Part shown: positions 1 to 64,000 of the stretch, in pieces
How positions within the stretch are numbered: position 1 is the stretch's first letter
How the letters are laid out: each line of letters starts with the position of its first letter
DNA from: an uncultured bacterium
Lineage (GTDB): Bacteria > Patescibacteriota > Minisyncoccia > Phycocordibacterales > CAIZLB01
Direction: 5' to 3'
DNA length: 64,000 nucleotides
Assembly: GCA_903936565.1 (NCBI GenBank)
Contig: CAIZVZ010000009.1
Coordinates: 44,840 to 108,839, forward strand
Notes under the pieces: generated by a model
The model's input: the letters and a program-made list of their open reading frames with translations, nothing else
Databases searched by the model: none
Told to the model about the DNA's origin: nothing
Position numbers and translations under genes: made by a program

Positions 1-200
1 CCATCGGTGTCCCACGAGCTCCTCAGGCTTCCAGTGATTCAACTCACTCAACCGACTGATGGATAGCGGGTCAGTGAACTTATTACACCGCCGATGGGCC
101 AAGATACGACCAAAAGACAGCATTTGCACCATCGTCACTGCAACTAGAATCGCTGAGGTGATCACAACAAAACAAACAAACAGGGTGGAATTCATGATGA
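1..200 (-). CDS. partial ORF running off window edge (N-terminal hydrophobic segment), hypothetical
   Basis: Open minus-strand frame from ATG near 198-200 to the window edge (MMNSTLFVCFVVITSAILVA...). Locally GC-richer than surroundings. Confidence 0.25.
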
Positions 201-362
201 ATTGAGTTAGACCTATGTTAGACCCCTAATCCAAATCTGGCACCTGCCAGTAAGATAAAAGGTCCTCCGTCAGTAAATATACACCAGCAAGAGGTTTTGT
301 AAACTGACCCCCTATCCAACAATTCAAGTGATCACACAATCCTAGAACTGCTTTGGATCTAA

Positions 363-391
363 TTGTAACCACCATTGATTATTGCTATAAT
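363..391 (+). promoter_or_regulatory. sigma70-like promoter, TTGTAA-17-TATAAT
   Basis: Hexamers ttgtaa (363-368) and tataat (386-391) with 17 nt spacing, about 35 nt upstream of the ATG at 426. Confidence 0.35.
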
Positions 392-425
392 TTAGTAGTT
401 ATTATTTAAATTAAAAATAAAAATT

Positions 426-722
426 ATGAGTGGATCACCCGAAGACCCAATAGCAGTGGCAGCCCCGGAAGCAGTATTTGACAAACAAGTATTACTTACA
501 ACAATGGATGAGGCTGTAATCGCAATGTGCGCGAAATATGGTACTAATATTCCACCCGAAATTAGACAGCTTAGTGAGGAAATCCTAGATACGATGGAGG
601 AGGCAGCTGAAAGTTCCCAAATTAACACAAGAGGCGAATTAATAGCCGCTCTAGAATACTGCACGAGACCAGGTGGAACCTTGTCTCGAAAAGCCTACGA
701 TTTCATAATTGAACATATCTAA
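426..722 (+). CDS. small acidic hypothetical protein (98 aa)
   Basis: Complete ORF with an upstream promoter-like motif and a downstream hairpin plus T-run. No recognisable domain. Confidence 0.45.
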   Translation: MSGSPEDPIAVAAPEAVFDKQVLLTTMDEAVIAMCAKYGTNIPPEIRQLSEEILDTMEEAAESSQINTRGELIAALEYCTRPGGTLSRKAYDFIIEHI

Positions 723-747
723 TTAATTTACATATATCAACTAAAAC

Positions 748-773
748 AAAAGCCATCCTGCAGGATGGCTTTT
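748..773 (+). terminator. rho-independent terminator-like hairpin (aaaagccatcctgcaggatggctttt)
   Basis: Perfect 10 bp stem followed by a T-run. Being palindromic, it could also terminate rpmG on the minus strand. Confidence 0.5.
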
Positions 774-798
774 GTTTATATTCACTTTGTAGCAAATA

Positions 799-954
799 TT
801 ATTTCTTTATCTCTGTAAACTCCACGTGCTTGCGAAGCTTTGGACTGTATTTCATAAGCTTAAGCTTACGCTCAACCTTCTTCTTGTTTTTACTTGTGTG
901 GTATACCTCACCAGTTTTCTTGTTTGCTACCTTAACTAATCTAGTTTGTGACAT
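799..954 (-). CDS. rpmG: 50S ribosomal protein L33
   Basis: The minus-strand translation MSQTRLVKVANKKTGEVYHTSKNKKKVERKLKLMKYSPKLRKHVEFTEIKK matches the L33 pattern (TxKNKR...KLELKKYDP..RKHV.Y.E.K). It is under 60 aa, so absent from the ORF track. Confidence 0.8.
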   Translation of the reverse strand: MSQTRLVKVANKKTGEVYHTSKNKKKVERKLKLMKYSPKLRKHVEFTEIKK

Positions 955-1014
955 GTTTTTAATATATATATTGGCCCGACTTAATAATGTTGGGACGAAG
1001 CCCGTGTCTTGACC

Positions 1015-1100
1015 TGGTGCGCAGGGTAGGATTTGAACCTACGTAGCCCGGAGGCGTCTGATTTACAGTCAGATGCAATTGACCACTCTGCCACCTGCGC
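1015..1100 (-). tRNA. tRNA-Tyr (anticodon GTA)
   Basis: Cloverleaf on the minus strand: acceptor gcgcagg/cctgcgc, anticodon loop cuGUAaa, long variable arm, T-loop ggttcaaatcc. CCA is encoded. Confidence 0.85.
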
Positions 1101-1325
1101 GTAAAGATATCATATCAGATATCTCTATTTTTTCCAAATTTACAACCCAAGGATAGCCACAGGGTTGCAACTATTACAAATTATAGACCTGATAGTAACT
1201 TACGTTGACAGCACCCTATGTATATATTACCCTTACAATGCAATAGTTAGGAGAAAATAGACTACGAGATAATTAGACTTCGCGTAGCCAAAAACTCCCC
1301 TTCCAAACCACAACCGCCACCACAA

Positions 1326-1637
1326 ATGAATCATAGAAAGAGAAAACAACTAGACTTTCTGGGTAAAATTGCCGACGAGATTTACAGGAATAGCCTAACC
1401 CACAGAAATATACCTAGGCTAATTGCCTTCTTCAAAGGGCATTGTCGCAACGGTACAATTCGAGAATTGCTAGTAGAATTCATTGAACAGGAAAGAGTGA
1501 GGCTTACCACACCACACGATGTCCTTTTTCAAACAGCACTCGAGAAACATGACATCGAAACGGTTTTTGACAAAGCCAAGCGGAAATTCAAAGACAACCA
1601 CCCTACTCTTTGGGCAGAAACCGAAGCGCTGGAATAA
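1326..1637 (+). CDS. hypothetical protein (103 aa)
   Basis: Complete ORF with no recognisable domain. Moderately higher GC than neighbours. Confidence 0.4.
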   Translation: MNHRKRKQLDFLGKIADEIYRNSLTHRNIPRLIAFFKGHCRNGTIRELLVEFIEQERVRLTTPHDVLFQTALEKHDIETVFDKAKRKFKDNHPTLWAETEALE

Positions 1638-1747
1638 GCGCGACCATCGTGCAAACCCCAAACTAATCCACCCACCAATGCAGACACCCACCTGCTCGGT
1701 GGGTGTTCGCATATTTAATGACTGTGGCCATTAAAAATATTTTTTAA

Positions 1748-4453
1748 TTAACTTGTCACCTTTGATTCACTAACCATCATTCCAACTTTTCTACCTTTCA
1801 TCATTTTCTTCACATCAAAGGTAAACTCTGCATTATTGTCTGTATTCTTTGGATCAATTCCAACACTAATCGTTCCACCCTTAAGTACTCCCTGATCGAT
1901 AATCAATCCCGCCACGTTAGTTAGAATCTTTGATTGAATCAAACGCTTAAGTGGTCTTGCACCGTACTGAGGATTATATCCCTCCTTTGCAAGATATTCA
2001 TAAACACTCTCTGAGATAACAAGTTTGATTTCCTTTTCAAGAAGTCTATCAATAACTTTTTGAACTTCAATCTTAACAATATTTTTAATAGCCTCAGGCG
2101 AAAGAATATCAAAGATAACAATCTCATCAACTCTGTTTAGAAATTCTGGTCTAAAATTATCTTTAAGCGCACCCATCACACGTACCTTTGCATCTTCGTA
2201 ATTTGATTTATCAGATTGCTCAACTGCAAAACCGATTCTTTGCATATTATCAATATATTGCGCACCAATGTTTGATGTCATTATGATAATAGTATTTTTG
2301 AAGTTTACAATTCTTCCCTTTGAATCAGTCAGACGGCCATTATCAAGAACTTGAAGTAGGATATTAAATATCTCAGGATGAGCCTTTTCAATTTCATCAA
2401 ACAAGATTACAGAATATGGACGATGTCTTACAGTGTCCGTTAGTGTCGCACTCTCATCATGTCCAACATATCCTGGAGGCGCACCAATAATTTTGGAAAC
2501 TGAATGCTTCTCCATGTACTCAGACATATCAACACGGATAAGTGACTTATCATCGTCAAACATAAACTTAGCAAGTGCTTTTGTTAATTCTGTTTTTCCT
2601 ACACCGGTTGGACCAAGGAAAATGAAAGAACCGATAGGCTTTTGTGGATCATTAATGCCAGCACGTGATCTTTTAATAGTGTCAGAAACTTTCTTAACCG
2701 CATTGTCTTGTCCAACTACTTGATTCTTCAATTCATCTTCAATTCTTGCAACCTTCTTTGCTTCCTCTTCAAGCATTCTTGAAACTGGAATTCCAGTCCA
2801 ACGAGAAACAACTCCAGCGATATCATTCTCAGTGATTTCTTCCTTTAGAATTCTTCTAAATACCTGCAACTTCTTCAGACGCTTTGATTTACTCTCCAAA
2901 TCCTTATCAAGCGCTGGGATTTTGACATACCTAATATCCGCTGCTTTTGATAAATCGGCATAAGCCTCAGCTCTTTCTGCGTCTTGTCTAAGGGACTCTA
3001 ATTGCTTTTTGATTGCCTTAATATCAGCAAGAGTTTCTTTTTCATTAATCCATTTAGCCTCAGTCTCCTTTGTTCCCTCTTTTTGATTTGCAATATCAGC
3101 TTCGATTTCTTTTACACGAGCCTTTGCTGTCTTGTTAGTTTCAGCTTCTTTTAGAAGAGCCTGTCTCTCAATTTCCAAACGCATGATTTTTCTGTGAGCA
3201 ACTTCAAGTTCTGGTGGCTTATTTTCCAATGCAATCTTAAGCGCAGACGCCGCCTCATCAATCAAGTCAATTGCCTTATCCGGCAAAAATCTATCTGAGA
3301 TATATCTTGAAGAAAGTTTAACCGCTGAGATTATTGAATCGTCAGTGATATGGACTCCATGATACAGCTCATACTTTTCCTTAAGACCACGCAAGATTGC
3401 TATTGCATCTTCTTCTGTTGGTTCATTTATATAAATTGGCTGGAAACGTCTTTGTAGTGCTGGATCCTTTTCAATATGCTTTTGGTATTCTTTAAGTGTT
3501 GTCGCACCAATTGTGTGAAGTTCCCCACGTGAGAGCGCAGGCTTTAGCATATTTGATGCATCAAGGGAACCATCAGCTCCTCCAGCGCCGACAATTGTGT
3601 GGATTTCATCAATAAAAAGAATTATCTTTCCATCTGATTTCTCTATTTCTTTCAAAATGTTTTTTAGACGCTCTTCAAATTCTCCACGATACTTTGTACC
3701 AGCAACTAGAAGCCCCATATCTAGGGACACGAGTTCTTTGTCACGCAATGATTCTGGGACATCACCCATTGCAATTCTGTTGGCCAACCCTTCTGCAACA
3801 GCTGTCTTTCCAACTCCAGCTTCTCCGATAAGCATTGGGTTATTTTTTGTTCTACGTGATAGAATTTGAATTACTCTTGCAATCTCGGCATCTCTTCCGA
3901 TGACTGGATCTAATTTATTCTCTCTTGCAAGCGAAGTTAAGTTACGAGTGAATTTAATAATCGCCTTCATCTTCTTTGGACCCAAATCTGCATTTACCCC
4001 CTTTGTTGCCTTTAGAGACTCAAGCGCTTCAATGACCATCGGCTTTTCTAGTTTGAATTTGAACAATAATTCACGCGCAGATGATGCAACGTCAAATAGT
4101 GCAAGAAGCAAGTGCTCAACTGATACAAATTCATCCTTTAGTGACGCAGATACTCTGCCTGAGGCCTCTATGACCTGAGCAAGCTCTGGTGTTAGGTACA
4201 ACTGATACGATGTGGACATTGTATTAGCTGGTGCCCCGTCTACCTCAATTTCCTCCAAAAGGTTGTCTGCAAGGAGAATTGTGTCAACTTCCAACTTATC
4301 CAGGATTGCCAAAACGATGCCGTCTTCTTGAACGACAAGAGCTGTTAGGAGATGAAGCGGATTTACATGATTTTGACCACGTTCTATGGCTAATTCATGG
4401 GCTTTTTTGATCACTTCCTTGGCTTTGGTGGTAAATTTCGTTAATGGTGGCAT
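1748..4453 (-). CDS. clpB: ATP-dependent chaperone ClpB (AAA+ disaggregase)
   Basis: 901 aa with a Clp N-domain, two AAA+ modules (Walker [14 protein letters not shown] and [15 protein letters not shown]) and a long coiled-coil middle domain between them. Confidence 0.95.
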
Positions 4454-4665
4454 ATGGGGAGCATTATAGCACGGATTAGGGGAAAAGTCCCAAAAGAACA
4501 GGAAAACAACCCTACTTTGAGCACGAGGGAGATGCTTGATTGGAGGGGGTTGCTTTTTTGTGTAAATATGTCATTGTTTTAGGTAGATTCTCGGACGCAC
4601 ACCCGCTTTCTGATAATCAATTTTGAACCAATCGAACAAACTAAACACGGAGGAAATCATAAAGA

Positions 4666-5097
4666 ATGCAAACTGAATCAAAACGGAGGAGTCTACTGTC
4701 GTGGATTCTAAACATCACAGTAACGTTACCCCTGGTTGTCTTGACCACCTACGCCTGCTTGATAGGCTTCGGCAAAATACACGGGGTTCCACCCATTATC
4801 AAAAGCATAATAGTTGCAATCGTCATCGCCCACACCGTCGCTAATGGTGTGCTGGTTGTGAAGATGGCCGCCAAGGCTCGATATGTCCCCTTTACACCTG
4901 CGGAATGCTCAAAAATCAGCAGACTGGCAGTGGCAGTAATTCTGCTAGTAATCGGATCAATGATGTTGATTTACACCCCATCATCAGACTACGGCCTTAT
5001 AGCGATTACCCCTGGAGTTGGTGGGTGGGGCGTCCTGGCTACTGGCCTGTGGTACAGAAAGCCGACAAGACCCGATACCAACAACAAACAGTCCTAA
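4666..5097 (+). CDS. hypothetical 4-TM membrane protein (143 aa)
   Basis: Hydrophobic segments throughout. About 50% GC against a roughly 36% background. Followed by a GC hairpin. Confidence 0.5.
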   Translation: MQTESKRRSLLSWILNITVTLPLVVLTTYACLIGFGKIHGVPPIIKSIIVAIVIAHTVANGVLVVKMAAKARYVPFTPAECSKISRLAVAVILLVIGSMMLIYTPSSDYGLIAITPGVGGWGVLATGLWYRKPTRPDTNNKQS

Positions 5098-5110
5098 CAA
5101 GGCTCACATC

Positions 5111-5160
5111 ACGCCGCGCAGACCCCAGAGGGGCGAGCGCGGCGTTTGAACTTTCTACTT
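5111..5160 (+). terminator. GC-rich hairpin plus T-tract
   Basis: acgccgcgcagaccccagaggggcgagcgcggcgt followed by ttgaactttc. Its style resembles the cassette terminators at 28128 and 28981. Confidence 0.4.
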
Positions 5161-5248
5161 TTCTTACTTTAATTACTCGATTAGATTCGATTACTACCAA
5201 ATTTGACTAAATTGCATATAGAACACCGGGTAGTATAATATATACACC

Positions 5249-6388
5249 ATGAAAAATATAAACAAATTTATTACTTTATTAGCATTATCAATATTAATCT
5301 TCCCTGTTTTCGTTTTTGCTTCGGACTTTAAAGTCGGTGAACAACCATCTTTTACTGCCGGTGAAAAATCAGCAGAGAATCTTTACATGGCAGGTAGCTC
5401 TGTTGTAAGTGCGGGAAGCGCAGAAAAGGATCTTTTGATTGCAGGTGGTACCGCACTTGTTTCAGGTACGGTCGCGGGAGACGTATTTGTTGCCGGAGGT
5501 AGCGTAACAATTTTAAATCAAGTTTCCGGAGATGCGCGCATTGGTGGTGGAAACATTATAATAAGTGGCGATATCTCAGGTGACGCCCTTATCGGCGGAG
5601 GACAAATAATTCTATCTGGTAAAAAAATTGGTGGCGATGCAATTATTGCCGGAGGATCAGTTAGAATGGAATCGGAAGTTGGTGGAAAGGTGAAAATCGG
5701 TGGAGGTGAAGTTTATATCAACGCCCCAATCAAAGGAGACGCAGATATTAGAGCAAGAAAACTAACCCTTGGACCAAAAGCAGATATTTCAGGACATTTA
5801 AATTATAAAGCGGAATCACCAGCAACCCTAGAAGCAGGTGCCATTGTTCGTGGGGAAACAAATTACACTGAAATCAAAAGTCACACGGCAGAAAAGAAAA
5901 GTGTAGCTGCTGGATTGTTCACTTTAATGTTTATTGCTAAATTCCTTTCATTGCTAGTTACGGCTCTAATCATTGGACTTGTTTTCCGCAGGTACAGCAA
6001 AGAATTAGTTAGAACAGCAACTACAAACCCATTGAAAGAAATAGGACGCGGAATCATTACTTTAATCGTGCTTCCAATCGTTTCAATTATTCTTCTTTTC
6101 ACAATCATCGGACTTCCATTTGGAGTACTTGGAATACTTTCATTCATAATGCTCATAGTTTTTGCAACAATAATGACTCCGATTTTCTTGGGAGCACTAG
6201 TTCACAAATGGATTTCAAGAAAGTCAGAATATGTCATCAACTGGAAAACAATTCTTCTTGGAACAATAATCTACTGTATCCTTGGTTTAATACCATTCAT
6301 TGGTTGGATTATCGTATGTATATCAATAGTCACAACTGTAGGTGCAATTATTAATCTAGAGTGGACAATCTATAAGGAGTGGAAATAA
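5249..6388 (+). CDS. bactofilin-like / polymer-forming cytoskeletal repeat protein fused to a C-terminal multi-TM domain
   Basis: Signal peptide, then repeated GD..V.GG.V.I beta-helix-like motifs (GDVFVAGGSVTI, GDARIGGGNIIISGDISGDALIGGGQIIL...) typical of bactofilin/DUF342. The C-terminal ~150 aa is strongly hydrophobic. Confidence 0.5.
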   Translation: MKNINKFITLLALSILIFPVFVFASDFKVGEQPSFTAGEKSAENLYMAGSSVVSAGSAEKDLLIAGGTALVSGTVAGDVFVAGGSVTILNQVSGDARIGGGNIIISGDISGDALIGGGQIILSGKKIGGDAIIAGGSVRMESEVGGKVKIGGGEVYINAPIKGDADIRARKLTLGPKADISGHLNYKAESPATLEAGAIVRGETNYTEIKSHTAEKKSVAAGLFTLMFIAKFLSLLVTALIIGLVFRRYSKELVRTATTNPLKEIGRGIITLIVLPIVSIILLFTIIGLPFGVLGILSFIMLIVFATIMTPIFLGALVHKWISRKSEYVINWKTILLGTIIYCILGLIPFIGWIIVCISIVTTVGAIINLEWTIYKEWK

Positions 6389-6398
6389 ATAAATTTAA

Positions 6399-7139
6399 TT
6401 AGATAAAATAGCTTTTTTGGATCAATAGCACTTCCTCTTCTATAAGTCCATACTCGGATTCAGGAAATACCCCTTCAATTACGATTGGGGTATTTTTTGT
6501 AAGTGATTGTGGCGGTATATTACCAGATCTCGCAAAGGGAAAATGTGTTGTCTTAATAGCCTCAATACTTTTAAAAAATTCGCTTGTTGGTGTTGAAAAA
6601 TGAATTCCTAAGATATTATTTTGTAAATGATCAAGCTCACTATCCAAACTATCCTTTTGAATTTCATCTATGTGATCAATATCCAAAATTATTGGATATG
6701 GTCCTAGTATAGAAATATCTTTTAAATGCTGGAATCCAAACTTTCTCATATCAGAATTCTCTAGCCCAAATTTAAATTGCGGAGAAATCTTCCCTACCTC
6801 CATTTCAGTCATTGAAAAATCGTCACAATGCCAAACTGCGTATTCAATATTCAATCTCTTCATAATTACAGAAATTTTCTCAAGAATTTCATTTAGATCT
6901 TTAGCGTAAGGAGAAATTGATGGAAGGTGAAAAGAGCACGATAAACCTTTTGTCTTTTCCTTATATAGATCGAGAAGTTTGTCATCAAACTTTAAAATAT
7001 CCTCCACGGAAAAATGTATCTCAACTCGACTTACGTATTTTTTAAGTATATCTATTATAGAAAGTTGCTCATTAATCCAATCCTTTTGTGGGACCCAGAA
7101 ATAAAGACACTCTGTACTTATTCCAATTAAATTATTCAT
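6399..7139 (-). CDS. hypothetical protein (246 aa)
   Basis: Complete ORF with no confident domain assignment. Confidence 0.45.
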   Translation of the reverse strand: MNNLIGISTECLYFWVPQKDWINEQLSIIDILKKYVSRVEIHFSVEDILKFDDKLLDLYKEKTKGLSCSFHLPSISPYAKDLNEILEKISVIMKRLNIEYAVWHCDDFSMTEMEVGKISPQFKFGLENSDMRKFGFQHLKDISILGPYPIILDIDHIDEIQKDSLDSELDHLQNNILGIHFSTPTSEFFKSIEAIKTTHFPFARSGNIPPQSLTKNTPIVIEGVFPESEYGLIEEEVLLIQKSYFI

Positions 7140-7211
7140 TTTTAAAGTATAACATAATTGTCACACTCGGCTTCCAGCGTTTTCTCAGCAAATCACACAA
7201 CTAAGTAACCT

Positions 7212-8024
7212 CTATTTGGTCAGCAAAACAACCCTACTTAATTCCTTCAAGCCCTTAATCAACATCTTCCTCCTTTTATCTTCGGCTGAAATCTCGGCCT
7301 TAATGTAAAAGATATATTTACCCAGTTCTTTCTTAGATGGTCTTGATTCAATTTTTAGTAAATTAATCTTTTCTTGCTTAAACACAGAAAGAATATCATG
7401 CAATATTCCGGGTCTATCAATCTTTGGATCTATAACAAAAAGCGTAAAAGGTAAAGATGCCACATTATCATTTTTAGAAATAACAACGAACAATGTCTGA
7501 TTATTTTTTACATCCTGAATATTTTCTTCAATAATAGGTAATTTATAAATACCTGCGGCGAACTTGGAGCCAATTGCTAGTGAGTCCTTTTTTCCATCTT
7601 CTTTAACTTTTTTGATTGCAAAAGAAGTGCTTGGTGTTTGAACCAGCTTAGCTTTTGGATATCTCTCTTTCAAGTATGCTCTACATTGCCCCAAAGCTTG
7701 TGGATGAGAATAGATATATTTAACTTTACTAGGCAATATCTTATTATCAATTCCAGCAATAACATGCTCGATATTTACAATTATTTCTTTATTTATTTTT
7801 AAATTATTATAATAAATACCATCTAGAGTTTCCAACACTGTCCCTTGAATTGAATTTTCGATAGGCAAAACAGCTTCTGTGATTTTATCCGAAGCTAAGG
7901 CATTTATAGTCTCATCAATACTATCAAATAGGATGCGACCCTCATTTTTATTGTACTCAAAAGAAGCCTGCTCAGAGTATGAGCCCTTTGGTCCAAGTGT
8001 CCCCATATATTTTTCTGAAATCAT
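7212..8024 (-). CDS. pheA: prephenate dehydratase (PDT domain plus C-terminal ACT domain)
   Basis: LGPKGSYSEQA N-terminus and an ESRPSKK motif (the ESRP signature of PDT). ACT-like C-terminal region. Confidence 0.75.
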   Translation of the reverse strand: MISEKYMGTLGPKGSYSEQASFEYNKNEGRILFDSIDETINALASDKITEAVLPIENSIQGTVLETLDGIYYNNLKINKEIIVNIEHVIAGIDNKILPSKVKYIYSHPQALGQCRAYLKERYPKAKLVQTPSTSFAIKKVKEDGKKDSLAIGSKFAAGIYKLPIIEENIQDVKNNQTLFVVISKNDNVASLPFTLFVIDPKIDRPGILHDILSVFKQEKINLLKIESRPSKKELGKYIFYIKAEISAEDKRRKMLIKGLKELSRVVLLTK

Positions 8025-8038
8025 ATACTTATTATTTG

Positions 8039-9244
8039 TTAGATCACCCTCTCCACGGCCTCCACAATCAACTTCCCTGCTTTAATAATTTCTGATTTGG
8101 TTGTGTATTTTCCAAGAGTTATACGAAGTGAAGATTTTGAGCACTCGTCTCCTGCGATTTCTTTTACAACATATGAATATGAATCTTCTGTAAGAGTTCT
8201 GCAGCTTGTTACAGAGGAAACACAAACTCCCAAAACATCGAGTGTCAAAACAAGAAACTCAGCGTCGACTTCGGGAATACAAATATTCAAATTATTTGGA
8301 AGTCTCTCACCTTGTGCGGTTGAACCATTTACGGTAAATCTTTTTCCTATTTTTGATGATTTTAAATTCAAAAACAACATATCACGCAACACTTCAATCC
8401 TTTTGAACTCCTTTGCTTTTTCCCTTTCAACCTTCTCTAGTGCTAATGTAAAGCCTGCAACACCTGGCAGATTTTCTGTTCCAGCACGTCTTCCGCTTTC
8501 CTGACTTCCTCCGCTTGTGATTGACTTAAATGGAACAATTCTTTTCACAAACAAAGCACCAACCCCTCTTGGACCATAAATCTTTCCACCATCGAGTGTC
8601 ATTAAATCAACATGAAGGGACGGAATTCTCATTGAAAGATAGGAAACGGCCTGTGATGCATCCGTATGCAAAAAAGGCATATCAAATTCTGTTCTTCCTT
8701 GCTCCTTTTTATACTCTCTAAGTTTTTTTGCAATTGCCGGTAGCGGCATAATTGTTCCAATTTCATTATTAGCATACATTACGCTCACCAATATGGTGTT
8801 TGGTTTTAGCACCTCAGCAATTTTTGTAGGCTCTATAACTCCCTCTTCGTTTGGAGAAATTAAGGACAATTCAATCTCCCCTGTTTTTTCAAGTGAGAAT
8901 AGAAGTTCTCTGATTGATGGATGTTCAATTGTTGAACTAATTACATGAGGCATTTTTCCGCCAACCTCTTGTTTGTCAGATTCATATCCTAAAATCACGC
9001 CCTTGATAGCAAGTGCGTTTGACTCGGTTCCACCAGATGTGAAGATGATCTCATCACTATGTGCTTCAAGCACAACCGCTGTCCTCTTTCTACAAGATGC
9101 CAAAAACTCACCCGATTCTACTCCCTCTCTATAAATTGAAGATGGATTTGCAACGTATTTTTTCGAAACTCGAAAGACCTCCTTTGACACGATGGGGTCA
9201 ACAGGAGTAACAGAAGCGTAATCTAGGTAAATTCTTTTGGACAT
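8039..9244 (-). CDS. cysteine desulfurase (NifS/IscS class V aminotransferase)
   Basis: MSKRIYLDYASVTP start, SGGTESNALAIKG, and LDGGKIYGPRGVGALFV at the PLP-lysine region. Start chosen at the internal Met instead of the ORF-track start at 9292. Confidence 0.85.
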   Translation of the reverse strand: MSKRIYLDYASVTPVDPIVSKEVFRVSKKYVANPSSIYREGVESGEFLASCRKRTAVVLEAHSDEIIFTSGGTESNALAIKGVILGYESDKQEVGGKMPHVISSTIEHPSIRELLFSLEKTGEIELSLISPNEEGVIEPTKIAEVLKPNTILVSVMYANNEIGTIMPLPAIAKKLREYKKEQGRTEFDMPFLHTDASQAVSYLSMRIPSLHVDLMTLDGGKIYGPRGVGALFVKRIVPFKSITSGGSQESGRRAGTENLPGVAGFTLALEKVEREKAKEFKRIEVLRDMLFLNLKSSKIGKRFTVNGSTAQGERLPNNLNICIPEVDAEFLVLTLDVLGVCVSSVTSCRTLTEDSYSYVVKEIAGDECSKSSLRITLGKYTTKSEIIKAGKLIVEAVERVI

Positions 9245-9313
9245 ATTTTTTAATTTTGTCGAGTTAATAACTATACTATACAAAAAAACCAAGGTTCTGT
9301 ATACTTTATTAAT

Positions 9314-9802
9314 ATGTTTTACTTAAGTCCTGACATCCTATCTATTGGCCTGATTTCACTTTCCGCCGTAGTTTTAATATTATTAATACTCATTATTAGA
9401 TTGCAAGTCCGACTTAAAAGACTACTTAAAGGCAACGCAAAATCTCTTGAGGAAAGCATTGATCTTGTTATTAAACACGTAGAAGATTTAGAGGCTTTCA
9501 AAAAGGAATCTCAAGAATACCTAAAACTTGTGGAGAAACGCCTCCGAAACGGAATTCAAGGAGTTGACACACTCAGATTCAATCCATTCAAGGGAACGGG
9601 TGCAGGAGGAAACCAAAGCTTTTCAACCGCTTTCGTAAACGAACAAGGAGACGGAGTTGTATTTTCATCCCTATACTCCAGCGACAGAATGAGCGTTTTT
9701 GCAAAACCACTTCAAAAGTTCAAGTCATCATTTGAGCTAACAGAAGAAGAAGCAAAGTCAATAGCAATGGCACATGATAAGTTAATACTGCCGAAGGCAT
9801 AG
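9314..9802 (+). CDS. hypothetical membrane-anchored coiled-coil protein (162 aa)
   Basis: N-terminal TM segment and a charged helical region. Confidence 0.45.
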   Translation: MFYLSPDILSIGLISLSAVVLILLILIIRLQVRLKRLLKGNAKSLEESIDLVIKHVEDLEAFKKESQEYLKLVEKRLRNGIQGVDTLRFNPFKGTGAGGNQSFSTAFVNEQGDGVVFSSLYSSDRMSVFAKPLQKFKSSFELTEEEAKSIAMAHDKLILPKA

Positions 9803-9846
9803 AAAACATTGCCAAACCCCAAAAAATATTATATATTGGGGGTTAA

Positions 9847-11427
9847 ATGGAAATTCAAACATCAGACGCTAGACCTCCGGTTGTAGTGGTAATGGGACAC
9901 ATTGACCACGGTAAATCGACACTCCTAGACTACATTAGAAAAACTAACGTGGTCGATAAAGAAGTTGGTGGAATTACACAAAGAATGTCTTCATATGAAG
10001 TTGTTCACAAATCAACCGATGCTAATGGAAAAGATGCATCGAAGACTATTGTATTTATCGACACCCCAGGACATGAGTCCTTTAGCGCAATCAGAGCAAG
10101 AGGAGCAACTGCCGCTGATATTGCAATTCTAGTCGTATCAGCCGAAGACGGTGTTAAACCTCAAACGCTAGATGCACTGAAGGCAATCAAGGACGCAGGA
10201 CTTTCATATATCGTCGGGATTAGTAAGATAGACAAACCAAACGCAGATATCGATAGAGTTAAACTATCGTTAGCAGAGAATGAAATCTATGTTGAAGGTT
10301 ACGGAGGAAATATTCCATGGGTAGCATTCTCTGGTAAGACAGGACAAGGAGTTGATGAATTACTTGATCTAATTCTCCTAACCGCTGAAGTTGATGAAAT
10401 AAGTGGAGATCCTTTTACCGATGCAGAATGTATCGTAATTGAAGCCAACAGAGACAAGGTTAGAGGAGTTTCTGCAACACTAATCGTTAAAAACGGAACA
10501 CTCTACACAGGCTCGTTCATCGTTTCTGGTACCGCCCTCTCCCCTGTTAGAATCATGGAAAATTTTCTAGGAAAGCCTCTAAAAGAAGCTGGCCCTTCTA
10601 CTCCAGTTCGTGTTGTCGGTTGGACTGATGAGCCTGAAGTCGGTGGAGTTTGCTTTACATTTGGAAGTAAAAAATCTGCAGAAATTTATATTGAGGACGA
10701 GATGATAAAAGTTAAGGAAAGAAGTGAAGCACTTGAGAAAGTTCGTAAGTCCGACAAGATAATTGCAACAAACAAAGCTAACGCGCTGGCGTTTGAAAAT
10801 GGCGAAGAGATTATCGAGACAGTTACTATCCCAGTAATAATCAAAGCAGATACTTCAGGATCTGCTGAGGCTGTAGTTTATGAAATTAAAAACAAGATTT
10901 CAGTTCCTAATATTGAAATCAGAATTGTAGCCATGAGTATTGGCGACGTATTGGAAAATGACATCAAACTAGCATCTGGAAAAGAAGGAACCGTTGTTCT
11001 GGGATTTAATACAAAGGTTGATAATAGCGCTAAGAGTATGGCTGAAAGGAATGGTATTCACATAATGACTTTTGACATCATTTACAAAATGACAGAGTGG
11101 CTACAAGCTTTTGCTGAAGAGAATCGACCAAGAACTCAAATTGAGGAATCAAAGGGAATGATTAAAGTTCTTAAAATATTTAGCGTTAATAAAGATAAGC
11201 AAGTTCTTGGAGGAAGAGTTGAGGTTGGCTCAATTTCCTTTAATGATGAAGTGAAGATTTTAAGACGCGACATTGAAATTGGAAGAGGTCGAGTTCGTGA
11301 ACTACAACACCACAAAGAGAAAACAAGCACAGTCGATGAAGGCTTAGAATTTGGTTCAATGATCGAATCAAAAGTTGAGATTACAGCTGGAGATAAATTA
11401 GAGTCAATACAGAAGGTTATTAAATAG
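9847..11427 (+). CDS. infB: translation initiation factor IF-2 (short form)
   Basis: G-domain motifs VVVVMGHIDHGKSTLLD and DTPGHE. C-terminal beta-barrel domains. rbfA lies immediately downstream. Confidence 0.9.
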   Translation: MEIQTSDARPPVVVVMGHIDHGKSTLLDYIRKTNVVDKEVGGITQRMSSYEVVHKSTDANGKDASKTIVFIDTPGHESFSAIRARGATAADIAILVVSAEDGVKPQTLDALKAIKDAGLSYIVGISKIDKPNADIDRVKLSLAENEIYVEGYGGNIPWVAFSGKTGQGVDELLDLILLTAEVDEISGDPFTDAECIVIEANRDKVRGVSATLIVKNGTLYTGSFIVSGTALSPVRIMENFLGKPLKEAGPSTPVRVVGWTDEPEVGGVCFTFGSKKSAEIYIEDEMIKVKERSEALEKVRKSDKIIATNKANALAFENGEEIIETVTIPVIIKADTSGSAEAVVYEIKNKISVPNIEIRIVAMSIGDVLENDIKLASGKEGTVVLGFNTKVDNSAKSMAERNGIHIMTFDIIYKMTEWLQAFAEENRPRTQIEESKGMIKVLKIFSVNKDKQVLGGRVEVGSISFNDEVKILRRDIEIGRGRVRELQHHKEKTSTVDEGLEFGSMIESKVEITAGDKLESIQKVIK

Positions 11428-11434
11428 AATATAA

Positions 11435-11773
11435 ATGAAATCAAAAGCAATAATCAAACCTCATAGAGACGAACGAACAATACACATCATCAAGGAGTTG
11501 GCGATGGATTTTATGTCGCGTGAAGCTAACAGGACATCGTTGGTGACTGTTACTAATGTAATCCTTGGTGATAGAGCAAAGAAGGCCACAATCCTTCTCA
11601 GCGTCCTTCCTGAGGATAAGGCACCGGTTGTTGAAGAATTTGCAAATAGAAAGTGCAATGAATTCAGAAGTTATGTTAAAAGTCACTCAAAGCTGGGTAT
11701 AATCCCCTTCTTTGATTTCAAAATAGATTTGGGTGAAATCAATAGACAGAACATAGACAGAATGTTAAAATAG
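11435..11773 (+). CDS. rbfA: ribosome-binding factor A
   Basis: 112 aa. Sits in the conserved infB-rbfA position. KH-like pattern (RTSLVTVTNVIL..D...A). Confidence 0.7.
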   Translation: MKSKAIIKPHRDERTIHIIKELAMDFMSREANRTSLVTVTNVILGDRAKKATILLSVLPEDKAPVVEEFANRKCNEFRSYVKSHSKLGIIPFFDFKIDLGEINRQNIDRMLK

Positions 11774-11813
11774 CAAAAGTCAGTTACGGGCAGAGCAAGA
11801 AATGAGGCCCTTT

Positions 11814-11886
11814 GGCGTAGTGGCGAAGTGGTTAACGCGGCGATCTGCAAAATCGTTATACGCCGGTTCGATCCCGGCCTACGCCT
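11814..11886 (+). tRNA. tRNA-Cys (GCA)
   Basis: Acceptor ggcgtag/ctacgcc, anticodon loop cuGCAaa, T-loop ggttcgatcc, discriminator U. Confidence 0.85.
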
Positions 11887-11897
11887 CAAACACCCAT

Positions 11898-11980
11898 GCT
11901 CGGGTGGTGGAATGGTAGACACGCGACACTTAAAATGTCGTAGGCGAAAGCCTGTGCGGGTTCGAGTCCCGCCCTGAGCA
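11898..11980 (+). tRNA. tRNA-Leu (TAA)
   Basis: Anticodon stem cgaca/tgtcg with loop cuUAAaa. Long variable arm. T-loop ggttcgagtcc. Confidence 0.85.
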
Positions 11981-12129
11981 CAGATCAGATGGTAAATAAG
12001 AATTGCAAAAGTAAGGCCAATATGAGCCTTATTTTTCGTTAAGAACTTGACACCGTCAACAAAATAGATTACAAGTAATAAGGACCGAGTACAAATTGTC
12101 GGTGCCACGAGAACAACAAGAACAGAACA

Positions 12130-12771
12130 ATGGTAAATAAAAATAACGTTAAGGTTGCTGTGTTTGCAGCATTCACCACTATAATCCCATTCAGCGGACA
12201 CGCTGAGGGTGGCGAAAAAAGCAAAAATTACAACCAAAGCGGAAATGGCGCAATGGGTAAACTCGAACAATACACCTTGTCCGTCAGGGCAACGAAGTAT
12301 CACAAGACCGAACCTAATTGTGACATCGACACAAAGCATGAGCGATCATGCACAGGTGTTAGACTCCGAGAAGGAGCGCCTGGGGTCATCGGAACTGTTG
12401 CCGTTGACCCAAATGTTATACCGTTTGGTTCATTGGTTCTAATCAACACAAAAAGCGGGAGCGTGCTTCCGTACTTATGTGTTGACAAAGGAGCGTATGT
12501 AACCAAGAAAATCGCCTCGCAAAAACTTGCAAAACAAGAAAAGCGAGGGGAGGCATGGGCTACACGCCCAGTGATTGACGTATATTCCCCCAAATCAATC
12601 ACGAGCGACTGGACAACAGTACTCGTGATTAAGGGCCCTTCCTTGAGGGGTCTGAATGATGCGGAGAGACTAAAGCGCCTGCAAGAGCGCATGTCTGTCA
12701 ATTACTGGATGTCCATGGGGCTTGAGACGCCGGCGCAACAAAGACGCCAGCTCCTAGCCTGCAATCAGTAA
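12130..12771 (+). CDS. secreted 3D-domain protein (MltA/YuiC-like cell-wall-binding domain)
   Basis: Signal peptide. C-terminal 3D-domain motifs (TASG-like CTGVRLREG, VAVDPNVIPFGS, D-rich). Confidence 0.65.
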   Translation: MVNKNNVKVAVFAAFTTIIPFSGHAEGGEKSKNYNQSGNGAMGKLEQYTLSVRATKYHKTEPNCDIDTKHERSCTGVRLREGAPGVIGTVAVDPNVIPFGSLVLINTKSGSVLPYLCVDKGAYVTKKIASQKLAKQEKRGEAWATRPVIDVYSPKSITSDWTTVLVIKGPSLRGLNDAERLKRLQERMSVNYWMSMGLETPAQQRRQLLACNQ

Positions 12772-12783
12772 CTGGTAACCCCC

Positions 12784-12820
12784 GGGGTCGAGTGCACTGC
12801 ACTCGACCCCTCTTTTTTTA
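12784..12820 (+). terminator. rho-independent terminator
   Basis: ggggtcgagtgcactgcactcgacccc followed by tctttttttt. Confidence 0.7.
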
Positions 12821-12883
12821 CACAAATAAAACACCCAAAATAGTTGTATAAAATATGTTTTTTTGATACCATTATCAGCATAT

Positions 12884-12956
12884 CCGCCCGTAGCTCAGTT
12901 GGTAGAGCAGTCGCCTCTTAAGTGAACGGTCGTAGGTTCGAATCCTACCGGGCGGA
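12884..12956 (+). tRNA. tRNA-Lys-like (CTT anticodon) with a poorly paired anticodon stem
   Basis: Good acceptor (ccgcccg/cgggcgg), D-arm (gctcagttggtagagc) and T-arm (gtaggttcgaatcctac). The anticodon loop cuCUUaa is canonical, but the flanking stem gtcgc/gtgaa forms only about 3 pairs. Confidence 0.5.
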
Positions 12957-13057
12957 CAAGAGTTTAAAACTCTATGAAGTAAGGCACAAAGCTCTAATTC
13001 ATGGGCTGTTAAATTCTTAAAATCAAGTGACCAAAAACTTGAAGAATCGTAAAACAT

Positions 13058-13142
13058 GGGCGAGTGGCGGAATTGGTATACGCGCTAGTCTTAGGAACTA
13101 GTTCCGTAAGGATTGAGGGTTCGAGTCCCTCCTCGCCCACCA
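13058..13142 (+). tRNA. tRNA-Leu (TAG)
   Basis: Acceptor gggcgag/ctcgccc, anticodon stem ctagt/actag with loop cuUAGga, long variable arm, CCA encoded. Confidence 0.85.
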
Positions 13143-13150
13143 GAAAAAAT

Positions 13151-13175
13151 ACAGACGCAAGTCTGTATTTTTTTG
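13151..13175. terminator. bidirectional terminator hairpin (acagacgcaagtctgt) flanked by A- and T-runs
   Basis: aaaaaatacagacgcaagtctgtattttttt. Confidence 0.6.
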
Positions 13176-13503
13176 TGGCTATAGAGAAATCGTTTAGAGG
13201 CACTTCCATGAGTAATGCTTTACACACTAAGTACTCAATGAGTCAGAGACAGCGCAACAATGTTAAGATTTTCACTCTGGAGGCATAGGAGGCTTTTCCA
13301 TATCTTCAGTCACAGAATCGATATTGGTATTTATTGTCTCCTCAATTCCATTTTTCACATCAGAATTTTCTACAGAATTACCACCTTGATTTATTAGTCC
13401 AGTTTTAGATTTACTATTATAAACTAGATAAAACGCTCCAATTAATATTAGTACACCTAATATAATTATGATTATCGCCTTTCTTTTTGAAGTTTTTAAC
13501 ATA

Positions 13504-14787
13504 TTATTTATCTTTTAGAACACAATCATTAGCAACCTTAATAAAATATCCCCTATTTAGTCTTAATTTATTTTCAAATGGCTTTGAAAACTTACGTGTA
13601 TCAAAGAGGTCACTAACTATACTAGTGTGAGTATATATAGTAGCCAAAAATTGCCATGGTCCCCTATCAATTTTACAATCGCCCAAAATATCACTGAAAT
13701 TTAAACGATTAAAATTAGAACCTCCGTCATATTCCTCTCTTTGACCGTAGGCGCTGATTGGCGCACCAATCAAATTCCAACCAGCCTTTAATTTAACACC
13801 ACTTGTCGTCACAGACTTCTTACCAGAAACAAGTATCTCACAATCAATGTCTGATATAGTATTTTTCTTTGTTTGTATTTTTACCCAAACTCCTTTACCA
13901 GCAGGAATCTTTCCTCCTTCTTTTAGGTTACCTAAATTTTCATAATTCTTTGAGCTATTATTCCACCCCCACATCGTAGCCTGATTACATGTGCTTTCCA
14001 GAACTGTTCCATATCCATCACCATCTTCCATGTATATTGAGAATAAGTTCCAGCCTGTTCCAAATGTGACTTTTGAACCGTCTATAATAGTTAAATCAAC
14101 AGAATCTTTACCATAATCATTGACATGAACATAAGAACCAAGAGAAGTTCCCACGCCTTTCCCAACACCAATATATTCATCAATTTTCTTTCCCTGACTA
14201 TTATAGAATGAGAAATAAGGACTACTCCATCTTTGATCAAACGAATCTAGTTTTAATTTGTAACCATTTCCCAAGGTGGTTTCATCTCCAATCTTAAGTA
14301 CAACTTTTTTACCGTTTTTATAAGTCAGAGTTTTGTTGACCTCTTCTATTTTTTTACTTTCTTTACTTGTTACCATCTTTGGCAAAGACTCGTCTATGGA
14401 GGCAATATTCACCCTCACCTTTTCATAAGCTTTTACTAATGGAGAACCGGTTGGAGAAGTTTTGCCCAAAAGCTCTAGTGATTTAATTTCCACCTTTAAT
14501 TTTGAGTCTGTTCCAAATTTCTTCCCAACCTCCGGCTTGGACACAGTATTCTGAAAAGGTGCCCCAGGATATTCTTTTCCTTTTGGATCAAATAACTTAA
14601 AATTAAATTCCTCACCAGAATAACCCCAAAAAATTCCTATAATTTCAACCTTCCAACCATTATCTAATTTAATAACGTCACCCTTCTTCACTTCATGAGT
14701 ACCATCGCCCGAAAAGTCAGAAGCGTAAGCCAAGAAAGGCATCAAAACTACAATTAACAATGTTAATAAGTATGGTAATTTTCTCAT
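13504..14787 (-). CDS. secreted hypothetical protein (427 aa, signal peptide)
   Basis: N-terminal signal peptide (LLIVVLMPFLAYASD). Gly/Lys-rich. No known domain recognised. Confidence 0.55.
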   Translation of the reverse strand: MRKLPYLLTLLIVVLMPFLAYASDFSGDGTHEVKKGDVIKLDNGWKVEIIGIFWGYSGEEFNFKLFDPKGKEYPGAPFQNTVSKPEVGKKFGTDSKLKVEIKSLELLGKTSPTGSPLVKAYEKVRVNIASIDESLPKMVTSKESKKIEEVNKTLTYKNGKKVVLKIGDETTLGNGYKLKLDSFDQRWSSPYFSFYNSQGKKIDEYIGVGKGVGTSLGSYVHVNDYGKDSVDLTIIDGSKVTFGTGWNLFSIYMEDGDGYGTVLESTCNQATMWGWNNSSKNYENLGNLKEGGKIPAGKGVWVKIQTKKNTISDIDCEILVSGKKSVTTSGVKLKAGWNLIGAPISAYGQREEYDGGSNFNRLNFSDILGDCKIDRGPWQFLATIYTHTSIVSDLFDTRKFSKPFENKLRLNRGYFIKVANDCVLKDK

Positions 14788-14946
14788 ATTTAAATGATAA
14801 CATATTTATTTTAAATAACTATCTAGGTATGCACCCGTACTGGACTTTTTACATATTTATGTTAATTTACTTAAGGCTTTGTCAGAAGAACTTAGTAAGT
14901 CTTCCCCTCTCAACCCCAATCAACACAAACCCCAGACCCAAACCGA

Positions 14947-15393
14947 ATGAAACCAGTTATCTTAGTCTTGTTTGCAACAATCTGCTACGCAATCGCCAAC
15001 TCAATTCTCGAGACGAGGTTGTCAAAGTACAACCCACTTTCATTAATGATTTGCTATTTGCCTATTGTGCTGACATGCGCAGTTCTTGCACGCGTCTTCA
15101 CCAAAGTGGAGAATCCATCCTTCGATTTCCCAACAGGGAGCGCTGTCGCTGCGGTAGTTATCCTAGGAGTAGTATACTCCGTAGCTGACTACCTATACAT
15201 CGGCTCATACGCAGTGGGTGGATCGTCAATTACAATCACAAGTGTCCTGACGACGATGCCAATATTTGTCTCTGTCATCAAACTGCTGTCAGATGGCAAA
15301 CTCCCCAACAAATGGCAAATTGGCAGTTACGTTCTAATTTGCATCGCCCTCGCATTAATGGCAAAAGGCAGCGCTGTTACAACGACAAAATAA
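14947..15393 (+). CDS. hypothetical 4-TM membrane protein (148 aa)
   Basis: Hydrophobic segments. Confidence 0.45.
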   Translation: MKPVILVLFATICYAIANSILETRLSKYNPLSLMICYLPIVLTCAVLARVFTKVENPSFDFPTGSAVAAVVILGVVYSVADYLYIGSYAVGGSSITITSVLTTMPIFVSVIKLLSDGKLPNKWQIGSYVLICIALALMAKGSAVTTTK

Positions 15394-15510
15394 CACGAGA
15401 TGCCATTCACCGACAGTCACAATCCCAACCCTACAAGGAGCCGCCCTCTTAGTGGGGCTTCTGATTTTTAATATTTTAAAATAGACCACTAATCACGTAT
15501 AATATAGATA

Positions 15511-16182
15511 ATGTCCAAGAAACCTATTCTAAAATTATTATTCATATTCATAATTGGAATAATCACTATTTTACTTATACAGAACTCGTACTTAAGTTAT
15601 AATTTTTATAACAATATTTTCAGATTATCACAAGAACAAGTTCAGGGATCCTTAATCGTGACAACGCGTCAATGTGAAAAAGTAAAGGACTGCAAACTAC
15701 AACCTGGTGACATACTAATCCGTAGATATATCACGGACAGAACAAGACTTATTGATAGACTATTTCATCCATATTTTACGCATTCAGCTTTTTATCTGGG
15801 AGACGGCCTGCTTGTAGAAGCGGTTGGCACTGAGAAAAATCGTGAAGACGACATACAAATTAGCGAATTATCCAAAAGCGATTGGTTAAACCCCGATGTG
15901 TATAATTTTGTCATCATTAGACCTAAAAACTATTCTTCCAAATTAGACATTATAAAATATAATCTATTGCAAATTGCAAACGATTCCGACTACTTTTTTG
16001 GAATACCAACTCAGGGTGAAAAAAAGGCAACATGCGCGGACCTAATTTATAATCAATTGTCAGATCAATATATTATTAACGCCTCAAATACAGCAAATGT
16101 AATAACTCCAGATTATTTGTTTTTTACACTTACTAGTGATTCAAATAATTTTGAAGTAATTGGCTTTAATATACAAAAATAG
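15511..16182 (+). CDS. membrane-anchored YiiX/YaeF-like permuted papain-fold protein (tentative)
   Basis: N-terminal TM segment. GDILIRRY...HSAFYLGDGLLVEAVG, with a later Cys (ATCADLIY) in the His-before-Cys order of the permuted NlpC/P60 fold. Confidence 0.4.
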   Translation: MSKKPILKLLFIFIIGIITILLIQNSYLSYNFYNNIFRLSQEQVQGSLIVTTRQCEKVKDCKLQPGDILIRRYITDRTRLIDRLFHPYFTHSAFYLGDGLLVEAVGTEKNREDDIQISELSKSDWLNPDVYNFVIIRPKNYSSKLDIIKYNLLQIANDSDYFFGIPTQGEKKATCADLIYNQLSDQYIINASNTANVITPDYLFFTLTSDSNNFEVIGFNIQK

Positions 16183-16203
16183 TTTTTATATTAACCAACA
16201 AAC

Positions 16204-16680
16204 CTAGAAGAAGTAACTAGAGGCAAAGTAAGCAAAGATGCCACCAAACAAAATTATTTCGGCTGCAATTACGTATATAATAAACTTTATGTTCCACTTT
16301 CTAGCATAGACACTGATAGCGTAGAAGATAGCAAAAATGATTGCCGACAAGGTAAAGGTAATACCAAGCAGGGCCGGACCTAGCTCGCAGAGCTTACCCG
16401 TACACGTATTGTAATCATATATAAAATATGGAAGTGGCAACAACAGCAAGATAGGTATTCCATATCCAAAACGGTCTTTAAGTCTACTATTTGATCGCGA
16501 AATCATAACAGGCACTGCAGACAAGACAATAGAAAAACACATCACAACAGAGAACACTGGTTGCTCTATTAATTCAAACAAATTTTCCAATCCAGTAGTA
16601 AAAATCATAGCTAAAGCTACGGCAATATTTTCGATTATCACAGCCAGCCAAATATAAAAGGGTCTTTTGTCTATTTCCAT
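16204..16680 (-). CDS. hypothetical polytopic membrane protein (158 aa)
   Basis: Four hydrophobic helices. Lies immediately downstream of the pilin-like array. Confidence 0.45.
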   Translation of the reverse strand: MEIDKRPFYIWLAVIIENIAVALAMIFTTGLENLFELIEQPVFSVVMCFSIVLSAVPVMISRSNSRLKDRFGYGIPILLLLPLPYFIYDYNTCTGKLCELGPALLGITFTLSAIIFAIFYAISVYARKWNIKFIIYVIAAEIILFGGIFAYFASSYFF

Positions 16681-16830
16681 AAATTTTGATTATTTTAATT
16701 AATATTTTATTAGTATAAGTATAACAAATACCACAAACAATATCACGCTCGAACATAGTACTCCACACAAACAAAAAACACAGAGAATGACTCTGTGTTT
16801 TTTGTTTTATACGAGGCTCCTTAGAATAAT

Positions 16831-17121
16831 CTAAAGCTTCCTAATATTCATGATGCTCCCTGTTGGTCCGCCAACACTGTTTGATATAACCGTCATTATA
16901 CCAAAAACGGTGAACATTATTGCAAATCCAATAATACTCCATAATATATGATTTCTACCTGTCTCCCTTGCTTTTGGATCGCCCGCTCCTCTTACATACT
17001 TAAAAACACCCCATAAGAAAACCACCATTGCAACCGCAAATCCCAAGACAATAAGTGGATTAATTACAAATCTGTTTATAGAGCTTATAAGTGCCTGAAG
17101 TGCAGGAGGTATATTTCCCAT
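16831..17121 (-). CDS. small two-TM VirB2/TrbC-like pilin-like protein, paralog 1 (96 aa)
   Basis: Hydrophobic helix, charged loop (GAGDPKARETGRNH), second hydrophobic helix. Shares the FLWGVFK motif with neighbours. Confidence 0.55.
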   Translation of the reverse strand: MGNIPPALQALISSINRFVINPLIVLGFAVAMVVFLWGVFKYVRGAGDPKARETGRNHILWSIIGFAIMFTVFGIMTVISNSVGGPTGSIMNIRKL

Positions 17122-17178
17122 AATTATTTTATATTATTTATTAGATAAAATTACTCAATGTGAGCAATATACCGATAA

Positions 17179-17502
17179 TTATCTTAATTGAATTGAACCA
17201 TTCGCTGATGGTACGCCAGGAGCTTGAGGAACGTTTTGATTCAAACTGAATGTACTTGTTAGAAGATTTACCAATCCCCAAACTGATACCATCACAGCAA
17301 GACCAATAATACCCCAAATGATGTATCCTCTAGCCTCTGCTCTAGCTTCAGAATCCTTTGAGGAGAAAACTAGTTTAAAGATACCCCACAAGAAAAACAG
17401 AACCGTAAGACTTATAACGTAAGGAATAAGCCTTGTCGTGAAATCACTCACTTGCGCGAGTAACGCATAAAGGCCGCTAATTCCAGGTTGTGCAGTGTTC
17501 AT
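17179..17502 (-). CDS. VirB2/TrbC-like pilin-like protein, paralog 2 (107 aa)
   Basis: FLWGIFKLVFSSKDSEARAEARGYIIWGIIGLAVMVSVWGLVNLL. Same architecture as paralog 1. Confidence 0.55.
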   Translation of the reverse strand: MNTAQPGISGLYALLAQVSDFTTRLIPYVISLTVLFFLWGIFKLVFSSKDSEARAEARGYIIWGIIGLAVMVSVWGLVNLLTSTFSLNQNVPQAPGVPSANGSIQLR

Positions 17503-17624
17503 AATTAAATTATTTTTATTAAATGATAAGCTTATCTTTTATATAAGTAACTGAATGTCACTTATTACTATTATACATCACTATTTGAAAGTTACATACA
17601 TAGTCAACAAAAAAGCTGTGGATT

Positions 17625-17927
17625 CTAAAAAAGTCTAGGAGATGGAAAACCGGGGACCATTGCACCTGTTACACCAAAACCAAAAAAGGATATCAACAAA
17701 TTGACCAATCCCCATATCGATACCATAACAAACAATGCAACAACTCCCCATACAATATAGCCTTTAGCTTGTGCCCTTTCCTTAGAATCCCTATTAGAAA
17801 AGACTAATTTAAAAATTCCCCAAAGGAAAACCAGTACAGTCAGTATTAATATGAATGCGATAAACTTGTTAATAAAACCTATCAAAAATGGTACCAACCC
17901 CCTTGCTCCGTTCGAAGTATTTAGCAT
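17625..17927 (-). CDS. VirB2/TrbC-like pilin-like protein, paralog 3 (100 aa)
   Basis: FLWGIFKLVFSNRDSKERAQAKGYIVWGVVALFVMVSIWGLVNLL. Confidence 0.55.
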   Translation of the reverse strand: MLNTSNGARGLVPFLIGFINKFIAFILILTVLVFLWGIFKLVFSNRDSKERAQAKGYIVWGVVALFVMVSIWGLVNLLISFFGFGVTGAMVPGFPSPRLF

Positions 17928-17952
17928 GTTAGTTAATTAGTATCAATATTTA

Positions 17953-18267
17953 TTAATTAAGCTGAGGAATCAACAATCCTCCTGAGAAGAAGGTTGTTGT
18001 CAAAAGGTATACTAAGCTCCAAACAGAAATCATTACAGCGAGCCCGACAATTCCATAGGTAATAAAGGCGATTCCCTCTTGTCTTTTTTTAGGATCAGCC
18101 CCTGATGTTACAGTTTTAAAAACGCCCCATAAAAAAACCAGCAGTGCTAATGAAATAATAAAGGGTACAATATAGCCCCTAATTATATCTATTAAACTAG
18201 CAACAAGACTTCTGAAATCGTATACACCATTCACTTGTGCCATTAAAGAATTTTTATTTAAATCCAT
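17953..18267 (-). CDS. VirB2/TrbC-like pilin-like protein, paralog 4 (104 aa)
   Basis: FLWGVFKTVTSGADPKKRQEGIAFITYGIVGLAVMISVWSLVYLL. Confidence 0.55.
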   Translation of the reverse strand: MDLNKNSLMAQVNGVYDFRSLVASLIDIIRGYIVPFIISLALLVFLWGVFKTVTSGADPKKRQEGIAFITYGIVGLAVMISVWSLVYLLTTTFFSGGLLIPQLN

Positions 18268-18322
18268 TTTTATAAGTTAAGCTAATAATTTATTCTACCA
18301 TAGTCCAAATTTAGACTCCATA

Positions 18323-18727
18323 CTATTGCCCACTACCAACCTGCATAATTGTGGTTCTAACAACAATAGAAATTGCTTGTGCGCCAAAAATTATGGCGAC
18401 ACCAATAACAACATATAGAAGCATGGTTCTTGCCTTCGTAATCTTTGCAGGGTCCCCAGCCGCCAAGACAAACTTCAGACCAGCAAGGATGATGTATACA
18501 ACAGATAGGACACCAGCAATGATCTGAACTGTAGTAATTATAATGCTCAAAACTTGATCAAGGGTTGTCGTGCTACCTAGGGGGTTAGTAATTCTTCCAC
18601 TGGTATCATTGGTTGTATCTGCATATACCATGTTGGCATGTGGTGTGGTCACAAAACTTAGACCGAATACCGACACTAGCATCATGGCTCCCATAACTGT
18701 GTGTAAAATTAATTTATTTTTTTTCAT
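18323..18727 (-). CDS. VirB2/TrbC-like pilin-like protein with signal peptide, paralog 5 (134 aa)
   Basis: Signal peptide, then VYIILAGLKFVLAAGDPAKITKARTMLLYVVIGVAIIFGA. This is the classic VirB2 layout (signal peptide, helix, charged loop, helix). Confidence 0.55.
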   Translation of the reverse strand: MKKNKLILHTVMGAMMLVSVFGLSFVTTPHANMVYADTTNDTSGRITNPLGSTTTLDQVLSIIITTVQIIAGVLSVVYIILAGLKFVLAAGDPAKITKARTMLLYVVIGVAIIFGAQAISIVVRTTIMQVGSGQ

Positions 18728-18747
18728 TTTATTGACTTATTAACCTA

Positions 18748-19176
18748 TCATATTATGCTATCGTAAAAAAACGGATCAACACCCAAACTCTTTAGTATAA
18801 AGTATACAATAATCCAACCACAAAGTGTATATGCCAAACCCCACATCATCTTGGTGAGCATATCTCTTGCCTTCTTAACCTTGCCCACGTCCCCTCCTGA
18901 AGTCAAATACATAAACCCTGTGTAAAGAAGAACCAAAACTAACAATATCGCAATCAGTTGAACACCATAATGCACAATAGCGTTTATCAAGTTTATCAAA
19001 TCAACCCAACCGCATGATGCTCCGGCTAATGTACAGCCACTTAGGATATTGGACACTGGATTAACTGTATCTGCACCTGCGTATATCGGACTAAATACTG
19101 CAATAAGGGCAATCACAGCCACAAGCTTCATAGTTGGTATAAACGAGAACATTTTATAAAATTTAATTTTTATCAT
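18748..19176 (-). CDS. VirB2/TrbC-like pilin-like protein with signal peptide, paralog 6 (142 aa)
   Basis: Signal peptide, then VLLYTGFMYLTSGGDVGKVKKARDMLTKMMWGLAYTLCGWIIV. Confidence 0.5.
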   Translation of the reverse strand: MIKIKFYKMFSFIPTMKLVAVIALIAVFSPIYAGADTVNPVSNILSGCTLAGASCGWVDLINLINAIVHYGVQLIAILLVLVLLYTGFMYLTSGGDVGKVKKARDMLTKMMWGLAYTLCGWIIVYFILKSLGVDPFFYDSII

Positions 19177-19235
19177 TTTGGTTTGTTGTATTATAACACA
19201 TTAAGTCTTCACTAAAACGGCTTAAGCCAGCTAAT

Positions 19236-20564
19236 TTACCTATTTGGATTCGAGCTCGATATCAAGCTTTCCAATTTCTGATTAAGACCATTTCTCGCTT
19301 CGCTACTTGAAACCTTACCGGTTGTTATTTGATCTATAAACTCTCTAAACATTGAATCTGTTATAGTCGAATTTGGATCCAACCATGTCTTTGATTGAAT
19401 GGTTGCTCTAGCAAATAAATCACCATATGTATTTGCACCAGAAGGTACTGCAAGAATATCTCTTCTGGCCGATGGTAAATTATTTATTTTAGTTAATTCA
19501 GTTTGAGCTTGAGATGATACCAATTGCGTCATAACAACAATTGCCGCAGCTTGATTTCTTGACTGCTTTACAAGGGCTAATGCTTTTATCTTCGCATAAG
19601 AGGTGGACTGAACATTCTTTGCCCTATTTTCATCTTGCGGCATTAAGGCTACATCAAAATTTAAATTAGGATTCTTTCTTTGCAAAATAGGATATTCACT
19701 AGCATAACCAAAATACATTGCCAAATTACCAGCAACAAAAGCATCTCTGGAATTTACAAGCGACTTATTCCAAGAATATCTTTCATTATTAGGATTTGAG
19801 AAGGATGTATAAAAGTTAGTAGATCCCTCAAGTACATTTACACCCTCGGCTGACGGTGTATCCGCTGTTGAAACATATCTTTTAACCCCCTGGTCAAATT
19901 CTATTAAATTATTTCCACCTTGTAGCATCAGGTTAACAAAGATTTCTTTAGAATGGTTAACATTAGATGATTCCCCAAGCGCCACAGCTGATTTAATAAT
20001 TTCTGATCTATCGGTTCTCTGCGTCAAACTTGGAATATCAGAACTTAATTGCTGCCATGTTTTTGGAGGGGAAACGATAGCTGCATCATTGAACATTGTC
20101 TTATTCCAATACATCACCAACGGATCAACACTAAAAGGTAAAGCGTAAATTCCATCGGCTGCCACAAAAATATTTGTTGAATCGATGAAGGTGTCAGTAT
20201 ATGTTCTTTGAGGTAGAGTCTTGAATGAAATTGGCTGAAGTTTTGCTTTCCATGAAAATAACTTTGAATCATCTATCATCACAATGTCGGGCCCTTTACC
20301 TTCAGCTAAAGCATTCACAAACTCGGATTCATACGTGTCAATATTTTTTTGAATATAAGTAACATTCATAACTTTTTTCTGAGGATCTATAGCTTCAAGA
20401 AGATTTTTGAACTCAGTCTCTGGCTCAGTTCCCCACACAACAGCGCTAACCGCTGAGTTATTTGACGAATTAGTGAATGCTGCAAAAATTATTACACCGA
20501 CAACTGCTGCAAAAATGAATACTCCGATGAGAATCACTTGAAATGGGCTTGATGATTTATCCAT
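19236..20564 (-). CDS. membrane-anchored extracellular solute-binding protein (ABC transporter SBP family 1-like)
   Basis: N-terminal TM anchor. Size and composition fit sugar-type SBPs. No permease or ATPase genes are adjacent. Confidence 0.5.
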   Translation of the reverse strand: MDKSSSPFQVILIGVFIFAAVVGVIIFAAFTNSSNNSAVSAVVWGTEPETEFKNLLEAIDPQKKVMNVTYIQKNIDTYESEFVNALAEGKGPDIVMIDDSKLFSWKAKLQPISFKTLPQRTYTDTFIDSTNIFVAADGIYALPFSVDPLVMYWNKTMFNDAAIVSPPKTWQQLSSDIPSLTQRTDRSEIIKSAVALGESSNVNHSKEIFVNLMLQGGNNLIEFDQGVKRYVSTADTPSAEGVNVLEGSTNFYTSFSNPNNERYSWNKSLVNSRDAFVAGNLAMYFGYASEYPILQRKNPNLNFDVALMPQDENRAKNVQSTSYAKIKALALVKQSRNQAAAIVVMTQLVSSQAQTELTKINNLPSARRDILAVPSGANTYGDLFARATIQSKTWLDPNSTITDSMFREFIDQITTGKVSSSEARNGLNQKLESLISSSNPNR

Positions 20565-20580
20565 ATATAAATATTATAAC

Positions 20581-21114
20581 TTAATCTTTAAATTTAAACA
20601 CTAGGCCGTAATGATAGTCCCCCGCATCAAATTCTCTTTCTTGAATCATGTTCTCCCTATCAAACCAAGAGGCAATATGCTCTTTTGGGATTATGCAGTC
20701 TGGGTGGGGACCAAAGTGATTATATGAGTCAACCCAATCTATTACAGCAATTTTCCCCTTCAATTTTAAAATTCTTACAGCTTCCTTTACAGCCCTTTCT
20801 GGATGATCACAAACAAACAATGTGTTTGCAATTATCACCCTATCTACACTTGCATTAATTAAACCAGATCCATTGGGCGACTCTATGTCCCCTCTCAAGA
20901 CTTCAACGTTTTTATGATGAAAAATCTTTGCTTCATTTGCAATTCTAGTCAACAAATCCGCCCTTGTATCTATTGCATAAACTTTTCCATGTGGACCAAC
21001 TTTTTTTGCAAGCGCCATTGTAAAATATCCAGCACCAGCATCAAAATCTACAACAGTCATACCTTCTGCAATATTCATGTCGTGTAATGTTTTTTCAGGT
21101 TTAACAAAACTCAT
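20581..21114 (-). CDS. class I SAM-dependent methyltransferase
   Basis: Motif I VVDFDAGAGYFTMALA. Acidic loop after beta2 (YAIDTRADLL). Confidence 0.75.
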   Translation of the reverse strand: MSFVKPEKTLHDMNIAEGMTVVDFDAGAGYFTMALAKKVGPHGKVYAIDTRADLLTRIANEAKIFHHKNVEVLRGDIESPNGSGLINASVDRVIIANTLFVCDHPERAVKEAVRILKLKGKIAVIDWVDSYNHFGPHPDCIIPKEHIASWFDRENMIQEREFDAGDYHYGLVFKFKD

Positions 21115-21321
21115 ATATAAATATTATAGCACCCAGTAAAAGATTTTGCTAAACCTTAACGGGAATACGAGCTACTTTTTTGTTGAGAGGTATAATTATC
21201 TCCCTTGAGTATTATTGCTGGGACCCGCTTATCATTTATTTTAACTTTACATTGAGTACTTTCATGGTAATCTTTACAAGAACCTGAACCCGCTCTAGGC
21301 GGTATACCTAGAATTTTAAAC

Positions 21322-21876
21322 ATGCCGAAAGAATTCGCTGCAAAACAAAGTCCACGACTGGCTATTATCCTCTGTGGAAGTAGCCGCATTTCCGCAACCA
21401 AGCTATGTGAAATGATGGTTAAAACCGCAAGTCACATCGACCAAATTGCAAACGACCGACCGTTAAACCTCTTGGAAATTGGAATCCCTGACGAGGCGGC
21501 GTACACTGCTCTTATTGAGGCGCTAGGAACTGAAAAAATTAGATCCAGCAGCACCTTAGCTAAGGGCCCAGGCCCGCTGAATGAGGATGAGGTCATCCAA
21601 TTCCTTGAATCAGCAAGAGTGACTACAGACAACACCGTCAGCGTTGTCGTCGTCCAAGACAAGAACGATGGGGCACTATTGATAGACGCCATCGCTCGGC
21701 GTCATTTCAATCGGGAAGTGTCCGCACCAGAAGGTCGTCAATTGGCCGAACTTGGATGTTACACTGCCTTTAAGCCAAAGGGAGGAGGAAGATTCCGAAG
21801 ACTCGACAACCCAATACGTCATGACCTATCCCACATACATGGCCCACCCAAAGCCAGGCAAGGGAAAAAAGATTGA
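21322..21876 (+). CDS. hypothetical protein (184 aa), GC-richer orphan
   Basis: Complete ORF at about 50% GC. Followed by the GC hairpin at 21908. Confidence 0.4.
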   Translation: MPKEFAAKQSPRLAIILCGSSRISATKLCEMMVKTASHIDQIANDRPLNLLEIGIPDEAAYTALIEALGTEKIRSSSTLAKGPGPLNEDEVIQFLESARVTTDNTVSVVVVQDKNDGALLIDAIARRHFNREVSAPEGRQLAELGCYTAFKPKGGGRFRRLDNPIRHDLSHIHGPPKARQGKKD

Positions 21877-21907
21877 CTGACGGGAAGGAAATTAACCAAC
21901 ACCCAAA

Positions 21908-21935
21908 GGGCCGCCCAGATTCGTCTGGGCGGCCC
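21908..21935. terminator. GC hairpin (gggccgcccagattcgtctgggcggccc) between convergent genes
   Basis: Perfect 11 bp stem. Weak T-tract. Confidence 0.4.
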
Positions 21936-21989
21936 TCCATCATTCCTGACAAAAGAAATTCTTGTTACAGGCACATATATATTTATATA

Positions 21990-24461
21990 CTACAGACAGA
22001 TAAGTGACGCCAACCCATCACCCTCTCGTAGTTTCATAATTCTAACCCCTTGAGTATCACGTCCAAGAGTTGGAACTTCTTTCAAATCACATCTGATAAC
22101 CTGACTCTTCTTTGAAATCGCAACAAGCTCTTCAAGTTCAGGTGTTAGAATTCTTGCGGAAATCAAATCACCCGTCTTTGGAGTCACTTTTACAGTTTTA
22201 ATTCCCGATCCTCCTCTTCCCTGAATCTTGTATTCCTTAATTCGAGTTTTCTTTCCATAACCATTCATCGACATAACCATTACAGTTGCATCAGTTACAT
22301 CCTTTGCAATAGTATCAGCCCCAACCACTGAGACATCCTTATCCAATTTCATCACCCGGACTCCTCCAGCGGAGCGCCCCATTTCTCTAACATCACCTTC
22401 GTCGAATCTAATTGATTGTCCATCAGATGCAACAACCATTACAGAATCTTTCTTCTCAACAAATGATGCTGAAACCAATTCATCTTGTGGATCAAGTCTG
22501 ATAGCAATAATTCCACTTCTTCTAACATCGAGGAAGCTTTCTACGGAAACCTTCTTTCCAGTTCCCTGCTTTGTAACCAAGAATAGACTAAGCCCACTTC
22601 CCTTCTTGATTTGCTTTGGCATTGGCAAAACAGATGTCACCTTCTCACTATCAGAAAGAGATAAGAAGTTCATGATTGACTTACCACGAGTGGCACGCTT
22701 TCCTTCTGGAATATCATACATCTTAATTTGGTATGCCTTACCCTTATCAGTGAAGAACAATAAATCACTGTGAGTTGTAGTTGTTATAAGGTGAGTTATG
22801 AAGTCCTCCTCCTTAGTGTCTAGATCAACAACACCAACACCACCTCTCTTTTGTTTTCTATATTCATCAGGATCAGTTCTCTTAATGTATCCTCCTGATG
22901 TTAGAACAAGTACACTTTCTTCATCCGGAATAACATCCTCGATGCAGAAATTTTTTGCTGCATGCTTAATAATCTTTGTTCTTCTATTGTCACCAAATCG
23001 TTCCCTAATATCAGCAAGTTCATCCTTAACAATTTTCAAAACTCTTTTAGGATTCTTTAGAATATCTTCACACTCCTTAATGAAAGCTTGAACTGCCTTT
23101 AATTCATCCTCAATCTTCTTTCGCTCAAGACCAGCAAGCTTCTGCAATTTCATTTCCAAAATAGCAGTAGTTTGTCTATCGGAGAATTTAAACTCCTTCA
23201 TCAAATTAGCGTGAGCGGTAGGAGTATCCTTTGATGCTTTAATAGTTTTAATAATTGCATCAATGTGATCAAGAGCCTTTTTCAAACCGAGCAAAATATG
23301 CTCACGATCTAGCGCCTCTTTCAAATCAAATTCAGTTCTTCTTCTGATAACCTCTTTTCTGTGTTTAATAAATTCTTCAAGACAAGATTTCAAAGATAGA
23401 GTTTGCGGCACACCATCAACGAGTGCAACCATGTTGTAGTGGAAAGTTGTCTCAAGTTGAGTGTGTTTATATAGGAAGTTCAAAATATTCTGAGGATAAC
23501 TTCCACTCTTAAGTTCGATCACAATTCTAATGTCTTTTGTTGACTCATCACGCAAGTCCTTTAGACCTTCTAACTTTTTCTCACGCACCAAATCAGCGAT
23601 AGCTTCAATCAGAGTTGATTTGTTAACTCTATATGGGATTGAAGTAATCACAATCTTAGATTGACCTGCTTTTTCTTCAATAATTTCAGCTTCTCCTCGA
23701 ACTACAACTCCACCTCTACCGTGAATTAGAGCTGCAGCAATATCTTTTTCATTATACGCAACACCACCGAGAGGAAAGTCAGGACCCTTAACAAATTCTA
23801 ACAGATCTTCTGATGATGCATCTGGATTATCAGCCAAGTGAACAGTAGCATCAACAATCTCTCTCAAGTTGTGAGGAGGAAAGTTAGTTGCCATACCGAC
23901 AGCAATACCAAGAACACCATTCAAAAGCAAGTTAGGCACTGCGGTTGGCATAACCGTAGGTTCTTTACTCGTTCCATCATAGTTAGGAACGAAATCAACA
24001 GTTTGTTTTCCGATATCACGAAGTAGTTCAGATGACAGTCTAGACATCTTTGCCTCCGTATAACGTTGTGCAGCAGGTGGATCACCATCAACTGTTCCGA
24101 AGTTACCTTGTCCAATTACCAACGGATATCTCATTGAAAAATCCTGCGCCATGTTAACCATGGACATATAAATAGCAACGTCTCCGTGTGGGTGAAAATT
24201 ACCCATCACATCTCCAACTACTTTAGCTGACTTAACAGTCTTTGCTGAAGCCGTTAGACGCATTCCATTCATGGCATATAAGATTCTTCTGTGCACAGGT
24301 TTAAGACCATCTCTGATATCAGGAAGGGCACGGTCTGTAATAACAGACATGGCATAGTCAATGTATGACTTCCTCATTTCCTGTGTCAGATTTCTGTCTT
24401 GTATTTTGTCAGAATTATCTGCGATAACTTCTACTTCTGCTGTTACTATCTTTTTTGCCAT
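21990..24461 (-). CDS. gyrA: DNA gyrase subunit A
   Basis: 823 aa. N-terminal [28 protein letters not shown] with the active-site Tyr region. C-terminal beta-pinwheel repeats. Confidence 0.95.
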
Positions 24462-24487
24462 TTTTCTTTTCTTATTAAAATTTATAA

Positions 24488-25027
24488 TTAATTTCCCGCA
24501 CTAACTTCTGCATCAATACCAACATCCGCATTCTCTGGAGTAATCGGATTGGTGACAGAGTCAAGACTTTCATCTACCCTATCCGCCTCCACTGTCACAC
24601 CACTTGATGTGGTTGTGGAATAAACTGCATCACTTACTGATGAGCCGAGAACGCCAGAATCATCAGTGGCCCCAACCCCAGTTTGCACCCCAGCATTTTG
24701 TGACAGTCCCAGAGTACCATTATCATATTTAACTTCATATTGACCACCCATAAACTTCTTTTGTGTCAGACCTTTTATCGAATCAAAAAATGAATCGAAT
24801 ACATTTCCAGCCTCCTGCTTCACAATACCAGTTGGACTTAAGCTTCCTCCGTCAATAGCGGTTGCAACAGATGCGCTACTATCAACTGTATTTAGATTTG
24901 GAATAAACCATGAAAAAATCCAAACTCCTCCAACTACACCAGTAAACAAAATTGATGCTGTAATAGCATACAACACTCTAAAGTTTTCTGATTTTTGTCT
25001 TACATTGTCAAAATGTTTAGTTAACAT
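24488..25027 (-). CDS. membrane-anchored hypothetical protein (179 aa)
   Basis: N-terminal TM segment. Ser/Thr/Gly/Val-rich extracellular tail. Confidence 0.45.
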
Positions 25028-25067
25028 GGTTTTGTTTATTTTTACGCATTTGCGCTACTTAAAAATC

Positions 25068-25727
25068 TTATTGTTGTGGCGACAAAACTATTATATCACC
25101 ATTTTTTCCTTCGAGGTCTTTTTTCTTGATTGTTAATTTATCAATCGGCTCCCCGTGATCACCCGCCTCCTTCAAGAATGCAACAAGCGCCTCATCTTTT
25201 TTACTATCGAAGTGAATTGGAATAATAATCTTAGGCTCCATATTCATTGCTAGCTTGTATGCAGTCTTTGCATCAAGCACTCCTTTCCCACCGATTGGAA
25301 GGAAAAGAATATCCACTGAGTCAATCGCGTCCGCCGTATCCTTTGGAAGCGGACCATCTTGTGCGCCCAAGTAGAGCATGTTGATTCCCTCAACTGTCAA
25401 AGCATAAATTGTATTTATAAGCTTAGGCTCATCCTTATCAATATCATATGATGATTCACCCGCTAGGCCTTTGATAAAAATACTATTTACTTCATATTCT
25501 CCAGGACCAGAAACAACAAAAGGCTTCTTATCACCGTAAACCATTTCAGATCCTCCACACATATCCTCATGAGGCAGAGTTTCAAGGGCGATATCCGCTC
25601 CAAATTTATTAATTTTATAAGACGAAGTCTTTGCTGGCGGATTAAAAGCCAACACCAAATCCCCATACTGAATTTTAACAGCCTCACGGCCCAAATACGT
25701 AATAATCATGGCAGTATTATACACCAT
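25068..25727 (-). CDS. MBL-fold metallo-hydrolase (UlaG/beta-lactamase-superfamily-like)
   Basis: YLGREAVKIQYGDLVLAFNPP N-terminus. HxHxDH-like region (IPIHFDS). Confidence 0.5.
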   Translation of the reverse strand: MVYNTAMIITYLGREAVKIQYGDLVLAFNPPAKTSSYKINKFGADIALETLPHEDMCGGSEMVYGDKKPFVVSGPGEYEVNSIFIKGLAGESSYDIDKDEPKLINTIYALTVEGINMLYLGAQDGPLPKDTADAIDSVDILFLPIGGKGVLDAKTAYKLAMNMEPKIIIPIHFDSKKDEALVAFLKEAGDHGEPIDKLTIKKKDLEGKNGDIIVLSPQQ

Positions 25728-25916
25728 TTAAAAATCTTTGTTTAGCCCACCCTCCTTTTAGACATGAAAATATAGGGGTGTAAAGTTGGGGATTCTATTT
25801 CCTGCAGGGTATTGTATTTTCCCAAAAAACATGCATAATAACCTAGTCAGATTATTAGCAATTCCAAGCACTGTAACCCCTGCCGAGCAATTCAGAGACC
25901 CAAGCAGGAGCAGTAC

Positions 25917-27080
25917 TTGATTTTTTATTTCATGACAAAAGATACAGAAGAAACAACAGTTATCGCAAATGATACTGAAAAGGAAGCGGCAGAGGCTATC
26001 GCACAAATGAACGCAAGTGTGATGTCAAAGATTATTGCAGATTCTCACACTCCCCCAAGTGTCTCAGACATAGTGGAAGGAAAGGTTATCGCAATAGACA
26101 AGAAAGGAGTTTTTATAGATCTCCGACCTTATGGAACTGGAATCATCTATGGTAGAGAGTATATAAGTGCCAGAGACATCCTAAGAAAGGTTAATGTTGG
26201 AGACAGTATTGCCGCAAAGGTAGTAGAAGTTAACAACGCCGATGGTTACATCGAACTTTCACTTAAAGAAGCTAAGCAAGCTCTTATCTGGAGTGAAGCT
26301 GAGAGCGCAATCAAAAACAATACAGTTTATGATGTTCCCGTTCTTGAAGCAAACAAAGGAGGTCTTCTTATGGCATGGCAAGGTATTCAAGGATTCCTTC
26401 CAGCGTCTCAATTGAAGGCTGATAATTATCCAAGAGTTGAAGAAGGAAACAAGGATAGAATCCTTGAAGAACTTAAGAAACTAGTTGGTCAAAAGCTTTC
26501 AGTTACAATTATCGCAGCATCTCCAAAGGAAGGTAAACTAATCTTCTCAGAGAAGAATATCGCAGAAGGAGGTGAGAAAGAAAAAGTTGCAAGCAAATAC
26601 GTTGTAGGCGATGAAGTTGAAGGAACTGTAACAGGAGCCGTAGACTTCGGAGTATTCGTTAAGCTTGAAGAAAATCTAGAAGGTCTAGTTCATATTTCAG
26701 AAATTGACTGGGCGCTAGTTGAGGATCCTCGTACAATGTTTAAGGTTGGAGAAAAAATTAAAGTTAAAGTTATAGAAATTAAGGACGGTAAAGTTTCTCT
26801 ATCAATCAAAGCACTTAAGCCAAATCCATGGAAAGATGCTGAGAAGAAATACAAGAGAGATGATATCGTTACTGGAGTTGTAATTAAGTACAACAAGCAC
26901 GGAGCACTTGCAAGTATCGAGGAAGGAATCGCCGGCCTAGTTCACGTTTCAGAATTTGGAAGTGAGCCTAAGCTAAAAGAGAGTCTTGAACTTGGTAAAA
27001 GCTATACTTTTAAGATAAGTCTGTTCGATGCTAAGGAGCAAAAGATGGCACTTTCTTTTGTTGACAAAAACAAGAAATAG
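25917..27080 (+). CDS. rpsA: 30S ribosomal protein S1 (short, 4 S1 domains)
   Basis: Repeated S1 OB-fold motifs (GKVIAIDKKGVFIDL, GTVTGAVDFGVFVKL, GVVIKYNKHGALASI). Confidence 0.85.
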   Translation: MIFYFMTKDTEETTVIANDTEKEAAEAIAQMNASVMSKIIADSHTPPSVSDIVEGKVIAIDKKGVFIDLRPYGTGIIYGREYISARDILRKVNVGDSIAAKVVEVNNADGYIELSLKEAKQALIWSEAESAIKNNTVYDVPVLEANKGGLLMAWQGIQGFLPASQLKADNYPRVEEGNKDRILEELKKLVGQKLSVTIIAASPKEGKLIFSEKNIAEGGEKEKVASKYVVGDEVEGTVTGAVDFGVFVKLEENLEGLVHISEIDWALVEDPRTMFKVGEKIKVKVIEIKDGKVSLSIKALKPNPWKDAEKKYKRDDIVTGVVIKYNKHGALASIEEGIAGLVHVSEFGSEPKLKESLELGKSYTFKISLFDAKEQKMALSFVDKNKK

Positions 27081-27200
27081 GATTAAAAGTAAAGGGTGCA
27101 GGCACAATTTCTTTATTTTGTACGGCCAATGTTGGAGCCAAACTGCTGTTTGATTCCAACGCTGGCTGTACAACTTATGTGAAGCGCGCCGACGATGCAC

Positions 27201-27240
27201 AACACCAAAACCCGCATGAAAGTGCGGGTTTTGGTGTTGT
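27201..27240. terminator. perfect 17 bp-stem hairpin (caacaccaaaacccgcatgaaagtgcgggttttggtgttg)
   Basis: Palindrome followed by ttggggggg. Lies about 120 nt after the rpsA stop. Confidence 0.4.
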
Positions 27241-27322
27241 TGGGGGGGCTAAATTAGATATTCAGCCTGCCATTACGCCGCATTATGGCCGTCTCAAAGC
27301 AGCCTCGCCACCCTTACGTGGC

Positions 27323-27350
27323 TTGACATTTTGTATATGTGTGATAATAT
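27323..27350 (+). promoter_or_regulatory. sigma70-like promoter TTGACA-16-TAATAT with extended -10 (tgtgaTAATAT)
   Basis: Consensus -35 and near-consensus -10 about 60 nt upstream of the structured leader. A related promoter sits before the second cassette (28203). Confidence 0.5.
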
Positions 27351-27411
27351 TTTATAGGTATAGCTCCTTCACAAGCGCGATACATATTTTGGTGAAGTAG
27401 AGTTGAAAATT

Positions 27412-27510
27412 GGAAACTTCTTCTGAACACGGTTTTGATTGCACATTTCTTTGTATTTTACTAAGTACAAAGAAATGTGCAATCAATCCTACGTTAGGAA
27501 GAAGTTGCCA
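27412..27510 (+). promoter_or_regulatory. conserved ~100 nt structured leader (nested hairpin), copy A
   Basis: Outer stem ggaaacttcttc/gaagaagttgcc encloses a 21 bp perfect inner stem ttgattgcacatttctttgta/tacaaagaaatgtgcaatcaa. A covarying homolog lies upstream of the next gene (28296-28395). Confidence 0.5.
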
Positions 27511-27538
27511 AACCAACGACCAATCAACAACACAGCAC

Positions 27539-28117
27539 ATGAATAAATCAATAGCCCATACCATTTTTTACTATTTATTACTACCATTTCTGATTACACT
27601 TGGTTTAATTTTATTGATAGGATTTATAGTAAAAATCAATACCCGCCCACCCCAAAATCAGGGCAGCAGTTTGGAGTACACGGTGATGGTGAGGGACAAA
27701 ATCGCCATACTGCACATGATGGCAATTAAACTGGAAGAAAAGATCGGAGAACTCGATAGCCAGGGGGTCATCGATCAAGAATTCCTCCCATCGACCATCC
27801 AAGAAAAATGGGAGAAATCAGGGAGGAGTGGAAGCATTGCCTTCAATCGAGTTGTAGAAATCGCCATCGGACAAGTTCTTCTAATGAGTGAATTGCTCAA
27901 GAACGATGTGACCAGTGAATCTTCACCGACGTTTGGCCATATTGCTCGCACGAAAACAACCGTACAAGTAAATACCGCTCGACGAACAACGTACGATCAA
28001 CTCCAGGCCATGATGGCCAAATATGAACAACAACCGGAGTATTTACCTTGGTATCAAATTCCAAAGTTTTATGACACTCTCGAACCCGTAACACTGACCC
28101 CTCTCGAGGGAAAGTGA
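27539..28117 (+). CDS. small N-terminally anchored hypothetical protein, cassette paralog A (192 aa)
   Basis: Start chosen at the Met after the leader (MNKSIAH...). N-terminal TM. The C-terminal region shares ELLKNDV...TKTT with paralog B. Confidence 0.55.
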   Translation: MNKSIAHTIFYYLLLPFLITLGLILLIGFIVKINTRPPQNQGSSLEYTVMVRDKIAILHMMAIKLEEKIGELDSQGVIDQEFLPSTIQEKWEKSGRSGSIAFNRVVEIAIGQVLLMSELLKNDVTSESSPTFGHIARTKTTVQVNTARRTTYDQLQAMMAKYEQQPEYLPWYQIPKFYDTLEPVTLTPLEGK

Positions 28118-28127
28118 CAAAAACAAA

Positions 28128-28166
28128 ATCCGTCTCGCCCTCAGGGGCGCGGCGGATGTTTTTTAA
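28128..28166 (+). terminator. rho-independent terminator (conserved between cassettes)
   Basis: atccgtctcgccctcaggggcgcggcggat followed by gtttttt. Confidence 0.6.
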
Positions 28167-28202
28167 TTTATATGTTTTTAATAAATAGTCACCACCCCCC
28201 CC

Positions 28203-28231
28203 TTGACATTATACACATATGTGCTACTATT
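28203..28231 (+). promoter_or_regulatory. promoter-like TTGACA-16-TACTAT, homolog of 27323
   Basis: ttgacattatacacatatgtgctactat aligns with ttgacattttgtatatgtgtgataatat. Confidence 0.4.
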
Positions 28232-28295
28232 ATATAGTTATAGATCTTTTACATCCCTACTGAACACCTTGATGTTTTTTGATTTAAAATTCTTT

Positions 28296-28395
28296 TAAGC
28301 ATTCGGTTTGATTGCACATGCTTCTGTATTTATTTAATAAGTACATAAGCATGTGCAACCAATCCTACGAGAGGACGAAGTTGCCGAAACCAACA
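28296..28395 (+). promoter_or_regulatory. structured leader, copy B (covarying hairpin)
   Basis: Inner stem ttgattgcacatgcttctgta/tacataagcatgtgcaaccaa, followed by caatcctacgagaggacgaagttgccgaaacc. The stem middle differs from copy A, but pairing is preserved. Confidence 0.45.
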
Positions 28396-28413
28396 ACCAC
28401 TACTACCACTACC

Positions 28414-28947
28414 ATGAAATCAACAATCGCTATTCTGTCCCTCACCGGCGCTCTGGTCTTTACGGGCCTCACGGCTCTTGCCCAGTACAAAAGGGCCGAA
28501 ACCTTCAGGGACCAACTCCTTGAAATCGTCCACAACAGGACGGTTTTGACGGATAAGGTCACAGCCGAAAAGGTTGAGGTCATGCAAAAGATGGCGGACA
28601 ATCTGAAGAAGAAATTCGGCGACATCGACGACCTCGGTACCATGAAAATGTGGTGCACACCAAAGGCAATTCAAGGCCGCTGGAGTGACCACCTTAAGGG
28701 GTCGCCGACAGACAGGGACATCTACCTCGAGGCAGACATCGACAATGCTATCGTTGACCTCCTCTTTACGGAGGAGTTACTCAAGGACGACGTCCCTAGC
28801 CCCAACCAAAGGTACCGGGACATTGTCCAGCTCAAGACCACCGACCAAGAACAGGCCGCGATTCGAGCGGCATATGAACAACGTGATGAAATTGTCGCGC
28901 CATTCCAAAAGCGCATCAATGACATCATGAACAGGACCAGAGAATAA
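28414..28947 (+). CDS. small signal-peptide or N-terminal TM-anchored hypothetical protein, cassette paralog B (177 aa), GC-rich
   Basis: MKSTIAILSLTGALVFTGLTALA. C-terminal ELLKDDVPSPNQ...LKTTDQ resembles paralog A. GC is far above the genome background. Confidence 0.55.
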   Translation: MKSTIAILSLTGALVFTGLTALAQYKRAETFRDQLLEIVHNRTVLTDKVTAEKVEVMQKMADNLKKKFGDIDDLGTMKMWCTPKAIQGRWSDHLKGSPTDRDIYLEADIDNAIVDLLFTEELLKDDVPSPNQRYRDIVQLKTTDQEQAAIRAAYEQRDEIVAPFQKRINDIMNRTRE

Positions 28948-28980
28948 CCCGCCACTTGGCGGACCTCCGGTGCAAAAACA

Positions 28981-29018
28981 AATCCGTCCACCCTCCGGGG
29001 TGTGGCGGTGTTTTTTTA
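28981..29018 (+). terminator. rho-independent terminator, homolog of 28128
   Basis: atccgtccaccctccggggtgtggcggtg followed by tttttttat. Confidence 0.6.
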
Positions 29019-29157
29019 TTTGATTTATATTACTTCATTACCTAGTCCACACTCTCTAGATGAAGTTACCTAAACAACGTATTATTATGGCGGTCTCAGA
29101 TAGATATCTTTGACAAAGATTAATTGTACAAAACCGAACCAAGAAAGAACCAGATAA

Positions 29158-29739
29158 GTGAATGGAATACTCAGCAGAGAAATTGAAGCCAGATTCATTG
29201 TAAGCATTTGCCCCGAAGAAAAGGAGCCCGAGCAACTACGGCAGCTTACAATTGACCAACGATACTTGCGTGCCAAGGGACGCATCCGGCGTGTACGAAC
29301 CAAGATAGCTGGACAAGACAAAGAAAAGACGTCCGTTGTCTTGAATCGAAAATGGAAAATGGCGAATACGCTTGGAGGTAATTGGGAGATGGAACTCTGT
29401 CTTCCTAACACCTTCTTCATCGCCAGATTTTGCTTTTGGTTTCTGACCAAATTCCTCAGCGATCCAGCCTGTTACCCCATTCACAAGACCAGAACTGTTT
29501 ACGAATGGGATGGCGGCATGGAACTTGAATGGGACATATTCGCCAGCCAGCATGCCTTACCAGATGGACCATTTGGAATGTTGGAAGTTGAAGTGAGTGC
29601 AGGTTTTGACCTCGCTACGCTACAGGCCAAACTTCCCAAGTGGTTCGAGGTAAAGGATGACGTCACAGGACAAGCGTACTGGAGTAATGTGAATATTTCC
29701 CGACGGCTCCAAAGGATTTACCGCGGAAGAAGACAGTAA
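29158..29739 (+). CDS. CYTH-like (triphosphate tunnel metalloenzyme) domain protein (tentative)
   Basis: N-terminal EIEARFIV matches the CYTH EIERKFLV signature. An alternating-acid LEVEVS motif lies near the C-terminus. GC-rich. Confidence 0.45.
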   Translation: MNGILSREIEARFIVSICPEEKEPEQLRQLTIDQRYLRAKGRIRRVRTKIAGQDKEKTSVVLNRKWKMANTLGGNWEMELCLPNTFFIARFCFWFLTKFLSDPACYPIHKTRTVYEWDGGMELEWDIFASQHALPDGPFGMLEVEVSAGFDLATLQAKLPKWFEVKDDVTGQAYWSNVNISRRLQRIYRGRRQ

Positions 29740-29760
29740 TTTCACACTACACCCCCAACA

Positions 29761-29792
29761 AGACGGGCCGCGACAGCGGCCCGTCTTTTCTA
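29761..29792 (+). terminator. rho-independent terminator
   Basis: agacgggccgcgacagcggcccgtct followed by tttct. Confidence 0.6.
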
Positions 29793-29823
29793 ATATACTT
29801 TTCAAAATATTTAGAGCTATTTT

Positions 29824-30990
29824 CTACAATATCTCTATAACCCCACTCTCCATATCAATCACAATCATATCCCCTTCCTTTAAAACCTTTGATGCATTTC
29901 TTGTTCCAACCACTGTTGGAATTTGTAATTCTCTTGAGATAATTGCTGGGTGACTCATTAATCCACCAAAATCAGTTACAACAGCCAAAGCTTTTTTCAT
30001 AAACGGTAAGTGATCAACAGTAGTCATTGGACTTACAAAAATCACATTCTCCGGTAACTCAACTAAATCATCTCTAAACAAACAAACCCTACCTTCCACC
30101 TTCAAATCTTTTTTATAAACAACAAGACCCTGTATTCTAGATTGGTCTCTACCTGTTGTGCTACCACCAACATCAACCCCAACTTCATCACCACCTTCAA
30201 CCTTTCTCTTAAATTGCAAGATAGCATCTTTAACAGAAATATTATTTGAGATTCTCTTTGTGTTCATATCAGTGAAGGCACTATCTCCATTTTTACCCTC
30301 CACATATTCATAATATCCAATTACATATCCATCAGAAGTCTCATATCCAGCTTCATTTAATTCCGCATCTTTACCATTTGTAGATAATTTATTTAAAATT
30401 TCATTAACTTTTGCCACCATCACTTCATTTTTTGATAAAACAACAACTGGGGAATTCGGTTCTTTAAAAAATGATACGGCACTCTTCCCTTCCTTTACAG
30501 AATCCATGTATGTCAGAACATACAAATCATCATCAACAACCTCTCCAATAATTCCATCTTTTGTAATCAAAATGACCGCCGAAAATCCAAGTGGTGAGCC
30601 TCTAAAATTTGTGATTCGAACCTCTGCCTTATCTAGTGGAATTTCAAGTGTCTTTAATTTATCACTAAATTCATTGAATGTTAGACCATAATGTTTTTGA
30701 ATATCGAAGATGTTTGCAAACCCTTCCATTGGTGCAACTCTAAATGCATGCTGAATATTTTCACCGCCTCTATCCTCAATAACCGATGATAAATCTTTAG
30801 AATTGATATCAAAACTGGAGAGCGGTAAAACATGCGTTTTATTGATTGGTAATCCAATTGTCTTATTTAAAAAAGTTAACCTTTCCGCTTTCTTATTATC
30901 ATATGCAATTGCATCAGCTATTACATCATCATGTTCTTTTGTCTTTGCTAGCCAGTTTATTATTGAAGTAAATCCTTGTTGAAGTTCCAT
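29824..30990 (-). CDS. PEP-utilising enzyme, central region plus C-terminal mobile phospho-His domain
   Basis: C-terminal GGLMSHPAIISRELQIPTVVG...GDMIVIDMESGVIEIL matches the PEP-utilisers swivelling domain (PF00391-type). Confidence 0.65.
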   Translation of the reverse strand: MELQQGFTSIINWLAKTKEHDDVIADAIAYDNKKAERLTFLNKTIGLPINKTHVLPLSSFDINSKDLSSVIEDRGGENIQHAFRVAPMEGFANIFDIQKHYGLTFNEFSDKLKTLEIPLDKAEVRITNFRGSPLGFSAVILITKDGIIGEVVDDDLYVLTYMDSVKEGKSAVSFFKEPNSPVVVLSKNEVMVAKVNEILNKLSTNGKDAELNEAGYETSDGYVIGYYEYVEGKNGDSAFTDMNTKRISNNISVKDAILQFKRKVEGGDEVGVDVGGSTTGRDQSRIQGLVVYKKDLKVEGRVCLFRDDLVELPENVIFVSPMTTVDHLPFMKKALAVVTDFGGLMSHPAIISRELQIPTVVGTRNASKVLKEGDMIVIDMESGVIEIL

Positions 30991-31031
30991 AATTTTATTT
31001 TATTATTTATTAATTTATCATCTTAAACAAT

Positions 31032-31967
31032 TCAGGCTGTTATTGGCCTGCTTTGTAATATGTGAAGCGTACCCCTCTCATAGGCCCACTCAACATCAGA
31101 CGGCGCACCAAAATATTCTTCAATTAATTTTACGGTTTTAACCAATTTTACTAATTGATTATCAGATAATGATTGAGTAGATACTTTTTCTGGTAATACA
31201 TCTATCCATTTTGTATTCCCACCAATCTCAACTGAAAGTGCCGTGTCTTTTTGTGCAATATTTGTATTTAATATTTCCAATGTATCCTTATGCACAACAA
31301 AGCAGTCTGGAATAATAGCACCAGAAACAAGCGCCTCGCCTAAGCCAAAGCAAGATTCAATATAAATATGTTTATCATTTTTTGTTTGAGGATGAACAGA
31401 AAAAGCAACTCCGGATGATTCTGAATTAATCATTTTTTGTATTAAAACTGACATACCCCAATTATCCCCGACGCCCTTCTTTGTAATCTTGTAATATATT
31501 GCTCTGGGAGAATAGACTGACGCCCAACACTTTTTAATGTACTCAATTATTTTATTTTCACTGACATTTAAATATGATTCAAATTGTCCCGCCCAAGTAT
31601 TTAGAGCTCCATCCTCAACAACCGCCGAAGATCTGACAGCAACAAAATCTGTTTGGAGATTTTCAAACACTCCCCCTATTTCTTCCGCAACCTCCTCTGA
31701 AATAGATCCACCCAAAATCAAGTCTTTAATTTTATTGGACACGTCATTTAAATCGTAGCTCTTTTCTAAATCAACCAAACTCAATAGTTTTTCTATTTTT
31801 TCCTTTAAATTATTATCTTCCAAGAAGTAGTTCCAATGCTCTGTTGTAACCACAAAACCATCTGGCACTGGAATACCAGACCTTATCATCTTCGCCAAAG
31901 ACAGGGCCTTTCCACCAACTAGCCCGATATCAGAATCTTGAATTTTGTTTAAATTAATCAATTTCAT
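31032..31967 (-). CDS. pyruvate phosphate dikinase / PEP synthase N-terminal ATP-binding (PPDK_N) domain protein
   Basis: VGGKALSLAKMIRSGIPVPDGFVVTT, ending DVEWAYERGTLHILQSRPIT (the characteristic PPDK_N end). Its stop is 41 bp upstream of the next ORF start. Confidence 0.7.
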   Translation of the reverse strand: MKLINLNKIQDSDIGLVGGKALSLAKMIRSGIPVPDGFVVTTEHWNYFLEDNNLKEKIEKLLSLVDLEKSYDLNDVSNKIKDLILGGSISEEVAEEIGGVFENLQTDFVAVRSSAVVEDGALNTWAGQFESYLNVSENKIIEYIKKCWASVYSPRAIYYKITKKGVGDNWGMSVLIQKMINSESSGVAFSVHPQTKNDKHIYIESCFGLGEALVSGAIIPDCFVVHKDTLEILNTNIAQKDTALSVEIGGNTKWIDVLPEKVSTQSLSDNQLVKLVKTVKLIEEYFGAPSDVEWAYERGTLHILQSRPITA

Positions 31968-32062
31968 GCTGTTACATAGAACAATACAGAAATTGATTTT
32001 AAAATGTAAGTGAGGAGTTCCTCGCTAAATTAATCGTTCTTTTACCACCAGAGCTAGTAAAA

Positions 32063-32794
32063 TCACGGCATCTTATCCCCCTTCCTCACGCTCTCGGTGA
32101 CAAACATCGGCATTCTATGAACAGAACCATCTTTGATAGCCTTCAATACAGTTGTAATTCCAACAATTGAATCAAATGGGTCAGATTCATTTTCAATTGC
32201 CTTATCGATTGGAACCCACATATTTTTACCATACGCAGTCTCCTCTAATATTTCGCCATAACATTCATCAGAATATGTAATAGGAAATAACATATCAGCA
32301 AATAATTCATCCTTTACATACATTAATCTTCTCTCCATTCCGATAAGTTTAAAAGATGCCTCAAGCCCAGTCTCCACTTGCAGCTTTCTATTTGCCGCAT
32401 CTTCAATTGACTCACCTTTTCTAACAACACCACCCATGACACCAACCTTTCCGAAAGATGGATGAGAGGTTCTAAGTTGATTTAAAATTTGAATTTCTTT
32501 GTTATGAATTCTGGAAACTATTGTAATAACATTTAATTTAAAAAGCCCAGCTGAGTCAGGCTTCTCAGGTTTAGTAAAAGGATCCGCCATATACTTAACA
32601 CCAAACTCAGATAATGAATATCCATCTTTTGCTTTATTTAAAAAACCTTTCTTAACTAAAAATTGCAAATGATAATTAAATAAATCATTTGGAACATCCT
32701 TAAACTGAATATCACTGTAACGCAGTGAACTCTCATTTTTCAAAGTCCTAAGAATTCGATTCTGTATGGGAGAGAGAATATTTATATTATTCAT
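32063..32794 (-). CDS. winged-helix plus degenerate Nudix-like domain protein (putative regulator)
   Basis: N-terminal wHTH-like segment. Middle GGVVRKGESIEDAANRKLQVETGLE resembles a degenerate Nudix box. Confidence 0.35.
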   Translation of the reverse strand: MNNINILSPIQNRILRTLKNESSLRYSDIQFKDVPNDLFNYHLQFLVKKGFLNKAKDGYSLSEFGVKYMADPFTKPEKPDSAGLFKLNVITIVSRIHNKEIQILNQLRTSHPSFGKVGVMGGVVRKGESIEDAANRKLQVETGLEASFKLIGMERRLMYVKDELFADMLFPITYSDECYGEILEETAYGKNMWVPIDKAIENESDPFDSIVGITTVLKAIKDGSVHRMPMFVTESVRKGDKMP

Positions 32795-32923
32795 GGTTGA
32801 GTATTATCTAGATACTATACTATATATTGAGTGTTTTTGTAATCAGAACCTCAAAATCAGATTGACATATCAGTACTAGCATGATATATTCATGTCGCTA
32901 ATCACTGTAGGGAAAGGCCCTCT

Positions 32924-33358
32924 TTGGTGGCAAACATCAACTCACAGAACTACATGAAATCGAATGCTAGACTCGTAACACGTTACCGAGGAAATCAAAT
33001 TGTCACTCGCCTCTTTTACAACAAACAAGTAGGCAGCAGTCCTAATGCAAAACCCGGGGGAATTGAAGATCCTGTGGTGACAGTCAAAAAGCGAAGACAA
33101 AATGGTGGGCCGCTTCAAGGTATTGGACAGACTGCCGAGTTGGCAATCCGTAGATTCCTTATCGTGAATCGGCGCCGACTGGAACGTGACATCGACAAAC
33201 CCTATTGCATCTCACGGGTGGACATGGATGAAATTCTGGCGTCGGAGAAGGTGGAATTGGAACAACAACCAGGAGAAGCCGAAAGGAAGTTTCTGGATAA
33301 AGTATGCCGCCACCTACACGTCACCATCGAACTCACTCCAGGATCACCCCGTTGGTAG
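32924..33358 (+). CDS. hypothetical basic protein (144 aa), GC-rich orphan
   Basis: Complete ORF with elevated GC and its own terminator at 33444. Confidence 0.4.
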   Translation: MVANINSQNYMKSNARLVTRYRGNQIVTRLFYNKQVGSSPNAKPGGIEDPVVTVKKRRQNGGPLQGIGQTAELAIRRFLIVNRRRLERDIDKPYCISRVDMDEILASEKVELEQQPGEAERKFLDKVCRHLHVTIELTPGSPRW

Positions 33359-33443
33359 CCGGTAGCGACCTAACAAGACCGTCTGGGAATAATTGCGGTC
33401 ATCACATCAAACCTGCACGGCGTCATATACGTCTTGCAGAAAC

Positions 33444-33476
33444 AAAACCCCGAACCAGCGTGGGTTTTTTCTTTTG
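33444..33476 (+). terminator. rho-independent terminator (aaaaccccgaaccagcgtgggttttttctttt)
   Basis: Hairpin plus T-run. Confidence 0.55.
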
Positions 33477-33498
33477 TAATTTTATACTTGTAACCCGT

Positions 33499-34116
33499 CT
33501 AATTTGTATTCAAACTATTCATCGCCTTATATCTGTCTTCGGTTATTGTCACATATAACCCCTCAACTACTCTCTTGCCTATTTTCTTCAACTCCTTCAT
33601 TTCATCATCCTTAAATTTTCCTAAAATAAACTTCACCACCTTATCCTCACCTTTTGGTTTTTTAATTTTTCCAGTTGGAGTTGTTGGAGAAACACCAATC
33701 TTCACTCTAACAAAAGCCTCGGTCTTAATCGCTCTTTTAATTGACTCTAATCCCTTATGTCCTCCCATTCCCCTATTGAAAACCATTTTCACAGTTCCAA
33801 ATGGTAAATCCAAATCATCCTGAATTACGATCAAATGTTCAGCCTTCTTTTCGCTTGTAATTAAATCAGCCAAGGACTTACCACTTTTATTCATAAAAGT
33901 CTCGGGTAAAATCACAACAACTTTCTCTTCCACCTTATTCTTTCCCTTTCCAGATTCAATTTCGCCCTTAGAAACCAATCCCAAAAACTTCTTGTCATAA
34001 GAAAAATCCGGCAAATCGTATTGTTTTGCAAACATAGAGGCTATGAATCTGCCAACGTTATGTCTTGTTGATTCATATTCTTCCCCTGGATTTCCTAGTC
34101 CTACAATTATATACAT
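33499..34116 (-). CDS. pth: peptidyl-tRNA hydrolase
   Basis: MYIIVGLGNPGEEYESTRHNVGRFIA is the canonical Pth N-terminus. Confidence 0.85.
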   Translation of the reverse strand: MYIIVGLGNPGEEYESTRHNVGRFIASMFAKQYDLPDFSYDKKFLGLVSKGEIESGKGKNKVEEKVVVILPETFMNKSGKSLADLITSEKKAEHLIVIQDDLDLPFGTVKMVFNRGMGGHKGLESIKRAIKTEAFVRVKIGVSPTTPTGKIKKPKGEDKVVKFILGKFKDDEMKELKKIGKRVVEGLYVTITEDRYKAMNSLNTN

Positions 34117-34165
34117 AAAATTATTATATCATTTAATAACATTATGGTATAATCACACACATATT

Positions 34166-34789
34166 ATGAATTTGCACAAAGACAAAGAAACAGACAGCGA
34201 ACCAGAAGAGATTGTCTCACAAGACAAGAAGGAAAAGGCAAAAGAAAAGGACTCGGGCTTTTGGAAATTTACCATAATCACTCTATTAATCTTTCTGGGA
34301 ATTAGATTTTTTGTCGCTGAACCATTTTTGGTTGACGGCGCATCAATGGATCCAAGTTTTTCAACAAATGACTATCTTATTGTCGATGAATTGACTTACA
34401 AACTTCAATCTCCACAAAGAGGTGACGTGGTTGTTCTTCGCCCACCATTTCAAACAAGTAAATATTTTATCAAAAGAATCGTCGGACTTCCTGGTGAGCG
34501 TATAGTTGTCGCAGCAAAACAAACTTATGTATATAACAAAGAGCATCCTGAAGGATTCCTCCTGGATGAGCCTTATGTAAAGTTCAATAGCGACAAGGTG
34601 ACAGATAAAACACTCAGTGATACAGAATATTTTGTGATGGGAGACAACAGAGAGGTTAGCTTCGACTCCAGAAGCTGGGGTGCCCTTCCAAAATCAGACA
34701 TTACAGGACGCGCCCTCTTGCGATTATATCCATTTCCAAAATTAGGCCTTTTTCCAGGAGGACTTGAGGAATTTACCAAAAAGCAGTAA
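34166..34789 (+). CDS. lepB: signal peptidase I
   Basis: GASMDPSF (catalytic Ser box), GDNREVSFDSRSWGALP (box E). Start chosen at the internal Met; the ORF-track start at 34043 overlaps pth. Confidence 0.8.
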   Translation: MNLHKDKETDSEPEEIVSQDKKEKAKEKDSGFWKFTIITLLIFLGIRFFVAEPFLVDGASMDPSFSTNDYLIVDELTYKLQSPQRGDVVVLRPPFQTSKYFIKRIVGLPGERIVVAAKQTYVYNKEHPEGFLLDEPYVKFNSDKVTDKTLSDTEYFVMGDNREVSFDSRSWGALPKSDITGRALLRLYPFPKLGLFPGGLEEFTKKQ

Positions 34790-34802
34790 GGTATAGGTAA
34801 CG

Positions 34803-36173
34803 ATGCCTAAAAACAACAAAAACAAACATATGTCAAAAACAAGTGTTCACAGTAATTTATCTAAGAAAGAAAAAGATAAGGCTACAAATAAGGCTAAAGT
34901 AGAGGTAAAGCATAGCAAAAACAACACCCAAGGAAAGAAGGCAAAGCCTGTACCTGAGGAAAAGCCAGACCCTATATACAAGACCCACAAGATTGCTGAG
35001 GCTTCCGCTCGTCACTATGGTTTCGTGCCTTTTGCTGGTCTTGAGGTGCAAAAAGAAGACATTGTTAAGGCAAAAAGCTTCAAGGCTGGAGTAAAAAGAG
35101 TAAACAAGGATGAAATAATCAGTTCCCTTAAGTTTGAAAACTTTTTAGAGGAATATGTTTCAATAACAAGAGCCTACGTCAACAAAGAGATGTCTGACCT
35201 AGTTCAACCTCCAATGATATGTCACAGTGGCCCCCTTCACGGTAATAGTCATTTTGATAAAAACAAAAACAAAGATCACATATTTTCAATGCACATTCTT
35301 GGTAACGCAAAGAGTATTGCTGATGCAATGATCATTGAGACTGCATACATTATTCTTAAAGACCATGTTGATAAGGGTGAACTTCTAATCGAAATCAACT
35401 CTCTTGGCGACAAGGATTGTTTTACAAAGTTTGCAAAAGAATACAGTTTATATTTTAAGAAAAATATTAGCGAACTCGCAACTCCGTGTAGACACGCTTT
35501 CAAAAAGGACTTGATGAGCACAGTCTCATGTGACCACGATGAATGTCTTGCGATTCAAGACGCTGCACCAAAGCCAATAAGCTATTTAACTGAGGAATAT
35601 CGAGAGCATTTCAGAGAGGTATTAGAATACATAGAATCATTGAATCTACCTTATATAATCAATCACAATCTAATTGGAAGTGGACTTTATGCCGGTGGAA
35701 CAGTATTCCAAATCACAGCTTTCACAATCAAAGGAAGACAAGACAAAAAGGAAGTTTTGGCTATAGGAGAGAGATACAACTCTGTTTCCAAAAAGGCATG
35801 GGGTAAAAAGGATGTACCAGCAATCGCCGCTCACCTTTTAATCGAAGCTGATCCCGCAAGAAAAGTACCAAAGGTCATAGCCGTTGAAGATATTAAATTC
35901 TATTTCATTCACCTTGGATATGATGCAAAGTTGAAATCCCTATCAATTATGGAGATGCTTCGTATTGCCAAGATACCTGTTCATCAAGCGCTATCAAGAG
36001 ACAAGATTACCAGCCAAATTGCAGCGGCCGAGAAGCTAGCCGTTCCCTATATTCTAATATTGGGCCAAAAAGAGGCTATTGAGAACTCAGTAACCGTAAG
36101 ACACATGAATACTAGAGTCCAAGAAACTGTTAAAGTTCAAGACCTAATAGACTATCTCCAAAAGTTGCTATAA
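34803..36173 (+). CDS. HisRS-family class II aaRS-like protein with degenerate motif 2 (HisZ-like?) and a Lys-rich N-terminal extension
   Basis: LEINSLGD, EEYREHF and IINHNLIGSGLYAGGTVFQ align with HisRS LELNSIG / EESREHF / VNQRLVRGLDYYNRTVFE. Motif 3 is GERYN and the C-terminus is an HGTP anticodon-binding domain. The motif 2 arginines are missing (ICHSGPLHGNSHF). Confidence 0.65.
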   Translation: MPKNNKNKHMSKTSVHSNLSKKEKDKATNKAKVEVKHSKNNTQGKKAKPVPEEKPDPIYKTHKIAEASARHYGFVPFAGLEVQKEDIVKAKSFKAGVKRVNKDEIISSLKFENFLEEYVSITRAYVNKEMSDLVQPPMICHSGPLHGNSHFDKNKNKDHIFSMHILGNAKSIADAMIIETAYIILKDHVDKGELLIEINSLGDKDCFTKFAKEYSLYFKKNISELATPCRHAFKKDLMSTVSCDHDECLAIQDAAPKPISYLTEEYREHFREVLEYIESLNLPYIINHNLIGSGLYAGGTVFQITAFTIKGRQDKKEVLAIGERYNSVSKKAWGKKDVPAIAAHLLIEADPARKVPKVIAVEDIKFYFIHLGYDAKLKSLSIMEMLRIAKIPVHQALSRDKITSQIAAAEKLAVPYILILGQKEAIENSVTVRHMNTRVQETVKVQDLIDYLQKLL

Positions 36174-36202
36174 TTGTCTGCTTATGTTAAATTAATGCTC
36201 AT

Positions 36203-36442
36203 ATGACAAATGTTTCAGTTGATAAACACGCAAACGAAAGTGGATCATCAGTACTCCGTCGCTTCACAAAGCGCGTTCAAGAGTCTGGTGTTTTAAACAA
36301 GGTTAGATCTATCAGATATTCTGGTAGAACTCTTTCACCTTACAAGGTTAAGAAATCTACACTTGAGAGACTTCGTCGCCGTACAGAAATGGAAAAACTA
36401 GCCAAGCTAGGTAAATTACCTGTTTCAAAGAAAAAGAGATAA
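36203..36442 (+). CDS. rpsU: 30S ribosomal protein S21
   Basis: 79 aa. LRRFTKRVQESGVL...RRRTEMEKLAKL is a typical S21 sequence. Confidence 0.85.
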   Translation: MTNVSVDKHANESGSSVLRRFTKRVQESGVLNKVRSIRYSGRTLSPYKVKKSTLERLRRRTEMEKLAKLGKLPVSKKKR

Positions 36443-36483
36443 TTACAAGGGCGAGGCCTATTAACCTCTCCCCTCCTAAAAAT

Positions 36484-36888
36484 ATGAAAATTATTTTTGA
36501 TAAAGATAATTTCATAATCTCCTCAACTCTTCAAAATACACCCAAGCACGACTGGGTGCTTTTTGATAAAATAAAAAATAAGGTAATGGGAGAAAAGTAT
36601 GAGCTTGGCCTGACTTTCATCGGAAAAGAGCGGATGCGAACACTAAATCGAACCCACAGAGAGAAGGATTATACGACTGACGTTTTAAGTTTTCCATTAG
36701 ACAAATCAAATGGAGAGATTTTTATCAATATCGAGAAAGCAAATAAAAAATCCAAAGACTTCGATAGAACTCCAAAGAACTATTTAACTTTTCTTTTTAT
36801 ACACTCACTGTTCCACCTGCAAGGACTTGACCATGGAGAAAGAATGGAGAAAAAGGAGATGGAGATAAGAAAATTATTCGGAATATAG
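36484..36888 (+). CDS. ybeY: rRNA maturation endoribonuclease YbeY
   Basis: HSLFHLQGLDH zinc-binding H..HL.G.DH motif. Confidence 0.8.
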   Translation: MKIIFDKDNFIISSTLQNTPKHDWVLFDKIKNKVMGEKYELGLTFIGKERMRTLNRTHREKDYTTDVLSFPLDKSNGEIFINIEKANKKSKDFDRTPKNYLTFLFIHSLFHLQGLDHGERMEKKEMEIRKLFGI

Positions 36889-36990
36889 ATAACTTGAACA
36901 TTTTTCACTCACTTTGTCGACTTTATACACAGTATTTATGAAAAACGCCTATTTTACTATACGATTTTTAGTGTATAATAAAATACATAT

Positions 36991-38259
36991 ATGGCAAAAG
37001 GTCGCAATCTAGCAGTCGGAATAGATGTAGGAACACACCAAATTAAAGTTTTGGTGACAGAGCTTGAGCCTGCTGAATTTCAATCCGAAGAAAAAGGAAA
37101 AGGTGTTGGTTTTAATACTCCAAGAATAATTGCTTCCGCTACAGTTGAAACAAAAGGGATGCGACACGGATATGTTACAAACGTTGCAGAATTATCAAAG
37201 TGTATAAGGACCGCAGTAAACATCGCAGAGAAGAATTCTGGCATTCCGATTAAGAAAGCTTATGTTTCAATCGGTGGTGTCGGACTTGGTGCAATCATTG
37301 CTGTTGGATCCGTTGTCACCACAAAGGCAGATTCAGAGATCACAGACCTAGATGTTAAGCGTGCGATTGAAGAAAGTGAAAAGGAATTACCTAGCACCTA
37401 CATCTTAAACAGAAAAATAATTCACTCGATTCCACTAGAATACAAAGTTGACGGAAGAAAGGTTCTCGGTCGTCCTCAGGGACTGAAGGGGGTAAAGCTA
37501 GAAGCAAGAGTTCTCTATATCACCTGTCTCGCCCATCACTTCACTGATTTACTAAACGCCTTCGATGATGCCAATGTTGAAATGAGAGATATTGTTGCAG
37601 CACCAATTGCAGCAAGCTTGGTATCGCTCACAAAGACTCAAAAAATTGCAGGTTGTATTCTTTTAAATATTGGATCAGAAACTAGTTCAATAATTGTTTA
37701 TGAAAATAATATTCCAGTATCAATGGAAGTTTTCCCGGTTGGATCTAACGATATAACAAATGACATTGCACTAGGTCTTAAAGTTTCAATAGAAGAAGCT
37801 GATCAAATAAAAATGTCTGTTTCAAGCGACCCCAACACAATTGCATCCGCAAGCGCATCGCTTCCTACATTTTCGAAAAAGAAATTAGATGAAATAATTA
37901 TCGCCAGACTATCTGATATTTTTGATTTGGTTGAGAATCATTTAAAGAAAATTGACAGAAACGGACTACTACCTGCTGGAATAATTCTAACAGGTGGAGG
38001 AAGTGGGCTTATTAATATTGAAGAATTAGCACGCGAAGCATTACGTCTTCCATCAAAGCGCCATACATTGAAATTGGAGGGAAACTTAAAAGGTATCGGC
38101 CGAGAGTTCGAATGGTCAGTTGCATACGGTTTGACCATTTTAGCCTTCTCTTCACCGGACGATAGAGGTGATATTGGTTCAGGTGGACTAAGTGCGGTGG
38201 GTGCATTCAATAAGCTGAAAAAGATGATTATTGAGTGGGTCAAGCAGTTTTTGCCATAG
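36991..38259 (+). CDS. ftsA: cell division protein FtsA
   Basis: Actin-like ATPase with an N-terminal LAVGIDVGTHQIKVLV and a C-terminal amphipathic tail. Sits upstream of ftsZ. Confidence 0.9.
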   Translation: MAKGRNLAVGIDVGTHQIKVLVTELEPAEFQSEEKGKGVGFNTPRIIASATVETKGMRHGYVTNVAELSKCIRTAVNIAEKNSGIPIKKAYVSIGGVGLGAIIAVGSVVTTKADSEITDLDVKRAIEESEKELPSTYILNRKIIHSIPLEYKVDGRKVLGRPQGLKGVKLEARVLYITCLAHHFTDLLNAFDDANVEMRDIVAAPIAASLVSLTKTQKIAGCILLNIGSETSSIIVYENNIPVSMEVFPVGSNDITNDIALGLKVSIEEADQIKMSVSSDPNTIASASASLPTFSKKKLDEIIIARLSDIFDLVENHLKKIDRNGLLPAGIILTGGGSGLINIEELAREALRLPSKRHTLKLEGNLKGIGREFEWSVAYGLTILAFSSPDDRGDIGSGGLSAVGAFNKLKKMIIEWVKQFLP

Positions 38260-38376
38260 TCTTACATATTTTCGATTAATGAAAAAGGCCTGCCGCTGGA
38301 ACGACAGGCCGATTGTTGGTTATTGATTTAGTTTATTGAGCTAGTTTGACTGTTTTCATCCAGCAGTCAATTACTG

Positions 38377-38631
38377 TTACTTCTTGTCGGCAATTGCCTT
38401 GGCAATTGCCGTACAACCATCCCTGACAGCAGAGGCAATAATGTCCCCAGAGCGTTCAATGGTTGCTGCAAACACCAAAGTCAAGCCCACGATGGCAATG
38501 CCCGCATGACCACACTCGAAGGCCACACCCGATCCCGTGATGATAAAACCCACGGCGACTATTCTACTATTGATCTTCAGACTTTTTGGCATACTAGCTA
38601 CCTTTAATACCTGTAAATCTAAGCTTTTCAT
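38377..38631 (-). CDS. small GC-rich hydrophobic orphan protein (84 aa) inserted between ftsA and ftsZ on the opposite strand
   Basis: About 50% GC. A minus-strand hairpin plus T-run lies downstream at 38285-38315 (ggcctgtcgttccagcggcaggcc, then ttttt). Confidence 0.4.
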   Translation of the reverse strand: MKSLDLQVLKVASMPKSLKINSRIVAVGFIITGSGVAFECGHAGIAIVGLTLVFAATIERSGDIIASAVRDGCTAIAKAIADKK

Positions 38632-38887
38632 TGACTTAACAACGTGGCACCAGCCCAGATGTCAATCAGATTCCTTCCGAGAAATCCAACCTTACTGACA
38701 TCCTTTTACTTAGCAGAGAATTCGGCGACTCCTCCACATATATTATGATATACACAACCTATCATGTCAAGCGCTTTATGACACACCCAACTCTAGAACA
38801 CCAAAAGTCAATATTGCCTTGATTTTCCGTAAATGGTAGTATAAAGCCCAAGTAAACGTTAACCATAATCGAAATAACAGAAATAAT

Positions 38888-40198
38888 ATGCCACAGGTAA
38901 AAACAGACGTAGAGACATTTGCAAGAATAAAAGTTGTTGGTGTTGGAGGTTCAGGAAAAAACGCAATCAACCACATGATCAACTCCAAAGTTAAGGGTGT
39001 TGATTTTCTTGCAATAAATACTGACGCACAAGATCTACATCACTCAATGGCAAAAAGGAAAATTCACATCGGAAAAAATCTTACTAAAGGATTGGGTGCC
39101 GGAATGAATCCAGAAGTTGGTCGACAAGCAGCAGAGGAAACAAAAGAAGAAATTCAAGAAGCACTAAAGAATTCTGACATGGTTTTTGTTGCTGGAGGAT
39201 TAGGTGGAGGAACAGGATCAGGTGCATCCCCTATCGTTGCAAAAATTTCTAAAGAAATGGGAGCTCTAACTGTTGGAGTCGTTACAAAGCCTTTTTCATT
39301 CGAAGGACAACAACGTATGCGCCTTGCAGAACACGCACTTGAAGAATTGAGTAAAGCAGTTGATGCTCTTGTTGTAATTCCAAACGACAAACTTCTAGCC
39401 GCAGTCACAAAAGACACAACAGCAAAGAACGCGTTTGCAATGTGTGATGAGGTCCTAAAGCAAGCCGTTGAAGGAATTTCAGAACTTATCACAACTCCTG
39501 GAACAGTTGGAAACATTGACTTTGCGGACATCCGAGCAGTCCTTGAGAATGCAGGTCCAGCCCTTATGGGAATTGGTTCAGCATCAGGTGAGAAGAGAGC
39601 AGAGGAAGCAGCTCGTGCAGCAATCAGCTCTCCCCTACTCGATGTTTCAATTCATGGCGCAAAGGGCGTACTATTCTCTATCGCAGGTAACGACGATTTA
39701 ACTATGTGGGAAATCCAAGAGGCAGCAAAGCTTATCACAGACTCAGTTGACCCTGATGCGAAGATTATCTTTGGAACAGTCAAGGATGAAAGACTAAAGA
39801 AAAATGAATTAAAGATTACAGTTATTGCTGCAAACTTCCCTGATAATAGTGCAATAAGAAAAACTATTTTCGATAGTATGTCATCAAGAAATTCTGCTCC
39901 AGTTTTTGGATCAAAAGAAACAATAGAGCGACCTGAGAGACCAGCTTCTTCAAATGTAGAAATAAACACGACAACTCCACAAAATGTTGAAGTTCAAGTT
40001 CAAACAAAGAGTGAGGAAAGCAAAGGTAAGATTCACAACACAATTCATACTCCATCTACAAACACTGCACATAGTACTCCAAAAACAATTGAGGAAACAA
40101 AGGAGGAGGAGAACCCAAATGCCCCACTACAAGGCGTTCAGGACGATGATGATGAATGGAATTCAATTCCAGCATTCCTAAGAAGAGCGAAGAAGTAG
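38888..40198 (+). CDS. ftsZ: cell division GTPase FtsZ
   Basis: GVGGSGKNAINHMI. Tubulin signature GGLGGGTGSGASPIVA. Disordered C-terminal linker. Confidence 0.95.
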   Translation: MPQVKTDVETFARIKVVGVGGSGKNAINHMINSKVKGVDFLAINTDAQDLHHSMAKRKIHIGKNLTKGLGAGMNPEVGRQAAEETKEEIQEALKNSDMVFVAGGLGGGTGSGASPIVAKISKEMGALTVGVVTKPFSFEGQQRMRLAEHALEELSKAVDALVVIPNDKLLAAVTKDTTAKNAFAMCDEVLKQAVEGISELITTPGTVGNIDFADIRAVLENAGPALMGIGSASGEKRAEEAARAAISSPLLDVSIHGAKGVLFSIAGNDDLTMWEIQEAAKLITDSVDPDAKIIFGTVKDERLKKNELKITVIAANFPDNSAIRKTIFDSMSSRNSAPVFGSKETIERPERPASSNVEINTTTPQNVEVQVQTKSEESKGKIHNTIHTPSTNTAHSTPKTIEETKEEENPNAPLQGVQDDDDEWNSIPAFLRRAKK

Positions 40199-40216
40199 GC
40201 AATTTTTATGCGTAAA

Positions 40217-40294
40217 AATTGTGCCAAAATCAGCAGATTTTGGCCGTATTTGTAAACGTGCAAATTGTGCCAAAATCAGCAGATTTTGGCCATA
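40217..40294 (+). repeat. two copies of a 32 bp hairpin-containing direct repeat (aaattgtgccaaaatcagcagattttggccRta), 46 bp period, just after the ftsZ stop
   Basis: Each copy contains the perfect palindrome gccaaaatcagcagattttggc. Copies at 40217-40248 and 40263-40294. Confidence 0.6.
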
Positions 40295-40361
40295 GTGCAA
40301 ACGTTCAATTCTTCCAAACGATGATTTGGAAGAATCACCTACCGGGTGATATAATGATTCC

Positions 40362-41324
40362 ATGAAAACATACGATCTTCTAATAATTGGTGGCGGCCCA
40401 GCGGGAGTTGCGGCTGGCGTTTATGCGTCTCGTAAAAAATTACAAACTCTTTTGGTGACAGAAGATTTTGGTGGGCAAAGTGTTGTCTCAGAAGGAATAG
40501 AAAATTGGATTGGAACTATCAAAATCTCTGGTGCTGATTTAGCAAAGTCACTAGAAAACCATCTAAAGGCTTACGCTGGAGATGTTGTTGAAATAAAAAC
40601 TGGCAACAGAATTATCTCGATTGAAAAGCATACAGATTACACAGAAGTGAATCCCCTATTTATTTCCAAGATGAAAAGTTCATTTGGCGAAGAGATTACC
40701 GAGGTTATTTCAAAGACAGTTTTAATAACAACAGGAAGCGCCCATAGAAAACTTCCAGCAAAAGGTGCTGATACATTCGAACACAAAGGTCTTACATACT
40801 GCGCAACATGCGATGGCCCACTTTTTTCAGATACAGATGTTGTGGTTATCGGTGGAGGAAATGCAGCCCTCGAATCTGCCGCTCAACTTTCAGCGTATTG
40901 CAAAAGTGTAACAATAATTAATAGAAGTAAAACCTGGAGAGCTGATCCAATAACTGTAGAGAAGGTTTTAGCAAAACCAAACGTTAACCTAATTACACCA
41001 GCTGAAGTTGTGGAGGTTAAGGGTGAGCAATTTGTTAGTAGTTTATTATACAAGAACAGTGAGACAGGTGAGGAAAAGGAGCTGGCTGTGAATGGAATAT
41101 TTGTAGAAATTGGAATGATTCCCGCTACATCTTTTGCAAAAGACATTGTCAGCTTAAATGAATACAATAAGATAATTGTCGATCCAATGACCGAAAGAAC
41201 TGAAACAGCCGGTATTTGGGCCGCAGGTGACTGTACAAACGGTTTATATCACCAAAACAATATAGCTGTGGGTGACGCTGTAAAAGCTCTGGAGGACATA
41301 TACATGAGCTTAAGCAGGAGGTGA
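40362..41324 (+). CDS. trxB: thioredoxin-disulfide reductase
   Basis: FAD motif LLIIGGGPAGVAAGVYA. Redox-active CATCDG. NADPH motif VVVIGGGNAALE. Confidence 0.9.
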   Translation: MKTYDLLIIGGGPAGVAAGVYASRKKLQTLLVTEDFGGQSVVSEGIENWIGTIKISGADLAKSLENHLKAYAGDVVEIKTGNRIISIEKHTDYTEVNPLFISKMKSSFGEEITEVISKTVLITTGSAHRKLPAKGADTFEHKGLTYCATCDGPLFSDTDVVVIGGGNAALESAAQLSAYCKSVTIINRSKTWRADPITVEKVLAKPNVNLITPAEVVEVKGEQFVSSLLYKNSETGEEKELAVNGIFVEIGMIPATSFAKDIVSLNEYNKIIVDPMTERTETAGIWAAGDCTNGLYHQNNIAVGDAVKALEDIYMSLSRR

Positions 41325-41377
41325 TTCAGCAGACGATTCAGCAGAATCGCCACATAGGCTCACCTACTGGGCAATAA

Positions 41378-41821
41378 CTATTTGAAATCCATAACACTCA
41401 AAAATATCAATTTACCTTCATTGATTTTACGTAAAACAACCTTAACCCTTAGACACTCTATATCGGCTGTTATACCCCAAAATTCTGCCTTTGTATCTCC
41501 CGCCATTGAGATCCTATATTCAATTTTGGAATTTTCATTTTCCAACACCAATTTACAATATTTCAATAATTCGAATCTCCTTCTTTGCCCAACAAAAGTT
41601 CTGTTATGACCCTCTTTTCTAACTAGATGGTTCAAACCATGTCTATTGAATACAACTTCCTCATCTAAAAGCACTCTGCATTTTACAGTTTTTATTTCAT
41701 AGTATTCTACTCTTTTTTTTAATATGTAGTCATCAAATTTATTCATGTCCACTATCATACAAATAAACACATAAGGTAAAACCAAAGTTTTTCTAAAAAA
41801 GGTTTTGCAATAAACAGACAC
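41378..41821 (-). CDS. hypothetical protein (147 aa)
   Basis: Complete ORF with no known domain. Confidence 0.4.
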   Translation of the reverse strand: MSVYCKTFFRKTLVLPYVFICMIVDMNKFDDYILKKRVEYYEIKTVKCRVLLDEEVVFNRHGLNHLVRKEGHNRTFVGQRRRFELLKYCKLVLENENSKIEYRISMAGDTKAEFWGITADIECLRVKVVLRKINEGKLIFLSVMDFK

Positions 41822-42019
41822 GCCATTGTCAATATTGATTTTTTAAAAAATAGGAGTAATATATAGTTTATAGCTTGTGAACCATTGGTTTTACCACCAA
41901 CATGATTCTTGTGGCATCGTAGCTGCAACAAGCATTACAAAATACCCCTACGGGGGTATTTTGTTTTACTGAAGTTAAACGAAAAACAATATGGATAAAT
42001 CCATATTGTTTTTACTTAG

Positions 42020-42093
42020 TGGGCGATACAGGGCTCGAACCTGTGACCTCAGACACGTCAAGTCTGCGCTCTAGCCAACTGAGCTAATCGCCC
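42020..42093 (-). tRNA. tRNA-Val (GAC)
   Basis: Minus strand. Acceptor gggcgat/atcgccc, anticodon stem cagac/gtctg with loop uuGACgu, T-loop ggttcgagccc. Confidence 0.85.
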
Positions 42094-42172
42094 TTTATTT
42101 CCCGTCCTTACTACCCCAAGTTCTCCCCGCATACTGTTGCATAACAGCTATTAATACAATATCATATAAAGC

Positions 42173-42736
42173 ATGAGTGAATCAACCACCTACTGCGCCT
42201 CAACTACGGAACAGGGGCAAGTGATAGATTTCGAAGCTGGACAAAGATACACCACGACAGGAGGTAATGAATATGTCGTAGATTTTATAGCTAGAGAATC
42301 TGGAAATATTGTTGATCTTTTTGTCGTCTATAATAAGATATCAAAAGAACAAGACGGTGTTCAATCAAGATTTTTTTTAAAGAAAACAACCGACCTAAAA
42401 AGTGCGGACAGCTTTGACGAACAAACATCGACCGATACAGCGCTGGAAACTACAATGGGAGAATCTGAGGATCTCGATATATCTATTGGACAAAAATATC
42501 AGCATTTCAAGACAAATGATTTTTATATAATAAAAGCCATCGCTCATGACCCCGTAAAACCTAAAAATAGATTTGTTATTTATGAAGGTCAATATGATTC
42601 ACCTGATTTTGGACACAATCCAATTTGGGTCAGAGAAATTGGAGATTTTACAGGCATGAAAACTTTTGGAGAAAATGAATTGGACGAAAATGGACAACCA
42701 AAAGCACCAGTTAAGAGGTTTAAATTAATAGAATAA
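42173..42736 (+). CDS. DUF1653-like repeat protein (187 aa)
   Basis: GQKYQHFKTNDFYIIKAIAHDPVKPKNRFVIYEGQYDSPDFGHNPIWVREIGDF fits the DUF1653 pattern (YxHYKG.Y...HSET.E..VVY...YG....WVRP...F). A degenerate second copy lies N-terminally. Confidence 0.45.
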   Translation: MSESTTYCASTTEQGQVIDFEAGQRYTTTGGNEYVVDFIARESGNIVDLFVVYNKISKEQDGVQSRFFLKKTTDLKSADSFDEQTSTDTALETTMGESEDLDISIGQKYQHFKTNDFYIIKAIAHDPVKPKNRFVIYEGQYDSPDFGHNPIWVREIGDFTGMKTFGENELDENGQPKAPVKRFKLIE

Positions 42737-42746
42737 TAAAACATTC

Positions 42747-43325
42747 ATGAATCATGAAATAGATGCATATAATCAAGAAAGGGAATTTCAACATCTAGCT
42801 GTTGAGGCTGTAAGAAAAAGAGTGGCCGAATTCACTTTTCAAATTGAAGAGCTAGACAGACAACAATCTGAAAACGGCTACGCAAACTTTAATCCAGAGG
42901 AAAATGCTGAAATGTTTGGTAGAAGTGACATTACATTACAACAATATTTTTACAATGAAATTAGTAATCTAAGGGCTGGAATGAGTATTATCAGTGATAA
43001 GGGCGTGGGAGAAAGGTTATTTTCAGAGATCAGTGCATTACTAATAAGGATTGATAAAGTTTTTAAACCAGAGGATTTTATAGTCGAGTATATTGGCATT
43101 ATAAGTGCAATACTAACAAACGTTGATAACATAGCTCACACACCAGGACAATCAAAACATATTCCAATTGCACTTACACAGGTGGGAAAAATGGTTTCCA
43201 TCTTTAACTCATTCATTGAAACAAGGAGTTTAGAAATCGATGACGATACCCGTGAAGAAATTATCGACATCAACAAGTTACTCATACACCATAAAATTCC
43301 TGAAATTATCACAACGCAAAACTAG
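42747..43325 (+). CDS. hypothetical protein (192 aa)
   Basis: Complete ORF immediately downstream, probably co-transcribed with the preceding gene. Confidence 0.4.
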   Translation: MNHEIDAYNQEREFQHLAVEAVRKRVAEFTFQIEELDRQQSENGYANFNPEENAEMFGRSDITLQQYFYNEISNLRAGMSIISDKGVGERLFSEISALLIRIDKVFKPEDFIVEYIGIISAILTNVDNIAHTPGQSKHIPIALTQVGKMVSIFNSFIETRSLEIDDDTREEIIDINKLLIHHKIPEIITTQN

Positions 43326-43360
43326 ATTATTTACAAATATATTTTAATTTATCACCAATG

Positions 43361-46300
43361 TTATCTCTGTGTCTTAGATTGATCAGTAACAGACATTCGA
43401 TAGGTTTGACTAACTTTCTTTGATGAATTTGCGACTTGAACCGAGAAAGAATAATCCCCTAATAATCTTGGCCATCCGCTGATACTAGCTTTGTTTGTTT
43501 CAGAGCTTGTACAAGTAGAGTTTAGAAGAGCTGTGCACACTATTGTTTCCTTATTAAGCAACAAACCTGGCGGCAATGCTCCGTCCAAAATAGTCCACGT
43601 TAGATTTGAAATGCTTGAACTTGCAAAACCTGTTGCGGTCAATATTTGCTGATAGAAAGGTCCATTAGTTACAGCATCAGGCAAAGTTATGGGGCTTATT
43701 GACATGTCTGTTGTGGATGAATTTGGGTTTGAAGATGAAGCTTGTAGTCTCAGCTTAGCCAAAAGGGCTCTTGTTGCTTGTCCAAAGTTTCCAGTTGCGG
43801 GAGTAATCTTGTTGGCCTTCTGGAATTTTATTAGTGCTTTTTTTGTTAAAGCCCCAAAATATGTTGACTCTTTTCCCACAGAGCCTGTGCCAGTAGGAGA
43901 TATTATAAAACCACTAGAGTTAAGAAGTATTTGAAGAGCCTTAACATCATTTCCTGTTGAACCAACATTCAAATTTCTGTTAGACAATGCAATGTTTTTT
44001 AGTGAGGTCACAAGCGAAGGCGAAGTTACGGCACCAGGTACTAAACTGTATACAGTGTTGGCCGATGACGATGCGATTGTATTTACCAAGTTTACTGGAG
44101 AGTACGAAGAACTTCCCCCGCTTCCTCCGCCGCCTCCCCCACCACCTCCTCCGCCGCCGCCACCAGCAATAGGTGGAGGTAGAGGGGCCTTAGGTAATAC
44201 AACGGCGTCAATTACATTTAATTCCACAGTATTACTGTCACCAGTTGTGGGATGATTAACACTTACAATATAATCTCCTGGTGGAACATTGGGGGTAAAT
44301 TGGATTACCTGCCCACCTCCTGTACTCACAGCTGTTATCGAAGTGGAACTACCCGTTGATCTATTGAACAAATTTACAGTGTTTCCTGAGTCGGCAAATC
44401 TAATACCCTGAAGAGAGATGGCCAAGTTAGATGGAGTAGAAGTAGCGGAGATTGAAGTAATAATTGGACAGACCTCACCAATAACAGCAATATCATTCGT
44501 GCTGTTATTTGATGAAAATCTTATAAAACTTTGATTTGGATATTTACCTAATGTAATTCCATAAAGTACGCCATGATACAAACCAGCAAACATAGACTTG
44601 GGGTTAGATGATGCGTTTACAGTAAACGTTGCAGTAGTATTTGCTGGAATAATATAGTAATCATTCGAGTCATCTGACGATGTAGCAATTGTACCTGTTG
44701 CTTGTTCATAATATTGACGTCCATATGTGCGCATTGAGGAACAACCCAAGTCTACTGGGCAACTTGAACTCGAATCAATAAATGAATTAAAACTATAAGT
44801 TTGCGAAATGAATTGGTCTTCACTACCCGCATCAACTGCAACATTAAATGTACTTATCAATTCACTTTCCCCATTAGCACCATCATAAGAAAGCGCTAAA
44901 GTGGATGAACCAACAATTGTCACTTGTGGAGGTTTTTGTACTGCAATGGCAACCGAACTTGTAGCAACACAACCGAAACATCCTGTTCGCTGATTATCGT
45001 GGAGTGTTGTAGTCCAATCCATAGCAGTACTATCGTATGCTGTTCCCAAATCAAGCGCAAACAACATTAATCTATTATCATTTCCAAAACCATAGTGAAA
45101 ATCTGAAGGTAGCTCCATTGCCTCCAGAACAATATCTGACTTTCCATCACCGTTAAAGTCATCGACAATCACAGGTGAACCCCAAAAATCTTCTATCGCC
45201 CCAAGGGTTGGTACTTCTATATTTCTTTCCAAAACACCAGCTTTATTTAATATCTGCACACCGGAATTATTACCATCAAAAAAGCGAGATCTATAGCTGA
45301 GAATAATTTGTGACTCTCCATTATTATTTACATCCCCTATTGCAATAGATTCTATATTAGGATTTGTAAACACATAGCCACTTTCGTCGTTTGAAAAAAT
45401 TGTATTCAATGAACCATCAAGTAACATTATTTTATTACTTTGTGATACCGCTCCATATGTATCTTTAAGCACAGCAACAATACCGGGAGTGCTTGTTCCT
45501 ATAAGTTTACCAATGGCTATTTGAGATGCAGAATATCCAAAAATCGGCGAGGATGATGCAACTATATTTCCTTCACTGTCTATAATATTGATGTAAGTAG
45601 TATAAGCATTAGGATTAGATGAATTAGCTTTAAATAGGTCTTTGTCTACAGTACTATACATAAATACCATTTCTGTATTTCCATCATTATGAAAATCTGC
45701 CACTGCAGGTAAAGCAATAGTAATTTGTTCATTTTTACCAGTACCATCATGCATGAGCACTTTATTCAATAGTTGATTATCAGAAGAATACGCATTTATA
45801 TATAATCTGGTATTATCAAAAACATCAAAGTACACTGGGTCCCTATCATAAACTCCGGTTACGACGACCATGTTTTGATTGGTAGTTGATCCATTGTTTA
45901 TATTTCTCAAGAAGGATGGGTGCTGCGCTGAAAATGCATGTGAACTAGTACCTTCAATTGCATCAGATACTACTAATGGGAAATTGCTCATTTTTTTCCC
46001 TTGAAAGTCATACCCGTGCAATCTAATCTTTTGATTAGTAGCATTGATTGATAGCCAATAGACCTCAGGAGTGCCGTCATAGTTTCTATCAAATATAGTA
46101 CTTGGTGAAAAAAAATCAGTCCTATCCTGTAAGATTGTTTTATGAACAACACCATCTAGATTTGTAATATAGGCTGATCCGATACTGTTCACGGTAGCCA
46201 TAAAGTTTTTCTTACCTACGGCGTCGTAATAAATTGCAGGCATTGGATCATCTGCAATTTCAGATCCATCACTTAATGACGAAAGAACAGTATGAGAACC

Positions 46301-48640
46301 ATCACTATTATAAAAATAAAACGTGTAAGGAGGCTCACAAACTCCAAGGGCGCAATTAGAGTAATACGGAACCACCATCCTTTTAGTGGACTGGTCACCG
46401 TCATCCCTAACAATACTTTGTACACCCCTTGGAAAACCTTCTAGCTGTTGGGGCCAATTATTTAGCAACTCCTTTAAAACAACAAACTGAAAAGGATCAC
46501 TTTTCTTCCAAACACCCTGAGATAGTACCTCCAGATAAAGTGAGTGTTTTCCATTTTGCAATATATTAAAATCAACAGAGCATGTCATTTGCACATCATA
46601 AACTGAACTACCACTACATAGAACCGTTCCTGTTACTGCATCATCTGCAAGTATCCTAAAATTAGTTCCTTCTGGGTATAAAATCCTAAATTTTATAGCT
46701 TGAGTGCTACCATTAACATAATTTAAATTATTTCCAACAGATTCAATCCATTCATTTTTTACATCCAACACAGCAACATCTTCACTCGTACTTCCATTTG
46801 TATTTTGGACACTTAGCTTAATCGTATAGTAGCCTTCATCGAGAGATTTTGTATCCAAGGAATAAAGTTTACCGTTTGTAACCTGCTGACTTGATGTTGA
46901 GATGACAGTAAATGAATTTCCAAAACTAGGTGGATAACCATTAGTGTACGAAAGGGTATAACTCGAAAAATTATCGAATGCTGTTGCGGTACCAACGATG
47001 TCCACAATTCCCTGCCCTATTGGCATCGCTGCCAAGTGAGAAACTGGTGGTCTAGAAATCCCCACAGACTGAAGTACATCAATTCTTCCATAACCCACAT
47101 TATTATAATTAGGAGAAATATACTTAGAGCCATTCATAATAGCCGCCTTAACCTCTGCTGGAGTCCAATTAGGATGTAATTGTAATATAAGTGCCGCTTC
47201 TCCAGCAACATGAGGAGTCGCCATTGAAGTTCCTGAAAGTGAGATATGATTTGCATCATTATTACATGCTGTATCTCCTTCTCCCGCAAAAGAAGTGCCC
47301 CAATGCGCCGCACAAATATTTACACCTGGAGCTGTTACATCCGGTTTTGCAAGAGACATTTGAGTTCCACTTGCATTGACCCAAATTACAGGGCCCCGGG
47401 CACTAAAAGAGGCAATGTTATCATCATTGTCAGTTGCTCCAACGGTAATTGCATTTCTGGCTGTACCCGGTGAATTAATTGTTCTAGAATTTGGTCCAGA
47501 GTTTCCAGCTGCAACAGTTACAACAACGCCATTAGCAACAGCATTATCTACTGCCTTTGACATATCATCATCGGGGTCACCAACCCCTCCAAGACTCAAT
47601 GACGCAATATCTAAGTGGTCCGAAACATCTCCATCATGATTAGGGTCAACAGCGGCCTCTATCCCAGCGATGATATTATCAGAAGTTCCCGAACCCGTAC
47701 TATTCAAAACCTTATATGCATATATTGTTGCCCCAGGAGCAACTCCCTTAAGTACACCGTTTCCAGCCGCAATAGAAGCTACATGCGTTCCATGTCCATC
47801 ATCATCCATTGGATCATTATCATTATTAACAAAGTCGTATCCACTAAATACCTTACAATCTACTGTTGTCGTTCCAACTTGTGTACCATAACAGCCCCCA
47901 AGATCAGGATGTAGATAGTCCACACCTGTATCAATTATTGCAATTGTTATACCACTACCTGTTATTGAAGTGCTCGCAACAGCCCCTGCCCAAACTTCTG
48001 GAGCATGGATTAGTGGAACAGAATTCATTAGCGACGCTTTTACAGTTTTAACTTTTTCAATACTTTTTACGTTAGAAAGCTTTTTAAGTTTTGCCAACTC
48101 ATCGCCATTAATGTTTAACACTACAGCATTCAAAACTGCATTAAATCTGTGTAATTTGTTTTTTGACGTTAGTGGATTATTCCTCGCAGCAACCGATGCT
48201 GGTAAGGTACTTAAAAATGAGCTTTGCTGATTTATTATTTTTGTCCTTTGATTTTGTAGTATAGTTCTTGTAGCTTGAGAGGCAAGCACCAGATTCCCTT
48301 TTGGATTTTTTAACCTCATGCTTTTTACAGTCGAGGAAATGGACGGCTCTTTAAGTTCTACAATGTATCTCTGAACCGAATTATCCTTCTCTGGAATGAA
48401 GTCGGCATTTTGAATTTTTAATCTTGGTAACGATGAATCCAATCCGCTTGTCAGAAGAGTGCTATTTAACCTTTTCAAGGCGTTACTTTGTCCTGTAGAC
48501 AGTGCGGATAAAGATTGCTGTATTTTAGATGGGGCTACCTGAGACTCACTTGCAAAAGTAGTGGTTGCAAAAACTATAGCTACCAAAAGACCGAATGTAG
48601 TAATTGAAACTAATGAGAAAAAATACTTACGCCTAGTCAT
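43361..48640 (-). CDS. giant secreted subtilisin-like (S8) serine protease with FG-GAP-like repeat region, poly-Gly linker and C-terminal peptidoglycan-binding domain
   Basis: Signal peptide. Catalytic triad contexts IAIIDTGVDYLHPDL (Asp), DDGHGTHVASIAAGN (His), GTSMATPHVAGEAA (Ser). GGGGGGGGGGGGGGSGGS tract. PG_binding_1-like GNDVKALQILLNSSGFIISPTGTG...TKKALIKFQKANKITPATGNFG. Confidence 0.85.
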   Translation of the reverse strand: MTRRKYFFSLVSITTFGLLVAIVFATTTFASESQVAPSKIQQSLSALSTGQSNALKRLNSTLLTSGLDSSLPRLKIQNADFIPEKDNSVQRYIVELKEPSISSTVKSMRLKNPKGNLVLASQATRTILQNQRTKIINQQSSFLSTLPASVAARNNPLTSKNKLHRFNAVLNAVVLNINGDELAKLKKLSNVKSIEKVKTVKASLMNSVPLIHAPEVWAGAVASTSITGSGITIAIIDTGVDYLHPDLGGCYGTQVGTTTVDCKVFSGYDFVNNDNDPMDDDGHGTHVASIAAGNGVLKGVAPGATIYAYKVLNSTGSGTSDNIIAGIEAAVDPNHDGDVSDHLDIASLSLGGVGDPDDDMSKAVDNAVANGVVVTVAAGNSGPNSRTINSPGTARNAITVGATDNDDNIASFSARGPVIWVNASGTQMSLAKPDVTAPGVNICAAHWGTSFAGEGDTACNNDANHISLSGTSMATPHVAGEAALILQLHPNWTPAEVKAAIMNGSKYISPNYNNVGYGRIDVLQSVGISRPPVSHLAAMPIGQGIVDIVGTATAFDNFSSYTLSYTNGYPPSFGNSFTVISTSSQQVTNGKLYSLDTKSLDEGYYTIKLSVQNTNGSTSEDVAVLDVKNEWIESVGNNLNYVNGSTQAIKFRILYPEGTNFRILADDAVTGTVLCSGSSVYDVQMTCSVDFNILQNGKHSLYLEVLSQGVWKKSDPFQFVVLKELLNNWPQQLEGFPRGVQSIVRDDGDQSTKRMVVPYYSNCALGVCEPPYTFYFYNSDGSHTVLSSLSDGSEIADDPMPAIYYDAVGKKNFMATVNSIGSAYITNLDGVVHKTILQDRTDFFSPSTIFDRNYDGTPEVYWLSINATNQKIRLHGYDFQGKKMSNFPLVVSDAIEGTSSHAFSAQHPSFLRNINNGSTTNQNMVVVTGVYDRDPVYFDVFDNTRLYINAYSSDNQLLNKVLMHDGTGKNEQITIALPAVADFHNDGNTEMVFMYSTVDKDLFKANSSNPNAYTTYINIIDSEGNIVASSSPIFGYSASQIAIGKLIGTSTPGIVAVLKDTYGAVSQSNKIMLLDGSLNTIFSNDESGYVFTNPNIESIAIGDVNNNGESQIILSYRSRFFDGNNSGVQILNKAGVLERNIEVPTLGAIEDFWGSPVIVDDFNGDGKSDIVLEAMELPSDFHYGFGNDNRLMLFALDLGTAYDSTAMDWTTTLHDNQRTGCFGCVATSSVAIAVQKPPQVTIVGSSTLALSYDGANGESELISTFNVAVDAGSEDQFISQTYSFNSFIDSSSSCPVDLGCSSMRTYGRQYYEQATGTIATSSDDSNDYYIIPANTTATFTVNASSNPKSMFAGLYHGVLYGITLGKYPNQSFIRFSSNNSTNDIAVIGEVCPIITSISATSTPSNLAISLQGIRFADSGNTVNLFNRSTGSSTSITAVSTGGGQVIQFTPNVPPGDYIVSVNHPTTGDSNTVELNVIDAVVLPKAPLPPPIAGGGGGGGGGGGGGGSGGSSSYSPVNLVNTIASSSANTVYSLVPGAVTSPSLVTSLKNIALSNRNLNVGSTGNDVKALQILLNSSGFIISPTGTGSVGKESTYFGALTKKALIKFQKANKITPATGNFGQATRALLAKLRLQASSSNPNSSTTDMSISPITLPDAVTNGPFYQQILTATGFASSSISNLTWTILDGALPPGLLLNKETIVCTALLNSTCTSSETNKASISGWPRLLGDYSFSVQVANSSKKVSQTYRMSVTDQSKTQR

Positions 48641-48750
48641 TTATATATTATTACCTGTTATTATCATATATTGTATCAATTAACAGAAAAATTTCCTAAT
48701 GCAACCTAGACACCATTTCAACAAAGTGGCGAATATGCTATCTTATAGTA

Positions 48751-49674
48751 ATGAGTAAGATCTGGACCAGGTTTGGTATTTTTGTAATTTGCGCCTTTGC
48801 CTTAATTGGCTTTACTTTGACCTTCACATATATTGCCGTTAGGTTTGGTTGGACAAATACACCAGGAATCATAGATAATCAACACGACTATTTTAAGAAT
48901 CAAAAAGAGATACCGACAAACTCCGTAGCCACTACAGGTCCAGTATCATCGGAAATTGCAAAAATAAAAGATGCTGTGGAGACAACATTAACTGGTGCAG
49001 CATCAGCGACATCAACCACAACAAACAACGAAGCTTGGAAACAAAGCGATGAATGGAAGACATTAAAATCTGCAATTATCAAAGACAAGGAGTCCATAAA
49101 TAGAGCAGCTCTAGCAGCCAAGGTATCCCCTAGATTAATTGTATCAATACTCATTGTTGAACAGCTTCGTCTATTTCATTCCAATCGAGAAATTTTTAAA
49201 CAATTTTTTGCCCCACTTAGAGTTCTTGGCAATCAAAGTCAATTTTCATGGGGAGTTATGGGAATTAAGCAAGATACAGCTCGACAAATTGAAAATAATT
49301 TGAAAGATAAAAATTCACCATATTATCTTGGAACTGAGTTGGAACAAGCGCTTGATTTTCCAACAACAACGAATGTTGATTCTTTGAGATTTAATCGTTT
49401 AACAAATGATCAAGATCGTTATTACTCATATTTATATACCGGAGTAATGATAAAGGAAATTGAAATTCAGTGGCAAAGGGCAGGTTTTCCAATAAGTAAA
49501 CAGCCCGGCATCATAGCTACACTATTCAATATAGGTTTTAAAAATTCTAAGCCAAAAATGGATCCGCAAATTGGGGGCGCAGAAATTTACATAAATTCCA
49601 CATCCTATAGCTTTGGGGGTTTGGCTTTGAACTTCTATAATTCTAATGAATTGCTTGATGAATTTCCAAGGTAA
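48751..49674 (+). CDS. membrane-anchored hypothetical protein (307 aa)
   Basis: N-terminal TM segment. No known domain. Confidence 0.45.
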   Translation: MSKIWTRFGIFVICAFALIGFTLTFTYIAVRFGWTNTPGIIDNQHDYFKNQKEIPTNSVATTGPVSSEIAKIKDAVETTLTGAASATSTTTNNEAWKQSDEWKTLKSAIIKDKESINRAALAAKVSPRLIVSILIVEQLRLFHSNREIFKQFFAPLRVLGNQSQFSWGVMGIKQDTARQIENNLKDKNSPYYLGTELEQALDFPTTTNVDSLRFNRLTNDQDRYYSYLYTGVMIKEIEIQWQRAGFPISKQPGIIATLFNIGFKNSKPKMDPQIGGAEIYINSTSYSFGGLALNFYNSNELLDEFPR

Positions 49675-49692
49675 TCAGACTACGTCTTTTTG

Positions 49693-49779
49693 CGGAGAGA
49701 GAGGGATTTGAACCCTCGATGAGGTTTCCCCCATGCCGCTTTTCGAGAGCGGTGCCTTCAACCACTCAGCCATCTCTCC
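49693..49779 (-). tRNA. tRNA-Ser (CGA)
   Basis: Minus strand. Acceptor ggagaga/tctctcc, anticodon stem ccgct/agcgg with loop cuCGAaa, long variable arm, discriminator G. Confidence 0.85.
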
Positions 49780-49950
49780 AATGTTGAAACAACCATGAAA
49801 GCATACCATTAACACTGTATATGTGGCAATTTTTAACCAAATTTTAGCAAAATTCGGCCTGTTTTTTGATTTTTTTTGAAAATATGTTATATTCTTCATA
49901 TTGCTTTCATCTCTGATTATAGGCAATAAATTCAGGTATTTAGCCAGCAT

Positions 49951-50022
49951 GGCCCTATCGTCTATCGGTTAGGACGAAAGCTTTTCAAGCTTTAAAGCCG
50001 GGTTCGACTCCCGGTAGGGTCA
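49951..50022 (+). tRNA. tRNA-Glu (TTC)
   Basis: Acceptor ggcccta/tagggtc, Glu-type D-arm tcgtctatcggttaggacg, anticodon stem aaagc/gcttt with loop uuUUCaa. Confidence 0.85.
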
Positions 50023-50159
50023 CAAAATTTAACGAACGGAGTGAGTATAAATTTGTGATGCAGCGGTACTTTATATTTTCGAGCTTTGCGAAGAAAATAT
50101 TCTAGTACCGGCTGCGCACTGAATTTTCCATGCATATTAAGTAATGATATAATCACATT

Positions 50160-50669
50160 ATGCAAACAATAAACCCAAATACACTCAACGGAATTGATCA
50201 GGAATACATTCCAGAAAAACCATTAAGTGAATACGAGCCAAGATTAACAGCGAGAGTATTCGTAATTGATTCAGAAAACAATATTGGATTAATAAGACAC
50301 CCTCCATCCAACATGCTCTTTCCACCAGGTGGCGGTGCAGAAAAAGGAGAAACTGTTTTCGAAGCTTCAACAAGAGAAGTGGCAGAAGAACTTGGTGTTG
50401 TGTGTACCCCAGTTGAGGACTTGGGAATCTTGGAGCATTACCATGACAAATGGATGAAGAAGTTTATAATTCATCACGTGTATGCAACCACGGACAAACA
50501 ATCTATAGAAGTGGATCTCGTAGACTATGATACTAATCTAGAAAGAGTCTGGGTGAGTATTGAAGAATATAGGAACATACTGGATAACTATCTCAAAAAT
50601 GAAAAACCTGATGATGTCTGGGCAAAAGCAATTTTATATTTCTTAGATGCATTTTCTTCCCATAAATAA
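50160..50669 (+). CDS. NUDIX hydrolase
   Basis: Canonical Nudix box GGGAEKGETVFEASTREVAEELGV. Confidence 0.8.
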   Translation: MQTINPNTLNGIDQEYIPEKPLSEYEPRLTARVFVIDSENNIGLIRHPPSNMLFPPGGGAEKGETVFEASTREVAEELGVVCTPVEDLGILEHYHDKWMKKFIIHHVYATTDKQSIEVDLVDYDTNLERVWVSIEEYRNILDNYLKNEKPDDVWAKAILYFLDAFSSHK

Positions 50670-50745
50670 AACGGGTAATGACAAAAAAATAAACTAACGA
50701 GTAGGATATCTGCTCGTTAGTTTATTTTAATCTAAGTTATACTCT

Positions 50746-52179
50746 CTACTTTATAGTAAAATAACCCTCGCTATCCGCGGATATTTTAGCGCCATCGAAA
50801 TCAATAATTCTTATTGAATAATCAGAACCACTAGGCAAAGTTGTTGGTATTTTCCAATCAAAATGATTCTCATTAGCATTTACACGTAATACAATCGACG
50901 CCTCACTAGAATCAAATGAAGAATCTGGATTGTGATATGTATCACTTCCCTTTCTTAATTTAATATATAGATTAGCAATACCTGGGGCATACCAACTTAT
51001 CCTATAAGTCGATCCTTTTTCGACAACTAATCCCGCCTTTGGATAAACAACCTTAATGTAAGGGTCTGACGTACTAACATACTTTGAAGAAACTTTAAAG
51101 TATGTATCGCTGTAATCATAATAGTATTTCACCCCCTTATCTGGTCCATCAGAACGAGTGTATGATACCAACATTCTATACGCTCCATCGGGCAAATCTG
51201 TTGGAACTTTCCATTGATACCCAGATGACACAAAGCCAATTGACTTTATTGCATTTGATTCAATAATTCCACCATTAACAACACCCTTTTGATAATTTTC
51301 TTCACTAATTAGGCTCACAGACGCTTTGTCGCCCTGAGAACCAATTGACCAAGTCCAATTTAGTGTATAGGTTTCTCCTTTAGTAAAATACTCACCTCCA
51401 TTTGGATAAATCACTGCAACATATTTTGTTGCCACTGGCACCACTACGGGCACTGGAGAAACCGTAACGACACCATCTGCGTTTATCACAGCTCGTAGTG
51501 CTGGGCCAAAGAATCCATCGGCTGGCGCAATACCTTTAGCTGTTTGATACTTAATAAGCGCATCTCTAGTCATTTCTCCAAAGTAGCTATTTAAGTAATT
51601 ACCCAAAATAAAACCCTTGGCATTTAGAAAGCACTTCAACCTAAGAACGTCATCACCATAATCTCCAATCTTTAAATTTCCAGTAAAAACGTGGGGCATA
51701 TTTGATGTACACGCTTGAAGATTTGTTGTCTCACTCGCTAGATTAGCTGGTGCTGAAATAATAACTGACGAGCTTGAAGTCGGAGTTACTGGAATATAGG
51801 TAGGTGGTGTTGGAATTGGGTTTTGAGTTATCACCCCTGAACAAGTTTGATTCTTGATCTTTTCTCTAGTTATTGGTCCAACATAGCCAGTTGGACTGAT
51901 ATTATTTTCCTGTTGAAACTTTTTAACCGCCTTAGTAGTCATAAGCCCAAAAAATCCAACTGGATTTGAATTGAGATACCCTGAGGTTTGTAAAAAATCC
52001 TGCAAAACTGACACTTCCCCATCTGTTTTTACATCAGTTGATTTGTATCTCAAATTATTAACAATGGTCACACAAGTTGAATCACCCTGTGGATCAATAT
52101 CCCCAACTTGTGCAAATCCAACTGTTGGAATTATTAATACGAGAATAGCAAAAAATGACCAAAATATTTTCTTATTCAT
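50746..52179 (-). CDS. secreted protein with two peptidoglycan-binding (PG_binding_1) domains and C-terminal beta-rich repeats
   Basis: Signal peptide. Two copies of D..V..LQ/K.FL...G......G.FG..T..A...FQ...G....G..GP. Confidence 0.6.
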   Translation of the reverse strand: MNKKIFWSFFAILVLIIPTVGFAQVGDIDPQGDSTCVTIVNNLRYKSTDVKTDGEVSVLQDFLQTSGYLNSNPVGFFGLMTTKAVKKFQQENNISPTGYVGPITREKIKNQTCSGVITQNPIPTPPTYIPVTPTSSSSVIISAPANLASETTNLQACTSNMPHVFTGNLKIGDYGDDVLRLKCFLNAKGFILGNYLNSYFGEMTRDALIKYQTAKGIAPADGFFGPALRAVINADGVVTVSPVPVVVPVATKYVAVIYPNGGEYFTKGETYTLNWTWSIGSQGDKASVSLISEENYQKGVVNGGIIESNAIKSIGFVSSGYQWKVPTDLPDGAYRMLVSYTRSDGPDKGVKYYYDYSDTYFKVSSKYVSTSDPYIKVVYPKAGLVVEKGSTYRISWYAPGIANLYIKLRKGSDTYHNPDSSFDSSEASIVLRVNANENHFDWKIPTTLPSGSDYSIRIIDFDGAKISADSEGYFTIK

Positions 52180-52280
52180 TTATTTAATTTATATTGTTAT
52201 GAAATAATAATACCATACCTAACACCTTACACATACAAACTTAACAACAGCCATCAAATTAGCTATACTTATAATCATAT

Positions 52281-52607
52281 ATGCATATAATACCCATACT
52301 CATCTTATTTGTAAGTGGAGCAATACTAACAGCCGGAGATTTAATTTTTAGAACATGGGTGGAAAAGGGATCGAATATGCACTCTATAATATATGTAGTT
52401 GGTATTTTTACATATCTAGTGGGTACAATGTTATTAGTTGAAAGCTATAAACATGATATAAACATAGTTTCTGCAGGAATAATACAAATATTATTTAACA
52501 CAATAATATTGGTTGTATTTACATATTTTTATTTCCACGAACCATTAACCGTTGTCCAAATCATTGGATTAGTACTTGGTCTCATTTCAATCTACCTAAT
52601 AGGTTAA
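52281..52607 (+). CDS. small 4-TM DMT/SMR-like membrane protein (108 aa)
   Basis: Four hydrophobic helices and SMR-like size. The TM1 glutamate typical of EmrE is not obvious. Confidence 0.4.
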   Translation: MHIIPILILFVSGAILTAGDLIFRTWVEKGSNMHSIIYVVGIFTYLVGTMLLVESYKHDINIVSAGIIQILFNTIILVVFTYFYFHEPLTVVQIIGLVLGLISIYLIG

Positions 52608-52673
52608 TACATTCATGAAGCTCAGAACATACACGCTGTTATCTTTTGGAAAAAGTTTATAATAAAAAATGAC

Positions 52674-52712
52674 CCCCGCCAGATGAATCTGAGCGGGGGC
52701 CGTGGTTTTAGA
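52674..52712. terminator. bidirectional terminator hairpin (cccccgccagatgaatctgagcggggg)
   Basis: On the minus strand the stem is followed by cattttttatta. It ends the Ter-island operon and abuts the SMR-like gene. Confidence 0.55.
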
Positions 52713-52749
52713 AGACTAGCTCTTGGCTTTTGAGGCCGTAAGTTTTGCC

Positions 52750-53541
52750 TTATTTCTTCAACCACTCGAGCAATTCGTCACCAATCAATTGCTCGTTGAC
52801 TTCCTCGTCCGTCATGTGCACGAACTTTTCGATGTCCCGGATAACGACCAGTCCGACATTCGGGAACTCGTCGCCGAGCTGCTCGATGTAGCGGAATGTG
52901 CTTGGCTGGTTTGAACAGCCAATGAACAGGTAGTAAACCTGGTCACCACGCTCCGCGGATTCCCGCAGTAAGCGACGTGTCGGTTCCTTGTCGTCACCAT
53001 TGTTGTCGCCGTCGGTGACGTGGATGACGAGTGCGCGTTTCTTGGTTTGCGTAGTCGTAACGACCGGCTCAGCGACAGGTTTTGCCCCGCCACCAAATAG
53101 CCGGCCGAGCATTCCACCACCCTGCGGTTTAGCAACGGTTTGATTGCCGCAGCCATAGCCGAAGTGTGCCAAGTTTTTGCGCAGGACGTGTGCATAGTCT
53201 GTACCGCCATTGTAGCCGGGGACTTTGTTGATGATGCACCGGGCGATGTAACCGTCATGGTCATTCTCCGTGATTTCACCCACGTAGTAAGCATGACTGG
53301 CCCCATCACTGAACGTGAACACGTCCATCTTCTTGTCGGGATCAAAGACCATCCCCCAAGGCACGAGCCGAGTGAGAAGTCCTTGAGTGAGGCCGTCTTG
53401 ATGTTCATCCCGGAAGCTCCCACTGACGTCCAAGTTGAACGCCAATTCCATTGGAGGCGGAATGTTGATGCCACGCTTCTGGAGCGAGAGGACAAGGCCA
53501 GCTGCTGCTTTGGTGAGGTTGAGTTGTAATGGTTGTTTCAC
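52750..53541 (-). CDS. von Willebrand factor A domain protein (TerY-like)
   Basis: MIDAS-like LDVSGSF motif and downstream HVTDGDNNGD. Last gene of the ter operon. Confidence 0.65.
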   Translation of the reverse strand: MKQPLQLNLTKAAAGLVLSLQKRGINIPPPMELAFNLDVSGSFRDEHQDGLTQGLLTRLVPWGMVFDPDKKMDVFTFSDGASHAYYVGEITENDHDGYIARCIINKVPGYNGGTDYAHVLRKNLAHFGYGCGNQTVAKPQGGGMLGRLFGGGAKPVAEPVVTTTQTKKRALVIHVTDGDNNGDDKEPTRRLLRESAERGDQVYYLFIGCSNQPSTFRYIEQLGDEFPNVGLVVIRDIEKFVHMTDEEVNEQLIGDELLEWLKK

Positions 53542-53556
53542 TTGTCTATTTGCTTT

Positions 53557-54609
53557 CTATTGTCTTAGTTGTTGTTTTAGCGAGTTGAGTATCCGACTGG
53601 TTTCGCCAATTTCAGTCGGGTTTGTTTGTTTGCTACCATGACGCCCTTTTAAGTTGGCGACACTTTCCATCCAAACAGGCAATGTATTGAACACGACCTG
53701 CTGAATGATAGTTGTCATTCTCATGGGTTGCTCGATTTGGTTATCCCTCGAGAAGGAGCCTGAGCGGATTTGCCCAAGTGTAAGAGTGAGACTAGCAGCG
53801 CGGTCTTCCAACCGCTGTGCTAAATCCTCTCTTGAAATGTTTCTGAAGTAATCCGCAACGACCAAGGCCGCTGTGAGACCTGCTTCAACGTCGTCGCTGA
53901 GTTCAGCTAGAGTTCTTGAGTTTCCTTCCAAACTTTTGCTTAAATCAACGAGTGAAGATATACAATCGCGCATCAACAGAGTGAGCTGATCAATTTCCCT
54001 CAATGCTTCTTCCAGTGATGGAAGTGTGTCGATTTCTGGTGTGGCCGCCCGCATTATCTTCGCGAACAATCCAGCACCTTTTTCAAACACCTTTTCAAGT
54101 CTGATGCTGCTGAGAATTTCCATCATCCTATTTATGTACGAAGTACTTTTTTGAATGACTTCTGATCCGAGCAGCTTTAGAGTTTCCGTGACCAGGTTGT
54201 TGTGCTTTTCCTGAAGGTGTTGCCCCCAAGTAATCACGTCAACCTGATCAAGTTCGTCTTGTCTAGTGGCTTCGACAATTCTAACCACCGCATCCAAGAC
54301 TGGCTCTTTCAAATTTGGAAATTTTATTTTGAGACCCTCTCGCTTTACTGGAATGCGCTTTCGCACGGAACCAGGAATGGCGGAGGGGGTCTGAACGAGA
54401 TTGATCTCAGGTTTTTTGACGACCTGCTCTGCAGCTTTTGTAGCTTGCGCATCACCATATTCATCTCCACCAATAACCGTAGGCTTTGCTTGTGCCGAAG
54501 TGGCAGCGCCACCCATGGTTGTCGGAGTGATTTTTGTGATTGGAGGTACGGCGCACTGAGCACTGTCACCAACAACACCATTACCAATAACAGTCGGTTT
54601 CATTTTCAT
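53557..54609 (-). CDS. TelA-like protein, diverged paralog
   Basis: 350 aa helical protein. Its N-terminus MKMKPTVIGNG...KPTVIGG parallels MKPTTMGAPTVIG of the TelA at 55522. Preceded by the same leader repeat. Confidence 0.5.
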   Translation of the reverse strand: MKMKPTVIGNGVVGDSAQCAVPPITKITPTTMGGAATSAQAKPTVIGGDEYGDAQATKAAEQVVKKPEINLVQTPSAIPGSVRKRIPVKREGLKIKFPNLKEPVLDAVVRIVEATRQDELDQVDVITWGQHLQEKHNNLVTETLKLLGSEVIQKSTSYINRMMEILSSIRLEKVFEKGAGLFAKIMRAATPEIDTLPSLEEALREIDQLTLLMRDCISSLVDLSKSLEGNSRTLAELSDDVEAGLTAALVVADYFRNISREDLAQRLEDRAASLTLTLGQIRSGSFSRDNQIEQPMRMTTIIQQVVFNTLPVWMESVANLKGRHGSKQTNPTEIGETSRILNSLKQQLRQ

Positions 54610-54647
54610 TTCTTGTGGTTGAAGTTTTCAAAGTGCTATGTAGGAAT

Positions 54648-54790
54648 TTCCTCGGACCAAAATTACGTCCTTCTCCCCACTAGATTCCAAACACCGTGTT
54701 TTGAATCTAGATGAGGAGGGCAACATTAATGGAGTTGCCCGTGAACCTGTGGTGGTTCCCAGCAAGAGAAAAGTTCTTGCTACTTGTTTC
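54648..54790 (-). repeat. about 130-140 bp conserved structured leader, copy 1 (upstream of the TelA-like gene)
   Basis: About 95% identical to 56786-56915. Contains hairpins ctagattccaaacaccgtgttttgaatctag and gggcaac...gttgccc. Confidence 0.7.
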
Positions 54791-54813
54791 TAATTGATCA
54801 AAACGGGTGGGTG

Positions 54814-55419
54814 TTATGAGAAGTACCCCAACACAGCGTTGAAGTCACCCATAAACCCGGAGCCGACCGGAGCGTACTCCCAACCCTTGTCGCTGCGAAT
54901 CAAGCTGCCCATCTGGACCGCATTAAACGCAGCAAATTCGTTGGTAAGTTGATACTCGCCGAGCACCTTGCCCTCGTCGTCCTTTATGGTGATCGATGCG
55001 GATTTGACACCAGCAAAGGTTGCACCACCGTGGACTGTGACGAAGATTGGGATTTCGTTGACTTCGCTTCCAACCTTGTCACCAAAGATAGTGATCAGTT
55101 CATCGATGTCCGTCGTAACACCAGTGCGTGCGTCACCCGAGTGAGTGAGTGCACCGCAAGGTGTGGAGAACGACCTGTCTTGATTCGTGACCAGCATCCC
55201 GTTGGGATTGGTACTTTTTGCGTTGTAGGTGCTGAGCACCTGGGCAAAGTCATTGACCTTTGCCCCGTTACCACCGTTGGTGGCGAGCAGCGCATGTGCA
55301 TCCACGTCGTGCGTGCTGTCCCAGCGAAGCTCCACCGTGAAGCGGGCGCCTTTGTTGAGTGACAGTTGCAGTTTCTGGACGACATCACCTGGTTTTGCTA
55401 ATGGAAGTGCCAATGGCAT
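54814..55419 (-). CDS. terD: TerD-family stress protein
   Basis: LRWDSTHDVDAHALL, CGALTHSGDARTG and DDEGKVLGEYQLTNEFAAFNAVQMGSLIR..GWEYAPVGSGF match TerD/CABP signatures. Start placed at MPLALPLAK instead of the ORF-track start at 55491. Confidence 0.8.
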   Translation of the reverse strand: MPLALPLAKPGDVVQKLQLSLNKGARFTVELRWDSTHDVDAHALLATNGGNGAKVNDFAQVLSTYNAKSTNPNGMLVTNQDRSFSTPCGALTHSGDARTGVTTDIDELITIFGDKVGSEVNEIPIFVTVHGGATFAGVKSASITIKDDEGKVLGEYQLTNEFAAFNAVQMGSLIRSDKGWEYAPVGSGFMGDFNAVLGYFS

Positions 55420-55476
55420 ATTTTTGTTTTTTCTTTGTTTCTGATTGTTGTTGTTTGTCGTGCGGTTTGGTTTCTC

Positions 55477-55504
55477 CCCGCGGGCGCGCACGCGCCCGCG
55501 GGGA
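55477..55504. promoter_or_regulatory. perfect 28 bp GC palindrome (ccccgcgggcgcgcacgcgcccgcgggg) in the telA-terD intergenic region
   Basis: Arms of 13-14 bp, entirely G/C. No T-tract. Confidence 0.4.
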
Positions 55505-55521
55505 TTCCCTTGACCTTCTGC

Positions 55522-56718
55522 TTACGCTTTAGGTTTCGAGGAAAGTTGTGCGAGCTCGCCACGCGCTTCGGCAAACATGCCACGCGCAGTGTCAAACTTT
55601 TTGAGATTTTCTGTTCTTGCTGTGTCGACCAACGCTTGAACCTCACCAGTTAAGGCAATAAGTTCTTGGAGTTGGTTCGCCTGTTGAAGCCTGTTGTCCC
55701 CCGGAGCGTTTGCCGCCGTGGTAACAACCTCCCTCATGAGAGTTCCGCGGATTTGTCCCAGCTGCCGATCGAGATCAGCTTGCTTTGCAGCTAGCTGTTG
55801 CACACCCTTGACCTGCATTGCTCCATGAAGAGCGATCAAGGTTGTTTTGATGGAACTGAAACGTGTTGTCGCGGTTGTCGCGGTTTCTTGCAGAGTTTGA
55901 ACCCCAGCCGCCTCGACCTGTTGAATGACCAACTGATCTGCAGGCAACCTGGAGAAAACACCTTCAAGTGCCAAAGCCCGAGATTCCAAAAGTTGAAGTT
56001 TGTTCTCCGCTTCTTGTAGATCAGACTGTGCCAACACACTATTCGCGTCCAACCTCGCCCGTCCAACCTCGGCTCGCGCCGACTCGAGAAACTTGTGAGC
56101 CACTACAGCAACAACTGCGAAGTCATTGATATGTTGACGATAAGTCCCTTTAAGCTGATTGAAACGCTGAAGTTCACGGAGGAGTTCATCCAAAGCTTGC
56201 GCCAATTCCTTCTCGAGGTTTTTCATCACCCCCATTAGGTCTTGAGTACGGCCCGAGACTAATTCACATACAGCTTCGTGTGCAGTATGAGCTGCATCCG
56301 CAACCGCACGCTTACTCATAAAGCCAAGGACTCTCGCCTTGAACCCCAGTTTTCCCGATTGAATCTGCTTGAGCAGATCGGGAAGTTTTGCATCCTCAAC
56401 ACCGCTTTGCAGGCGGTCAAAGAGTGCAAAAAGTTTCGGGTTTCTAGCGCGTTCGATCCCTGACAAGAACCCATCAAGGGTCTCGGTAAGTGCAATTTCA
56501 GCACCGTGTCCAATCATCAGAATGTCCCCCGACGTGATGTCAGAAAACCTCAGACCACTGAGCATAGCTTCCGCAGTTGGAATTTGCTCCGGCAACAGCG
56601 CGATTTGTCCCGCATTACCCGCAAGGGCAACACTGAAGTCCGTCGCTTGTTGAGGAACCATTCCACTACCAGTTGATGCACCAATTACGGTCGGTGCCCC
56701 CATCGTTGTCGGTTTCAT
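55522..56718 (-). CDS. telA: TelA (toxic anion resistance / KlaA family) protein
   Basis: 398 aa, largely alpha-helical/coiled-coil, size and composition typical of TelA. Sits between TerC and TerD. Confidence 0.6.
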   Translation of the reverse strand: MKPTTMGAPTVIGASTGSGMVPQQATDFSVALAGNAGQIALLPEQIPTAEAMLSGLRFSDITSGDILMIGHGAEIALTETLDGFLSGIERARNPKLFALFDRLQSGVEDAKLPDLLKQIQSGKLGFKARVLGFMSKRAVADAAHTAHEAVCELVSGRTQDLMGVMKNLEKELAQALDELLRELQRFNQLKGTYRQHINDFAVVAVVAHKFLESARAEVGRARLDANSVLAQSDLQEAENKLQLLESRALALEGVFSRLPADQLVIQQVEAAGVQTLQETATTATTRFSSIKTTLIALHGAMQVKGVQQLAAKQADLDRQLGQIRGTLMREVVTTAANAPGDNRLQQANQLQELIALTGEVQALVDTARTENLKKFDTARGMFAEARGELAQLSSKPKA

Positions 56719-56785
56719 GTTTGTTCTCTCTGTATCTAGGGCTATGTACCCCGTTTTGATTTTAGTTGTGAATGAGCATAGAGAT

Positions 56786-56915
56786 TTCTTCGGACCAAAT
56801 TACGTCCTTCTCCCTACTAGATTCCAAACACCGTGTTTTAAATCTAGATGAGGAGGGCAACATTAATGGAGTTGCCCGTGAACCTGTGGTGGTTCCCAGC
56901 AAGAGAAAAGTTCTT
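56786..56915 (-). repeat. conserved structured leader, copy 2 (upstream of telA)
   Basis: Near-identical to 54648-54790. Confidence 0.7.
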
Positions 56916-56960
56916 GCTACTTGTCTGAATCCCTAACCCCCTTGGGTCGGCGCCCCGCTG

Positions 56961-57809
56961 TTAGCAGAACAAATTGGTCTTCACAACCTTGAATATAATT
57001 CTCCCACCGTTCAGACTCCACCTAATAGGAATCGTCACGACATAAAAAAGTTTATCCAAGATCACTACAAACTTTTGTCCTACAACAAGCACCGGCTTAA
57101 GCACCTTTCGTCCAATTCGCGACTCCGCATACCATAAGCTGCACAAAGTGATTACCACGATGCCAACAAACTTGTGTACGGAGTTGATGTGAAAATGAAT
57201 TTGAAAGTGTTCAAGCGACAGTTCAACCAACAGAATGAACCCAACAAAGCCAACTAGCATGAAAGCCGTCTTCTGCAAAATCGGAAATCTTTCAATCAGC
57301 TTGATGCAGTAACCTGCAACGAATCGCAGCGCCAGAATGCCAATGAAGACACCGAGGCATACGACCCACAAGCGCTTGTCCAGCGCGACGGCCGCCACTA
57401 CGTTATCCAGCGACAACGAGAGGTCCATGATTTCGATTTGTATTACTGTTGCGACCAGGCTTTTGTAAACCTTAGCCGAGCCGCTTTCATGGATCTCCTC
57501 CTCTGTTTTGCCAGAGAGATGTTCCACCATGAGATAGACTAGGTACAACGCACCAAATATCTTCAACCACGGATTCGAGGCGATAAACGCCACAAGCGCC
57601 AAAGCTAGACCACGAAACGCGTACGCCCCAATGATACCCAACCTCAACGCCTGCTTCTGTTGCTTCTTTGGCAGATCGCTTGCCATCGCGGCAATCGCCA
57701 TCGCGTTATCGACGGAGAGCAAGCCCTCAATCAAGATAAGCGATAATATTACGGGGATTGCTGTACTGAATTCACTCAGAGTGGGCAATTGTGAGAACAC
57801 GGCAGTCAT
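56961..57809 (-). CDS. terC: TerC-family integral membrane protein
   Basis: Two LSxDN repeats (LSVDNAMAIAAMA and LSLDNVVAAVAL). About 7 TM helices. Confidence 0.8.
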   Translation of the reverse strand: MTAVFSQLPTLSEFSTAIPVILSLILIEGLLSVDNAMAIAAMASDLPKKQQKQALRLGIIGAYAFRGLALALVAFIASNPWLKIFGALYLVYLMVEHLSGKTEEEIHESGSAKVYKSLVATVIQIEIMDLSLSLDNVVAAVALDKRLWVVCLGVFIGILALRFVAGYCIKLIERFPILQKTAFMLVGFVGFILLVELSLEHFQIHFHINSVHKFVGIVVITLCSLWYAESRIGRKVLKPVLVVGQKFVVILDKLFYVVTIPIRWSLNGGRIIFKVVKTNLFC

Positions 57810-58163
57810 TTCTATTTTCTTTATTTGTTGTTTCTGTTTTCTCTACAAATTACCAGTCTTCCGAGACTAGATTTGTTAGAGTATGAAATCTGCAGAATCA
57901 AATGCCGTGCACATTTGAAATACAGACTTCATGCTCTAACAAATCCTTAAGGTTTTAAATGAGCTCTATGAATTAACTTGACATACTGTATATTTCTGGT
58001 GCTAATGATAATCCGTTTCGCAAAGTTGTCAATATTTATTAGACGTTCAGAGGGCTATAAATCTATCTTTTTCTGGATGAATCTTTACAAGATACAATAA
58101 AGGCTTAAAATATACTAATCTGGAATAATTGCTTTTGTGATACGTCTAGTTTTAATTAGACGT

Positions 58164-59801
58164 TTAGTACTGATTGAAATTTCCTTCCTTTAATAAGCCT
58201 CTTTCTTCTAAAATACGAGTCAATATTTCGAAGTTACTTTTATACATTGGCATACCAGAATATCCGTCCCCCACTATTCCGTTATATAGATCGTAAAGTA
58301 CTAAATCGTTAAGTCTTCCTAGAAAACACGCAAGCTCAGACTCATCCTTATTAGATAATATGAATTTACATACACGAGCATTTAGGATAAAGTCGCCTGA
58401 CGATATAATTTCTAATAATTTATCTAATCCATCTACCCACCCATGATTCATCACACTTTCAATATCAGGATGCAAAGTAGCAAAATTATTTTCCATATCA
58501 GCAACATACAAGAAATAGGCTTCCTTGATGTTTTTATTTTTTAAGAATGAAACTAAATTGTTTTCATGTGACCCAGTAATTCGAGCATCATCAATCAATA
58601 CAATTATCTTGTTCTTAATAAAGCCCTCCATGATACTTAGATCATTTTTATTCATTAATGACTTTCTTTCTTCGTCCGAGAATGAACCATAATCACCCTG
58701 AAACATTTCCTTTTTTAGAATTGTAATATCAACGACAGAATTTTTACCCATCATAAATAGATATTGATTAATATAATTCTTGAATCCCTTAACGATACCG
58801 CTGGAACCTTTTACAATTGACTTGTAGGGAGAAGTTGTGATTACTAAATCTATATTGTCATTTGTGCTAAATATTTCAGGATTAGCTGAAATAAACTTCT
58901 TAGCTAATTGATGTCCATATTCTTTAGCAACCTTTCCATCTCCATACTTGAATTTGCTGTAGGAAATTAAATCAAATTCGTTTTTTACAACATCTCGATT
59001 CTCATCCTTAGGATTATCTTTTACAATTTCAACTATTTTATCTTCCTCAAAATCCAACTGACACAATGATAAATTGTCATAATGTAAAACTCTTTCATCA
59101 CTGCGCACAATGGACACCAACTCACCTATATCTTTTATGCCTGCAAATCTCTTTGCGTATTTATCAGATGGATCAAACAATAAAGACGAGATACCACTTT
59201 TCCATGCTCCTCTATAGTCGGCAATTAAACTATCCCCTACATGCAGAATTTCATAAGGAAAACATTTAGATTCTTTCACAAGCTGATCATAAATATAAAG
59301 ATGAGGTTTTGCACAACCAACTTCATTTGAGAAATAGGTGTAATCAACCAAATCAAGTACACCCAATTCTTTAAGCCCCCTTCTCATTACATCACCATGT
59401 AAAAAACCAGTATTACTAATCAATGCAATTTTTACACCAAGATTTTTAAGATCTTTCAAAATTTCAAACGTATCTGGATTAATTAGGATCGGTAAATTAT
59501 CCATAAACAGCAAGGATAATTCGCCCCTAAGCTTCTCAACGTGTTTGTCGTCTAAATCCTCGGAAGTGTTGTTTATTTTTTGATTAATCAAATTCAGTCT
59601 TGATTCGAAATCAAAATCAATTCCAACCGCTTCAGATAATCTATCCAACTCAACATCAACTTCATCTTTTACAGATTTCACCAAATCATAATCAGAGCAA
59701 TTAATCGCATCTCCAAATAGTACTGTTCGCTTTTTAACAAAATCAGAATTACTTTTTAACAATGTCTTCCAGACATCGAAACTAATTATTTTATATTTCA
59801 T
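58164..59801 (-). CDS. HAD-superfamily phosphatase fused to a PRTase-like domain protein (545 aa)
   Basis: HAD motif I SFDVWKTLL, motif II ISNTG, motif III K (KPHLYIY), motif IV VGDSLIADY. C-terminal half has a PRTase-type motif KIIVLIDDARITGSHE. Mid-region shares YSKFKYGD with the next gene. Confidence 0.55.
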   Translation of the reverse strand: MKYKIISFDVWKTLLKSNSDFVKKRTVLFGDAINCSDYDLVKSVKDEVDVELDRLSEAVGIDFDFESRLNLINQKINNTSEDLDDKHVEKLRGELSLLFMDNLPILINPDTFEILKDLKNLGVKIALISNTGFLHGDVMRRGLKELGVLDLVDYTYFSNEVGCAKPHLYIYDQLVKESKCFPYEILHVGDSLIADYRGAWKSGISSLLFDPSDKYAKRFAGIKDIGELVSIVRSDERVLHYDNLSLCQLDFEEDKIVEIVKDNPKDENRDVVKNEFDLISYSKFKYGDGKVAKEYGHQLAKKFISANPEIFSTNDNIDLVITTSPYKSIVKGSSGIVKGFKNYINQYLFMMGKNSVVDITILKKEMFQGDYGSFSDEERKSLMNKNDLSIMEGFIKNKIIVLIDDARITGSHENNLVSFLKNKNIKEAYFLYVADMENNFATLHPDIESVMNHGWVDGLDKLLEIISSGDFILNARVCKFILSNKDESELACFLGRLNDLVLYDLYNGIVGDGYSGMPMYKSNFEILTRILEERGLLKEGNFNQY

Positions 59802-59826
59802 GTTTTTTAATTTAATAAGGAGAATT

Positions 59827-60720
59827 TTATAAAGTGAATGAAGGAATACCGGGATTATCTGTTTTAATTAATTGATGATGTCTAATTCTAGATTCTTGTC
59901 TCACCACCTCAAAGCCCTTAGCATACTTTTCGACAGAACCATAACCATCATTAACGCTAGAAATGTAGAGTCCAAAAAGCATTTCATCACTTAGACGTTT
60001 ACAGAAATCTTCAAGCTCTTCTTGATTTTCCCAAGAAAGGATAAATCTACACAGACGAGAATTCAAAACAAATTCATCTGGTTTTTTCATCAACAGTTGC
60101 AGAGTGTCCAAATCATTTACCCATTTGTGATTAATTCGATTTTCAATATCGGGATCGTTTTTACCCGAACCCACATCAACTACATAGATAAATATAATCT
60201 CTTCAAGGCCTGCTTTTTCCATAAAATCTATAATTTTTTGCTCGTGGGCGCCTGTAATTCTAGCGTCTTCAACCAATATCAATCTTTTTCCTTTTAGCAA
60301 AAATGGATCAAAGGAAAGGGTGTCTCTCTTCATATTTTCTAGCCTTTCTCTGTGTGATAATTTACTGAAATCACAGACTGGAGCTGAGGACCTATGAATT
60401 TTTAAAAAGGTTAAGGGTTGATTCTTAGCAGATAACAAAAGCTCATTTAGCATGTAGTGGAAATACATAGCCAAAGAATTTGCTGATGGCGGTGTATACC
60501 AATAAGGTGAAGTAGACACAATGAACTCACTACTTTCTCCAGAAATTTTTTCTAAGGAAAATTTATTCAAAAACTCCGACATCATACTTTCAGCAAATTT
60601 CATTGCTGTAGGTTTGTGACCATACTTAAATTTACTGTACTCAGTGAAATCGAGTGTTGGTTTATTTTCTAAATTATTTTCGGCATCTATTGTGTACGCA
60701 GATATTCTGTTGATTTTCAT
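59827..60720 (-). CDS. PRTase-like domain protein, paralog of the C-terminal half of 58164..59801 (297 aa)
   Basis: LILVEDARITGAHE, YSKFKYGH, and a ...LNSRLCRFILS...NDGYG block aligned with the upstream gene. Confidence 0.5.
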   Translation of the reverse strand: MKINRISAYTIDAENNLENKPTLDFTEYSKFKYGHKPTAMKFAESMMSEFLNKFSLEKISGESSEFIVSTSPYWYTPPSANSLAMYFHYMLNELLLSAKNQPLTFLKIHRSSAPVCDFSKLSHRERLENMKRDTLSFDPFLLKGKRLILVEDARITGAHEQKIIDFMEKAGLEEIIFIYVVDVGSGKNDPDIENRINHKWVNDLDTLQLLMKKPDEFVLNSRLCRFILSWENQEELEDFCKRLSDEMLFGLYISSVNDGYGSVEKYAKGFEVVRQESRIRHHQLIKTDNPGIPSFTL

Positions 60721-60942
60721 ATTGTTGTTTTTATTTTTAAATAATGTGCAACAGTTTTAATCAATTGTGTCAATGTGTCAATAACTAATAGACATAATGG
60801 AAGAGTACATTCCACTTTATTCTGGAATAACAAATAAAGCCCTTTATAAGGGCTTTAAATATGCTTCATTGAAATATTATTCTATATTTTATGTCTAATA
60901 ACAGTTAGACAAGTAAAAGTATCTCTGTCCCGGAAACTACTT

Positions 60943-61701
60943 TTACTTCTTTGCACCCCTTTCTGCTAACTTAAAAATACTCGTTAGGGTCTGCGCAAAT
61001 TCTGGATTTTTTATCAAAATTCCATAAATTGTATCCCCCAGCATGTGAATTCTGACCTCGTCTTCGAATATGTTTATGTCGCAAGAAAGTGGAAATTCAT
61101 CTTGATCTATCTTGAATGCAACCTGACCCTCTCTTGGCTTAATTTCTCCATCATCACATGTATAAATTACGCTATACAAATTATTCCCCTCTAAACGCAA
61201 GTTAATATATTTCTTTAGATTTTTTGATCTAAATAATTTGTATACCAACTCTAGTGGAAATACTCCGTAATCCATCTCTGTTCTAAATCTAGGGTTATTT
61301 GCCAACTCTTCCATAGAAGACTTAACAGCAGCATCCCCTTCGAAGAACTTTATAATAGGAGCCTGACCCTTTTTCCTAAGTGTTGCCTTAAGTTGAGGTA
61401 TTACAATATCTAAGCTTTTAATACTCTCCTCTGTTTTGAGTTTAAGCTCTTCCAAAATGAAACGGAGTCTTTCTGGATCTTCCGCTTGGTATGACAATCT
61501 TTTACCAACATTAACCTCACGCACTAATCCCTTTTCCTTCAATAAATCTAGGATTACATAAGCGGTAGATCTTTTTAGTTTTACTTCCTTGGCGATCTCA
61601 GCGGGTGTTGCAGATTCTGTAGACAAAAGAAACACATATACAACTATTTCCTTTTGTGAGATTCCTATATTTTTAAGATAGCTATAAAAGTTTAAATTCA
61701 T
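60943..61701 (-). CDS. TrmB-like winged-helix transcriptional regulator
   Basis: N-terminal GISQKEIVVYVFLLSTESATPAEIAKEVKLKRSTAYVILDLLKEKGLVRE matches TrmB-family HTH. Confidence 0.55.
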   Translation of the reverse strand: MNLNFYSYLKNIGISQKEIVVYVFLLSTESATPAEIAKEVKLKRSTAYVILDLLKEKGLVREVNVGKRLSYQAEDPERLRFILEELKLKTEESIKSLDIVIPQLKATLRKKGQAPIIKFFEGDAAVKSSMEELANNPRFRTEMDYGVFPLELVYKLFRSKNLKKYINLRLEGNNLYSVIYTCDDGEIKPREGQVAFKIDQDEFPLSCDINIFEDEVRIHMLGDTIYGILIKNPEFAQTLTSIFKLAERGAKK

Positions 61702-62051
61702 GGAAATTGATTTAATTAGTATTTAATAATGATACCACATAAATAACCCTTAACACCATACGGCTAGAATACTTAACAAAACTCTTTAAATCTTCCACAC
61801 TTTTATATAAATCTTCTCACCCCAAAAACCCAGCGACGGTATATCTCCATTCGCTGTCTTGGCAATAATTTGGTATTTTTATGTATACAACAAAAGTGCG
61901 TATGTTAATTTTGTTAATTATCCTTCATCAGACTTAACAATTTTGGCATACGCCTTTTGTGATTTCAAAGGCCAGAGTGTGAACAGCGTTAAGTTATTGT
62001 AATTTACATACTCTATGTTAAAATTTACAATACAACAATTAAAATAAAATA

Positions 62052-63656
62052 ATGAAAAAAAAATATTTACATTTAACTTTAATAATTTCTGGTATTTTAT
62101 TATTAGCTTTAGGTGCAAGTATTTTGGTAGCAAAATATATAGAGAACAAATCTACGTTGACGTCTAGAATATCAAATGCATTTTCAAGTTACCCCCTCTA
62201 TGTATACACAAATGGTGGTAACGGATCAGGGACGATAACAGTAGGACTGAATGGTCGAAAGTCTAATATTCAGAGGACAAATATTGATGGTCAAATTTTT
62301 AAATTTGGAGATGTCGTAAAACTTACCGCTACCCCATACATGGATTCAACTTTTGTTTCTTGGAAGGGATGTGATTCATTATCGGGTGAATTAAATAGTG
62401 TGTGTAATATAAAGATATCAGCCTCAACAACAGTAATAGCAAATTTCAAAATGAATAGTAAGGGTGCTGCTCTTATGCTTTCTGAATTAAAATTACAACA
62501 ACAGACAACAAATGATTTAGATGTGTCCATAATGCAGATAGAAACATTAAAGCAATTTGATTTTATCTCTAAGACAATCGGATTTAATGATGTAGAAGAG
62601 AAAAATAATTTTAACAGTGCCATTAAAGAAGCTATCGAAAATGGAAATATCATAAATTTATATTTTTCAGAGTCTTATGAAGAAGAAAGTATTGGGTATT
62701 TTCCAGAAGACTATAGAGAAATAATAAAAAATAGATATTTAAATTCTTCAATACTCTTGGCTGGTAAGGGCGAAGGAAATAGAAAGGTTGTAAAAGTTTC
62801 AAAGTCTCCTGCGGTTAACCTCCATAGTTATTCTTTAGACACAACGCCAATTTTAAACAAAAATATGTGGGGTGGTATATGCGGTTTATTGTCAATCATA
62901 CAAAATCTTAATTATGTACTTGTGCCTAGTGCAACTTTACCTAATGGCTTTCCAGCTCCTACTTATACTGCGCAAGGAAAGTTATATTGGGATAAGTTGT
63001 ATATGGAAAAAGTAATCAATCTGGTAAAAATTTACAGTAATGAAATTGGACTTCTTAATTCCAAATATATTTCAATTTATAGAGAATACACTAAAAGAAA
63101 TGTTCGGAGTACCGGGTGGAATTATAAACCTAATTCTTCTGGCGAAATTGATGGGTCTCTCTCTGTGGGTGATAATTTTAAAAATCTCTCCGATTTATTT
63201 AGTATAAAAGGTGGTAAAAGAGATACTGTTTGTCACCTTATTACATATCATACCAATACAGTTTATTACAACGCTTTTGGTGCGGAATACAATACTCCAC
63301 AAAAAGTGGAATCTACACATTCTAGTCCTATTGTTGGTATATCAATGGGTTCTACTGTTCAATCACCATCCGAAGCATTTGTCTCTGGTGCTATTTCTGC
63401 CATGTCAACCCCTTCTCCTGTAAAATCAATAGTTATCATGGATACCATGTATCAAGGCTCACATGTACATGATGATAATAAAGCCAAAAAGTATGAAGAT
63501 ATCCCAGTAAAAACAGGAACAATTAAATTTATTTTAAAAGATGATGGCTCACTTAACATAAGCTCTTATAACGGAATTAGTAAATCTGTAAAGGCAGAGT
63601 TTGATAAAATTAATAAAACAAAGACATTTTATATTCAGTGTTATACATTTAAATAA
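62052..63656 (+). CDS. membrane-anchored/secreted hypothetical protein (534 aa)
   Basis: N-terminal TM or signal peptide. No known domain recognised. Confidence 0.5.
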   Translation: MKKKYLHLTLIISGILLLALGASILVAKYIENKSTLTSRISNAFSSYPLYVYTNGGNGSGTITVGLNGRKSNIQRTNIDGQIFKFGDVVKLTATPYMDSTFVSWKGCDSLSGELNSVCNIKISASTTVIANFKMNSKGAALMLSELKLQQQTTNDLDVSIMQIETLKQFDFISKTIGFNDVEEKNNFNSAIKEAIENGNIINLYFSESYEEESIGYFPEDYREIIKNRYLNSSILLAGKGEGNRKVVKVSKSPAVNLHSYSLDTTPILNKNMWGGICGLLSIIQNLNYVLVPSATLPNGFPAPTYTAQGKLYWDKLYMEKVINLVKIYSNEIGLLNSKYISIYREYTKRNVRSTGWNYKPNSSGEIDGSLSVGDNFKNLSDLFSIKGGKRDTVCHLITYHTNTVYYNAFGAEYNTPQKVESTHSSPIVGISMGSTVQSPSEAFVSGAISAMSTPSPVKSIVIMDTMYQGSHVHDDNKAKKYEDIPVKTGTIKFILKDDGSLNISSYNGISKSVKAEFDKINKTKTFYIQCYTFK

Positions 63657-63900
63657 AGTTAATAATTCTTACTGTTGGAAATAAAGAACAGCTTGAATCT
63701 ATGGCATATAAAAGGCTATAATAATGAGTATTTTTATATAGCGCGCCGTGTTTACTTTTGAGAAAGTTGTGTATAACCTTTTATTAGAACGTTGCCTTCT
63801 ACTGTACTTACCCTCCAAAATTTAGTTAAATAGGAGTATGAAAATACTAGCTACTGAAGGGGAATGGGTACTTCGGCGACTTATTCATTATGCTACGCGT

Positions 63901-63918
63901 CACACACACACACACACC
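63901..63918. repeat. (CA)8 dinucleotide microsatellite
   Basis: cacacacacacacacacc. Confidence 0.8.
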
Positions 63919-63949
63919 AGCTGACGCTGATGGTTTAATAATTAACAAA

Positions 63950-63988
63950 AACCCATCGACCACTAATGGATCTGATGGGTTTTTAAAT
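63950..63988. terminator. hairpin aaaacccatcgaccactaatggatctgatgggttttt
   Basis: 10 bp stem flanked by A- and T-runs at the window edge. Confidence 0.4.
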
Positions 63989-64000
63989 TAGTGGCAATAA

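Follow-up and report, generated by a model that had tools for sequence, protein, structure and literature searches.

A GC-rich Ter-type operon that is probably a long-standing resident of an AT-rich CPR lineage

Ter stress-response and phage-resistance systems were reportedly defined by comparative genomics by Anantharaman, Iyer and Aravind in 2012. The classical operon for tellurite resistance is terZABCDEF, known from IncHI2 plasmids and from E. coli O157. The comparative-genomic definition of Ter systems is summarised in PMC7824862 (section 3.4.10), and group 3 Caulobacter jumbo phages carry abbreviated TerD/TerC/TerF/TelA operons (PMC7824862). Here we describe a Ter-type operon in a 64-kb stretch of DNA (the window) from a genome whose GyrA is 80-82% identical to those of Pacebacteria, Paceibacterota and Parcubacteria MAGs. 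The operon is much richer in GC than its surroundings. We conclude, with a probability of about 0.62, that it forms the effector part of a Ter-type system, for stress or phage resistance, that has long resided in a Paceibacteria/Parcubacteria-like CPR lineage, and that its GC-richness is not the scar of a recent transfer but is held in quasi-equilibrium, a GC3 of about 0.5 being kept up in AT-rich genomes.

The compositional step is real. The block from 52713 to 57860 is 49.6% GC and the remainder of the window 37.8%; counted by the kilobase, GC is 0.45-0.53 from 53 to 58 kb and 0.31-0.475 everywhere else. The borders are sharp and match the operon ends: in 200-bp windows GC rises between 52.6 and 52.8 kb and falls between 57.7 and 57.9 kb, with internal peaks of 0.56-0.575. 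The mean of about 50% makes the 52-58% of the first-pass annotation slightly high, but sliding-window GC and codon use both bore out the anomaly itself. The shift is at synonymous sites, and codon use is uniformly GC-shifted. GC3 is 0.44-0.65 (mean 0.557) in the five genes of the operon and 0.321 (SD 0.079) in the 45 other genes of the window, and four-fold sites are A.19 C.26 G.27 T.28 in the block versus A.40 C.10 G.10 T.39 in host genes. Base composition and codon use are atypical in the way expected of a recently acquired genomic island.

The block contains five genes, in the order TerC, X, TerD, Y and vWA, and all lie on the minus strand, as had been noted before:

56961..57809, minus strand: TerC-family membrane protein, YkoY subfamily (PF03741, 159 bits; TIGR03716, 197 bits against a cut-off of 138.5; GC3 0.59)
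55522..56718, minus strand: X, a 398-aa all-helical, remotely TelA-like protein (no Pfam match of its own; homologs weakly match PF05816)
54814..55419, minus strand: TerD-domain protein, 201 aa from ATG (PF02342, 70.9 bits against a cut-off of 25.3)
53557..54609, minus strand: Y, 350 aa, with a disordered N-terminus bearing (K/R)PT(V/I)IG repeats and a helical-bundle body
52750..53541, minus strand: TerF-type vWA protein with a DxSxS MIDAS motif (DVSGS) (PF10138, 55.6 bits against a cut-off of 29.4; GC3 0.65)

The Pfam matches of TerC, TerD and the vWA protein all exceed curated cut-offs, and these three gene calls of the first-pass annotation stand. TerD also aligns with Klebsiella TerD 2KXT (E 5e-11), including the GDxRTG motif. 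A 225-aa TerD reading frame from GTG is probably over-extended; gene calls for the orthologs in relatives are 200-207 aa long. The two genes that had been called TelA have remote support only. Neither X nor Y has a Pfam match, even at E up to 10, and at E up to 1 TelA was matched by 0 of 20 members of the X family, which comprises 188 representatives at 50% identity. Four other X homologs match PF05816 (TelA) in consistent regions, with E of 1e-5 to 1e-6 and 24-29 bits, below the cut-off of 30, and a distant profile match, P0380, scores 43 bits on TelA. For Y, the evidence consists of a JGI 'YaaN' label on one ortholog and an hhalign probability of 51% to X, of which Y is possibly a distant paralog. 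At best, these comparisons would make X and Y remote relatives of TelA. With PADLOC models, the five proteins gave a single weak match, of HEC-01B to Y (E 0.0017, 16 bits). The module had been described as complete, a description that does not hold: TerB was not matched among the genes scanned from 50160 to 63656, the one TerD-domain gene of the module is accompanied by no TerZ/A/E/F paralogs, and the PRTase_3 and HAD-PRTase_3 genes to which it is tied in function, together with the TrmB gene, lie beyond the block in low-GC DNA.

These low-GC genes and the regulatory sites of the two operons are as follows:

60943..61701, minus strand: TrmB-family HTH regulator (PF01978, 50.5 bits; GC 0.35, GC3 0.32)
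60893..60910, no strand assigned: palindrome GTCTA-N8-TAGAC, putative operator upstream of the PRTase operon (motif search)
60776..60793, minus strand: GTCTA-N7-TTGACA, putative operator half-site directly next to the -35 box in the promoter of the PRTase operon (motif search and sequence)
59827..60720, minus strand: PRTase_3, a ComF-like phosphoribosyltransferase (PF15610, 132.4 bits; GC 0.34, GC3 0.30)
58164..59801, minus strand: HAD phosphatase fused to PRTase_3 (PF00702, PF13419 and PF15610, the last with 156 bits; GC 0.32, GC3 0.28)
58144..58161, no strand assigned: second copy of the GTCTA-N8-TAGAC palindrome, upstream of the promoter of the Ter operon (motif search)
58005..58044, minus strand: promoter of the Ter operon, TTGACA-16-TATCAT, its -35 box directly adjoined by a GTCTA-N7 half-site (11/12 consensus matches)

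The PRTase and Ter promoters share one operator architecture. The palindrome has exactly two matches in the window, one before each operon, where 0.21 are expected by chance; the half-site joined to TTGACA likewise has exactly two, one before each operon (0.10 expected; at least two in 0/100 shuffles). The palindrome recurs in the equivalent spacer of four other loci (L009, L011, L016 and L101), and the Ter operon promoter is conserved in L098, L099, L101 and L016. The gene neighbourhood is conserved as well. A TrmB ortholog adjoins the Ter block in L098, L016, L100, L009, L011, L072, L103, L105 and L106, and linkage of PRTase/HAD to Ter genes is found in L071, L080, L087, L088, L098, L103 and L106. 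The PRTase_3 of the window is 47-54% identical to the PRTase beside the Ter block of the Saccharibacteria loci L080, L087 and L088.

Several RNA elements accompany the operon:

57853..57946, minus strand: 5'-leader RNA with a long hairpin and, after it, a small terminator-like one (MFE -47.6 kcal/mol, z -7.3)
57870..57853, minus strand: terminator-like stem in the leader
56791..56901, minus strand: structured RNA motif, copy a, in the TerC-X spacer (CM R1, 112.5 bits)
54654..54764, minus strand: structured RNA motif, copy b, in the TerD-Y spacer (CM R1, 112.8 bits)
about 52673..52699, no strand assigned: bidirectional intrinsic terminator, a hairpin separating the vWA gene from a convergent EamA-like gene (-25 kcal/mol; z -5.1 and -5.6 on the two strands)

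The inverted repeat at 57862-57935, previously read as a border of the island, exists, but it lies downstream of the operon promoter and is a conserved hairpin of the 5' UTR. The leader alignment of five lineages has compensatory changes in 8 of 29 predicted pairs, and yybP-ykoY (RF00080) gave no match in this leader, whether at the gathering threshold or with E allowed up to 10. The two intercistronic copies are a direct repeat with 98% identity, one before each TelA-like gene (X and Y), and the motif is supported by covariation. It has no match in Rfam 15, E-value mode included, where the search returned spurious miRNA hairpins at E above 0.1. The bidirectional terminator proposed at the other edge of the block is real and has a U-run on the minus-strand transcript.

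At least four related species (L098, L016, L099/L100 and L101) have the Ter block at this locus, with similarly raised GC and shared flanking genes, whereas an island recently gained would be absent from sister genomes. This is the outcome that the first-pass annotation had itself named as refuting a recent acquisition. In L098 the gene order is TsaD-TrmB-PRT2-HADPRT-TerC-X-TerD-Y-vWA, and X is 91% identical. In L016 TrmB is 94% and X 81% identical, with TrxR (86%) and FtsZ (84%) in the right flank; the PRTases and TerC are missing from that locus. In L099-L101 the place of TerC has been taken by a variant that is 38% identical and still GC-rich. Thus, the locus does exchange genes. A concatenated neighbor-joining tree places the window in a clade of nine low-GC loci (200/200 bootstraps), and that clade stands apart from the proteobacterial/Chloroflexi type (200/200). 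The closest relatives of the block are all on other low-GC contigs, probably CPR. The cluster also occurs in Paceibacteria-type, Saccharibacteria and Uhrbacteria loci, contrary to the expectation that reduced low-GC genomes lack such modules. Relatives were not found in IMG/VR; a single match, 47% identical, is in a 'Bacteriophage sp.' record.

The GC split is recurrent. In 13 of 13 low-GC lineages examined, the Ter genes are 0.44-0.62 GC and the flanks 0.32-0.44, and PRTases adjoining the Ter genes are host-like, with GC3 about 0.3 in L080, L087, L088, L098, L101 and L103 (0.35-0.41 in L106). Even the ranking of the genes is repeated in most lineages examined, with Y lowest or near-lowest in GC3 and TerC, TerD and vWA generally highest. 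In the Saccharibacteria pair L080/L088, synonymous sites are saturated in Ter genes and PRTases alike (p4 0.52-0.67), yet GC4 is 0.52-0.75 in the former versus 0.2-0.3 in the latter. The recurrence of the split in all these lineages, including the saturated pair, indicates that the composition of the block is a stable property. High GC is not intrinsic to the module, since in Bacteroidota-type loci the same four genes match their host in GC (0.415 vs 0.425 in L075; 0.419 vs 0.417 in L086).

Could the split have a more trivial or more recent origin? A chimera of two organisms, made in assembly or binning, would produce just such an abrupt change inside one contig. However, the block is not a chimera, because these junctions came out of at least four independent metagenome assemblies with differing contig-naming schemes (scaffold_, k141_, Ga...). 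Gene order is identical over both junctions in these independent samples, synteny is kept in diverged relatives, and promoter, operator motifs and leader span the junction; we consider this explanation virtually dismissed. A single recent acquisition from a high-GC organism (an actinobacterium, a proteobacterium, or a host or partner), still short of amelioration, was the reading of the first-pass annotation and would fit the strongly atypical GC and GC3, the sharp borders and the frequency of the four-gene core in high-GC Proteobacteria and Chloroflexi. It is very unlikely in the face of the shared locus in relatives, the saturated Saccharibacteria pair and the operator motifs common to the block and the low-GC operon. 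Homology searches found no close high-GC donor among 5.8 billion proteins; outside the low-GC clade of the window the best identity is at most 50% for X, the limit also for its best non-CPR match, and about 61% for TerD. As had been noted, ORFs and the Pfam scan revealed no integrase or transposase. The block also has no flanking direct repeats (direct repeats are internal only) and no tRNA target, the nearest tRNAs being at 49.7-50.0 kb. Moreover, synonymous sites show no decay toward host composition. With two concordant outgroups, 39 polarised synonymous changes in the block are S->W (GC->AT) and 39 are W->S (AT->GC), against an expected S->W share of 0.72-0.81 (p 7e-5 to 5e-10); the test is approximate parsimony with diverged outgroups, and flanking genes, taken as controls, display the bias expected from mis-polarisation. 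The same 1:1 ratio, where 3-4:1 is expected, makes an ancient acquisition with slow but ongoing amelioration quite improbable. The somewhat lower GC of the L016 block (0.463, vs 0.496 in the window) and the Bacteroidota-type loci at host GC would suit such a process. However, the more divergent L013, L103 and Saccharibacteria are higher in GC3 than the window, not lower, and the L080/L088 contrast survives saturation.

A further alternative is recurrent re-import, in which a mobile Ter cassette keeps being replaced, as a whole or piecemeal, through homeologous recombination with alleles of a GC-richer gene pool, so that its composition reflects the average of its host range and not local selection. 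The replacement of TerC in L099-L101 and the variable gene content of the locus are in keeping with this process, as are relatives on contigs of GC 0.50-0.63 (L010/L011 and Uhrbacteria L071) and the presence of X-TerD-Y-vWA on conjugative plasmids of Alphaproteobacteria. Identity to L098 is mosaic, running from 0.87-0.99 in the leader and TerC to 0.75-0.90 in vWA, and four-fold divergence from L098 is 0.19-0.32 in the Ter genes and 0.49-0.61 in the flanks. Together with a leader that is 97-99% identical in DNA, where flanking genes are 65-88%, this lower synonymous divergence could reflect recent between-lineage recombination instead of constraint. On the other hand, the protein divergence of the block equals or exceeds that of the flanks despite the smaller synonymous divergence, all inspectable relatives with X at least 79% identical sit within low-GC flanks at the same locus, a donor is missing from the proteins searched, and the gene-specific GC3 ranking is repeated from lineage to lineage. 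We regard re-import as a possible but rather doubtful account of the whole pattern. Selection, biased gene conversion and recurrent re-import are all candidate causes of the GC-richness of the resident operon, and we favor selection on synonymous sites in situ or GC-biased gene conversion.

We postulate that the resident operon belongs to a three-part system, with a TrmB-family regulator, a low-GC PRTase/HAD operon and the GC-rich TerC-X-TerD-Y-vWA operon, whose component roles would follow those of Ter systems (PMC7824862, section 3.4.10). By analogy with other Ter systems, the two ComF-like PRTases, one of them HAD-fused, might make a nucleoside or nucleotide-like signal. The TrmB-family protein is likely a repressor or activator of both operons and could act through the GTCTA motifs. 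TerC, being of the YkoY type, might transport a divalent metal, and TerD could bind Ca2+ or the signal. X and Y, as helical bundles of TelA-like type, may assemble beneath the membrane together with the vWA protein, which bears a MIDAS motif, and resist entry of phage or toxic compounds, and the RNA motif may gate synthesis of X and Y. It is conceivable, though we think it unlikely, that the GC-rich state is actively selected in AT-rich CPR genomes (e.g., by constraints of mRNA structure or regulated translation for membrane-active proteins) and that the RNA motif is a riboswitch-like sensor of the nucleoside-like PRTase/HAD product, which would together give Ter systems a complete circuit from signal synthesis through an RNA sensor to effectors.

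Atypical GC is routinely taken as a sign of recent horizontal transfer. The Ter block is a clean counter-example, because it occupies the same locus in relatives, its GC split recurs in low-GC lineages that are only distantly related, its operators are shared with native low-GC genes and its composition shows no decay. It raises the question of what force holds GC3 near 0.5 when the four-fold sites of the genome are 20% GC. Among ultra-small CPR bacteria, whose defences against stress and phages are little understood, Ter-type systems with PRTase/HAD partners also turn up repeatedly. The four-gene operon X-TerD-Y-vWA is widespread, and X and Y are annotated as 'hypothetical' in the two RefSeq plasmid records inspected. 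The covariation-supported RNA motif could open Ter regulation to experiment.

The locus resembles several known systems in part. Like horizontally acquired genomic islands, it has atypical GC and codon use and sharp borders; unlike them, it has no mobility genes, keeps the same locus in relatives, shares operators with native genes and is compositionally stationary. Its TerC resembles the YkoY/MeeY-type TerC under the yybP-ykoY Mn2+ riboswitch in its TIGR03716 ('R_switched_YkoY') score and its long structured leader, but that leader is a different hairpin. With terZABCDEF it shares TerC and TerD homologs; it differs in having neither TerB nor the TerZ/A/E/F series and in having TelA-like genes inside the operon. 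The jumbo-phage operons are similarly short and have the same four component types, if the remotely TelA-like proteins are counted, but the operon of the window is chromosomal. Like the Ter systems of comparative genomics, the locus combines TerC, TerD, a TerF-type vWA protein and remotely TelA-like helical proteins with adjoining PRTase/HAD 'signal biosynthesis' genes. It departs from them in having one TerD domain, no TerB and TelA-like proteins under the Pfam threshold, and further in its TrmB with shared operators, its new intercistronic RNA motif, its CPR host and the split in composition between its operons.

The Ter operon stands out from the rest of the window in base composition. GC content per kilobase is 0.45-0.53 from 53 to 58 kb and 0.31-0.475 in all other parts of the window; in 200-bp windows it rises at 52.6-52.8 kb, drops at 57.7-57.9 kb and peaks at 0.56-0.575. 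The first-pass annotation had noted a GC jump over approximately 5.1 kb, and this is confirmed (0.496 for 52713-57860, 0.378 for the remainder of the window). Its figure of 52-58% is slightly too high as a mean. A second, milder patch of raised GC content (0.45-0.55) lies at 27410-29739 and contains a pair of genes for small, membrane-anchored proteins that are paralogs of each other (27410-28117 and 28312-28947; GC3 of the second 0.66) and a 193-aa open reading frame; its proteins have no Pfam matches.

Features of the Ter locus
60943-61701, minus strand: TrmB-family regulator, upstream of the Ter operon
59827-60720, minus strand: PRTase_3, upstream of the Ter operon
58164-59801, minus strand: HAD-PRTase_3 fusion, directly upstream of the Ter operon
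57809..56961, minus strand: TerC (PF03741, 159 bits; YkoY subfamily TIGR03716, 197 bits)
56791-56901 and 54654-54764, minus strand: two copies of an RNA motif, upstream of the two TelA-like genes
56718..55522, minus strand: X, 398 aa, no Pfam match of its own
56718..56670 (X residues 1-15, alignment A1) and 54609..54460 (Y residues 1-50, alignment A2): (K/R)PT(V/I)IG regions
55419..54814, minus strand: TerD (PF02342; aligned to Klebsiella TerD 2KXT with E 5e-11, GDxRTG kept)
54609..53557, minus strand: Y, 350 aa, no Pfam match of its own
53541..52750, minus strand: vWA protein of the TerF type (PF10138; MIDAS motif DVSGS)
L099 379-1239, L100 684-1544, L101 1858-2694: variant TerC in three related contigs

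The GC signal is synonymous, as GC3 is 0.44-0.65 in the five Ter genes, all on the minus strand (mean 0.557), compared to 0.321 (SD 0.079) in the 45 other genes of the window. Four-fold sites are nearly uniform in the Ter genes (A.19, C.26, G.27, T.28) and AT-rich in host genes (A.40, C.10, G.10, T.39). Amino-acid composition can be set aside as the source of the high GC content, since the signal is present at four-fold sites. Translational codon selection is likewise rejected: every codon family in the Ter genes is shifted toward both G and C, and 18 reference host genes (among them housekeeping genes, for example those for GyrA, FtsZ and an S1-domain protein) remain AT-rich. An assembly artefact at the junctions is ruled out, because independent samples and assemblies share an identical gene order over both borders.

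The first-pass annotation took the block for a likely recent horizontal acquisition, possibly from a high-GC host or partner organism. GyrA of the window is 80-82% identical to proteins from Pacebacteria, Paceibacterota and Parcubacteria MAGs, which makes the host a bacterium of the CPR (a group of ultra-small bacteria), Paceibacteria type. The block occurs at the same locus in related contigs, the very finding that the first-pass annotation had said would refute recent acquisition. Contig L098 has the order TsaD-TrmB-PRT2-HADPRT-TerC-X-TerD-Y-vWA, and its X is 91% identical. The GTDB species genome L016 (Loclat bin) has the locus without TerC and without both PRTases (TrmB 94%, X 81%, TerD 84%, Y 75% and vWA 80% identical), and its right flank is syntenic with the window (TrxR 86%, FtsZ 84%). 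L099/L100 and L101 (X 79-80%) have, in place of the TerC of the window, a paralog that is 38-39% identical to it and equally GC-rich (GC3 0.64-0.66). Elsewhere in the window, 43361-48640 encodes a secreted subtilase of 1759 aa that carries FG-GAP and peptidoglycan-binding domains and is missing from the corresponding interval of the sister genome L016.

No high-GC donor is visible: beyond the window's own low-GC clade, the best identity is no higher than 50% for X and near 61% for TerD, which speaks against a recent foreign origin. The X-TerD-Y-vWA core occurs in several phyla among GTDB species genomes scanned with the X alignment, namely in Alpha-, Beta- and Gammaproteobacteria, Chloroflexi, Bacteroidota-type and Gemmatimonadota contigs, and CPR. 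The view that reduced low-GC genomes normally lack such modules does not stand, as Saccharibacteria and Uhrbacteria carry the core. The YkoY-type TerC and two PRTases are added to it in CPR-type loci only. In a neighbor-joining tree (concatenated, 1137 columns, 200 bootstraps), the window groups with low-GC loci in a clade of nine (200/200), and this clade, together with Saccharibacteria and the Bacteroidota type, is split from the proteobacterial/Chloroflexi type (200/200). A search of metagenome contigs with the PRTase alignment for more CPR loci recovered L098 only. As to a phage origin, an IMG/VR scan gave no relatives, and one unannotated 'Bacteriophage sp.' record matches at 47%.

The core is also plasmid-borne in Agrobacterium, Sphingobium and Novosphingobium, and in the Novosphingobium and Agrobacterium records, the two that were inspected, the RefSeq labels read hypothetical, TerD family, hypothetical and VWA. 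On Novosphingobium pLA4 (L096) and Agrobacterium pQ15_94_5 (L097), the operon adjoins metal transporters (NRAMP-type, P-type ATPase and CDF). In a gammaproteobacterial MAG (L017, 7500-14264), the block has a GC content of 0.59 and, with about 2.5 kb upstream, is distinct from its 0.44-GC flanks; here, unlike in the window, the island may be genuine and recent. The related contigs L009 (18378-19847) and L010 (7444-9059) have, a few kilobases downstream of the Ter block, a second TerC gene that is longer (352-359 aa) and is paired with a DUF305/DUF4142 gene.

The compositional split recurs in 13 low-GC lineages (the window, L098, L016, L099, L101, L013, L103, L105, L106, L009, Saccharibacteria L080, L087 and L088), with GC contents of 0.44-0.62 in the Ter genes and 0.32-0.44 in the flanks. 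Adjacent PRTases, where present, have host GC3, even when they are downstream of the vWA gene (L087). Synonymous changes between the window and L098, polarized with two concordant outgroups, number 39 from GC to AT and 39 from AT to GC. For a block relaxing to host equilibrium (GC3 0.2-0.3), 72-81% GC to AT is expected (binomial p 7e-5 to 5e-10). Single outgroups give 74:96 and 79:74; polarization was by parsimony, and control genes show the expected mis-polarization bias. In Saccharibacteria L080 and L088, which are alike in gene order, the four-fold sites of both gene sets have reached saturation (p4 0.52-0.67), and GC4 is still 0.52-0.75 in the Ter genes and 0.2-0.3 in the PRTases. The ranking of GC3 is gene-specific: in most lineages Y is at or near the bottom, and the highest values are generally those of TerC, TerD and vWA. 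The balanced changes, the contrast at saturated sites and this ranking argue against a transient compositional state. High GC content is not intrinsic to the module, since the block is at host GC in the Bacteroidota-type loci L075 and L086.

We favor maintenance of the GC-richness in situ, either through selection that acts at synonymous sites or through GC-biased conversion; repeated re-import out of a pool of higher GC content is a serious rival. Recombination does act on the locus, as shown by the swap of TerC, by differences in gene content and by the mosaic identity profile of the block between the window and L098, with a leader that is 97-99% identical. Four-fold divergence between these two is 0.19-0.32 in the block and 0.49-0.61 in TrmB and the PRTases, and the block proteins are no more conserved than TrmB and the PRTases.

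The first-pass reading of the gene content was partly right. TerC, TerD and the TerF-type vWA protein are matched by profiles. X and Y find nothing in Pfam even at E up to 10, and sequence and profile searches of the PDB found no matches for either. X belongs to a well-conserved family of at least 329 homologs (188 representatives at 50% identity). Four members match TelA at 24-29 bits, slightly below the cut-off and in agreeing regions, and one distant profile hit reaches 43 bits on TelA, so that X can reasonably be called TelA-like, if remotely. The case for Y is thinner: one ortholog bears the JGI label 'YaaN', and profile-profile comparison with X gives a weak match (probability 51%, E 1.6e-4). 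The structure model of X is poor (pLDDT 59.5). That of Y (AF2, from an 11-sequence alignment) is all-helical (pLDDT 75) with non-specific fold matches; the best in the PDB by Foldseek are the alpha-pore-forming toxins ClyA, AhlB/C, SmhB, NheA and Hbl (weak, E 0.035-0.1, TM 0.3-0.39). Bacillus_HBL Pfam matches in 5 of 20 X homologs are also weak (E at least 0.01). These are hints of a possible membrane-active helical fold in the TelA-like proteins, too weak to claim. In both X and Y the N-terminus is disordered and contains the motif (K/R)PT(V/I)IG in one to four copies; its conservation extends from CPR to Proteobacteria, and it may be a short linear motif that binds TerD or the vWA MIDAS site. 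PADLOC defence models gave no meaningful match to the five Ter proteins or the PRTases.

The five genes had been called a complete module, and the functional cluster in fact runs on into the upstream HAD-PRTase_3, PRTase_3 and TrmB genes, which are on the same strand and at host GC (0.32-0.35). Two motifs are shared by the two operons, each with one copy before the PRTase operon and the other before the Ter operon. Within the 64 kb there are exactly two copies of the palindrome GTCTA-N8-TAGAC (0.21 expected), at 58144-58161 and 60893-60910, and the palindrome is also found in the equivalent spacers of L009, L011, L016 and L101. GTCTA-N7-TTGACA, a half-site abutting a -35 box, likewise occurs exactly twice (0.10 expected; two copies reached in 0 of 100 shuffles), at 58027-58044 and 60776-60793. 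The palindromes and promoter half-sites are probably a TrmB operator set, and from the motifs common to both operons we infer a two-operon regulon under TrmB control.

A promoter close to consensus (11/12 matches) precedes the Ter operon at 58032..58005. The inverted repeat previously read as an island border is a long hairpin in the low-GC leader downstream of this promoter, followed by a small terminator-like stem; together they form a conserved 5'-UTR element at 57853-57946 (minus strand). The 151-nt leader has an MFE of -47.6 kcal/mol (z -7.3), and compensatory changes affect 8 of 29 pairs predicted for the leader alignment across five lineages. Compared with L098, it is the most conserved DNA of the locus, though low-GC and non-coding. 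It matches no Rfam family, yybP-ykoY included, and a riboswitch in the TerC leader was rejected on that basis. The terminator after the vWA gene was correctly called.

The TerC-X and TerD-Y spacers share a 128-nt direct repeat (98% identical) that contains the RNA motif, which has only these two copies in the window. Besides its three helices, the motif has the purine tract UAGGGAGAAGG and a loop that is conserved as yUCCrUyAAU. The three-helix structure is formed in 17 copies from 11 lineages, with compensatory changes in 12 of 24 pairs (3.9±1.3 in shuffles, 1-3 in slid controls); in a 27-hit alignment, fitted to the model, 20 of 24 pairs covary. The covariance model gives 29 plus-strand matches (E <1e-7) in 1.49 Mb and a 26-bit match in Uhrbacteria L071. 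Other loci with the motif are L009, L010, L013, L016, L072, L078, L080, L087, L088, L090, L098, L099, L101, L103, L105 and L106. Every match lies either just ahead of X or in the spacer that follows TerD (in L090, X). The operons concerned are CPR-type, those of Saccharibacteria among them, apart from one Gemmatimonadaceae contig; the proteobacterial loci scanned have no match. No Rfam 15 family matches. We suggest that the motif is a cis-regulator gating the two TelA-like genes.

For Ter systems, the model of a 2012 paper, cited here through section 3.4.10 of PMC7824862, proposes PRTases and HAD phosphoesterases as a signal-biosynthesis arm, TerB and TerD as sensors, TerC as the membrane component, and TelA and the TerF vWA protein as sub-membrane components. 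The locus described here is a CPR variant of a Ter-type system, in which an RNA motif unmatched in Rfam 15 accompanies a stable GC-rich effector operon and a TrmB/PRTase partner operon.

Follow-up and report, generated by a model that had tools for sequence, protein, structure and literature searches.

A structured, covarying leader RNA precedes both TelA-like genes of a ter operon in a Patescibacteria lineage

Known RNA regulators and the ter locus

Ter/TelA gene clusters are widespread, no natural signal or function is established for them, and tellurite resistance is generally viewed as a side effect of these systems. The known RNA regulator of TerC-family genes is the yybP-ykoY (Mn2+) riboswitch, RF00080. 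Leaders of one class can be repeated within a locus, as in tandem or multiple riboswitches, T-boxes and the two homologous put antitermination RNAs of phage HK022. Polycistronic mRNAs also carry intercistronic processing or stabilizer hairpins, which are sites for RNase III and RNase E.

The DNA analysed here, referred to as the window, is a stretch of 64,000 nucleotides from an uncultured bacterium of a Patescibacteria lineage. On its minus strand lies a ter operon with the order TerC-TelA-TerD-ORF350-vWA, in which a leader stands directly 5' of each TelA-like gene. TerC, the first gene (56961-57809), is preceded by the sole strong sigma-70-like promoter of the block (TTGACA-16-TATCAT, minus strand, 58005-58032), and thus both leaders are internal to the operon mRNA in this genome. 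Leader copy B (56779-56924, 107 bits by a covariance model, CM) lies between TerC and ORF398 (55522-56718), a probable distant TelA-family protein, which it serves. Copy A (54641-54787, 110 bits) lies between TerD (54814-55419) and ORF350 (53557-54609), a helical-bundle protein of a narrow family, and the last gene of the block encodes a vWA-TerF-like protein (52750-53541).

Like yybP-ykoY, the leader is a cis-acting RNA linked to ter-type membrane and stress genes, but it precedes telA-like genes and not terC, and its serial hairpins differ from the four-helix, two-stack fold of yybP-ykoY, the CM of which did not match the leader even at E≤10. As with the repeated leaders of one class, two homologous RNAs would put separate units under common control, although here the copies are 2.1 kb apart with one gene each, and since no terminators were found antitermination is not indicated. 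The RNase III/E processing hairpins resemble the leader in lying in spacers within operons and in having long stems followed by single-stranded A/U-rich sequence; the leader, however, is far more elaborate, is conserved in sequence and is kept as a primary 5' UTR in two related loci (L020 and L041). The orphan structured leader motifs that comparative genomics has brought to light as candidate RNAs of the Breaker/Weinberg type (for example, PMC1950547, PMC6429828, PMC8632094) share with it a conserved multi-helix RNA with compensatory changes that is found 5' of one gene class, in the same orientation and over a narrow range. Unlike them, it occurs twice in one operon before two different genes, is homogenised by gene conversion and has as its host a Patescibacteria lineage without Shine-Dalgarno (SD) sites. 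Protein-binding autoregulatory mRNA leaders, such as the rpsF leader bound by S6:S18 (PMC3895269), likewise have hairpins whose loops and stem bases are conserved in sequence and lie close before the region where ribosomes load, and both kinds of leader are modular so that parts can be lost; the proteins encoded downstream here are not known RNA binders.

The leader matches no Rfam family. Rfam 15 (4227 families) at the gathering threshold gave only eight tRNAs over the whole window, and at E≤10 the best match in the region 54500-57100 was LAGLIDADG-2 with 25 bits against a cut-off of 94.9. No paper found by our searches describes such an RNA, be it a motif associated with ter or telA or a similar motif from Patescibacteria.

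Fold and covariation of the two leaders

The initial annotation had reported near-identical elements at 54648-54790 and 56786-56915, both on the minus strand and 5' of the start codons of ORF350 and ORF398. The elements are real and placed as described, with coordinates correct to within about 10 nt. Over the extents given above (about 147 nt) the copies are about 96% identical and differ by five substitutions and one 1-base indel. The repeat search returned a match of 128 nt at 98% (54660-54787 and 56797-56924) that is joined over the 1-nt indel to a match of 21 nt at 86% (54641-54661 and 56779-56799), and pairwise alignment of both copies is consistent with this. The copies are in direct orientation, and the block that holds them is compositionally atypical, its GC content being about 50% where the flanks have about 35%. 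A search of the window with the CM found these two copies only. Both stems named in the annotation are present: one is the P3 stem, GGGCAAC/GUUGCCC, and the other is the long hairpin P4, CUAGAUUC.../...GAAUCUAG. Each occurs at two places only in the 64-kb window and had no match in 100 shuffles.

Around these stems the fold adds further helices, and the predicted architecture runs P1, P2, P3, P4, an optional P5, and P6, which encloses P5, followed by a single-stranded C/A-rich tail that leads into the start codon. The folding z-scores of the two copies were -4.3 and -3.7, and none of 200 shuffles folded equally well. In copy A, P1 (54762-54780, GCAAGA/UCUUGC) and P2 (54743-54758, GAACC/GGUUC, with the conserved linker CUGG before it) were recognized from the single-sequence fold and from homologs. 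Every full-length homolog has a hairpin at the P1 position, each with another stem sequence, and both helices fold in all full-length copies despite their differing stems; because the MAFFT registers shift between sequences, it is these per-sequence folds and not the pair count that support P1 and P2. P3 (54718-54740) carries the conserved loop UCCAUUAAU and is supported by covariation, all seven of its pairs being changed on both sides somewhere among the instances. The pyrimidine-rich joiner J3/4 (54711-54717, UCCUCAU), taken from the single-sequence fold, leads to P4 (54680-54710), which also covaries and has a nearly invariant CUAG/CUAG base below a variable apical part; between the CUAG bases there are 19 to 44 nt among the instances, with whole sub-hairpins inserted. 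P6 (54641-54679, UGGGGA/UUCCUA), again supported by covariation, surrounds P5 (54654-54670). The unstructured C/A-rich tail (54604-54640) contains the box GCACUUUGAAAAC at 54624-54636 and is specific to copy A and conserved orthologously.

Copy B has the same series, with P1 at 56899-56917, P2 at 56880-56895, P3 at 56855-56877, P4 at 56817-56847, where a C-to-U change relative to copy A gives a U·G wobble, and P6 (56779-56816, UAGGGA/UCUCUA) around P5 (56792-56807), the 3' strand of P6 being still of the B type. In its tail (56719-56778) the box GCUCAUUCACAAC stands at 56765-56777; a small hairpin follows, P7 (56738-56752), and from there an A-rich stretch reaches the AUG. The two copies show four differences in helices, each of which preserves pairing, and the start regions are unpaired in the single-sequence folds of both. 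The tail box has three exact matches in the window, each on the sense strand of ter leaders. Conservation extends beyond pairing to the sequence itself in four parts: the P3 loop, the P1/P2 linker, the CUAG base of P4, and P6.

Covariation was counted in 23 instances from 13 sources (about 12 genomes), a small, phylogenetically narrow sample, in an alignment fitted to the CM. In P3, P4 and P6, 92.4% of the cells are paired as against 31-46% with slid partners, the 46% belonging to a slide by one column, 22 of the 27 pairs are changed on both sides, a covariation that none of 500 shuffles equalled, and RNAalifold returned the same 27 pairs. G·U or U·G occurs 58 times and A·C or C·A 15 times, which shows that what folds is RNA and that it comes from the strand of the genes; the CM scores are 44-113 bits on the sense strand and at most 27 bits on the antisense strand. 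The proposal in the annotation of a functional structured RNA leader is thus upheld, for the sense strand, by the covariation, by the excess of G·U over A·C and by the position of the element, which is conserved in a dozen related loci.

These data also bear on whether the conserved unit acts as DNA, that is, as a duplicated operator or internal promoter in which the P4 palindrome would, for example, be a site for a TrmB-family regulator. At the DNA level P4 is indeed an almost perfect palindrome, both ends of which are an invariant CTAG, and most loci have a TrmB gene in synteny. Nevertheless, we regard this as very improbable: the arms of P4 vary in length and in spacing over the 19 to 44 nt mentioned, the wobbles keep pairing on one strand only, P3, P6, P1 and P2 covary too, and there is no promoter-like site within either element. 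The repeated box AACGTCTAAT, which flanks the real promoter, is a better candidate for an operator. A palindromic protein-DNA operator is therefore disfavoured.

Coding explanations were rejected as well. A single sense frame runs through the repeat without a stop, but its only start codon would be an in-frame TTG, there being no ATG or GTG, the 1-nt indel puts the copies in different frames, and the lengths of homologs differ by non-multiples of 3; the antisense ORFs are not conserved between the two copies. Reading CCUCC...GGGAG as an SD/anti-SD pair was also dismissed, as an SD-like motif precedes only 1 of 46 long ORFs and the genome is without SD usage.

Distribution and concerted evolution

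The same element occupies both syntenic positions in nine related ter loci (L003, L004, L007, L009, L020, L035, L038, L039 and L041). In L005 and L006 only the copy before TelA was found, and the contigs end short of the second site; in L042 only this copy is present, and ORF361 abuts TerD directly. L020 and L041 are without TerC upstream, and their copy B, which has lost P1-P3 and keeps just P4, P6 and the tail, comes directly after a promoter-like AT-rich region. It follows that the core of P4, P6 and tail is a true 5' UTR there. The CM gave no further copy above chance in what remained of the 332 kb of loci that were searched. The pattern TYAATSYTGYYCTYCNNNTCTAG had 22 matches over genome contigs, of which only that in L020 is real, the others scoring at most 14 bits by CM, so the pattern is too loose, while a two-anchor pattern over metagenome contigs found two contigs only, identical to L003 and L004. 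None of 67 pattern matches in viral contigs (574 kb of loci) was true, the best having 21.5 bits by CM.

The identity between copies A and B is 31-54% in deeper relatives and 78-97% in the subclade of the window. Within this subclade A and B resemble one another more than either resembles its ortholog in any but the nearest relatives; for the pair in the window the identity is 88%, as against 82-87% to L003. The 3' tails, on the other hand, stay orthologous, A grouping with A and B with B. Since the copies diverged in deeper relatives, are alike in the window lineage and have orthologous tails, their near-identity is attributed to gene conversion, and on these sequence comparisons the two leader positions are old paralogs under concerted evolution. 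The annotation had ascribed the near-identity to conservation after a duplication. This has to be replaced by gene conversion, because between genomes the leader diverges at about the same rate as the coding sequences. In the window lineage the core of copy A has replaced that of copy B, and conversion keeps the two alike, with the tails remaining gene-specific. The conversion tract appears to end inside helix P6, and pairing is still kept there. The locus is a clean natural case of two probable regulatory RNAs in concerted evolution.

Direct repeats of 96% identity that lie 2.1 kb apart in a block of atypical GC could be expected from a functionless recent segmental duplication, from an assembly artefact or from a mobile MITE-like repeat. 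We consider the chance of this negligible, and the comparative sequence data refute it. Both sites are occupied in contigs assembled independently (ENA, JGI, Logan and NCBI), A and B have diverged in deeper relatives, and the helices covary; the outcome that the annotation had named as fatal to its proposal, a recent duplication artefact with no conserved structure, is thus contradicted by the same element in related loci. There are two copies per locus only, with none above chance elsewhere in the 332 kb of loci or in the 574 kb of viral loci, and the aligned ends of the copies show no evident terminal inverted repeats or target duplications. A MITE or dispersed repeat was rejected as such, there being two copies in 64 kb, at constant syntenic sites, and the true pattern-scan matches being ter loci only.

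Mode of action and the TelA-like proteins

We infer that the leader regulates the genes behind it, and the explanation that we favor as probable is that it is a new, clade-restricted cis-acting RNA that sets how strongly both TelA-like cistrons are expressed, probably by way of one shared trans-acting factor. It would be transcribed on the minus strand within the ter operon mRNA, directly before each TelA-like cistron. As the organism is without SD sites, ribosomes would have to enter at the unstructured tail. The factor, which is more likely to be a protein than a small molecule, may dock at the folded core, made up of the P4 base, P6, the P3 loop and the tail box, which are kept in sequence besides pairing; once bound, it would change how ribosomes load on the tail, how fast the downstream cistron decays, or both. 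The two TelA-like proteins would then be set jointly and separately from TerC, TerD and the vWA protein. Two results were counted against a regulatory leader, namely, that neither leader has a minus-strand terminator-like site and that no conserved helix sequesters the start codon. A transcription attenuator was rejected for want of a terminator, and the short AUG-ORFs in the B tails occur in some genomes only, in frames that are not conserved.

Hairpins that stand in series between cistrons can serve passively in processing or stability, and this too was counted against regulation. In such a case they would let RNases enter or would block them, the polycistronic ter mRNA would be cut there, and structured, protected 5' ends would fix the stoichiometry of the TelA-like cistrons without sensing anything. 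Both copies are operon-internal here, with the sole strong promoter at 58005-58032, every operon spacer carries a conserved hairpin, including the TelA-TerD spacer and the TerC 5' UTR, and an expression platform was not found. Moreover, the stems are followed by a single-stranded A/U-rich box, which is the typical layout of an endonuclease site. A purely passive role is nonetheless unlikely, although it deserves to be taken seriously, because the four parts named above (P3 loop, P1/P2 linker, CUAG base of P4, and P6) are conserved in sequence too, because the modular architecture of six helices exceeds the usual needs of stabilizer hairpins, and because the core is retained where it is a primary 5' UTR (L020 and L041).

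The other explanation that has to be weighed is that P1-P6 form the aptamer of a metabolite or ion riboswitch, which would respond to a signal of the Ter pathway and gate translation of both TelA-like genes; the signal could be, for example, a metal ion or a nucleoside-like product of the neighbouring PRTase/HAD enzymes. What is expected of a riboswitch is present in so far as a covarying structured domain lies on the sense strand 5' of a gene: the RNA is large and multi-helical, has conserved unpaired nucleotides and is always 5' of one gene class. The operon adjoins two PRTase_3 genes, of which one carries a fused HAD domain. There may also be mutually exclusive pairing, since J3/4 could lengthen P4 by pairing with UGGGGA and this excludes P6; this alternative is 74.5% paired, as against 50-62% in slid controls, and is missing in several B copies. 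Against this, the hairpins follow one another in series and form no multi-helix junction, and a conserved pseudoknot was looked for but not found. An automated alignment scan of the unpaired columns, which took in the P3 loop, J3/4 and the tail up to its 20th nucleotide, gave no conserved helix of four or more consecutive pairs, nor do other genomes keep the long-range pairings noticed by eye, of the tail with the P4 5' arm and of the P2 3' arm with AUGAAACC. P1-P3 are dispensable in L020_B and L041_B, and this loss with the core kept argues against one compact aptamer. In addition, there is neither a terminator nor sequestration of the start site, no Rfam class matches, and PRTase genes are absent within about 5 kb in L038, L039, L041 and L042. 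A riboswitch is thus doubtful, and we hold it to be equally doubtful that P1-P6 are a riboswitch, or a sensor of like rank, for a Ter stress signal, present in two copies so that a single signal would switch the two TelA-like genes. If the riboswitch explanation were true, its ligand would show what Ter/TelA systems respond to.

The covarying RNA before both TelA-like genes is a concrete handle on the system, because its binder, be it a ligand, a protein or a nuclease, would report how and when the system is deployed. The leader is among the few candidate regulatory RNAs defined in Patescibacteria, and it may reveal the way in which organisms without SD sites translate and control internal cistrons. 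Many genes in this genome look leaderless. Together with the lack of SD sites, this makes a structured leader of about 150-200 nt exceptional.

The two genes served by the leaders had been annotated as TelA paralogs with similar N-termini. By BLASTP ORF350 and ORF398, the latter beginning with MKPTTMGAPTVIG, are alignable solely at the N-terminal motif MKPT..G/PTVIG, so the similarity of the N-termini stands, and since the proteins are unalignable beyond it the leader is, at about 96% identity, far more alike within the window than the coding DNA, as the annotation had claimed. Neither protein itself matches Pfam TelA (PF05816). In the ORF398 family 4 of 21 members match the TelA profile (best E 9e-7), and homologs 48% identical to ORF398 carry PF05816. 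In the ORF350 family 1 of 11 members matches at E 0.048, and hhalign of the two families gave a probability of 31%. It is plausible on these profile comparisons that the two are TelA paralogs. The fold of ORF350 is a helical bundle, for which the PDB fold search gave only weak matches, of the ClyA/AhlC/Hbl type, and its start is probably at 54603 (MKPTVIG).

Leader repeats within the ter operon

The five ter genes (52750-57809) are on the minus strand, in the order TerC (56961-57809), ORF398 (55522-56718), TerD (54814-55419), ORF350 (53557-54603/54609) and a vWA-TerF-like gene (52750-53541). The initial annotation had placed near-identical structured elements 5' of ORF398 and ORF350, and this was confirmed by repeat search, alignment, stem search and folding. 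The repeat search of the window gave a 128-nt core with 98% identity (54660-54787 versus 56797-56924), which a further 21 nt lengthen across a 1-nt indel to 54641-54787 (copy A, between TerD and ORF350) and 56779-56924 (copy B, between TerC and ORF398), and pairwise alignment showed a sharp end of identity at both sides. Both stems named in that annotation occur at two sites only in 64 kb and had 0 matches in 100 shuffles. Each copy forms hairpins in series (z-scores -4.3 and -3.7). The sole strong promoter-like site in the ter block, TTGACA-16-TATCAT (58032-58005), is upstream of TerC and no minus-strand promoter-like or terminator-like site was found in either repeat. Thus, the repeats are probably internal to the operon mRNA in this genome. 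Since an SD-like motif is present in 1 of the 46 long ORFs of the window and a TATAAT-like box lies 5-12 nt before many of their start codons, translation in this genome does not depend on SD pairing, and many of the mRNAs appear leaderless or near-leaderless. The host is a Patescibacteria (CPR) bacterium, as ClpB encoded in the window shares 77% identity with a protein labelled 'Candidatus Parcubacteria' and 71-75% with ones labelled Paceibacterota or Minisyncoccia. The window also carries eight tRNA genes (1018-1100, 11814-11980, 12884-13139, 42020-42093 and 49693-50022), three of them packed into 170 nt (11814-11980).

Structure and distribution of the leader

The leader has helices P1 to P6, of which P5 is optional and enclosed by P6, a pyrimidine-rich joiner (J3/4) between P3 and P4, and a tail from P6 to the start codon. 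ENA, JGI, Logan and NCBI contigs supplied homologs 56-92% identical to ORF398 and 36-83% identical to ORF350, and a covariance model of the 27 pairs of P3, P4 and P6 was built from 23 hand-checked instances. The model recovers exactly those 23 instances at 44-113 bits, and antisense matches score at most 27 bits. In their alignment, standard pairs are found in 92.4% of 621 cells versus 31-46% with partners offset by 1-3 columns, both sides change in 22 of the 27 pairs (P3, 7/7; P4, 10/14; P6, 5/6), the observed values were reached by 0 of 500 shuffles, and RNAalifold returned the same 27 pairs. In P3, GGGCAAC/GUUGCCC becomes GGGCGAA/UUCGCCC and GGGCAUA/UAUGCCU; at the base of P4, CUAG/CUAG becomes CCAG/CUGG and CUAA/UUAG; and in P6, UAGGGA/UCUCUA becomes UAGGGU/ACCCUA, UAGAGAA/UUCUCUA and CAGA/UCUG. 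P1 and P2 form in every full-length copy from unrelated stem sequences with a conserved linker, YYGR(K)GA, between them, their support coming from per-copy folds and not from the pair count owing to register shifts. This pattern points to a real, functional-looking structured leader RNA.

Two other readings of the repeat were rejected. G·U/U·G pairs fill 58 cells versus 15 for A·C/C·A, and therefore the pairing works only on the gene-sense strand; this asymmetry and the variable spacing between the P4 bases (19 to 44 nt) exclude a palindromic DNA operator. Nor is the element coding: although one sense frame runs open through the repeat, it lacks an ATG or GTG start, is shifted between the copies by an indel and is broken by length changes in homologs.

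The gene order TerC-TelA-TerD-ORF~340-vWA is recurrent in relatives, with a recognisable version of the element in both spacers. Locus L042 has a copy before TelA only, because ORF361 abuts TerD, and the element is absent from the GC-rich locus L043 (TelA-TerD-ORF334-vWA), where no TerC gene was called upstream. In L020 and L041, TelA is not preceded by TerC and copy B, lying directly after a promoter-like AT-rich region, retains only P4, P6 and the tail; these parts are thus a primary 5' UTR and make up the minimal core. Sequence-pattern scans of public contigs gave no true match outside such ter loci: L020 was the sole real match in genome contigs, the two matches in metagenome contigs were those of L003 and L004, and viral contigs gave no real match. 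The leader element is thus both rare and restricted to one clade.

No family in Rfam 15 matched the leader, and a full-text literature search found neither a ter/telA-associated RNA motif nor a comparable motif in Patescibacteria. The known RNA partner of TerC-type genes is the yybP-ykoY Mn2+ riboswitch, and membership of the leader in that family was ruled out by the lack of a CM match, its different architecture and its position before telA-like genes. By these comparisons the leader matches no described family. It belongs in kind with orphan structured leader motifs; its unusual trait is that a single operon has a pair of copies whose concerted evolution is ongoing.

Near-identity of the copies and the downstream proteins

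The near-identity of the copies had been taken as a sign of unusual conservation of the leader, a reading that does not hold. Within a genome the A and B cores (J3/4-P4-P6) are 88% identical in the window, 97% in L003, 78% in L020, 88% in L004 and 91% in L009, whereas orthologous cores share 50-87% identity from one of these genomes to another. Between A and B, identity is only 31-54% in L007, L038, L039, L041 and L035, where the two form separate lineages. In every genome the 20-nt tail clusters with its counterpart, A or B, from other genomes: the A tail of the window, for example, is 100% identical to that of L003 and 50% identical to its own B tail. Within the window's subclade, B copies combine an A-type 5' strand of P6 with a B-type 3' strand, giving G·U pairs. 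The leader diverges about as fast as coding DNA (88-92% versus 83-94% identity to L003; 56-58% versus 58-65% to L009). Given the core identities, the tail grouping and this divergence, the 96% identity reflects gene conversion within a pair of old paralogous leaders, its tract ending inside P6, and not purifying selection of extraordinary strength. Even so, selection is evident: each of the four helix differences that separate the copies in the window preserves pairing.

The two downstream proteins had been called TelA paralogs with similar N-termini. The N-termini are indeed similar, the MKPT..G/PTVIG motif being the only part that BLASTP could align. As for TelA, PF05816 is matched by 4 of the 21 ORF398-family members (best E 9e-7) and 48%-identical homologs carry the domain, so that ORF398 would be a distant TelA relative. 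The ORF350 family has only 11 clusters: one member matches TelA at E 0.048, and hhalign against the ORF398 family gave 31% probability. That the two are TelA paralogs is plausible. In the AlphaFold model of ORF350 (mean pLDDT 75, pTM 0.60), residues 1-76 form a disordered N-terminus, and the long helical bundle after it has only weak structural matches of the ClyA/AhlC/Hbl type. MKPTxIG-type N-termini are common to both families (ORF350, 54450-54609; ORF398, 56670-56718; and homologs), with KPTVIG/TPTTMG repeated within the predicted disordered 76 residues of ORF350. This short linear motif is perhaps a docking motif for a common partner.

The GC content of the ter block is about 50% versus about 35% in the genome; its five genes have 45-53% versus about 31-40%, and the adjoining PRTase_3/HAD genes (58164-60720) have 31-33%. 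Outside the clade, the closest ORF398 homologs are about 48% identical proteins of Proteobacteria (Devosia, Burkholderiales). These data suggest that the ter block was gained horizontally and then kept across the clade.

Possible function of the leader and neighbouring elements

The element is always 30-100 nt 5' of a gene whose product begins with MKPTxIG or a close variant, and the C/A-rich stretch of 30-60 nt immediately before the AUG is unpaired in predicted folds. Sequence is conserved along with pairing in the P3 loop (UYCRUYAAU), the P4 base, P6 and a box in the tail, GCWCWUUNAMAAC. In 64 kb, this tail box is matched exactly at three sites (54624-54636, 56765-56777 and 57952-57964, minus strand), all on the sense strand of ter leaders; the third is an independent match in the TerC 5' UTR, and from the pattern's degeneracy about 0.06 would be expected in the whole window. 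In L003 and L006, a relaxed box precedes TerC by about 150 nt, and control loci gave 5 matches in 1.25 Mb of strand sequence. The box may be a shared protein- or RNase-binding box. Three features, the serial arrangement of the hairpins, the dispensability of P1-P3 and the single-stranded box common to the leaders, lead us to favour a model in which the leader docks one shared trans factor, more likely a protein than a small ligand, and the bound factor would set how ribosomes load on the tail, how stable the downstream cistron is, or both. Live rivals to this model are a passive module for processing or stability and a true riboswitch. In one candidate switch, J3/4 would pair with P6 along its 5' strand, extending P4 and excluding P6; this pairing is 74.5% paired versus 50-62% in slid controls. 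No intrinsic terminator was found in either leader, a scan of the alignment found no pseudoknot or conserved helix joining unpaired core columns and the first part of the tail, and the start region is unpaired in single-sequence folds of both window copies.

The TerC 5' UTR (57807-58000, minus strand; about 190 nt after the predicted promoter) has a hairpin with 23-bp arms (57870-57892/57923-57945; z-score -5.0). Its stem, GAUUUGUU...AACAAAUC, is also in L042 with compensatory changes (UUAGAG/CUCUAA to UUGGGG/CUCCAA). With no Rfam match, it cannot be recognised as a yybP-ykoY riboswitch and may instead represent a third leader RNA of the operon. The TelA-TerD spacer (55475-55504) has a perfect 14-bp GC hairpin without a U-tract, kept at the same place in relatives with differing stem sequences; in relatives, a GYGCRCA box in its loop is repeated about 15 nt downstream. 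This hairpin is a separate conserved element before TerD.

A AACGTCTAAT box (minus-strand reading) is present at 58035-58050 and 58152-58167, one copy lying flush against the -35 hexamer of the TerC promoter (58032-58005). Leader B of L020 is preceded by a box and promoter in the same arrangement, and the TrmB-ter spacers of L041 and L042 contain GTCTAAT repeats. The box is a likely operator of the syntenic TrmB-family regulator. Immediately upstream of the ter promoter lie two ComF-like PRTase_3 genes (58164-60720, minus strand), one of which carries a fused HAD phosphatase domain, and beyond them is the TrmB gene (60943-61701). These neighbours fit the Ter-associated 'nucleoside-like metabolite' gene set of literature proposals.
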